DNA of 34,027 nt, taken from IMG/VR virus record IMGVR_UViG_3300027265_000051, positions 1 through 34,027 of that record; one strand, given 5' to 3'. Both the position numbers and the translations under genes were made by a program. The stretch is from a virus (lineage: Duplodnaviria > Caudoviricetes). How positions within the stretch are numbered: position 1 is the stretch's first letter; every line of letters starts with the position of its first letter. Positions 1 through 34,027 of the stretch are shown in pieces. A model generated the notes under the pieces. That model was not told the origin of the DNA. It saw only the letters and a list, made by a program, of their open reading frames with translations, and did no database searches.

Positions 1-2
1 AA

Positions 3-134
3 AAACAATTATTAAATGCTAATGAAATCAGAGCAATTCATGGAGCAAAAGAAAAAGCTCCGAAATTCGAAACTTTATTAAGGTGGATTGTCTTTTGGTT
101 TATTTCGGGAATTAGTGTCGACTTCATCGTATGA
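3..134 (+). CDS. possible 3' end of a host ORF (partial)
   Basis: Open frame from the window edge, KQLLNANEIR...WIVFWFISGISVDFIV, ending TGA at 132-134; no family recognised. Confidence 0.25.
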   Translation, partial: KQLLNANEIRAIHGAKEKAPKFETLLRWIVFWFISGISVDFIV

Positions 135-341
135 AAGTGAAATAACTACCCTACGTAAACACCACCTTTCTTGTTTTAATAAAACCGAGTTTTCGTTGCG
201 CTTTACCCAAACTAATTATAGAACCATTTGAAGCGCTGAAATATGCTTTTTCTGAGAGTTTAGTTTAGTAATAATCTGGAAAGTTGAAAAGAAAACAATA
301 GCAAACACCTATTGTAATTGGACGGAACTAAGCCAATAAAG

Positions 342-368
342 TTCTTCTTCTTCTTCTTCTTCTTCTTC
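342..368. repeat. (TTC)9 trinucleotide microsatellite on the host side
   Basis: Nine perfect TTC copies read directly. Confidence 0.9.
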
Positions 369-509
369 GCAACCCAATTAAAAATGGTGCTATCTAAAAG
401 TACCGGTTTTTCAGTATAAAAATAATGCACTGCAGATACTATTCTTACTGAACTTTAAGAAAAGAATGAAAATAAATTAGTACAAAGTGGAAGTTCTCGT
501 TTTTTTTTC

Positions 510-517
510 TAATTTTG
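510..517 (+). promoter_or_regulatory. Bacteroidota-type -7 promoter element for the tRNA
   Basis: TAATTTTG matches TAnnTTTG, about 30 nt upstream of the tRNA. Confidence 0.6.
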
Positions 518-546
518 CAACCCTAAGTAAATAAAGTTCATTATTT

Positions 547-622
547 CGGGGTGTAGCGTAGCCCGGTTCATCGCGCCTGCTTTGGGAGCAGGAGGTCGCA
601 GGTTCGAATCCTGCCACCCCGA
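547..622 (+). tRNA. tRNA-Pro (anticodon TGG), CCA not encoded; probable integration target
   Basis: Acceptor stem CGGGGTG/CACCCCG, anticodon arm CCTGC-TT TGG GA-GCAGG (TGG at 583-585), T-arm GCAGG-TTCGAAT-CCTGC. Confidence 0.97.
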
Positions 623-636
623 CGGAAAAGAGAGAT

Positions 637-665
637 AGGATGCTGATAATCAGCATCCTTTTTTA
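637..665 (+). terminator. Intrinsic terminator after the tRNA
   Basis: AGGATGCTGA-TAA-TCAGCATCCT, 10 bp stem followed by a T run. Confidence 0.8.
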
Positions 666-671
666 TTTTCA

Positions 672-691
672 GACACTTTTCGGACACCTTT
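672..691. repeat. Direct repeat, candidate integrase arm-type sites of attL
   Basis: GACACTTTT and GACACCTTT, 11 bp apart, just after the tRNA terminator. Confidence 0.45.
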
Positions 692-1138
692 TTACAATTA
701 TTTTGTTAAAATTTTGGCTTTTCCTGAAATGTTGCCAGAATTTCTATTAAAAAGCTGTTTTTCTTGAAACGTTCTAATAATTACTTTGCTTTATTGGAAG
801 CCCCCCTTGTCAAACATCAGCTTTAATATAAAATTATTAAAACCGCTGCACTCATAGGTATATCAGGCAAGTGTTACAAAACAACATAGTCCCCCTATAC
901 ACCATCAGAAAATAATTTATGATTATTTGAAATCCCTGCACTCCTACGTACATTTGAAGCGCAAGAGATTTTAACATTAGCATTGTTAAAGACTAATTTT
1001 CTAAGTGCTGAAATTGTTTTTTAACTTTGTCTATGTGTTAAATTCTGCACTTAAACACAAGCTTTAAACATATAAAGAAACTATTGTTTGTGTACTCGCT
1101 TTATGCAGTTTAATTTTGTACTGTAAGCAATAATTTTA

Positions 1139-1294
1139 ATGAAGAACAAGGGTAATATAATATCTGATAAATCTTTAAACTCGCTTATCTCGAAAATTCC
1201 AGATAGTCATAAAAAGGATATTTGGGATAAGGTCTATATTATTGCAAAGATTTTATTTATTCTTTCCACAATACTTTCTTTACTATTCAAGTAA
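1139..1294 (+). CDS. 51 aa small protein with C-terminal membrane anchor (not in ORF track)
   Basis: MKNKGNII...WDKVYIIAKILFILSTILSLLFK; TAATTTTG promoter element at 1111-1118. Confidence 0.5.
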   Translation: MKNKGNIISDKSLNSLISKIPDSHKKDIWDKVYIIAKILFILSTILSLLFK

Positions 1295-1400
1295 CTTATT
1301 GATTTGTTTTCTGGAGCTGGGGGTTTTCTAATTAAGTATTAAATTATTTTATATATTTGGGTTGCCAACAGGGTTAAGTTATACATTAAATTATAATACA

Positions 1401-1493
1401 ATGAAACTTAAAATTAGCGTTGGTTTTGTCTACGCAGTCACTAAATTATTAGTTGCTGCAACAATTCTGGCTATGATGCTTAAATTATTATAG
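1401..1493 (+). CDS. 30 aa hydrophobic peptide, type I toxin-like (not in ORF track)
   Basis: MKLKISVGFVYAVTKLLVAATILAMMLKLL; own TATATTTG element (1352-1359), structured 3' UTR and terminator. Confidence 0.55.
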   Translation: MKLKISVGFVYAVTKLLVAATILAMMLKLL

Positions 1494-1558
1494 CCAGCGC
1501 CCCCAAAGAGATTTTTCTCTATTGGGGGAGCCGAAACTCGACTCACACCTGTTGGTTT

Positions 1559-1586
1559 AACCCTCTCATTTTGGGAGGGTTTTTTA
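1559..1586 (+). terminator. Intrinsic terminator
   Basis: AACCCTCTCA-TTT-TGGGAGGGTT (one G-U pair) followed by a T run. Confidence 0.75.
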
Positions 1587-1635
1587 TTTGCATTTAAAAA
1601 TTTTTATTACATTTATCACTTCTAAATATGATATT

Positions 1636-2742
1636 ATGGATTTAAAAGATGTATTAAAAGCTTTAGGTGACAGAGTTATTAAACTCAAAGACCAAATTGG
1701 AACAGAAGAAGCAACAAAGAATGCTTTTGTAATGCCATTTATTCAGGCTCTGGGATATGATTTATTCAACCCCCTCGAAGTTGTGCCTGAATTTACAGCA
1801 GACATAGGAATAAAAAAAGGAGAAAAGGTAGATTATGCAATACTAAAAGATGGTCAACCCATTATTCTTATTGAGTGTAAATGGTGGGGTGAAAATCTGG
1901 ATGTACATAATTCTCAGCTTTTCCGCTATTTTCATACAACAAAATCTAAGTTTGGTCTGCTTACAAATGGTTTTGTTTATAGGTTCTACACAGACCTTGT
2001 TGAACCAAACAAAATGGATGAAAAGCCATTTCTTGAGTTGGATTTAACCAACATAAAAGAAGTTGCTGTAAATGAAGTAAAGAAGTTTCATAAGTCCTAT
2101 TTTGATGCAAGTATTATTGTCTCAGCTGCAAGTGAACTTAAATATAGCAGTGAAATCAAAGCTATACTTAATAATGAATTAATCAATCCTTCATCTGATT
2201 TTGTAAAATTCTTTACTGGTAAGGTTTACCAAGGTAGAGCAACTGAAAAAGTGCTTGCTCAATTTACAGAACTTGTTAAAACTTCAAGCACTCAACTAAT
2301 CAATGACATTATTAATGACAGGCTGCAAGCTGCATTGAAGAAAGAAGATGAAAAAATAGTTGAAGAAATAAAAGCCAAAGAAGAAAATAAAGAAGAAAAA
2401 ATAGTAACAACTCCAGAAGAAATGGAGGCTTACTATATTGCAAAAGCTATTGTTTGTAAAAATTTTGATTCAAAAAGAATCTTTTACAGGGATTTTCAAA
2501 ACTTCTTTTCAATCCTTTTAGATGACACTATTAGACAAACTATCTGTAGATTCTATTTTCACGAAAGCAATAACAAGAAGTATATAAGCTGGTTTGATGA
2601 AACTAAAAAGGAAGCTAAAACTGAAATAAGCAAGCTTGAAGACATTTATAAATATGCTGACCAATTAATTGCAGCTACTGAAAGGCTTGTTAATGGTTAT
2701 ATACAGCCCCCAGCCAAAGAAGAAACAACAACACAACCATAA
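1636..2742 (+). CDS. Stand-alone type I restriction HsdR N-terminal-domain (PD-(D/E)XK) nuclease; accessory gene
   Basis: EEATKNAFVMPFIQALGYD...EVVPEF...KVDYAI...ILIECK...LTNG..YRFY motifs; ATG at 1636 preferred over TTG at 1588; no helicase domain, no hsdM/hsdS nearby. Confidence 0.8.
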   Translation: MDLKDVLKALGDRVIKLKDQIGTEEATKNAFVMPFIQALGYDLFNPLEVVPEFTADIGIKKGEKVDYAILKDGQPIILIECKWWGENLDVHNSQLFRYFHTTKSKFGLLTNGFVYRFYTDLVEPNKMDEKPFLELDLTNIKEVAVNEVKKFHKSYFDASIIVSAASELKYSSEIKAILNNELINPSSDFVKFFTGKVYQGRATEKVLAQFTELVKTSSTQLINDIINDRLQAALKKEDEKIVEEIKAKEENKEEKIVTTPEEMEAYYIAKAIVCKNFDSKRIFYRDFQNFFSILLDDTIRQTICRFYFHESNNKKYISWFDETKKEAKTEISKLEDIYKYADQLIAATERLVNGYIQPPAKEETTTQP

Positions 2743-2745
2743 TTG

Positions 2746-2775
2746 AAAGCCCCCTCATTTCTAAGGGGGCTTTTT
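2746..2775 (+). terminator. Intrinsic terminator
   Basis: AAAGCCCCCT...AGGGGGCTTT stem followed by Ts. Confidence 0.8.
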
Positions 2776-2923
2776 ATTTGCATATATCAACAACTACCTG
2801 TTAAAAGAAAAAAACTTATTAACAGCCTCCATTACAAACGCTAATACTTATTAACAGGGTGAAAGTTATTCAAAGTTATTTTATACTTTTAGTTCATACA
2901 AACAGTACAACAACAAAAAAACT

Positions 2924-3211
2924 ATGAAAACTTTTACAATTAAACCAGAAGAGCAGATTTTTCTTTCAGACCTAATTTTAAAAAAACACCCAAGTGTGAA
3001 TGAGAATATGAGTTATTATTTAGAAATTGGAGACGTAACTGATGGTATTCTTTCAATATGTGTAAATCATAGCGCAAAGGGTAATAATACTTTTCTTCCA
3101 ATTGAAGAAACATTTCCTCATACAATTAAAATCGAAGAAAATTTACAGTATACAATTGCTTTTCGTTCTGTGTTTGGTTGTATTGTGAATTATCGCATAT
3201 ATCAACAATAA
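2924..3211 (+). CDS. hypothetical protein (95 aa)
   Basis: A-rich leader, ATG start, TAATG overlap with the next gene. Confidence 0.65.
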   Translation: MKTFTIKPEEQIFLSDLILKKHPSVNENMSYYLEIGDVTDGILSICVNHSAKGNNTFLPIEETFPHTIKIEENLQYTIAFRSVFGCIVNYRIYQQ

Positions 3212-3468
3212 TGAACCAAGCAGAAGAAATAAAAAAACTAAATGACAGGCTCAATAAGGCTGCTAAAGAAGTTTTAAGAATTAGTGGGGAGTTGGTAAAT
3301 CTGAAAGCTGAATATAAGTTAATGAAATTCAAAGTTGATAAGTTCATTGAATTCACAGAAGACCAAGAACGAACAAACAGAAAGTTGTTATCTGAAATGA
3401 ATGACATAGCCAGAACTCAGGAACAGATTAATAAAAGATTGAATAAGCTGGAGAGCAGCAAAGATTAA
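3211..3468 (+). CDS. coiled-coil hypothetical protein (85 aa)
   Basis: ATG at 3211 coupled to the previous stop (TAATG); heptad-rich sequence. Confidence 0.7.
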   Translation: MNQAEEIKKLNDRLNKAAKEVLRISGELVNLKAEYKLMKFKVDKFIEFTEDQERTNRKLLSEMNDIARTQEQINKRLNKLESSKD

Positions 3469-3478
3469 TTCTATTTTT

Positions 3479-3901
3479 ATGAGTAAAACAAAAGAAGTAA
3501 CTAAAGAAGAAGTATTAGATTCAATATTAGATAAACTAAGCAAAGTCAAACTTAGTGCAAGTCCTTTTGACGGACAAACAGGCCATTATATAAACAATGT
3601 CTGTGAAGCTGTAGGAATATTTGTAACACTTGAAGAAGAAGAATTATTTAAAAATATATTAATCAATGATGGATTTTTAGAGTATGTAAAAAATATGCCA
3701 ATTATTAATATAACACCTAAAGGAATTGATTTTATTAACAAAGGGGGTTATGCTCATAAAAAGAATCTTGAAGAAGAAGCAAAATTAGAAGCAATAAGAG
3801 ACAAGAAATTTAATAGAAGGGAAACAATTATAACCAGATATGTTAGTATAACAGCTGTTATAATTTCATTCATTGCTTTATTAATTGCCATTTTTAAATG
3901 A
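3479..3901 (+). CDS. winged-helix-like protein with C-terminal transmembrane helix
   Basis: LINDGFL...ITPKGIDFINKGGY pattern, then hydrophobic tail YVSITAVIISFIALLIAIFK. Confidence 0.7.
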   Translation: MSKTKEVTKEEVLDSILDKLSKVKLSASPFDGQTGHYINNVCEAVGIFVTLEEEELFKNILINDGFLEYVKNMPIINITPKGIDFINKGGYAHKKNLEEEAKLEAIRDKKFNRRETIITRYVSITAVIISFIALLIAIFK

Positions 3902-3990
3902 ATCCAGAAACAAAGAATAATATTTTCAACATTATAGTAGTATTGATGCTGATTTTTCTAAGCTTTATGATATACATTACTAACCATTAA
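3898..3990 (+). CDS. 30 aa single-TM peptide (not in ORF track)
   Basis: MNPETKNNIFNIIVVLMLIFLSFMIYITNH; ATGA overlap with the upstream stop; fills the gap to the next gene. Confidence 0.5.
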   Translation: MNPETKNNIFNIIVVLMLIFLSFMIYITNH

Positions 3991-4001
3991 AAATAAAAAC
4001 T

Positions 4002-4193
4002 ATGCAAACATTTATTCAATTAACCAGAGGTGCAGAAAAGAAAATTATTATTGTGAACACTGCAAATATTGCATATTGTACACCGATTACTGGAGGAACA
4101 GTTATACATTTTAATAATGGTAATGAAAAAAGTTTTATTACCGTTAGGGAATTAATAGAAGATATTTATAAAGTAATTAAAGCTTTAAAATAA
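4002..4193 (+). CDS. small beta protein, FlbD/SwrD-like pattern
   Basis: FIQLT...IIVNTANI...TVIHF...ITVRELIEDI. Confidence 0.6.
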   Translation: MQTFIQLTRGAEKKIIIVNTANIAYCTPITGGTVIHFNNGNEKSFITVRELIEDIYKVIKALK

Positions 4194-4787
4194 ATCTTTG
4201 CTCTCCAGTATTGTTATTGAAAAGGAATTGCCCCAAATCTTTACAGATTCTCTGGCAAGCGACAGAACCTTTTTAAAATAAGGCTCTTCACAAATGATGC
4301 AGCCAGCAGAAAAATTATAAATCTGTTGGCCTGTCACGTTTTTATTGCTCCCCCTATGAAAGTGTGTTGAAAAATTTTGATTTACTTGAAACTGTGTTTT
4401 GTCCAAATCCTTGTCTCTGTCTGCATCTCTCCAGTATGACATATTTTTAACCTGTTTAAAATAAGGATAAGACAACCACTCTGTATATGAATCTACCAGC
4501 GTATAAACTCTCCTATATTGTGCAGGTGCAACAATTACAGCGGTTCCTGTTACACCCTGATAAGTGATAGGATTATTTACATAGTAAAGCCCCGCTTTTG
4601 TGCTACAGGGTACTTGTAGAACAGTTTTAACACCGTTTACTTTATAAGCTACATACAGGTTATCAGTAAAGAAGTCTGTGAAAATATCACTGGTTCTTTC
4701 AAAAATTAGATTGAGATTGTAGTTGCCTAAATTGAAAAAAGTAAATCCTTTACTTTCAACAACTGCTTTGAGTTTGCTGTATTCCAT
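4185..4787 (-). CDS. putative endolysin with L,D-transpeptidase-like His/Cys active site
   Basis: THFHRG...NFSAGC motif; last gene of the late block, near the holin; has its own late motif. Confidence 0.65.
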   Translation of the reverse strand: MEYSKLKAVVESKGFTFFNLGNYNLNLIFERTSDIFTDFFTDNLYVAYKVNGVKTVLQVPCSTKAGLYYVNNPITYQGVTGTAVIVAPAQYRRVYTLVDSYTEWLSYPYFKQVKNMSYWRDADRDKDLDKTQFQVNQNFSTHFHRGSNKNVTGQQIYNFSAGCIICEEPYFKKVLSLARESVKIWGNSFSITILESKDLF

Positions 4788-4908
4788 ATCTTTTTTTGAT
4801 AGATATGGAAAAATGAAAAGTGTTTTAAGAATTAAGATTGTTGTGTATATGGGTCAATTAATCTATTTTTGTTTTTGTACTATTCTTTTATTCAAATACA
4901 ATTAAGTT

Positions 4909-5724
4909 ATGGAAGGATTAAAAACATTTGTAGAAAATAACAATTATGAAATAATACTAGCAGTATTTCTCTCAATGTTGGGTATTATTGTTGGAGTAAT
5001 ATTACATTTTAAAAGCAAAAAAAGAAAAGCTCTATTTTACTCAAAGGCTAGTATAAATATTTTTTCAAATAAGAAGCAACTAATAAAAGATATTAAAATA
5101 TTATACAGAGATGAAAAGATTGAAAATTTAACAACAACAACAGTTGCAATTTGGAATGGTGGGAATGAAACTATTGATTACTCTGACCTTGCACCATCAA
5201 ATAAACTTAAAATCTTAAGTAGAGAAGGCATTGTTTTTTATGATTATGATTTTGTATACAGAAGCGAACCAACAAATAAAATTGATTTTCCAGATTCTAT
5301 GTTGGTAGAGGAAGTTGACAATCAAATACATTTAAAATTTGATTACATAGATAAGAAACAAGGATGCATTATTAAAATAATTCACTCTGGCAAAAACTCT
5401 GATGACATTATTGTAACTGGAACAGTTAAAGGATTTGGAAAAATAAGACAAAGAAATAATATTGAAAGTACTCAGGAGGTAACAGAAGGGTTAAATTATA
5501 AACACAAGATTTATCATCCTAATTTTAGATTAAAAGGTTTAATATTTATTTCAATGAGTATTCTATTATATTTTCTTATACCAGAAACCGAGAAAATCGC
5601 TAAGGATGTCAATGTGATATTTGCTAATATTCTTTCTGCAATTATAATGATTTATGGAATACTACTATTATTCACCACTGATACAATGCCTAGAAATATT
5701 ATTAAACATCTAAGAGATAACTAA
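4909..5724 (+). CDS. membrane protein (1 N-terminal and 2 C-terminal TM helices); inserted accessory gene
   Basis: Hydrophobic segments; opposite strand to the flanking lysis genes. Confidence 0.75.
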   Translation: MEGLKTFVENNNYEIILAVFLSMLGIIVGVILHFKSKKRKALFYSKASINIFSNKKQLIKDIKILYRDEKIENLTTTTVAIWNGGNETIDYSDLAPSNKLKILSREGIVFYDYDFVYRSEPTNKIDFPDSMLVEEVDNQIHLKFDYIDKKQGCIIKIIHSGKNSDDIIVTGTVKGFGKIRQRNNIESTQEVTEGLNYKHKIYHPNFRLKGLIFISMSILLYFLIPETEKIAKDVNVIFANILSAIIMIYGILLLFTTDTMPRNIIKHLRDN

Positions 5725-5780
5725 AATAAAAAGTTAATTTAATTATTTATATATTTAGAAAATTAGTAGTTGCAGAATTA

Positions 5781-6236
5781 TCAACTTTTTGTTTTAATAA
5801 ACTTTTCTTTGATTGTTCTGAACAAGTCACCAAAGAAAGTACCCCCAACAATCACATCTAAATTTTCAAAATTGCTTGCAAACTCACGGAGCAACACAGC
5901 AGAACCAATTGCATAAAAAATAAATGTTGTTGCAAGTGCAATCTCTGCAACAGCTCCAACTATTAAGGCCAAGCTATAATAAATAAGTTTATGACTAAGT
6001 GACAAGAGTAACCTTCCACTTATTCTTATTTTTTCTTTTCTTTTTTTTGCAGCCCACACACCAGTAATGCAATCAATAAAAATGAGTGCAAATATTCCAA
6101 AAATTAAAAGTTGGTTTGCTGCTAAAATTCTTAAAACTGCTGCTATCAAAAGAGTTTTGAAATTAAATAGCCAAAATAAAAGTTTTGGAGTGTATGCTTT
6201 TGCGCTTATAAACAATGAAATTAAAGGTGAGTTCAT
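5781..6236 (-). CDS. holin (phage holin 4-like)
   Basis: IFIDCITGVWAAKK...IS...E..S.FENL pattern with several TM segments; ATG 6236 directly follows the upstream stop. Confidence 0.75.
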   Translation of the reverse strand: MNSPLISLFISAKAYTPKLLFWLFNFKTLLIAAVLRILAANQLLIFGIFALIFIDCITGVWAAKKRKEKIRISGRLLLSLSHKLIYYSLALIVGAVAEIALATTFIFYAIGSAVLLREFASNFENLDVIVGGTFFGDLFRTIKEKFIKTKS

Positions 6237-6238
6237 AA

Positions 6239-6781
6239 TTAGTTTCCCCCCCTTCCTAAATAGATTCCACAAAAGTTTTCCCCCTGTTCTGGGTACATAT
6301 CACTTATTTTGTTTAACCCTTCGTAATACTTGGGATAAGTAGCATAGTTTGCTTCCAAGAACTTTACAAGCCTATCTGCATAGAATTGTGCTGTACTCTT
6401 AATTGTGTTCCTTAAATAGTTCATTTCATCAACTGCTGTAGGCTGTGAAAATTCACTCGCTTTTTTTGCAACTGAAATATTTGTCATCTTATAGTTGAGA
6501 TAAGGAACCAATTCATAAAGGCTATAGTGATTTTGCAGCGGTTTAATGTAGTCATTTATCAAAGTGATATATGAACTGCTTATTGTAGTTCCTGAGTTAA
6601 TATAAGCCTCTAATACGTTCTGGAGGTCTTCATATAAATGTGTCCCCAGCACTGGAATAATATATTTTTCTTGTGCTGTGATTAATATAGGAGCAATTAC
6701 TTCTTCATCTACGTTTTTTGACATAGGTGAATTTGTCTTTATGTATGTTGTATCAATGAAACTGATAATTGAATTTGCCAT
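6239..6781 (-). CDS. putative head-tail adaptor / head completion protein
   Basis: Directly downstream of the portal; AQEKYIIPVLGTHLY pattern; helical. Confidence 0.6.
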   Translation of the reverse strand: MANSIISFIDTTYIKTNSPMSKNVDEEVIAPILITAQEKYIIPVLGTHLYEDLQNVLEAYINSGTTISSSYITLINDYIKPLQNHYSLYELVPYLNYKMTNISVAKKASEFSQPTAVDEMNYLRNTIKSTAQFYADRLVKFLEANYATYPKYYEGLNKISDMYPEQGENFCGIYLGRGGN

Positions 6782-6786
6782 ATTGA

Positions 6787-8127
6787 TTATTGATTTGTAA
6801 TATTACGTTGTTGTTGTGTATTGTCTGCAACTGATGCTGCTGGAGCTGCTGCTGTCTCTGTTCTTGTGTTAAATAGTGACATCAGGAACCTGAACTTTTC
6901 ATCATTCATATACTTCTGGAACATTACAGGCTCAATTATGTTATTGAATGAGGCCAAGTAATTCAAGTGCTTTTCAACAAATAATTGCAATTGGTCAATT
7001 ACCGTTTTTTGAAGTCTGTACTCAGCAACAAGCATATCATTACCAGAAGAGTTGATTCCTTTGCTGCTTGGAAGTCCAAGTATTTCGGGATTTGTAACCC
7101 TCCAGCCTGAAAGAATCTTTTGAGTTACAATATCAATTAACTGTTGGTATTGTGTATCATTGCTGTTAGGCTGTACTACTAAAATTTCTGGTTTTTGGTC
7201 TTCGCTTGGAGAAAATAAAAGTACTGGACAACCAGCATTTTCAGCACCTGCATACTTTTTTTCAAGTTGTTCATACAACTTATCTTGTATGTGTTGCTCT
7301 GGAACTTGTTTAAAAGAAAATATAACACTTGGCTTGTAACCTGCTCTGATATTGCTTATGTGAAACAATCCAATATTATATTCTAATAGAATCCAGTTCA
7401 ATACAGAAAAATAAGAAGGGATTGAATAGACCTCAGAGCCTATATTATATTGCTTTACAAAATAAATTTGTATACTCTCCTTTTTTGCAATTGATGGGTC
7501 AAAATCTGGAATGAATATAGGTTTGTACCTGCTTGTTTTTGCCCAGTTTTCGCAGAACCTCCAGCCATTTATATTATTATTTTCTTTACAAGCTGCCTCA
7601 TATCTGATTTTGTGAATAGGGATATGATTTACATAAGCTATATTTTTTCCGTTGCTGCTCCAATGAATTTCAAGAGCAAAAGCACCAATTGCATTTAAAT
7701 CATAACTCAGCTTATAAGCAGTGTCTGCAAGGTCTTCTTCTCCCCCCTTGTTTGTTATAAATGCTTTGAAATTGCTGCTTATCTCTGATTGAATTTGGAA
7801 GCCATTTCCAGCCATTAAATCAGTGTACTTTCTGCAAGCTGCTGAATGTTCAGGAACTGCATTAAGAATGTTTATTAAGTGTTGAGGAAAAAGGTTGTCT
7901 TCTCCCCAACTTACATAATTATAACGTCCTACTTTCTCACAATACTCAGGTTTGAAGATGTATTTACCACTTATATAAGTCTCAACATTACCAAACTTTT
8001 CAACTATTTTTTGCAGGTTGCTTGTTTCTTTTTCCGTACTGCTTGCTCCTTGTGCAACTGAGAAGTTTACTTTCTTTTCTTCTTCACTTGTGCCAGCAAC
8101 ATTATAACCAATTTTCTTTTCTGCCAT
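6787..8127 (-). CDS. portal protein
   Basis: 446 aa; WGEDNLFP, HIPIHKIR, YSIPSY, KYAGAENAG and ILSGWRV..P.ILG motifs. Confidence 0.85.
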   Translation of the reverse strand: MAEKKIGYNVAGTSEEEKKVNFSVAQGASSTEKETSNLQKIVEKFGNVETYISGKYIFKPEYCEKVGRYNYVSWGEDNLFPQHLINILNAVPEHSAACRKYTDLMAGNGFQIQSEISSNFKAFITNKGGEEDLADTAYKLSYDLNAIGAFALEIHWSSNGKNIAYVNHIPIHKIRYEAACKENNNINGWRFCENWAKTSRYKPIFIPDFDPSIAKKESIQIYFVKQYNIGSEVYSIPSYFSVLNWILLEYNIGLFHISNIRAGYKPSVIFSFKQVPEQHIQDKLYEQLEKKYAGAENAGCPVLLFSPSEDQKPEILVVQPNSNDTQYQQLIDIVTQKILSGWRVTNPEILGLPSSKGINSSGNDMLVAEYRLQKTVIDQLQLFVEKHLNYLASFNNIIEPVMFQKYMNDEKFRFLMSLFNTRTETAAAPAASVADNTQQQRNITNQ

Positions 8128-8163
8128 ATCAATTTTCTTTTAGATATATTTTTTTTATGACTG

Positions 8164-8580
8164 TTAAATATTTCCCAAGAAATTCTTTGTTTGGCCTGTA
8201 GAATTCAAGAAATTGCTGTAAGAAGTGGTTCCTGTATAGTTTGGATTCTGCAACACATTCATTAAACCTTGCTCAACAAGGTTATTTGAATTGTTCAAAA
8301 TTGTGTTACCGCTGTGTGCATATACTTTGTATAAATACTCTCCTTCATCCAGATTTACAGTAGAAGCTGTTAAATTCTGGTATGTCTTACCTGTTTCAAC
8401 AAGCAAAAATTCATCATACCTTTCTGTATTGGTGCTTATGTTAACCCCAGCAAAAGCAAGTGTTTTATGACTTTGGCAGTTTTCTAACAGGAAAGAAAAA
8501 TAAGTGTTGCCTGAATAACTTATTAACTCTGAGGCTGTGAAAACTATAGTGTTTCCAGTGTTTTTATATATCTCAATCAT
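8164..8580 (-). CDS. virion structural protein (138 aa), function unknown
   Basis: Within the head/tail block; NTERYDEF, GEYLYKVY, LVEQG; own late motif. Confidence 0.7.
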   Translation of the reverse strand: MIEIYKNTGNTIVFTASELISYSGNTYFSFLLENCQSHKTLAFAGVNISTNTERYDEFLLVETGKTYQNLTASTVNLDEGEYLYKVYAHSGNTILNNSNNLVEQGLMNVLQNPNYTGTTSYSNFLNSTGQTKNFLGNI

Positions 8581-8629
8581 AAAGTTTATTTACAATAGAT
8601 ATATAAAAAGCAGAACTGTTATAAAATAG

Positions 8630-8663
8630 AAACCCCCTCAAACTATTCCAGTAGTTGAGGGGG
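8630..8663 (-). terminator. Intrinsic terminator (- strand)
   Basis: CCCCCTCAA/TTGAGGGGG stem with a T-rich tail on the - strand. Confidence 0.7.
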
Positions 8664-8685
8664 AATTATGAAAACTAAAATTTAA

Positions 8686-9135
8686 TTAAAAAGTAAATCC
8701 AGAAAGCCTAATCCAAGAACCTGCTGAATGACAAACGTATAAAAAGTTTGCATCTACTGCATATTCTCCAGCTACACCATAACCTTCTGTACTTCCTGAT
8801 GGAACAAAAGGAGTATAAATACCAAGATTGTTGAAATTTATGCTTCCAATAAATAATGTGTTTGCACTCAATGTATCAGTTGCAACATTTCCAGTAAATG
8901 TAGCTCCAGATGTATTTGCTTTTGTTGCAAGTGCAGCGTTTGTTATTGCTGTAGTTGCATAAGCAGAAAGTGAATTATTAACACTTGTAGTTTTTGCAAT
9001 TTCGCTTGTTTTAAGGGTTCCTGTTGAATCCTTTATTTGAAATACACCGTTAACATCATTTATTGTAATGTTGTTTATTTTGATAGCATCTACGCTGTCA
9101 TTTTCCTGTGTAATATTTAAAAAATTTATATCCAT
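8686..9135 (-). CDS. putative decoration or short fibre protein
   Basis: Thr/Ala-rich; C-terminal GEYAVDANFLYVC...WIR, a motif typical of phage fibre modules. Confidence 0.6.
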   Translation of the reverse strand: MDINFLNITQENDSVDAIKINNITINDVNGVFQIKDSTGTLKTSEIAKTTSVNNSLSAYATTAITNAALATKANTSGATFTGNVATDTLSANTLFIGSINFNNLGIYTPFVPSGSTEGYGVAGEYAVDANFLYVCHSAGSWIRLSGFTF

Positions 9136-9139
9136 TAGA

Positions 9140-9655
9140 TTATAAGCTTAAAGTAGTTATGTAACCTTGTGTTACAACAGTGCCTGCTGCAACATCTTTA
9201 CTTGTCATAGTGTAAGTAATACCTTTTGAATCATTCAACATTTTACCGCTGTTAATATTTGCAGTTGTTAAACTCATACCTGACTTTTTACCAAGCAATA
9301 CAAATTGCCCGTCATTGTCTTTTGTAATAACAAATAAACGTGACATTGCAAGCAAGTTTAAAGTATCTCTGGTTGTTTGGTCTGTTTTGTAAACAACTGA
9401 ATTAATAGTTGCTTCAAATGTTGGTGTTTGTGTGTCTTTGTTGTTTGTCAACACTTCATTAAACTCTGTTGTTTCGCTTGGAAACTGGAATTTATAGAAT
9501 GTATTAGCTCCAGTTGCTCCAGTAATTTCACCTGTAGCATTCACACCCCACACTGTAGAACCTGTAAACGTACTTATGTACATTTCTTGGGTTCCCCCGT
9601 GATTCTGGAGGCAATCAGCTAAAGCTAAACCTGTATTTAAAATGCAATTTGCCAT
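9140..9655 (-). CDS. putative major tail (tube) protein
   Basis: 171 aa, C...GGTQEMYI N-terminus, beta-rich, follows the capsid gene, strong SD-like AAGGAG. Confidence 0.6.
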   Translation of the reverse strand: MANCILNTGLALADCLQNHGGTQEMYISTFTGSTVWGVNATGEITGATGANTFYKFQFPSETTEFNEVLTNNKDTQTPTFEATINSVVYKTDQTTRDTLNLLAMSRLFVITKDNDGQFVLLGKKSGMSLTTANINSGKMLNDSKGITYTMTSKDVAAGTVVTQGYITTLSL

Positions 9656-9689
9656 ATATATTTTTCTCCTTTATTATTAAGTTTAAAAT

Positions 9690-9713
9690 CTGAGGGGCTT
9701 TAGAACCCCTCAG
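9690..9713 (-). terminator. Hairpin or partial terminator after the capsid gene
   Basis: CTGAGGGG/CCCCTCAG 8 bp stem. Confidence 0.65.
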
Positions 9714-9725
9714 TATTTTTTATAA

Positions 9726-10634
9726 TTAAGCAATTGTTAATACAACAACTTGACTTGGGAAAGCTACAGTAACACCTTGTTTCCAGTCAGCAGAAATTCT
9801 GTTGAATTTGCGTACATTGTCATACTGTACATCTAATGTCTGTGAATCCTTTTCGTTTGTAGTACCGAAAATTAAATTGTCATCAGCTGCACAAATCATT
9901 ATATTATTTGAAGTAATCCCTGCTGTAGGTCTTACATAAATATTGATTGCTCCAGGATAAGCAATACCTTCTGGTACTTCATCAAATTTGTAATTGAAAT
10001 AATTTGCATTTCTTCCAGCAATCAAAAATCTCTTATAGTTAACAGCAGAAAGCCAGATAGTACTTTTCTTGTTTACATTGTCAAAAGGATATTGAGTAGA
10101 AATCTCATCCAACATTGACATAATGTTTGAAGTAGTTGTTGCTGCTGTAAAGCTTGTAATGTTAGTTGTAGATGAACTGAAAGAAGTTCCAGTTAATAAA
10201 CCAATGAAACCAGTACAACCAAGTGTGCTGTCACCGTTCCAAATTATAGAATCAACTTTTTCAGCAATACCACTTGCAATGTCACCAAGTATTTCAGCTT
10301 CAAAAGGAATAACGTCTTTTTTACCTTCTGATTTTGGCAAATACTCAGATGTGTATTTATCCCTTAAATCTGGGTCACAAAGGTCGTTTGTGTAATTCAA
10401 TGGACAAAGGCTAATTGAAGCTTGTCCTAAAGTTGTAACCCCACTTGAAGATAAGTTACAGCCTTGATTTTGTAATGTGATTGTATTAGAAACAGTAGGT
10501 ACTTTGTAATTTGAACCTGCACCTGTTACAGTTCTAATAAATTTTGAGGTTTGACCTTCATAGATTGCTGCTCTCAGCATATCAAAACCTACTTCTTTTG
10601 TGTATGTACCTAATGTTGAAACATCGTATGCCAT
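9726..10634 (-). CDS. major capsid protein
   Basis: 302 aa; follows protease and scaffold; DLCDPDL...Y, IPFE, IIWNGD, NLIFGT patterns; strong SD and downstream hairpin. Confidence 0.75.
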   Translation of the reverse strand: MAYDVSTLGTYTKEVGFDMLRAAIYEGQTSKFIRTVTGAGSNYKVPTVSNTITLQNQGCNLSSSGVTTLGQASISLCPLNYTNDLCDPDLRDKYTSEYLPKSEGKKDVIPFEAEILGDIASGIAEKVDSIIWNGDSTLGCTGFIGLLTGTSFSSSTTNITSFTAATTTSNIMSMLDEISTQYPFDNVNKKSTIWLSAVNYKRFLIAGRNANYFNYKFDEVPEGIAYPGAINIYVRPTAGITSNNIMICAADDNLIFGTTNEKDSQTLDVQYDNVRKFNRISADWKQGVTVAFPSQVVVLTIA

Positions 10635-10658
10635 AATTTTTTTCTCCTTATATTATTT

Positions 10659-11309
10659 TTATTTGTTTTTTAATTGATTAATCTTTTCAGCCCAAGTCAG
10701 AACTTTTTTAGTTTTATCTTCTGTTTCTGGCTGTATGTTTTTTTGAAATTTTGCAACTTCTTTGATACTTGTTGCAACTGCTGGAGCTTTGCCAAAGTCT
10801 TCAACAACTTTTGACATTGCTTGGTTTGAAGATGTTAATGATTCAATAGCTGCTACAATCTGCATTACTACCTGCTTTAATCCCTCAATCTCAACTTTAA
10901 TGCTTTCAATTTCTGCTGGACAATCCATTTCTGGAGCTTCTGCTTGTGCAGGGTCAACAGGTTCTGTTGCTGGGATAACATCAGCAAGCTTTGTTTCTTC
11001 TGCTTCTGCTTTTACTTCTTCTAATGATGCTACTTGCTGGCCTGTTGTGGGGTCTACGAAAGTTTTTTCATTCTTTATTTCTTCAATAACACCGCCTTTT
11101 ACAACCAAAATTGAACCTCCTTCAACAGCATATTCACCGTCTGGTGCATCAGTAACAGTTGCATCAGCATTTAAAACAGAAATTTTGTTTCCAACTTTTA
11201 CTTCATCGGTTCTTAAAAGTGCTGAACCGTCTGCTGTTTTTACATCAACAAACTTTTGTTCACCTGTAAAAAGAAATTTGATTTTGTTTACTATACTTGT
11301 GTAATCCAT
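10659..11309 (-). CDS. putative scaffolding protein
   Basis: APDGEY...ILVVKGGVIEEIK, acidic linker and coiled coil; lies between protease and capsid. Confidence 0.7.
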   Translation of the reverse strand: MDYTSIVNKIKFLFTGEQKFVDVKTADGSALLRTDEVKVGNKISVLNADATVTDAPDGEYAVEGGSILVVKGGVIEEIKNEKTFVDPTTGQQVASLEEVKAEAEETKLADVIPATEPVDPAQAEAPEMDCPAEIESIKVEIEGLKQVVMQIVAAIESLTSSNQAMSKVVEDFGKAPAVATSIKEVAKFQKNIQPETEDKTKKVLTWAEKINQLKNK

Positions 11310-11352
11310 ATCCTAAGTCTATTTTTCTCTATATATATTTATGTTTTTTTTG

Positions 11353-12042
11353 TTAAACCTTTTTTGAAATAATCTCGTTTATTTCATTGTAAATTTGTTT
11401 ATCAGATTTATCAGCAGCATTGATAATGCTGTATATTCTGTTATAAATGTCTTTGTCGGAAATTTCTTTTTGATAAAACAATTCATCATTCAAAAAATAA
11501 CCTTCCACTGAAAAACCTGCTGTACCGTTGTTGTAGTGTACTTTTAAAAACTTCCAGAGTGATTCATCTTCAATTTTGAAGCTTCCCCACCAGTCACCCT
11601 TCCAAACATCAGAAAAACCCCTTGCTCTGGCAGTGCTTGAAGTTTATGGGTCTGTTTCAATCCAAGATTCAAATACATAAACTCCTTTAGAAATTTCATA
11701 GTTTGAATGTTCAAGATTTGTTTTATGATTATTGCTTTTTTTCATAAATAACTGAGCGCAATCTCTAATTGTATCTTCTGAAAACCAGCAATAATACGGG
11801 TTGCCTTCTACGTCCAATCTTAATATGTTTAAATTTGGCCTCATAAAACAGCCTGTTAAAATTCTTTTTTCATTGACTTCATTAAACTTATATTCTCTTC
11901 TTTTTAGTGGTTGTTTAACTGATGAAAACAGTTGAAAATTCAACTCTGTAGCTGGACTCTGAACTATACTAATTAAATTCAAGTCACCCTTAATTTTATC
12001 TTCTTCTTTTAAAAGAAATTCAATAACTCTGTAATCTTCCAT
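11353..12042 (-). pseudogene. XkdF-like prohead serine protease interrupted by an in-frame TAA at 11644-11646
   Basis: ISIVQSPA, NLEH and FESWI lie before the stop; the same frame continues TSSTARARGFSDVWKGDWWGSFKIEDESLW...GFSVEG to a TAA at 11353-11355. Confidence 0.85.
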
Positions 12043-12079
12043 ACTTATTTTTCCTGTATATATATTTATTTGAAATCTG

Positions 12080-14149
12080 TTAGAAAGTTGACATAACTTC
12101 AACCTTGCTTACATTCTTTTGTGTTTTGGTAATATCACTTTCAAGAACATAAACCATTGTAGGGGGCTGGTTCCCGTTTACTGAGGGATTACCAAAAGGT
12201 GTAAAGTTTGTAGGAGTTCCACCTCCAGAGCTAAATAAAGTCTGGTTGTTTGGTGTATAAGCTCCTCCAGCAGGATTTGAAGAAATTGCTGGTGCTGCTG
12301 GTGCTGTTGATGAAGTGTCTGCACCGCCTCCATCATTAGGAAATTTCTTTGAAAGAATTGCAGCAATTGTTGCTGCTCCCTGTATACCTGTAGCTATTTG
12401 TAAAGGAATAGCAAAAGGAGGGGGAACAGTTGCAGGTATTTTCATAATCGCTTGCAGCGTGTTAATACCAGTCTCTACAGCACTTGTTGCTTTGTTTACA
12501 TTGAATGCTGCTTTCTGTCTTTTCTTTGCCTTTTCTGTGTTACCGTCTGAAATGTTATCCAGAAATTCAAATACAGAATTTCCTATATCCTTCATTGAAG
12601 AAGCCATACCTCCATAGTAAGACAGCTCTTCTGCTCTTAATGTGTTTACTGCTTTGTTATAATCAGCTTGTAATATTTGCCCGTCTTCATAAAATGCTTT
12701 TAACATATCTCTTTTCACTTGCAAAGTTTCGCCAAGCCTCATTATCTCGTCTGAATATTCACCGTCTCTTATTCTCTTTTTTTCTTCTGCATCTGCTAAA
12801 TATTTATCTGTTGCATCAGTTCTTAAATCAGTATTAATTTCAGGCTTTTCATCAGTACCAAGCATTGCTTCATTTATTGCTTCAATAGCTGCTTTTTGTG
12901 CATACAATGATTTAAGTAATTCACTTATTGAAACTATTAGCTTGGGGTTATTATCAGTTATAGCTGCTTTCAGCTGCTTTTCATAATTTGAAATTTCTTC
13001 AATCAGCTTACTATAGCTGTCTGTGTATTTTTCAACTTCTGCTGTTGATTCCGCTGTTGCTGTTACAGATTCTGAACCTGTTTTTTTAACAGTTAATCCT
13101 AATTCTTTAAGCTTTGCATCAAAATCAGTAGTTGCTTTCTCTGCTTCTGCTGTTAGTTCTATATTTTTATTCAAATAATAGTCTTGCTCTTCTTGGGCTT
13201 TTACTTGTGCATCATAAGCGTCTTCCATAGCTTCTTGTTTAAGCGCACCACCATTTGCTGTCATATCAGCATCTGCTTTATCATAAGCTGCTTTTGCAAT
13301 AAGTAAAGTTTTTGTTTTTTCAATTAATAATTCTTGCGAAGCCAGTGCTTGAGATTCCAGATTAATTAATTTTATTTTTTCTGGAATTAATAACAGAGCT
13401 TTTTGTCTGGCAAAATTTATATCTGTTTCAGTGGCTAAACTTGTTCCAAGCTCCTTGTCTAATTTTTCTAAGGCTGTTTTATAGTCACCCGTCTTTTTGC
13501 TAACATCTAATAATGTAGTTTGAACTTGGGTTAATGTTGTAATTTGTTTTGCTGCACTGTCAGCTGCTTTTGTTTGTATCTCTAAATATAATTTTGCTTC
13601 TGTAGATGCTTTCTTTTGTGCTTCTGTTTGTGTGTCATAATTTGCAGCAACAACAACTAAAGCTGTAGCAAGTGCAAGAACAGCAGATAAAGCAAGACCC
13701 CAAGGGTTAGCTTTCATTGCAGTTGTAAGTGCTTTTTGTGCAATAGTTGCAAGCATTGTTGCACCTTCATAAACCCTTGTTGCACTACCAGCCAGAGTTA
13801 TTACAGCAATGTATTTTTGCAACTGCTTCTGTAACTCAACCATATTATCAGAAGAAGAGCCAGCAAGCAAAGCAATAGAGGAAACCATTTGTGTTACACC
13901 CCCAGCAAATTCAACCATTTTAAGCCCAAGTTCCTTTGTGCTTATTCCTTGTAAACTTGTATTTAATGTTTTTAATTTAGAATCAGCTGTTGTTATTTCA
14001 GCTTGTAATGCTTTGAACTCAGCAGAGCCTATAGGCTTTGATTCTAATTCTTGTCTAAGTCCAGCAACCTTTTGTTTAAGAGTTTCAAGTGTTTCTGCAC
14101 TGTTTCCAGCATCTACATTTAAGGATATATTTAAAACTTCATCTGCCAT
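12080..14149 (-). CDS. tail tape measure protein
   Basis: 689 aa, Ala-rich helical; AMKANPWG motif; C-terminal YVLESDITKTQ. Confidence 0.85.
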   Translation of the reverse strand: MADEVLNISLNVDAGNSAETLETLKQKVAGLRQELESKPIGSAEFKALQAEITTADSKLKTLNTSLQGISTKELGLKMVEFAGGVTQMVSSIALLAGSSSDNMVELQKQLQKYIAVITLAGSATRVYEGATMLATIAQKALTTAMKANPWGLALSAVLALATALVVVAANYDTQTEAQKKASTEAKLYLEIQTKAADSAAKQITTLTQVQTTLLDVSKKTGDYKTALEKLDKELGTSLATETDINFARQKALLLIPEKIKLINLESQALASQELLIEKTKTLLIAKAAYDKADADMTANGGALKQEAMEDAYDAQVKAQEEQDYYLNKNIELTAEAEKATTDFDAKLKELGLTVKKTGSESVTATAESTAEVEKYTDSYSKLIEEISNYEKQLKAAITDNNPKLIVSISELLKSLYAQKAAIEAINEAMLGTDEKPEINTDLRTDATDKYLADAEEKKRIRDGEYSDEIMRLGETLQVKRDMLKAFYEDGQILQADYNKAVNTLRAEELSYYGGMASSMKDIGNSVFEFLDNISDGNTEKAKKRQKAAFNVNKATSAVETGINTLQAIMKIPATVPPPFAIPLQIATGIQGAATIAAILSKKFPNDGGGADTSSTAPAAPAISSNPAGGAYTPNNQTLFSSGGGTPTNFTPFGNPSVNGNQPPTMVYVLESDITKTQKNVSKVEVMSTF

Positions 14150-14199
14150 AATATCTATTTTCCTATAGATATTATTTTTCTGATTTTGTTTTTGGAAAT

Positions 14200-14226
14200 A
14201 AAAAACCCCTCAGAAAATTGAGGGGT
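14200..14226 (-). terminator. Intrinsic terminator (- strand)
   Basis: ACCCCTCA/TGAGGGGT stem with a T run on the - strand. Confidence 0.75.
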
Positions 14227-14235
14227 GTGTACTAT

Positions 14236-17200
14236 TTAATAATTTTTGAATAGGTACAACAAACCCCCTACACTTTCCGAGGTTGTTGAGCTTCCTGTTA
14301 AAGTTGATGTGATACCAGTTACTATTGACAATATTGTTGAATATAAATTTGTGCTTCCTGAGTAAATTGTAGAAGCAGACAACACCCCAAGCGAAGTACT
14401 ACCTGATACTTGCAAATTATTTAAAGTTGCTGCACTTATGTTAATTGTAGGTAAACTTTCAGTGCCTCCAGTATATGTATTCAAACCATTTTGAACACTC
14501 ACAGAAGCAGAAGCTCCAGAACTCCCCCCTCCAATAGTTTGAAAAATATTATACAAGTCAGTACTACCAGAATAAATTGTAGTTGCTGATAAAGCATTTA
14601 ATAGAGTTGCTCCAGTTACTTCAAAATTTGCTTCTGGTGCAATGGTTCCTATACCTACGTTCCCACTGTTATCAATAGTAACAGCAGTTGCCCAAGTGAG
14701 AATATTTCCAGACAAACCAACTGGAGCAACATTAAAGTGAATCTTACCCTTTGCTTGTAATATTTGAGATGCAGCATTATTTGAATCATAAGCAAAGCCT
14801 GTACCCCCTAAATTTCTTGCATAAGAGTTAGAACTCCATAAAGACATATCATACCACTGCTGAATAGATGAAGAGCCATAAGAACCCCCCTCAAAAGTTA
14901 TATAGCCTCCATTCCAATTATTAACAAAGCTGTTAATATGGAGTGTACTTCTTGGTATAATGTAATCCCCTAATCCTGTAAACCCAGATACATAAAGAGT
15001 TTCAGCACTTATAATGTTGGTAGAAACTGAACCTGTAAACACAGTAGAATCACTTCTAATTATATTACCCCCTACTATAGAAGCACCTTCATACTTGCTA
15101 TCAATAGTTAAACCGCTGCAATTAAAAGCTCTTACATTGCTTACACCGTCTTCAACAACACAATCAGAGCAGCTATACAAAGAAATATTTCTACAACTTG
15201 CCCCTACAGTATTTCCATTACCTTCAATTAATATCTCATCTGCATAATCTGAAATAATATTTTTCTTTCCCTTTATATGATTGACAATTGCAGTACTTGC
15301 AATTATATTTGAAAAATTATTTTGCTGCTGCAAAAGTGTTGCAATACTGATATTACCCATAGTATGAGCAGTTGCAACAATTTTCTTTTTCTTCTGGGGA
15401 ACCAGAGAGTAACAGTCCTCCCAAGTATTTAAGCTTACTTGAGTAAGTGAATTTTTAACTGCTGGGTTGTAATCCTTAATTTCATTAATGATGTAAATTA
15501 CATTATCAATAACAATTTTATCAGATAAATTCAGAGTTGCAATATCAGATTCATTTAGCAAAAACCAAGCTGTTAATTGCTTTCCTTCGCTAATCTGCTT
15601 AATTGTATTGTAATGATATAAATTGAAAACATTGTTTTCAGTTGTCCAAAAGTTATCTGTAAAGTAAGCCTTGCAGCTGCCAAAGTTCAAATCAAAATCA
15701 GGTTCAGTAGGATTGTCAAAGTGACCAGCATAAGTATAAGCAGAGTAAGAATAAGTTATTGAATTTCCTGTATCTGCAAAAGTCCAGTTTCCATTTATTA
15801 AACCTCCATCATAAAGAATATGTAGACCGCTTGGTTGTCTGCTATCAATTGCAGGTACAATTAAATTTCTACAATAAACATTTGGTGTATCATTAAATAT
15901 TAATTCTTTCTTGTCTTCACCTGTGATTGTTTCAGTATTGAATACAATTTTCTTTTGTCCAAAAACCTCATTGTAATTTTGCTGATATAATTTAGAAAAT
16001 TCATCTTCTGCATTCTTATATGTAAAAGTAATTTCTTTGTTCTGGAGGTCAGGCAAATATTTAATTTGCTGTTCTTTTGACCTGTCAATCTTAGAACTCC
16101 AATTGTGATAAACAGCAGTAGAATAATAAGCATCCCTTGTTTTTAATAAAAATTTGTTTGTTTCACTCTTATCAACATCCAGATAAATGTTGAACATCTT
16201 CAAAAGATTGCTTACAAAATCCTTTTGTTTAACATTCTTTGGGATATAATCATTAATCTGTACTTCATCCCCGTAGTATCTTACACAATCAGTCTGAGTT
16301 AAACCCCAAGCTGTACCAGCTTTTGTATATAATGAAACACTTGCACCAAGACTTGTATTTATTCTGCCATAAATAAATTCAATTTTTACTTGGAAATTGT
16401 CACCGTTTAATGCAGCAATGTTTGTGAAGTTTACACTTCCAACTGCATTACTTGGCTGGTCTCCCCACACTGTAGCAGGGCCTGCACTTATTTGTGTTAA
16501 ATAAGAACCGTTTTTCCAAAGTTGAATCCAGAGCCTTGCATACCAAGCATTGTTATAAACTACGTGAAAATTATAATCAACTTTAAAGTTTTTATACCCC
16601 CCCGTGTTCACCTGATACACACCCGTTGTTATATCTGGCTCCCCGTATGTATTCTGAAAGAAAGGATAGGTTGTACAGTCATCAAAAACAATTGTCTTGT
16701 ATAAGTGTGTTGGATATATGGCAGAATCAAAAGTATCAGCAGACATTTGAACATAAAAAGATTCATCTGATAATGTACCAGCATCCTTTTTAAAATCCTT
16801 ACCAGTAAAAGGAATAAGTATTTTTCCAAAGTCTCCAGTATGTAAAGAGCTGTTGTTGTAGTGATACCCAGCATCTGTAAAGATTCTATCAACATAATTT
16901 ACAGCAAAGATTGCTGGCCAAAAGTCCTGAACTGTGTAATCCTGATTTGTATTATACAGGTTTATGTACTTGTATGTGTCAAGATATGTATTACCTGTTG
17001 TTGCCATAATATCAGCAGGTACAAGGTTGTGAGGATATAAATTAAAATCAATATCCGTTAAATATTTATCACTTATTGTTGTGAAAAAATCTACTGCTGA
17101 GTTGTAAAGAATGATGTTGTAACCAATAATACTATCTTCATTCCAAGCGTTGTTGCTGGGGCTTTTAATGATGTTGTCTAACTGAACATATCCTTCAAAT

Positions 17201-17475
17201 ATATTTATACCGTTACAATAAACAACAGCCTGATATTTTACATTCAAATTGAAAGTGAAGTCTGAACTTCTGATATTATAAAGCTGACTGAATAATTGGT
17301 TGTTGTTCTTGGTTCCTTTAACAGTAATAGTTTTAGAATAAGAACCTCCTCTTTTACTTATGTCTGCAATGTCTGCAACCCTATAATTAAGGCTAACAGG
17401 AAAGGTATTATCAACATCGACATAACCCTTGTCTTTGATATAAAGCTTTACTTCGTTGTAAATGTTTTCTTCCAT
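14236..17475 (-). CDS. large tail tip / baseplate protein with C-terminal fibre-like extension
   Basis: 1079 aa; SYSKTI..KGTKNN, KQKDFV..L.KMFN, GNVGIGT; internal repeat LSATTIYSGSTDLY / LSASTIYSGSTNLY. Confidence 0.8.
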   Translation of the reverse strand: MEENIYNEVKLYIKDKGYVDVDNTFPVSLNYRVADIADISKRGGSYSKTITVKGTKNNNQLFSQLYNIRSSDFTFNLNVKYQAVVYCNGINIFEGYVQLDNIIKSPSNNAWNEDSIIGYNIILYNSAVDFFTTISDKYLTDIDFNLYPHNLVPADIMATTGNTYLDTYKYINLYNTNQDYTVQDFWPAIFAVNYVDRIFTDAGYHYNNSSLHTGDFGKILIPFTGKDFKKDAGTLSDESFYVQMSADTFDSAIYPTHLYKTIVFDDCTTYPFFQNTYGEPDITTGVYQVNTGGYKNFKVDYNFHVVYNNAWYARLWIQLWKNGSYLTQISAGPATVWGDQPSNAVGSVNFTNIAALNGDNFQVKIEFIYGRINTSLGASVSLYTKAGTAWGLTQTDCVRYYGDEVQINDYIPKNVKQKDFVSNLLKMFNIYLDVDKSETNKFLLKTRDAYYSTAVYHNWSSKIDRSKEQQIKYLPDLQNKEITFTYKNAEDEFSKLYQQNYNEVFGQKKIVFNTETITGEDKKELIFNDTPNVYCRNLIVPAIDSRQPSGLHILYDGGLINGNWTFADTGNSITYSYSAYTYAGHFDNPTEPDFDLNFGSCKAYFTDNFWTTENNVFNLYHYNTIKQISEGKQLTAWFLLNESDIATLNLSDKIVIDNVIYIINEIKDYNPAVKNSLTQVSLNTWEDCYSLVPQKKKKIVATAHTMGNISIATLLQQQNNFSNIIASTAIVNHIKGKKNIISDYADEILIEGNGNTVGASCRNISLYSCSDCVVEDGVSNVRAFNCSGLTIDSKYEGASIVGGNIIRSDSTVFTGSVSTNIISAETLYVSGFTGLGDYIIPRSTLHINSFVNNWNGGYITFEGGSYGSSSIQQWYDMSLWSSNSYARNLGGTGFAYDSNNAASQILQAKGKIHFNVAPVGLSGNILTWATAVTIDNSGNVGIGTIAPEANFEVTGATLLNALSATTIYSGSTDLYNIFQTIGGGSSGASASVSVQNGLNTYTGGTESLPTINISAATLNNLQVSGSTSLGVLSASTIYSGSTNLYSTILSIVTGITSTLTGSSTTSESVGGLLYLFKNY

Positions 17476-17480
17476 TGTGC

Positions 17481-18941
17481 TTATATATTGAGGGGTCTGT
17501 TATTGCTTAATTCAAAGTTTACTGTGTACTGAATCAAAGCATCTTTTAAACTTGTCTTTGTTGTAAATGCAGTATCTGTAATGCTCACAGGTATGTAATC
17601 AGAGTTATCTGTAGCAGCTACAGAAGTGAATTCTGTGTTTTTAATATTAAGATAAACCTGCTTTGAAAGAAATAACTGTTCAATAAATTCAGCTTCTTCT
17701 TCTGTCATATACTCAGAAACTACACTGTATTTCTTTTGGTTCTTTACACTGTAAAGGCTCTTTGTTGCTGAGTTTACACTGTATTTATACTTTCCGTTTA
17801 CTAAGTTGTAATCTAAAGCCTTTTTTATGTAATCCCTTGTTATGTCTGTACTCTGGCTGGTTATAAAATGGAAATTAAAAGGAATGAAGCCCCCAAATAA
17901 ATCTTCAAATAACAATTCTACATTGTCTTCTGGTTTGCAAGTTGTATCAATTACAAATCTTTTCTTTTCGCTTAACTGCTGGCCTATACCGTTTATGTAG
18001 TGTATTGTGTAAGCTGGTGTATTAGTGGTTATAATTGCACTCCCATAACTTGCATTTAGATTTTTCGGGAAAGCTGGAGTTAACAATATACTGTTTGTTG
18101 TTGCACTGGTTCCAGTTAGATTGTAAGTTGAACCTCCTTCAATCATAACCCTCAAAGAGACTACACTACCAGAAGCAGGGCAAACAATATTTAAGTAACC
18201 AGAGTTGCTTGTTCTTACATTGTAGTTGTCAGGTAACTCAGTTAAAAACTTGCTGTTTGCATTGTTGATTGTGTAAGTGCTTGCAGTGTAGTTTATATAA
18301 TTTTCGTGCTGTATTGCAAAGTTTCCAACTGTTATTGCTGTAGTTGTAAGACCTGAGTAAACTATTTTTCTATTGTCTTGGTAAGCTGTAAGCCCCCCTT
18401 CTGGGGCTGTTGCAAGGAGAAAGGGGTAATCAATTACAATTGCTTTTGTGTTTGGAACAGATACAACTCTATGTACTCCTTCATAGCCTGAGTTAGTAAA
18501 ACCAGCAGTTTGAGCAATAAATACATAGTCACCAATTACATATTGGTGTACTGTAGTACCAGTAAAACCAACCTTTCCAACAAAGCCAGTTGATGAACAA
18601 TAAAAGTTGTCTGTAAAAGGCCATTCATATTTATACTCTTCACCAAGTTTCAAATTAAAGTTTGTTTGCTGCTCTGTATTTGGCTTGTAGCTGTTCCAAG
18701 ATAGATTAAAAGGTTCATCAGTTATAAAATCAGAACATATAGAAGCAACTTCACAATAGCCAAAATAATTATCAGTAGGTATTGAAGGAACCTTTAACCT
18801 TCTGATGTAAGTTGAACCAGAATACAAATCAATGATGTAATTAAACCCCGTGTTTGTGTTGGTTGTGGAAGACATAACCAAATGAAATGGGTTGTATGCT
18901 GGTTGTATAGTGTCAATATTTGTGAGTAATGTTACTGCCAT
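17481..18941 (-). CDS. tail protein (distal-tail-like)
   Basis: 486 aa, beta-rich; QPAYNP N-terminus, FEDLFGG, LFLSKQVY; adjacent to the tail tip gene. Confidence 0.7.
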   Translation of the reverse strand: MAVTLLTNIDTIQPAYNPFHLVMSSTTNTNTGFNYIIDLYSGSTYIRRLKVPSIPTDNYFGYCEVASICSDFITDEPFNLSWNSYKPNTEQQTNFNLKLGEEYKYEWPFTDNFYCSSTGFVGKVGFTGTTVHQYVIGDYVFIAQTAGFTNSGYEGVHRVVSVPNTKAIVIDYPFLLATAPEGGLTAYQDNRKIVYSGLTTTAITVGNFAIQHENYINYTASTYTINNANSKFLTELPDNYNVRTSNSGYLNIVCPASGSVVSLRVMIEGGSTYNLTGTSATTNSILLTPAFPKNLNASYGSAIITTNTPAYTIHYINGIGQQLSEKKRFVIDTTCKPEDNVELLFEDLFGGFIPFNFHFITSQSTDITRDYIKKALDYNLVNGKYKYSVNSATKSLYSVKNQKKYSVVSEYMTEEEAEFIEQLFLSKQVYLNIKNTEFTSVAATDNSDYIPVSITDTAFTTKTSLKDALIQYTVNFELSNNRPLNI

Positions 18942-18943
18942 TT

Positions 18944-19324
18944 TTAATTATTTATTAATTCGTTTACTACTTCTTTAAATTCTTTCTTTCCCTTCAATGT
19001 AAGCAGTACAGCCTTTCCAAATTGCTCAAGTATTGCTTTTGAAAATATCTCAATACTCTCTTTATATGCTGCACTTGCCTTTATCATTTGCAACATTGTT
19101 TGTTTCCCTTTCTCCAGCCTTGTTGCTTCAACGTGCTTAAAGTAAAACGGTGCTTTAATTGAAAACACAAACTGAGTTTTTCCCCCGTATGAATTAGTCA
19201 AATACCTAACTTCACTTGAGTTTAGCATAAAACCGCTTTTAACGTGTCCTTCTTGTTTTATTATGCTTTTCAACTCTGTTGTTAACTTGTCCGTTATGAT
19301 TATAGCAGCATCTGCAATTTTCAT
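18944..19324 (-). CDS. putative neck / tail completion protein, paralog B
   Basis: ELKSIIKQEGHVKSGFMLNS...APFYFKHVE. Confidence 0.6.
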   Translation of the reverse strand: MKIADAAIIITDKLTTELKSIIKQEGHVKSGFMLNSSEVRYLTNSYGGKTQFVFSIKAPFYFKHVEATRLEKGKQTMLQMIKASAAYKESIEIFSKAILEQFGKAVLLTLKGKKEFKEVVNELINN

Positions 19325-19327
19325 TTT

Positions 19328-19696
19328 TTACTTTTTAATATTCAAGTTTGCTATTACCATATCCCCCAGCAATCTTTTCAAGTAGTCCTTTGTCTGGTTC
19401 TTTACATCATAAGCCCCGTCTAAATAATTCTGGAACTCTTCTAACTTGCTGCTGTATGTATAACTGTTTTTCAGCATTTCAGTAAGCTGAAATTCACTGT
19501 CTACATATTGCCAGTAATAAGGTGCATTGTATGAGATAACAAACTTATTCTTTGAAATCATTGGTACATAAGCAACTTCAATTTGAATGCTGTTATACAA
19601 CAGCCCCGTTTTAACGTGACCTTCTGCTTTAATGATTGACCTTATTTCATTGGTTAAATCAGCACTGATTATGTTTAAAATTTCAAATAATTCCAT
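19328..19696 (-). CDS. putative neck / tail completion protein, paralog A
   Basis: EIRSIIKAEGHVKTGLLYNSI...APYYWQYVD; the TG.L..SI and Y..YV patterns resemble HK97 gp10-like proteins. Confidence 0.65.
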   Translation of the reverse strand: MELFEILNIISADLTNEIRSIIKAEGHVKTGLLYNSIQIEVAYVPMISKNKFVISYNAPYYWQYVDSEFQLTEMLKNSYTYSSKLEEFQNYLDGAYDVKNQTKDYLKRLLGDMVIANLNIKK

Positions 19697-19723
19697 ATTA
19701 CTTTTTCTTTGAAATATATTTTC

Positions 19724-20236
19724 TTATAAATTGTTTTGAGGAAAGTTTACATCTGACCAATCCTTTACAGGCAGACCACAATAAGAGTTTACATTTCTTA
19801 TTTGTATGTATAAAACAGTTGACCAGCCAGCAGCAAATTCAGTAACAGTTTCTTCTTCTGGAGTTAAATTAACTGAGGTTGTAAGCTCAATCAGGTTTTC
19901 TTTAAAGTAGGGGTGACAACTCATCAGGTTAACTATGTCCTGAATGATTTGGAAAGTATCACTGTACACTTCACTTTTGTTTGCCTCTCCTTTGTCCAAT
20001 CTATCCAAAACTCTTATGTATAAAGAGAATTGAACAGTATTAAACTTTTTCGTTTGGTTAGATTTTACAATGTTTGATGAAAGTGGTTTTACTTGGAGCA
20101 GGGGAAAGTTCACTTTCCCGTTGCTTTCGTTCAGCTCCCAATTTTTCCCCACAAAAAAACCTTTGATTTGCAAATGATGTTTTGCAATTTCTTCCATTAC
20201 TTTCAGAATCTGGTTGTATGTAATTATGTTTGACAT
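19724..20236 (-). CDS. putative tail terminator protein
   Basis: TYNQI...HLQIK.F, NFPLL, SDTFQIIQDI and AGW patterns; size and position fit. Confidence 0.6.
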   Translation of the reverse strand: MSNIITYNQILKVMEEIAKHHLQIKGFFVGKNWELNESNGKVNFPLLQVKPLSSNIVKSNQTKKFNTVQFSLYIRVLDRLDKGEANKSEVYSDTFQIIQDIVNLMSCHPYFKENLIELTTSVNLTPEEETVTEFAAGWSTVLYIQIRNVNSYCGLPVKDWSDVNFPQNNL

Positions 20237-20524
20237 TTAGCTTTTATTTTTTAATTTCAGTTCTTGCATTTTCATTTGTTTTTCATACTGTTCATCTCTC
20301 AACCTCCAATATGTAAGCAGGTTTAAAGCCAGTATGTAATTTTGTTTATACACTTCATCAAACTTTGTTATGTCACCGTTTGCCAGCTTCTCAACCAAGC
20401 CAAACCAAACAAAATTTGCTAAAGGGCTGGTTCTTTCTGCTCTGTCTTCTCCACTGCCTCCCCCGTTGTTAAAGAGTTTCCAGAATTTCTTTCCATATAA
20501 CTCATTGCGTTGCTGAAAAAAAAA
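20237..20524 (-). CDS. tail assembly chaperone, -1 frameshift extension (GT-like)
   Basis: No ATG start; frame is open across the T9 slippery run; WFGLVEKLANGDITKFDEV. Confidence 0.75.
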   Translation of the reverse strand, partial: FFFQQRNELYGKKFWKLFNNGGGSGEDRAERTSPLANFVWFGLVEKLANGDITKFDEVYKQNYILALNLLTYWRLRDEQYEKQMKMQELKLKNKS

Positions 20525-21057
20525 GCACACAACCCAAATACATCTGCAATACTTACATTTTGCTCTATAGTGCTAATGAATTCTGTGAATTTCTCAGCTT
20601 CAAATTCAGCTAAACCCCCGTTGTCAGTCCTTTTTCTTAGCATTAATGCCAAAGAAGGAGCAATTAAGTTTATAAAACTTGGGTCTTGCTGTACGTACAC
20701 TTCCAAAGAAATCATTTCACCTACACTAAACTTGTCAATGTCACTTTTCACATAGTACTTTTCCCCCAGAATCTCAATTTCATCAATAGTTTTGTTAGGA
20801 ATAACTTCTTCCAAGAACTTCAGAGTAGTAATAATTGCATTGAAATCAGGTATTGTAAGCTTATATACTTCTTCAATTGAAATTGAAAGCACCTTTGAAA
20901 GCAAAGCAGCAACTCTTTGAGTGCTGTTAATGTCCTTTACTAAATCCTTACCCTCCAAATCCTTTATTTCAACAATTCTTTTGTAGCAAGAAATGGATAT
21001 TTCTTCCCAGCTTTCGGGAACCTGTACTTCATTACCGTTTAAATTCAGTTTCTTCAT
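20419..21057 (-). CDS. tail assembly chaperone (G-like)
   Basis: VPESWEEISI N-terminus; contains GCT TTT TTT TTC slippery site (AFFF). Confidence 0.75.
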   Translation of the reverse strand: MKKLNLNGNEVQVPESWEEISISCYKRIVEIKDLEGKDLVKDINSTQRVAALLSKVLSISIEEVYKLTIPDFNAIITTLKFLEEVIPNKTIDEIEILGEKYYVKSDIDKFSVGEMISLEVYVQQDPSFINLIAPSLALMLRKRTDNGGLAEFEAEKFTEFISTIEQNVSIADVFGLCAFFFSNAMSYMERNSGNSLTTGEAVEKTEQKEPAL

Positions 21058-21093
21058 TTTTTATTTATAGATATATCTTTTGTGATTCTGTTT

Positions 21094-22344
21094 TTACCTA
21101 ACAACCCAGCCACCCCCAGAGAATTTGTTTCTGGCTGCAAGCCTGTGAGCAATAGCTGTTGCAAGTATTGTGTCATCGTGTCCGAATGATGCAAAGAATT
21201 GTGCAGTACCAGTTTTTGTATAGGAAACTACAAAGGCTCTCATTTCACTCTTCAAAATTTCGTTGTTTAACAGCTTTACAAGCCCTGTGTTCATTGAAAA
21301 CATCAATTCATTTACTATTTCACCTTTCGTTTGATTCGTTGTTATAAAAGGCTCTATGTTGTAAATCTTATCTACATATTTGAGGTCTGATAAAATGGGT
21401 AAACCTTGGTTGTTTTGCTCAATGCTTATCTTGTGGGGACTGTACAGCCTTATAACTTCTTTGATTGCATTTTTTATTTGATATGTTTCTTGGGAACCCT
21501 TCAACCTTTGTAGATATACTTGCTCCAGCTTCTGATTGAATACAGTAATTACAGTTGCATCTGCTCTCATTCCAATATCAACACCCACGTAATATCTGTC
21601 TCCAGCTTGCTTGCTCTGTTCTGGGAGTATGCAGCACTCTTCAACTCTGGTAAAGATTGAACTTGCATCAATGAATTCAGCTAAATACTCTTGTGCAAAC
21701 TGCTGGTCATTCATTTCAATCCTTCTTTGTTCAATATATGATTTGTCAAATTTTGGGTTGTCGTAACTTGTGAATTTGATTGAAGTATATGGGTTGTCTT
21801 GTGTCTCATCTAACCCCCTCACAAACCAATCAAAAACCCAGTTCTTGCCTTTTGGAGTTGTAGTAACCAAAACCTTTGAATTAGGCTTTGTCCCTATCAT
21901 TGGAAGTAATACTTCTTCAACTACTTCTTTTTTTATAAACGCTGCTTCATCAATTATTAAAAAATCTAATCCGTGTGTTCCCCTTAATATGTCACCAGAC
22001 CCGCCACTTTTAAAACTAATGGAACTTCCGTTTATAAGTTCAAGTAATATATCATTGTTACCCTCAAGATGTTTTGTAACAACACCACTTTTAATAAGGG
22101 GCTTTGCAATTGCTTTGAAAAATATTTTGGCTTGGCTTTGCGAAGGGGAAACAACCCAAATCTTTTGATTTGGCTTTCTTAATGCAGCCTTACAACACTG
22201 CATTTGTGCAGCTTTGCTTTTTCCTGAACCCCTCCCACAAACAACAACTATATATTTAAACTTTGGATTATCACAAGCAGTGTGAATAAGCTTCTGTTTA
22301 CTATGAGGCTTATACTGTAATTCTATTTCTCTGACTGCTTCCAT
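21094..22344 (-). CDS. terL: terminase large subunit
   Basis: Walker A GRGSGKS, Walker B LIIDEAA, coupling motif TTP, nuclease motifs VGVDIG and HDD. Confidence 0.95.
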   Translation of the reverse strand: MEAVREIELQYKPHSKQKLIHTACDNPKFKYIVVVCGRGSGKSKAAQMQCCKAALRKPNQKIWVVSPSQSQAKIFFKAIAKPLIKSGVVTKHLEGNNDILLELINGSSISFKSGGSGDILRGTHGLDFLIIDEAAFIKKEVVEEVLLPMIGTKPNSKVLVTTTPKGKNWVFDWFVRGLDETQDNPYTSIKFTSYDNPKFDKSYIEQRRIEMNDQQFAQEYLAEFIDASSIFTRVEECCILPEQSKQAGDRYYVGVDIGMRADATVITVFNQKLEQVYLQRLKGSQETYQIKNAIKEVIRLYSPHKISIEQNNQGLPILSDLKYVDKIYNIEPFITTNQTKGEIVNELMFSMNTGLVKLLNNEILKSEMRAFVVSYTKTGTAQFFASFGHDDTILATAIAHRLAARNKFSGGGWVVR

Positions 22345-22608
22345 TAAATCTTTAAATGTCTTGTTGTTGTTGAGTTTGATAGTTTCTTTTATCTGGTTTA
22401 TTCTTTACTTAAATCGTTTATAACTCTTATGTTTATTGAGTTTGGGGGGCTTTAGAGTTAATACGTATTTCAGTTATAGCAACCGCCCCCCAGCTCCAAC
22501 CCCCGTTGTCCAACTCCACAACCCCCACAATCTCTGACCTCTCCAGCCCTCAACCTTCTGTACTCTTACTCTACCAACCTTTTCAAGATTCTCAACTTCT
22601 TATTTTTC

Positions 22609-22636
22609 TTGTCTTATAACTATCATTATGTTAAAT
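22609..22636 (+). other. dif-like XerC/XerD recombination site
   Basis: TTGTCTTATAA-CTATCA-TTATGTTAAAT, 11-6-11 layout; right arm identical to the canonical XerD arm. Confidence 0.8.
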
Positions 22637-22748
22637 AGGAAAACCCCCAAAGCCCCTGTTAATACTGCATTCCTTAAAATTCTATCAGTTTTATTTTGGG
22701 GTGTACTCTGGAACCCCTGATTTTACAGGGGGGTTTAAAGTTGATATT

Positions 22749-23210
22749 TTAAATATTTTCTTCATTTTCTGGGGTGTTGTCTGGGGGGAGTTGTTCATCT
22801 TCATCAGAAAACTTTACAATAATATTACCAGAGACAGTTGTATTTATATCTTGCTTATCTTGCCAACCCCACCAGTTTTTCATAGCAAAGATTAAGCTGA
22901 CTTGACGGGGGTTTACAAGTAGTTGTTGCTCACAAAAGTTCTGTATAGTTGATTGTGCTCTTTTAATGAGTGGGGATATAGAATTGTTTCTTTTCAACAT
23001 TTCATATAGTTCACCCTTATCTGCAAACCCCAAATGTAGAGCCAGTCCAAGCATTGTGGGGGCTTTGTGGAACTTACCATCTTCTAACTCCCCCTCAATC
23101 CCAAGACACTTTATAAAGTACTCTTTAATCAGGGCTTCTAATTTTTCATAATCTCCTGCTCTATCAGCATCATATTTTAAAGGTTTTCCAATCTTATTTT
23201 TATTTTCCAT
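22749..23210 (-). CDS. terS: terminase small subunit (DNA packaging gp3-like)
   Basis: GKPLKY, PTMLGLALHLGF, IFAMKNWWGWQDKQ; upstream of terL. Confidence 0.85.
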   Translation of the reverse strand: MENKNKIGKPLKYDADRAGDYEKLEALIKEYFIKCLGIEGELEDGKFHKAPTMLGLALHLGFADKGELYEMLKRNNSISPLIKRAQSTIQNFCEQQLLVNPRQVSLIFAMKNWWGWQDKQDINTTVSGNIIVKFSDEDEQLPPDNTPENEENI

Positions 23211-23215
23211 AGTTA

Positions 23216-23659
23216 TTATTGTTTAAGGCATTTTGTACACATATTCTTTTTACTGAGGGGGTTCATTTTCCTGTTGCACTTTATGCAATACTTATCCCAT
23301 TCACTTTTTTCTTCTTCTTCTGTTTCCCCCTCAATCAACTCAGTTTCTACCACAACACTTTTTTTTTGTTGTTCTGGGCTTATTACAGGCTCTACAGCAA
23401 CTTCACTTTCTTGTTGTGCAGTTTGTTCTTGCTCCAACACAATAACCCCGTTTTCAACATTAGAAAGGGTTGCACTCATCCAGCCCAGCAAGTCCCACTT
23501 GACAGAGTTTGAATTTCCGCAAGATTGACAACTTACAGGTTTGTTTAAATAGGTTGCAGACATATTACTAACCCTTGCCAGTTCATCATTTGAAAACCAT
23601 TCTTTTTTTCTTAGCCATTCAAAATCTGATTTAATTTGATTGTATAATTCTACTTTCAT
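23216..23659 (-). CDS. hypothetical protein with CxxC motifs
   Basis: SCQSC, acidic linker, C-terminal CIKC...CTKC; preceded by late motif and SD. Confidence 0.75.
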   Translation of the reverse strand: MKVELYNQIKSDFEWLRKKEWFSNDELARVSNMSATYLNKPVSCQSCGNSNSVKWDLLGWMSATLSNVENGVIVLEQEQTAQQESEVAVEPVISPEQQKKSVVVETELIEGETEEEEKSEWDKYCIKCNRKMNPLSKKNMCTKCLKQ

Positions 23660-23697
23660 TTGCGTATTTTCTCCTATATATAAATATTTGATTGTTG

Positions 23698-23973
23698 TTA
23701 ATTGATGTATCTGTTTTCAATTTTTATAAAGAGCAGGGCAATAAGAGCAGCTGCTATTGCTGTATAAACATTCCCCCCACTTAATATTAAACAAGTCCAG
23801 AAGGAGCTGCATTTAATGCAGGTTAGCACCTTGTAGAGTTGATTGTACAGGAACAGGATATTTTTATTCTTAATTGTTTTTTGAAGTCTGTACAAGAAAA
23901 GCTGGAGGGGTTCAAAGTTGACAAGGAACCAAGCCAGCAGAAAAGATTGTAGTATAAATATGTAGTTAATCAT
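23698..23973 (-). CDS. small membrane protein with CxxC
   Basis: LTCIKCSSFW between hydrophobic segments. Confidence 0.7.
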   Translation of the reverse strand: MINYIFILQSFLLAWFLVNFEPLQLFLYRLQKTIKNKNILFLYNQLYKVLTCIKCSSFWTCLILSGGNVYTAIAAALIALLFIKIENRYIN

Positions 23974-24544
23974 TTGCTCTGGGGTCTTGAATGTTTGAAT
24001 CTTTTATTATCTGCTTTATTTCTTTGAGATATTTGAAAATGCTGATATAACTTATGTGTGTAAGCTTTGCAATTTTTCTGATTGAAAGGTTGCTGTTGAA
24101 GTACAGGTTGAATATTGAATTGTATATGTACTTTTTTTTATCTGATAATTCAGCAGCTTCTAAAGAAGCTTTTGCTCTGTTGTAAACAATTTCCTTTTGT
24201 TCTTGTATTGTTACTTTGTTTTCTTCATCGGCCTTTTGAATATTATAGTTGTAGTTGTTGGTTAAATCGGACATATATATTCTGTCTTTAAAAAATTTTC
24301 TCTGGAATTGTGAAGTAGGGGAAAAGGCCATATTTTGAATCATTGATATAACATAGTATTTGAGTTCACCCCTATTGTAAATCTGTTTTATTTTTTCCTC
24401 TGGCTTTTCCAATAAGTACAAAGCCAGTTCTTGCATTATATCAGCAGCCATAAAAGAGCCATACATAACAGCACACTCTTTTACATCTCTTTCAAGATAT
24501 ATTTGATTTACAATCTGGGCCAGGGTTTGAGCTGTTAGAATCAT
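23966..24544 (-). CDS. sigma-factor-like protein 3 (candidate late sigma)
   Basis: Region-2-like ADIMQELALYLLE and LKYYVISMIQN; region-4 HTH LSIRKIAKLTHISYISIFKYLK. Confidence 0.7.
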   Translation of the reverse strand: MILTAQTLAQIVNQIYLERDVKECAVMYGSFMAADIMQELALYLLEKPEEKIKQIYNRGELKYYVISMIQNMAFSPTSQFQRKFFKDRIYMSDLTNNYNYNIQKADEENKVTIQEQKEIVYNRAKASLEAAELSDKKKYIYNSIFNLYFNSNLSIRKIAKLTHISYISIFKYLKEIKQIIKDSNIQDPRAND

Positions 24545-24546
24545 AA

Positions 24547-24912
24547 TTATAAAAAAAGCTCCTTCACTTTGTTTTTCATTCTTTCAAATGCTGCTATATC
24601 ACTTGGAGTTAAGCCCCCGTAATACTTCTGAATTATTTCTTTTGCACTGTCTTCTTCAACCTGTAGCACTTGCATTACTTTCTGGCAAACTTCAAACTCA
24701 TCTTCTTTAATTGCAATATGAAGCAGTGAGTACCATTCTATCAAACCTTTTATGTACATATTAGCAACATCATTTTTTGTTTTTCTCTTGCTTAATATTT
24801 CCTCAATCCAGTCTGTATTTTCAGGTTCCTGTTTATTTATAAGCAAAAGCTCGTCTATCTCTTTGCTTATAAGCTGCCAGTCAATCTTATTATTTACATA
24901 CTTCTTTTTCAT
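24547..24912 (-). CDS. hypothetical protein (121 aa)
   Basis: Operonic ORF; AIKEDEFEVC helix pair weakly resembles a UVR motif. Confidence 0.7.
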   Translation of the reverse strand: MKKKYVNNKIDWQLISKEIDELLLINKQEPENTDWIEEILSKRKTKNDVANMYIKGLIEWYSLLHIAIKEDEFEVCQKVMQVLQVEEDSAKEIIQKYYGGLTPSDIAAFERMKNKVKELFL

Positions 24913-24930
24913 CAGCTTCGCTTTGGCTCT

Positions 24931-25182
24931 TTAGATTGAATTATCAATTTCTTTTATATATTCTTTGCCCTGTTCAACAGTGAAGCCATACTTCACAAAT
25001 TCTATTGCAACACCTGCAATTGTATTTTCTTTGAACTTCTTGCAATATTCAATTGCAAATACAGAACTCTCGTCTCCTTGTGCAGCTTCTCTTTCCAGTC
25101 TTTTGATGTTCTGGTTATGATGAAGTAAATAGCAGCGTATTTGCTCTGTTAAATAATCTGGTACTTTGTTTTTTGTTTTCAT
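24931..25182 (-). CDS. hypothetical protein (83 aa)
   Basis: Operonic ORF with ATG start. Confidence 0.7.
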   Translation of the reverse strand: MKTKNKVPDYLTEQIRCYLLHHNQNIKRLEREAAQGDESSVFAIEYCKKFKENTIAGVAIEFVKYGFTVEQGKEYIKEIDNSI

Positions 25183-25184
25183 AT

Positions 25185-25352
25185 TTATTTCTTTTTATTT
25201 TTCATAATCCAGTAAGTTGCTCTTGAAGCAAATAACATTGCATACATTGTTATAATTAAGTCTGGAACTTTCATAATGAGTAATTGAAAGAATAAGATAA
25301 ATAAGCTTGTGATAGTAAATATTATTGATTCTTTAAGTTCTGTTGTTTTCAT
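25185..25352 (-). CDS. 55 aa two-TM protein (not in ORF track)
   Basis: MKTTELKESIIFTITSLFILFFQLLIMKVPDLIITMYAMLFASRATYWIMKNKKK; stop lies 2 nt before the next ATG. Confidence 0.6.
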   Translation of the reverse strand: MKTTELKESIIFTITSLFILFFQLLIMKVPDLIITMYAMLFASRATYWIMKNKKK

Positions 25353-25443
25353 TATATTTTGTTTTTATCAGAACCTTTACCCCCGTCTACAAGCACAATG
25401 AGTGAAAAAGACTTGAAGACTTTGGGGGCTTTGGTTCCTTTGT

Positions 25444-25632
25444 TTATTTATTTTTCAACCAGCAAACAATTTCTAAGTTGTCATCTTCATTGGTGTATAT
25501 TTCAATTCTCTCTATTTCAAACTCTGTAGACTCTTTCAGTGACAAACCCATTATGTATTGATATTCATTTAACCCATTTTCAAGACAGAATTTTTTTAAT
25601 CCTTCTTTGCAGTATTCTCTTTTGTATTTCAT
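25444..25632 (-). CDS. hypothetical protein (62 aa)
   Basis: ATG preceded by the CTATTTAT motif. Confidence 0.65.
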   Translation of the reverse strand: MKYKREYCKEGLKKFCLENGLNEYQYIMGLSLKESTEFEIERIEIYTNEDDNLEIVCWLKNK

Positions 25633-25677
25633 AATTTTTCTTTGTTTTATATAAATAGGTAGAAAAAATAAAACCGC

Positions 25678-26232
25678 TTACTTTTTCAGGTGTTTTTTTA
25701 ACTTTTTTTTTGTTCTGTGAATTATTACTTTAACATTTTCTTCTTTCTTGCTGTATTTACGGGCAATTGCTGGTGCAGACATATCATTTAAAAGATAATC
25801 AATAAGTATGTTTTTTTCAATTGGTTTTACATTTTTCTCAAGAAAATCAATAACTTTTTTCTTTAGAATTTTGTAATCAAACTTGTCTTCACTTGTTAAG
25901 GCTCCAACATCTTCAATAGCTTCTATAATATCCAGTTCACTTTTATCAGCTTCGCTTGGGCTGTTTACAATAATTGCTTGCAGCTTATTTATTTCAAATT
26001 TATATGCAACAGTCCTGTAACGGTCTACAAGTGCATTCTCAACCATTTTGAAAATAAAAGTCATTTCAGAACCAACTGAGGGGTCAAAGTTTTTATAGTT
26101 AAGCAGAAACTTTGCAGCAACACTTGAAGCAATGTCTTCAACTGCATCTGGGTATATTCTTTTCAAAAAACATACATTCTTAGCAGTGCTGTAAGCCCTG
26201 TTGTATATTTTATTTTGCTCCATTCTGTTCAT
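25678..26232 (-). CDS. ECF-type RNA polymerase sigma factor (sigma 2)
   Basis: DAVEDIASSV...NFDPS...TFIFKMVENALVDRYR (region 2); MSAPAIARKY..KEENVKVIIHRTKKKLK (region 4). Confidence 0.85.
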   Translation of the reverse strand: MNRMEQNKIYNRAYSTAKNVCFLKRIYPDAVEDIASSVAAKFLLNYKNFDPSVGSEMTFIFKMVENALVDRYRTVAYKFEINKLQAIIVNSPSEADKSELDIIEAIEDVGALTSEDKFDYKILKKKVIDFLEKNVKPIEKNILIDYLLNDMSAPAIARKYSKKEENVKVIIHRTKKKLKKHLKK

Positions 26233-26983
26233 TTTTCCTTTTCCTTCTGTACTTCTCAGCTTTATACAATATCTCTGCTTTGTGCTTTAAATAATACTGT
26301 TGTCTGCTTTCTTTGTATGATAACATTTCTTTTTCTTGGGGTGTTATTCCTAGTTTATTTTCTGCAATCTTTATGAATTTTGTTATTGTGTCACCTTGCA
26401 AAAGCTTTTTTGTATATCCGTTTTCATACATATATTTTGCAATAAGATTCCCTGTAATTGTTTCTGGTAATACATCAATAATCCTGTATTTTAATTTTAT
26501 TGCTATGCTTTCCTTTTCATCCAAACACTCCAGTTTATTTTTTATGAGTTCTTTAATAAGAAACAGTTCATATTTATCTTCACCTTTGTTTTTGTAGTTC
26601 TCGAAAAAAATACTATCAAACACTCCTTCATATTTTCCCTTTTCTTTAATCCTGTCAGGAAAATGTACAGTATCATATTTTCGTTTTTCTCTGTATAAAA
26701 TAGTTTTGAAGTAATTAGTCAGGTAGGTTGTAAAGGCTGCATTTCCTTCACTGTAGGCTGAAATTGCTTTTAACATATAGAAATACAAATCTTGTTTAAG
26801 GTCTTGTAATAGCTGCCTGTCATAACTTGTTTGAATGCCGTTGTGTTTATACACAGATGTATAATATGCTTCAAAGTAGTTTTTACAGTGGTTGTATAAA
26901 TCCAGTAGAGCCTTTTCATCATAGCTTTCCTTTATCCTTCTTACAAGTCCAGCAACAATTATATTTCTTTCTTCACTTGTCAT
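26210..26983 (-). CDS. sigma70-family factor (sigma 1)
   Basis: DLKQDLYFYMLKAISAY....AAFTTY (region 2); LDEKESIAIKLKY...IAK...IKIAENKL (region 4). Confidence 0.8.
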   Translation of the reverse strand: MTSEERNIIVAGLVRRIKESYDEKALLDLYNHCKNYFEAYYTSVYKHNGIQTSYDRQLLQDLKQDLYFYMLKAISAYSEGNAAFTTYLTNYFKTILYREKRKYDTVHFPDRIKEKGKYEGVFDSIFFENYKNKGEDKYELFLIKELIKNKLECLDEKESIAIKLKYRIIDVLPETITGNLIAKYMYENGYTKKLLQGDTITKFIKIAENKLGITPQEKEMLSYKESRQQYYLKHKAEILYKAEKYRRKRKNEQNGAK

Positions 26984-27092
26984 TTCTTATTTTCTCATAA
27001 ATAGTCTGAGAAAATTAAAAAGCAACTACTTTACCTGCATATGTTCAGGAAACCATTGCAGCAGTAGCAATGAAAATTATTCAGGGGTTAAT

Positions 27093-27129
27093 AAAAACCC
27101 CCTCCTGTAGATAAATTTTCAGGGAGGGG
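27093..27129 (-). terminator. Intrinsic terminator (- strand)
   Basis: CCCCTCCTG / CAGGGAGGGG bulged stem with a T run on the - strand. Confidence 0.6.
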
Positions 27130-27149
27130 AAAAGAAAAACGTATGTGAA

Positions 27150-27620
27150 TTATTGCTTAGGAATTCTGAACTCAGCAAAAGACTTTGTTATAATATGCTT
27201 CTCTTCAACTGCTGTTTTTGCTGGTGCTTGCTTTGAAGATACTTTTACAAAGTCCGTTTCAATATTGTTTTCTACAGCAACTCCATCTGTGTAAAAGTTA
27301 AGCAAGATTCCTGTAAATATTGTATCTGGGTAAAGTTGCCTGTAGTATTGGAGTAGGTTTAACAGCTTGTTATATTTGTCTTCTGACATTACGGAGGTGT
27401 TGTACCTTGTGCTGGTACAATTCCTGTCCTTAACCTCTACAATCACTTTAATGTTATCCTGACTGATATTGATGTATTGGGTTGTTGCAGAGAAAATACT
27501 CATATCCCAGCTTAAATATGAACCTACAGGGGCAATTTTATTGATATGTGTGTTGGTCTTCTGTACAAAGTACATTATTGCCTTGTTCCTTTCCTCTATT
27601 TCGGCCTGTTCAAATGTCAT
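27150..27620 (-). CDS. PD-(D/E)XK-type nuclease
   Basis: WD...VIVEVKDR...Y......DKY..L...LNF..DG pattern. Confidence 0.65.
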   Translation of the reverse strand: MTFEQAEIEERNKAIMYFVQKTNTHINKIAPVGSYLSWDMSIFSATTQYINISQDNIKVIVEVKDRNCTSTRYNTSVMSEDKYNKLLNLLQYYRQLYPDTIFTGILLNFYTDGVAVENNIETDFVKVSSKQAPAKTAVEEKHIITKSFAEFRIPKQ

Positions 27621-27703
27621 TTTGTTTTCTTTTTTTTAATAAATAGGGAAAAAAAAATAAAATCAAAAAAAACCATTAAATTTGAGTAACAAAAAATTGA
27701 CAA

Positions 27704-28579
27704 ATGATAACTTTCTTAAAAGACTTTGCTCTTGGAAGCATAACATACAAATCAAAAATTTTAGTTTTTATTTTCCTTACTGCCTTATCAATATTGATAA
27801 CAAACAAAATATTGGAATCATTAGAACTGACTGCTCAGATTCCAGATAAAATAAGCAATATGGATATTTATAATTTTATTTTCAGCAGAGAATTTGTTAT
27901 ATGCCTATTTATATTTTCCTGTATTTTTCTTGCAATAGTAATTTACAACAGAGAAATTTTAACACCCATTACAAAAAAATCAGCTCTTCCTCTAAATTTT
28001 ATTTTCTGGCTTATAATAAAAATAATTGGTCTGATTTTGCTTTCTCCTTTTTTGTTATTCAGAAAGAGAAAACTTAAAGGAGGTTGGATAAGACCCAAAG
28101 TCACATTAAAAGATTTGTGGAAAAATCCAACTGTGAAATTTATTGACTTACTTGTGATATATCATATAGTAGTAATTGAAGGGGATAGTATAAGTAAGGG
28201 GAAAAATTATGAAGAGAATAAGGAATTACTACAGGAAATCGTATCTGAACCAGAAGAGATAAATGAAAATGTTTGCAGGAACTGCACAATTTTTATTTCA
28301 GTTCTGATAACCTATATTATTTATGACCTAAATAGTTTTTTAAATAGCTGGATATTGCTTTGTCTCTGGTTTATGGTAGGGTTTTCATATACTGCAACCT
28401 CAGTTGTTAATTACGTATTGCATAAGAAACAAGAAGTGCTTCTAAATATTCTAAGGTCATCCAAAGAATATAAGCCTACACCAGAACCAGAAGGATTAAT
28501 TTTAAAAAAGAAATGCAAGAAAAGTAAAATTAAAATTGACCCTGATTCAAAACAAGCCCCTACTGATGAACAGAAGTAA
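27704..28579 (+). CDS. multi-pass membrane protein; accessory gene
   Basis: About 5 hydrophobic segments; own TAAATTTG element at 27677-27684; opposite strand to its neighbours. Confidence 0.75.
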   Translation: MITFLKDFALGSITYKSKILVFIFLTALSILITNKILESLELTAQIPDKISNMDIYNFIFSREFVICLFIFSCIFLAIVIYNREILTPITKKSALPLNFIFWLIIKIIGLILLSPFLLFRKRKLKGGWIRPKVTLKDLWKNPTVKFIDLLVIYHIVVIEGDSISKGKNYEENKELLQEIVSEPEEINENVCRNCTIFISVLITYIIYDLNSFLNSWILLCLWFMVGFSYTATSVVNYVLHKKQEVLLNILRSSKEYKPTPEPEGLILKKKCKKSKIKIDPDSKQAPTDEQK

Positions 28580-28741
28580 TGACATTTATTGAGGGGTCTC
28601 AGATAAAGTTATGTATTCACTTCTTTATTAAATAATAAAAAAAAAGAAAATACCCCTATATATAGATAAGTATAATATATATCTGTTATCCCAATTTATA
28701 TAAGTTATCCCTTATATATCTGTTTACTTAAACAAAACTAA

Positions 28742-29100
28742 GTCTTCCTGAAGGTGCACAGCTCCCCCTACCCAAACAACCCTATATTTTTTGTGTTGTT
28801 CGGTGTGGAGCTGTGCCTGTTTTGTCTTCCATCGGCCTCACTTGTTTTTATATTACACTACTGTATATTTTCCTTTTTATAAGAAGTCTAAAGACTTCTT
28901 GGGCACTACAGCATTAATAAAGTGAGGCAAGCACAAGTAATGTTATTTAACAACTATTTACTTTGTAAGATAATTCGGCCAGTTAAATTGACCCTCCCCC
29001 AGCTTATCTAATTCTCCCCGCTGTGACTGGTGGGGTATCCCTTTCTCAGTCATATTCCAAATGAACAGGTGTGATTTTTACCGCCGTCTTTCATTTGTGT
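28742..29100 (-). ncRNA. candidate structured non-coding RNA
   Basis: No long ORF, GC-richer than its flanks, at least 6 stems, CTATTTAT motif just upstream and a terminator insulating it from the previous operon. Confidence 0.55.
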
Positions 29101-29219
29101 TTTTCTATAAATAGTAAAAAAAAATATTTGTTTGAACTTTTCTGAAAATATTTTTTTACTGCTTTTACTAAATATAAACATTTCAAAAAGAAAAATCAAA
29201 TATTTTTTCTGAATGACAT

Positions 29220-29244
29220 AAAAAAAGCACCTTGTTCAGGTGCT
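29220..29244 (-). terminator. Intrinsic terminator (- strand)
   Basis: AGCACCT/AGGTGCT stem with T run on the - strand. Confidence 0.75.
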
Positions 29245-29272
29245 ACACAATTATTTAAATAAGAGAAAGAAT

Positions 29273-29473
29273 CTACCAACCCTCCAAATGTATATTAAGT
29301 TTCTTCGCAAATTCAGCTATTAATGCGTTTGTATCTTGAAAGGGAAGTATAGAAATTACACATCCACATTTACTGCATTGAACAGCATATTTTCTATAGT
29401 TTGCCTTTGCAATTTTAATTTCAACTGCTTCAAAAAAAAGATTTTCGCATTTAGGACATTTTGATTGTGCCAT
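29273..29473 (-). CDS. zinc-ribbon protein (66 aa)
   Basis: CPKC...CSKCG. Confidence 0.8.
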   Translation of the reverse strand: MAQSKCPKCENLFFEAVEIKIAKANYRKYAVQCSKCGCVISILPFQDTNALIAEFAKKLNIHLEGW

Positions 29474-29528
29474 TTTATAGAGTTTTAAAGTTTATAATAA
29501 ATAATAACATTTGAGAATTCATATACTA

Positions 29529-29732
29529 TTAAAAAAAGTTTCCTTCGCTTTTTCTTGTTACAAATAAATCATCATTATCAATCCAAATTTCATTCGTTTT
29601 CCCATCTTCTACATATTGACACAGGGCTTTATTTAAGGTTTCATCAACCTCTCCAATAAACATTTCTAACCCCTTATTCAAAGTAGGTTTGGACTTGCTT
29701 TTTACATAGTCACCAAATTCTATATTATTCAA
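29529..29732 (-). CDS. small SH3-like protein (YodC/DUF2158-like pattern)
   Basis: GDYVKSKS....EMFI.......ALCQY; TTG start. Confidence 0.6.
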   Translation of the reverse strand: MNNIEFGDYVKSKSKPTLNKGLEMFIGEVDETLNKALCQYVEDGKTNEIWIDNDDLFVTRKSEGNFF

Positions 29733-29736
29733 AATC

Positions 29737-29961
29737 TTATTTATTTTTATAAACAGCTTCCGTTAATTCGTTTATTTCCCTATGTAATGTCTTCATTTGT
29801 TCTTGCATAAATGTTCCAAGACCATTAAATGTATTTTTTATATGCTCAGTAAATCTTGTATTTACATAAAGAAGATATTCTGCAACATTCACTTTAGGGT
29901 CTAATCCTGTATCAGTTTTAAAATCTTCAAAGTAAATTTCGTAATCTGTGTCAGCTTTCAT
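29737..29961 (-). CDS. hypothetical protein, paralog of 29998-30273
   Basis: Y....DF...TGL....N...YL.YV..R followed by a coiled coil. Confidence 0.7.
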   Translation of the reverse strand: MKADTDYEIYFEDFKTDTGLDPKVNVAEYLLYVNTRFTEHIKNTFNGLGTFMQEQMKTLHREINELTEAVYKNK

Positions 29962-29997
29962 AATGTTTTTTAGGGTTTATGTTTATATTACAATCAT

Positions 29998-30273
29998 TCA
30001 TATTTTCTTTCTTAATTCAATGATTTCCTTTTTTAATAAATCTACTGTGCCAACCATTGTATTTTTAGAAGCATCCATTTGAATAGAAATAGCTCCTAAT
30101 TTAGTAAATATTCCTTCAATTCTATCTGCCATAATAATTGAGTTTTGCATTGTAATATCTGAACATCTTGCTGTAACATATTGGAGGTATCGTTCTATAT
30201 TACCAGCTACAGTTAATCCTGTTTGTGTAGTGAAATCCTTCTTAAAGGTATCATAATTATTTTTTAGTGCCAT
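29998..30273 (-). CDS. hypothetical protein, paralog of 29737-29961
   Basis: Same motif; TATATTTG element on the - strand at 30301-30308. Confidence 0.7.
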   Translation of the reverse strand: MALKNNYDTFKKDFTTQTGLTVAGNIERYLQYVTARCSDITMQNSIIMADRIEGIFTKLGAISIQMDASKNTMVGTVDLLKKEIIELRKKI

Positions 30274-30457
30274 AGTTATATTTTTTAAGGTTTATATACA
30301 CAAATATATTATTTAATACAGCAAAGTACTGAAAAATTTAGAAATTTTTCTCTTGAACTTATCAATTACCCAGAATATACACAAATACCTTTGCAGTTGT
30401 ATTAATTCAACACAGGGCTTTATTTAAAGCGTACAGGCAAAAAAAAGAGTATTATAT

Positions 30458-30961
30458 TTGGGGGTGCAAAAACTAAAGGATATAAATAAGGGTAACTGGG
30501 GAGGTAGAAGGGAGACCACCGCCTTTTTTACTGAATTGCAAGAAAAAAAGATTTTGCATTGTGTCAGAGGAACAGGGGGGAAAGTTGATAGAGATTACTG
30601 GAATTATATAACTACAAAGCATTTGCAAGAATACATTTTAAAATACCACTTCAAGAAGGTAAGTGAAGATTATGTTTTAAAGCTCTTTAAAAAATACAAC
30701 TGGATTAAGGTTAAAAAAAACAATAAAATATACTGGAAGAGACCCCCAGCACCTGAACCAAAAGTAAAAAGGGCAAAGTACAGAACAGAAGAAAAGCTAC
30801 TGGATTTAATATACAAATTGAAAGACCTTATGTATATGGAATATGATAAAGTAGTTACAGACGAACAGGCCAAGAAATTTTTCCAAAACCCCAACTGGAA
30901 AAAAAATATTTCAGAAGTTAATTATTACGTTTACTTTGAAGATTTAGAAGAAGACGAATAA
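30458..30961 (+). CDS. basic hypothetical protein, possibly DNA-binding
   Basis: 167 aa, Lys-rich; start uncertain (TTG 30458 or GTG 30464); TACCTTTG element at 30386-30393. Confidence 0.6.
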   Translation: MGVQKLKDINKGNWGGRRETTAFFTELQEKKILHCVRGTGGKVDRDYWNYITTKHLQEYILKYHFKKVSEDYVLKLFKKYNWIKVKKNNKIYWKRPPAPEPKVKRAKYRTEEKLLDLIYKLKDLMYMEYDKVVTDEQAKKFFQNPNWKKNISEVNYYVYFEDLEEDE

Positions 30962-31377
30962 TTTTAAATCTTGCTATCGGGATAAGTCAACCCTACATCT
31001 ATTTATTTACAACTGTTTGGACACTGTTCAATAGTTTTCCCTCTTTTTTTATTTGTTTGCTTTATATCATCGCCTGATGAAATAAAAGTATTTACTATAA
31101 TTTTTTAAGTTATCGTTACAAAAACAAATTAAAAAGAAAATAAAATGCAAACACCTTATAAATACAAAACCTCTAAAACCCCCGTAAACTCCCACTTTTT
31201 TTAACACTTTTTCCTTATATAATTGTTACACATCGTTCTTATAAAAGTTTGGTTACATAAAGTGGCAGAGTAAAATAAATAATTCTGTTTGGTTACGGTC
31301 TCTGCCACTTTTTTTTTAAGATTTTGCTTATATAATCATACAACTCACAATAATTAATAACTAAAAAACAAAAACCT

Positions 31378-32142
31378 ATGAAAAAGTTAAATGAAAAAAC
31401 ATTAGCAGAAATTAAAGCTGTAATTGCAAAGCACACTACAGCAAGAGAACGCAAAGCAGAACTTACAAGGGCTGGTTATTATATCAGCAGAGAAAAGGTA
31501 GTTAATTGTTCTATGATTAATATGGAGCTACCTATTATCTATTCATTCAAGAACATTAATCTTGTTCAAATTAGCAAGCCAGTTATGTTTAATAATAGTT
31601 ACTGGGCTTGGTGTGCAGTTTTCACACATCTCGTTAAAATTACAGAAGTAGAACACAAAGAAGAAAAAGCTAATAAAAAGCAATTAGCAGCAGGTAATAT
31701 ATTTAACAAAGATAAAGTTAAGCTTTTCATCGCAAATGATGATAGTGTTGATTATTTAACAATGGATGGTGTTTCAGAAGAAGAAAGAGAATTTTATAAA
31801 ATAGGCTCAATAACAATGAAAGCATTAAAAAGCCATTTAGAAGAGCTGCTAAAAGAAACACGTTTTTCAGTTATAACAAAGGGTTCTGGATTTTTTGAAA
31901 TTGTTATGAAAGGCAAAAGAAGCTTTGACTTCAATTGTTACAAAGAATTCATTGAGCTATTCAAAAAACACAAAAGCGTTGGCAAACCCACACAATTAAC
32001 AGATTTACTTCTTGAATGGGAGAAGACGTATTACATAGATTCATATTCAAGTGTGTATGACATCAACTCTTATGCTACTGATAAAGGCTTTTATACAATT
32101 TTCTTTGATATGGAAAAAGGAAGGTTTGGAGCAAAAAAATAA
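31378..32142 (+). CDS. hypothetical protein (254 aa)
   Basis: Long ORF with A-rich leader; no family recognised. Confidence 0.75.
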   Translation: MKKLNEKTLAEIKAVIAKHTTARERKAELTRAGYYISREKVVNCSMINMELPIIYSFKNINLVQISKPVMFNNSYWAWCAVFTHLVKITEVEHKEEKANKKQLAAGNIFNKDKVKLFIANDDSVDYLTMDGVSEEEREFYKIGSITMKALKSHLEELLKETRFSVITKGSGFFEIVMKGKRSFDFNCYKEFIELFKKHKSVGKPTQLTDLLLEWEKTYYIDSYSSVYDINSYATDKGFYTIFFDMEKGRFGAKK

Positions 32143-32354
32143 TTTTCACCTGCTAACTCTCCTAAATTTCGTTTTTTTAGGAGAGTTAGCCCAAAAACAG
32201 GGAGAAGTAGAAAAAAATAAATTGAAAAAAGCTTTGAAATGTCAGTGATATGAAGTATTTATTGCAGTAAAATTACAAGCAAATAAAGCAGAATACATTT
32301 AAATAACCCTCCCAGTGGACAAGCTGGGGGGACTTTTAAAACAACATTAAATTA

Positions 32355-32723
32355 ATGCCAGACCTAAACAACATACAAGAGCTTATTAACACTGTTCAGC
32401 AGAATCAACAAGATATTGCTGCTCTAAAAGCTCTTGTTGCAAAGCTGCAAGAAATGGTTGTAGACCCAGAAAAGAAAGCAGAGTTGAATGTTGATGAAGA
32501 TTGTGAGGGCTTTTATACAATAGATGAAATTGTAATGAAATACGAAAAATCTGTTACAACTATTGGTAAATGGAAAAAACTTGTACACCTCAAACCTGCT
32601 GGAAAGAAAGGAAAGAAGACAAAGTACAACAAAAAGAAAGTTGAAACTTGGTACAAAAAAATAGAGTTGCTAAAAATTAGCAACCCTGAGTTATTTGAAG
32701 TAAAAATTAAAAAGGCCAGTTAA
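32355..32723 (+). CDS. excisionase-like HTH protein
   Basis: N-terminal coiled coil, then FYTIDEI...KSVTTIGKW...KY.KKKVETW; convergent with the integrase. Confidence 0.65.
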   Translation: MPDLNNIQELINTVQQNQQDIAALKALVAKLQEMVVDPEKKAELNVDEDCEGFYTIDEIVMKYEKSVTTIGKWKKLVHLKPAGKKGKKTKYNKKKVETWYKKIELLKISNPELFEVKIKKAS

Positions 32724-34027
32724 ATTAAATTGTCACTGGCAAAGAATTTGTCAACTTTATAATCTTCTTTGGCGAAAGTGTCTCTATAAATAATTAAAGT
32801 GTCTACTTTCTTATGTCCTGTCATACCCATTATATCAACTATATTAAAGCCTGTTCTAAAGCAATTTGCAACAAATGTACGTCTGCCAGTGTGAGACCCT
32901 ATTTCTTTGTATTTAGCAACTGTAGTAGTAATCTCTTTGTTGTTGACTCGTGTTTTTACTTTAATATTTTGCTGACAAATCTTTTTATCTACCAGTAATT
33001 TTTTAATCATTCTGTTGTACACCTGATTTTTAAAACGGGTAAAGTTGTAATCATATTTTTTTATTAGTTCTAAAGTACTTGGTTTTATCGGCACTGTAAA
33101 CATACCCGTTGTCTTTTGAGCTTCTTTTGTTATCCACTTTTCATTTTCATCTATCATTGATTTTTCCAGACTATAAAGGTCTGAATACCTCATTCCAGTG
33201 GCAATTAACACAATCATATAATCACGTAGAGCAATCTCAGTTTCATTTGTCAGCTCTAATGCTTGCAGTTGTTGAATTTCTTCTTTCTCAAGTATTACAA
33301 TTGTTGTTTTGTATTTCAAGTCTGCAACTTTATACTTTTCAACTTCTGGGTCAATTGATATATGTTTTTTTACATCCAGCCAGTTAAGAAATACTTTTAA
33401 ATAGCTTATTCTTTTTGATACTGTGTTGCCGTTTAACTTACCTTCAACCGTAACTTTTCTCTCTTTCCCTTTATCAGTTGTAATTGTGATTTGAATATTA
33501 ATCGCACCGCTTAAAAACTTTTCAAATGCTTCAATGAAATCCCCTGAGTTCATTGTATTCAATGTCAAGTCACCGTATTTTTTTTGGTATGCAAGCAGTG
33601 CATTCTTATTGCTTACATAGTCCTTACAACTATCTTTAACTCTTACTTTTTTGTCACCGTCTATTTTAAACTTGTAGAACTGGTCATAATAAGGCTCAAA
33701 GTTGTCTGTTTTTTTTAATTGTATTTCTTGCTCTGCTTCTGTTTTGGCTCCGTTGGTGCTTAGTTGCAGTTTTACATAATCAACTGGAGGCTTTACATCA
33801 TTCAGCTTTATATAGTCATTAATAATTTTGTTGACCTGTTGCAGCTTGGTTGCAATCAAACTGTTTTTGTTAACAAAGTCTTCAACCTTTGCTGTTAGTT
33901 TTCCATTGCTAAAATATTTCACTTCATCAATAACTCCAGTAACTCCAGTACTTACCCTTATTGATTTGTTGCTGTTCTTGTAATATATTTTTACAGAACC
34001 TTCTTTGATAACTGCTTTAGCAAACAT
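32720..34027 (-). CDS. int: tyrosine integrase
   Basis: TGMRYSDL (R), AQKT (K), SHTGRRTF (HxxR), MTGH...IIY (H, Y); N-terminal arm-binding-like region. Confidence 0.95.
   Translation of the reverse strand: MFAKAVIKEGSVKIYYKNSNKSIRVSTGVTGVIDEVKYFSNGKLTAKVEDFVNKNSLIATKLQQVNKIINDYIKLNDVKPPVDYVKLQLSTNGAKTEAEQEIQLKKTDNFEPYYDQFYKFKIDGDKKVRVKDSCKDYVSNKNALLAYQKKYGDLTLNTMNSGDFIEAFEKFLSGAINIQITITTDKGKERKVTVEGKLNGNTVSKRISYLKVFLNWLDVKKHISIDPEVEKYKVADLKYKTTIVILEKEEIQQLQALELTNETEIALRDYMIVLIATGMRYSDLYSLEKSMIDENEKWITKEAQKTTGMFTVPIKPSTLELIKKYDYNFTRFKNQVYNRMIKKLLVDKKICQQNIKVKTRVNNKEITTTVAKYKEIGSHTGRRTFVANCFRTGFNIVDIMGMTGHKKVDTLIIYRDTFAKEDYKVDKFFASDNLI

Follow-up and report, generated by a model that had tools for sequence, protein, structure and literature searches.

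The prophage described here appears, on balance, to have a compact sigma cascade on board, a two-tier relay that would time its lytic transcription. In the wiring suggested by the sequence, sigma 1 and/or sigma 2 would act on CTATTTAT promoters (class A) of their own operon and of the operon carrying sigma 3, and sigma 3 would then act on AACA-N14-ATAT(A/C)TA promoters (class B) of genes for packaging, head, tail and lysis. The relay is likely to be inherited from lytic ancestors resembling phage P12024S, with sigma 3 as its core and the upstream sigmas as accessories.

Three sigma-like genes in an integrated phage

The window, the whole stretch of 34,027 nucleotides that was analysed, comes from a complete prophage in a tRNA-Pro gene of a Bacteroidota bacterium (Table 1). 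An integrase, host flanks and an att core of 13 bp at each end mark it as temperate, and the 33.7 kb between the att cores bear out the initial annotation, which had described a temperate phage of about 33 kb. Sequencing depth is equal for the prophage contig (144.5) and the host contig (143.8). An Rfam search of the prophage returned the tRNA only, and a PADLOC search weak matches only. Six homologues of the head-maturation-protease-like protein align through the position of its in-frame stop, and the orthologue in L043, a fragment that does not include the sigma region, is uninterrupted. Family searches of the prophage recognised no replication gene, the 165-aa and 254-aa genes having no informative match. 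Because of the protease stop codon and the lack of a recognisable replication gene, the present copy is probably defective and perhaps incapable of virion production.

Table 1. Sequence features of the prophage, in window coordinates
Feature	Position	Strand	Remarks
attL core	611..623	+	3' end of tRNA-Pro (tRNA 547-623)
Arm-like repeat	669-693		near attL
Class B motifs, seven	4800..21092	-	AACA at 21092, 14190, 12081, 11354, 8620, 8165 and 4824; precede tail chaperone, tape measure, protease, scaffold, 138-aa, portal and 200-aa genes
Head-maturation-protease-like gene	11353..12042	-	in-frame TAA at codon 133
Looser class B site	19735		position of AACA
Class B motif, first	23675..23699	-	AACA-N14-ATATATA; heads CxxC gene and small terminase
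Sigma 3, 192 aa	23966..24544	-	likely late sigma; belongs to a widespread family of phage sigmas
121-aa gene	24547..24912	-	abuts sigma 3; similar-sized genes there in many relatives
Class A motif	25651..25658	-	heads operon of four small genes and sigma 3
Sigma 2, 184 aa	25678..26232	-	ECF-type sigma-70; overlaps end of sigma 1
Sigma 1, 257 aa	26210..26983	-	long-type sigma-70-like, basic tail; candidate middle sigma
Class A motif	26997..27004	-	21 nt before sigma 1; T-tracts upstream
Terminator-like hairpin region	27083..27135	-	between nuclease gene and sigma 1 promoter
Putative PD-(D/E)XK nuclease, 156 aa	27150-27620		Pfam PDDEXK_14, E 0.03 only
Class A motif	27639..27646	-	before the putative nuclease
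Class A motif, fourth	29107..29114	-	in non-coding gap 28580-29270, before a 14-codon ORF; AACA 14 nt upstream
165-aa and 254-aa genes	30464..32142	+	candidate repressor or replication protein
Excisionase-like HTH gene, 122 aa	32355-32723		opposes integrase, convergent
Tyrosine integrase	32720..34027	-	convergent with 122-aa gene
attR	34281 (window-equivalent)		copy of att core beyond window end

The initial annotation had placed three sigma factors within 3 kb. All three ORFs lie there on the minus strand, and the assignment holds for sigma 2, by matches above cut-offs, and for sigma 3, by profile and fold, whereas sigma 1 has sub-cut-off matches only. Sigma 2 scores above the curated thresholds for Pfam Sigma70_r2 (E 5e-6) and TIGR02937 (60.5 vs 42.9 bits) and also matches Sigma70_r4 (E 0.002); with regions 2 and 4 both recognised in its sequence, it is assigned to the sigma-70 family. 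Sigma 3 as a single sequence matches TIGR02937 only, below the cut-off (E 3e-4). Profile search and structure prediction add to this: a profile of 89 members matches RpoE (PDB 9n9q, E 2e-5) and SigW (E 7e-4) in full-length alignment, and the AF2 model (pLDDT 89) has sigma factors as its top fold matches. Several of the fold matches are confined to the C-terminal HTH, and Foldseek against the PDB gave no match at E 0.001. Sigma 3 is assigned to the sigma-70 family by its regions 2 and 4, with weak fold matches.

Sigma 1 is the weakest of the three candidates. Its matches to PHROG 1740 (E 4e-6), TIGR02937 (E 9e-4) and Sigma70_r2 (E 0.03) miss every curated cut-off and support the region 2 side only, Pfam giving no match to region 4. 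Its structure rows in the ESM Atlas are mostly sigma clusters, under the naming bar, and its single-sequence AF2 model (pLDDT 41) was set aside. Word-index homologue searches with the three sigmas returned self or one relative only, tblastn against GenBank phages returned no match, and locus scans with the sigma alignments found no new loci. The single RNA run contributed short spurious pieces only, and soil run X3 has zero coverage of sigma 2 at a depth (4-6x) too shallow to inform. The 121-aa protein encoded next to sigma 3 showed no sequence homology to its positional counterparts, and a complex prediction for the pair scored 0.00, which is no answer.

Promoter-like motifs and their distribution among relatives

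The class B pattern AACA-N11-15-ATAT(A/C)TA, derived from the window itself, has eight sites, all on the minus strand and each 35-45 nt before a late gene downstream of sigma 3. This is far above chance, as shuffling the upstream regions yields 0.03 sites (at most 1 in 300). The spacer is fixed at 14 nt. The names of the genes concerned are given partly by position and weak matches. The original observation that the AACA class precedes only genes downstream of sigma 3 is thereby upheld, and the layout is that expected of an SPO1-type cascade, with the sigma 3 gene behind a class A promoter-like motif and class B only downstream.

The sigma 3 family has 290 representatives at E<=0.001 (clusters at 50% identity), and its genes usually lie shortly ahead of the terminase genes. 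Of 24 records selected by their portal gene, 19 have it, including all nine that are at least 90% complete, P12024S among them, and in most relatives it is the only sigma family detected. Relatives with one detected sigma bear AAC-spacer-(-10) motifs ahead of virion genes: P12024S has AAAACA-N15-CGTTAAT before six genes, and G756, G757 and G761 have AAAC-spacer-TTCTATTATA before the tail chaperone. In the L043 fragment, five orthologues of class B genes are preceded by the motif. An AAC-anchored scan gave weak motifs in G751, G753 and G758, no clear motif in G750, G752, G754 and G755, and none in the G159 prophage. The presence of the family in all nine near-complete relatives, together with the AAC layout before virion genes, makes sigma 3 the likely late sigma. 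It probably reads the class B promoters, and we infer polymerase binding and promoter use from this pattern. A large phage protein family without a name, found in an abundant group of Bacteroidota-type phages, would thereby gain a likely function in late transcription, at AAC-spacer-(-10) promoters.

Class A is less distinct. CTATTTAT occurs six times in the window, four times on the minus strand, and three of these minus-strand sites lie 21-26 nt ahead of a start codon, including those of sigma 1 and the sigma 3 operon. The position claimed for this class is thus confirmed, but its count in the window is no greater than chance (Markov mean 1.4-2.5), and 49% of shuffles produce some 8-mer equally shared. 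A generic sigma-70 promoter scan was also at chance level (57 vs 53). Classes A and B have a TAT.TA core in common.

CTATTTAT also lies ahead of the extra sigma gene in two of the three relatives' genes of this kind (G772 and G793), which fits autoregulation. By comparison, it is found in only 6 of all 1,566 upstream regions and before none of the 44 sigma 3-family genes. G771, a free relative, repeats the three-sigma order with sigma 1 and 2 overlapping and bears ATATTTAT in place of CTATTTAT. In G772 (93% complete) the extra sigma has T-tract-(C/G)TATTTAT and the virion genes have TACAATATTT; its sigma 3 assignment is weak (hhalign E 0.003, probability 10%). G793 has CTATTTAT also before a gene that closely precedes the large terminase gene, and sigma 3 was not found in this half-complete record. 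The profile of the three relatives' extra sigmas matches sigma 2 of the window (E 7e-4) but fails to match sigma 1, which reaches only E 0.17 when compared with G793 directly by BLAST. TIGR02937 undercounts such genes, having missed the second sigma of G752 and the sigma 3-family genes of G773 and G778. The two TIGR02937 matches in G774 are both sigma 3-family copies, near opposite ends, and a candidate second sigma at 2551-3069 of L189 was dropped for its weak profile match and poor alignment.

We lean slightly towards sigma 1/2 reading the class A promoters, with polymerase binding and promoter use presumed. The co-conservation check on the wiring first sketched in the initial annotation thus gave strong support to the link between sigma 3 and the late AACA class, and moderate support to that between sigma 1 or 2 and CTATTTAT, own operon included.

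Lysogeny control and alternative readings

The relay would be off in the lysogen, because a terminator-like hairpin precedes the sigma 1/2 operon and no perfect host promoter element occurs within 300 nt upstream of sigma 1. The hairpin scan reports 27083-27102, where inspection of the sequence shows a longer G/C stem flanked by A/T tails. Weak host transcription from the class A site of sigma 1 is one option for a trigger, since this site, TATTTATG, is one mismatch from the host element TAHHTTTG.

No CI-type repressor was detected between the att sites: there is no S24 domain in six frames, and the best HTH_3 match (E 0.09, under the cut-off) lies inside a late gene. A repressor beyond the window is rejected, as attR lies 254 nt past its end with no ORF between it and the integrase. 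The unassigned 165-, 254- and 122-aa proteins could be repressors; a TAnnTTTG element of host type lies 11 nt before the 165-aa gene. The missing CI-type repressor, the lack of a perfect host element and the class A motif before the sigma operon, in the window as well as in two relatives, are the evidence for a switch without a repressor, in which autoactivation of sigma 1/2 would be bistable in its own right and would choose between lysogeny and lysis, a reading we consider unlikely. It is similarly doubtful that the phage turned temperate without a repressor, by a lytic ancestor's sigma loop that is off by default and tips into lysis when leak passes a threshold set by the third sigma through polymerase competition. 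Both tiers occur in relatives among which no tyrosine integrase was found (0 of 32 viral relatives, in a search limited to tyrosine integrases); one of them is the 93% complete G772, with no PF00589 match. An integrated relative, G159:C22, has a single sigma-like gene with a weak CII/YmfL-like HTH gene nearby, and the silence of the present copy could stem from its decay. Since the same parts occur in relatives without a detected tyrosine integrase, the relay is probably no dedicated lysogeny switch, the role first proposed for it. If the loop also controls lysogeny, the switch would work by positive feedback rather than repression.

It is also improbable that sigma 3 is the sole regulator of phage genes, with class A a variant host promoter or itself read by sigma 3, and sigma 1/2 accessories that divert host RNA polymerase or compete for it. 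The many relatives in which the sigma 3 family alone was detected would fit, as would two features of class A: it agrees with TAHHTTTG at 4-5 of the 6 invariant bases, and it has AT-rich tracts upstream, as host promoters typically do (PMC6847099). A survey of multi-sigma phages describes non-essential sigmas directed at the host in Bacillus phages (10.1101/2021.11.12.468384). Against this, exact CTATTTAT is linked to the extra sigma in two of three relatives, and the true TAnnTTTG elements of the window lie at genes other than the class A ones. That sigma 1 and/or sigma 3 are HTH activators, on the model of the ArpU/RinA-type late activators, or decayed relics is very unlikely: their sub-cut-off matches, the fold matches to the C-terminal HTH, DUF1492 and YlxM clusters among the structural neighbours and the signs of decay in the prophage would agree with it, but the alignment with ECF sigmas, which runs the full length and spans regions 2 and 4, the intact frames and the bipartite motifs with a fixed spacer argue for working sigmas.

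Comparison with known systems

Among the closest known counterparts is Nonlabens (Persicivirga) phage P12024S of the genus Inhavirus, which has five homologous virion proteins in similar order. Its gp33, a match to the sigma 3 profile (E 2e-7), is annotated as Sigma-70 region 2 and encoded four genes ahead of the large terminase, and our analysis found an AACA-type bipartite motif before its virion genes as well. Unlike the prophage, P12024S has one detected sigma, no integrase, a primase and a helicase, and CGTTAAT as its -10. The portal proteins share 21% identity over half their length, which makes the prophage a distant relative only, outside Inhavirus. P12024S offers a cultured test system, and the sigma-promoter pairs, if they work, are candidate orthogonal expression parts for Bacteroidota.

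Sigma 3 shares the region 2 and region 4 layout of the ECF sigmas SigL, SigW and RpoE (PDB 9n9q), and the AAC-containing upstream element of class B resembles that of the ECF promoter consensus. Identity to these ECF sigmas is 10-14%, however, and no cognate anti-sigma was identified. The integrase and excisionase-like gene beside the att site and the insertion in a tRNA gene are as in lambda-type phages, whose CI/Cro switch has an XRE HTH repressor, often with an S24 domain; the prophage differs in having neither HTH_3 over the cut-off nor S24.

The sigma cascade of Bacillus phage SPO1, a large and strictly lytic phage, runs from gp28 to gp34/gp33. The relay proposed here is similar in that one phage sigma would turn on a later one, with separate middle and late promoter classes. 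It differs in belonging to a 33.7 kb phage integrated in a member of the Bacteroidota, in a first tier that may be autoregulated, and in a third sigma. Literature searches found no precedent. The multi-sigma survey reports a maximum of three sigma genes in one genome (0.7% of over 3,400 genomes), three-sigma phages restricted to Bacillus hosts with sporulation-like extras, and any sigma in only two Bacteroidetes phages (10.1101/2021.11.12.468384). The prophage would extend three-sigma phages beyond the Bacillus phages covered there.

Sigma-like genes and candidate promoters

We lean towards reading the three sigma-like genes of this phage and their two promoter-like motif classes as a compact cascade for lytic timing. 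Sigma 2 lies above the curated cut-offs, and the matches of sigma 1 all fall below cut-off (PHROG 1740, E 4e-6; TIGR02937, E 9e-4); a search for a close homologue of sigma 1 found none, and its structure model was unusable. Sigma 3 has 290 representatives at E<=0.001, and its profile of 89 sequences (the query, protein P0002 and 87 near-full-length matches among the 150 listed) matches RpoE and SigW. Sigma factors are the closest folds to its AF2 model (pLDDT 89, pTM 0.56), weakly (Foldseek best E 0.004; VIA Z 9.1, rmsd 17), with scores that fall where helical proteins match by chance. Mutual similarity among the three is not detectable outside region 4. The three sigma-like genes of the initial annotation are retained, sigma 1 at sub-cut-off level.

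Class B (AACA-N14-ATAT(A/C)TA) is represented by eight strict sites, each of them on the coding strand and 35-45 nt upstream of a gene downstream of sigma 3, against 0.03 expected in shuffled upstream regions. T-tracts precede the class A motif (CTATTTAT), which lies upstream of the nuclease gene, the sigma 1/2 pair and the operon with sigma 3; within the window alone it is not above selection-corrected chance, since a comparable shared 8-mer occurs in 49% of shuffles. Both differ from the host promoter element TANNTTTG, as given in PMC6847099, and the window scan finds that element at four other genes. The class A site of sigma 1, TATTTATG, is one invariant base off the host element. The placement of the AACA class only downstream of sigma 3, as in the initial annotation, is borne out.

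Two long AT-rich non-coding gaps, in which short repeats and a class A site occur, might hold an origin or small RNA; they have no Rfam match. A host-type TAnnTTTG element precedes four small genes, two of which look alike by eye; the four are likely accessory genes expressed in the lysogen, and a soil relative skips a 536-nt stretch within this region.

Features of the prophage and its relatives
Feature	Sequence	Position	Strand
tRNA-Pro	window	547-623	
Prophage	window and right flank	611 to about 34,293	
CpG-depleted stretch	window	624-34027	
HsdR_N-like nuclease gene	window	1633-2742	
In-frame TAA	window	11644-11646	
Tail-chaperone-like gene	window	20237-21057	
Sigma 3, 192 aa	window	23966-24544	-
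Sigma 2, 184 aa	window	25678-26232	-
Sigma 1, 257 aa	window	26210-26983	-
Non-coding gap	window	28580-29270	
Four small genes	window	29273-30273	
165- and 254-aa genes	window	30464-32142	+
Non-coding gap	window	30962-31377	
122-aa HTH gene	window	32355-32723	
Host genes beyond attR	L002	11428-16365	
Integrated relative	G159:C22 (L123-L124)	360-400 kb	
Islands	G618:C37 (L143-L145)	228-288 kb	
Islands	G537:C1 (L146-L148)	2795-2855 kb	

Conservation in related phages

Nonlabens phage P12024S, the nearest cultured phage by portal, has five virion proteins in common with the window phage. The sigma 3 profile matches its gp33 (E 2e-7), which is encoded four genes ahead of the large terminase, and AAAACA-spacer-CGTTAAT precedes six genes of this phage. 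A sigma 3-family gene is present in 19 of 24 chosen records (22 among the longer of 80 portal loci, plus locus L001 and P12024S), including all nine that are at least 90% complete. In L043 (portal 54%), the closest fragment, five orthologues of class B genes are preceded by the bipartite motif, and in three relatives (G756, G757 and G761) a variant of their own stands upstream of the tail chaperone; in 13 other scanned sequences no clear bipartite motif was seen in four, a weak one in three, and none in the G159 prophage. The same promoter layout occurs in phages with one detected sigma, so class B is likely read by sigma 3. The tail-chaperone-like gene of the window has a second frame overlapping near a T run, with both parts kept in relatives, and is probably read by programmed frameshift.

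Among 57 records scanned with TIGR02937, only G771, a record half complete, has three matches, in the same order as in the window: a long-type gene that overlaps an ECF-type one, followed by sigma 3 and the terminases. A second ECF-like gene occurs in one lineage (G750, G762, G788) and in G752. Relatives G772 and G793 have T-tracts and CTATTTAT directly upstream of a long-type sigma, and in G793 the motif also precedes the gene adjoining the terminase. The pattern, fixed from the window, precedes two of three extra long-type sigma genes but none of 44 sigma 3-family genes, and 6 of 1,566 upstream regions overall carry it, which rescues class A as a real feature linked to an upstream sigma. A profile of the relatives' extra sigmas matched sigma 2 and not sigma 1; the motif in relatives does not tell which of the two would read class A.

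The integrated copy and the proposed lysogeny switch

The window is prophage plus 0.6 kb of host flank, with genes for a tyrosine integrase, terminases, portal and capsid-like proteins, and its proteins are encoded on a roughly 1-Mb contig of the host. In the right flank, examined to 10 kb beyond the window end (L002), the last 13 bp of tRNA-Pro recur as the att core 254 nt past that end. A 25-bp arm-like repeat lies inside both prophage ends, and CpG observed/expected is 0.1-0.6 inside vs about 0.7-1.2 outside. These three features delimit a prophage of 33.7 kb whose right end lacks no gene. The CpG-depleted stretch contains an HsdR_N-like nuclease gene. Just beyond attR lie, by eye, genes for an SOS-response-associated peptidase, an XRE-HTH pentapeptide-repeat protein and a WYL-like regulator, which belong to the host since their CpG is host-like. 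A large protein encoded in the flank has what we take to be a type IX secretion tail; this and the Phage_int_SAM_5 match of the integrase point to a Bacteroidota host. Depth in the source run (X1 and X2 are apparently one data set) is 144.5 for the prophage contig and 143.8 for the host contig, consistent with a quiet lysogen. In a soil run, short separate contigs carry pieces of a near relative from the regions of the integrase, sigma 1 and sigma 3.

The initial annotation had also proposed that the cascade acts as a lysogeny switch without a repressor. A search of the prophage found no CI-type protein, as that proposal expects, but we consider the proposal unlikely. A tyrosine integrase, the only recombinase type covered by the search, occurs in none of 32 other viral records and none of the 24 near-complete ones, and G772 has both motif tiers without one. 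Integrated relatives exist (portal matches in 10/401 and 21/401 sampled genomes), and in G159:C22, the one intact-looking example read, position and inspection by eye point to one sigma-like gene, which has no HMM match; a weak CII/YmfL-like HTH gene is also present. The 165- and 254-aa proteins and the excisionase-like 122-aa HTH protein of the window are possible regulators. The head-protease-like gene has an in-frame TAA where six homologues are continuous, with no difference in the Logan contig from the same reads, and no replication gene is recognisable in the prophage, so the silence of this copy may be decay. Virion genes of G159:C22 are preceded by a repeated motif of its own, CTTAT(T/C)TGA, and this relative encodes both a tyrosine integrase and a serine resolvase.

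Scattered islands and known systems

In six genomes (G618, G537, G714, G507, G566 and G643), head, tail and portal genes of the window phage's family lie in separate islands. G618 and G537, the two read gene by gene, keep a sigma 3-family gene and have host genes between islands (iscS, fur, purA and sucB, named by eye); an upstream ACA-spacer-CCAATTA motif is common to several islands. The arrangement resembles that of a domesticated phage and may represent a Bacteroidota gene transfer agent. A literature search for such a system found no precedent, and the islands may outrank the sigma cascade itself in interest.

In a survey of over 3,400 phage genomes, three sigmas occur in 0.7%, all Bacillus phages, and any sigma in only two Bacteroidetes phages (10.1101/2021.11.12.468384). 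An open-access literature search returned no report of the promoters of sigma 3-family phages or of a sigma-based lysogeny switch. The cascade of the window phage would work in the same way as that of SPO1, within 34 kb.
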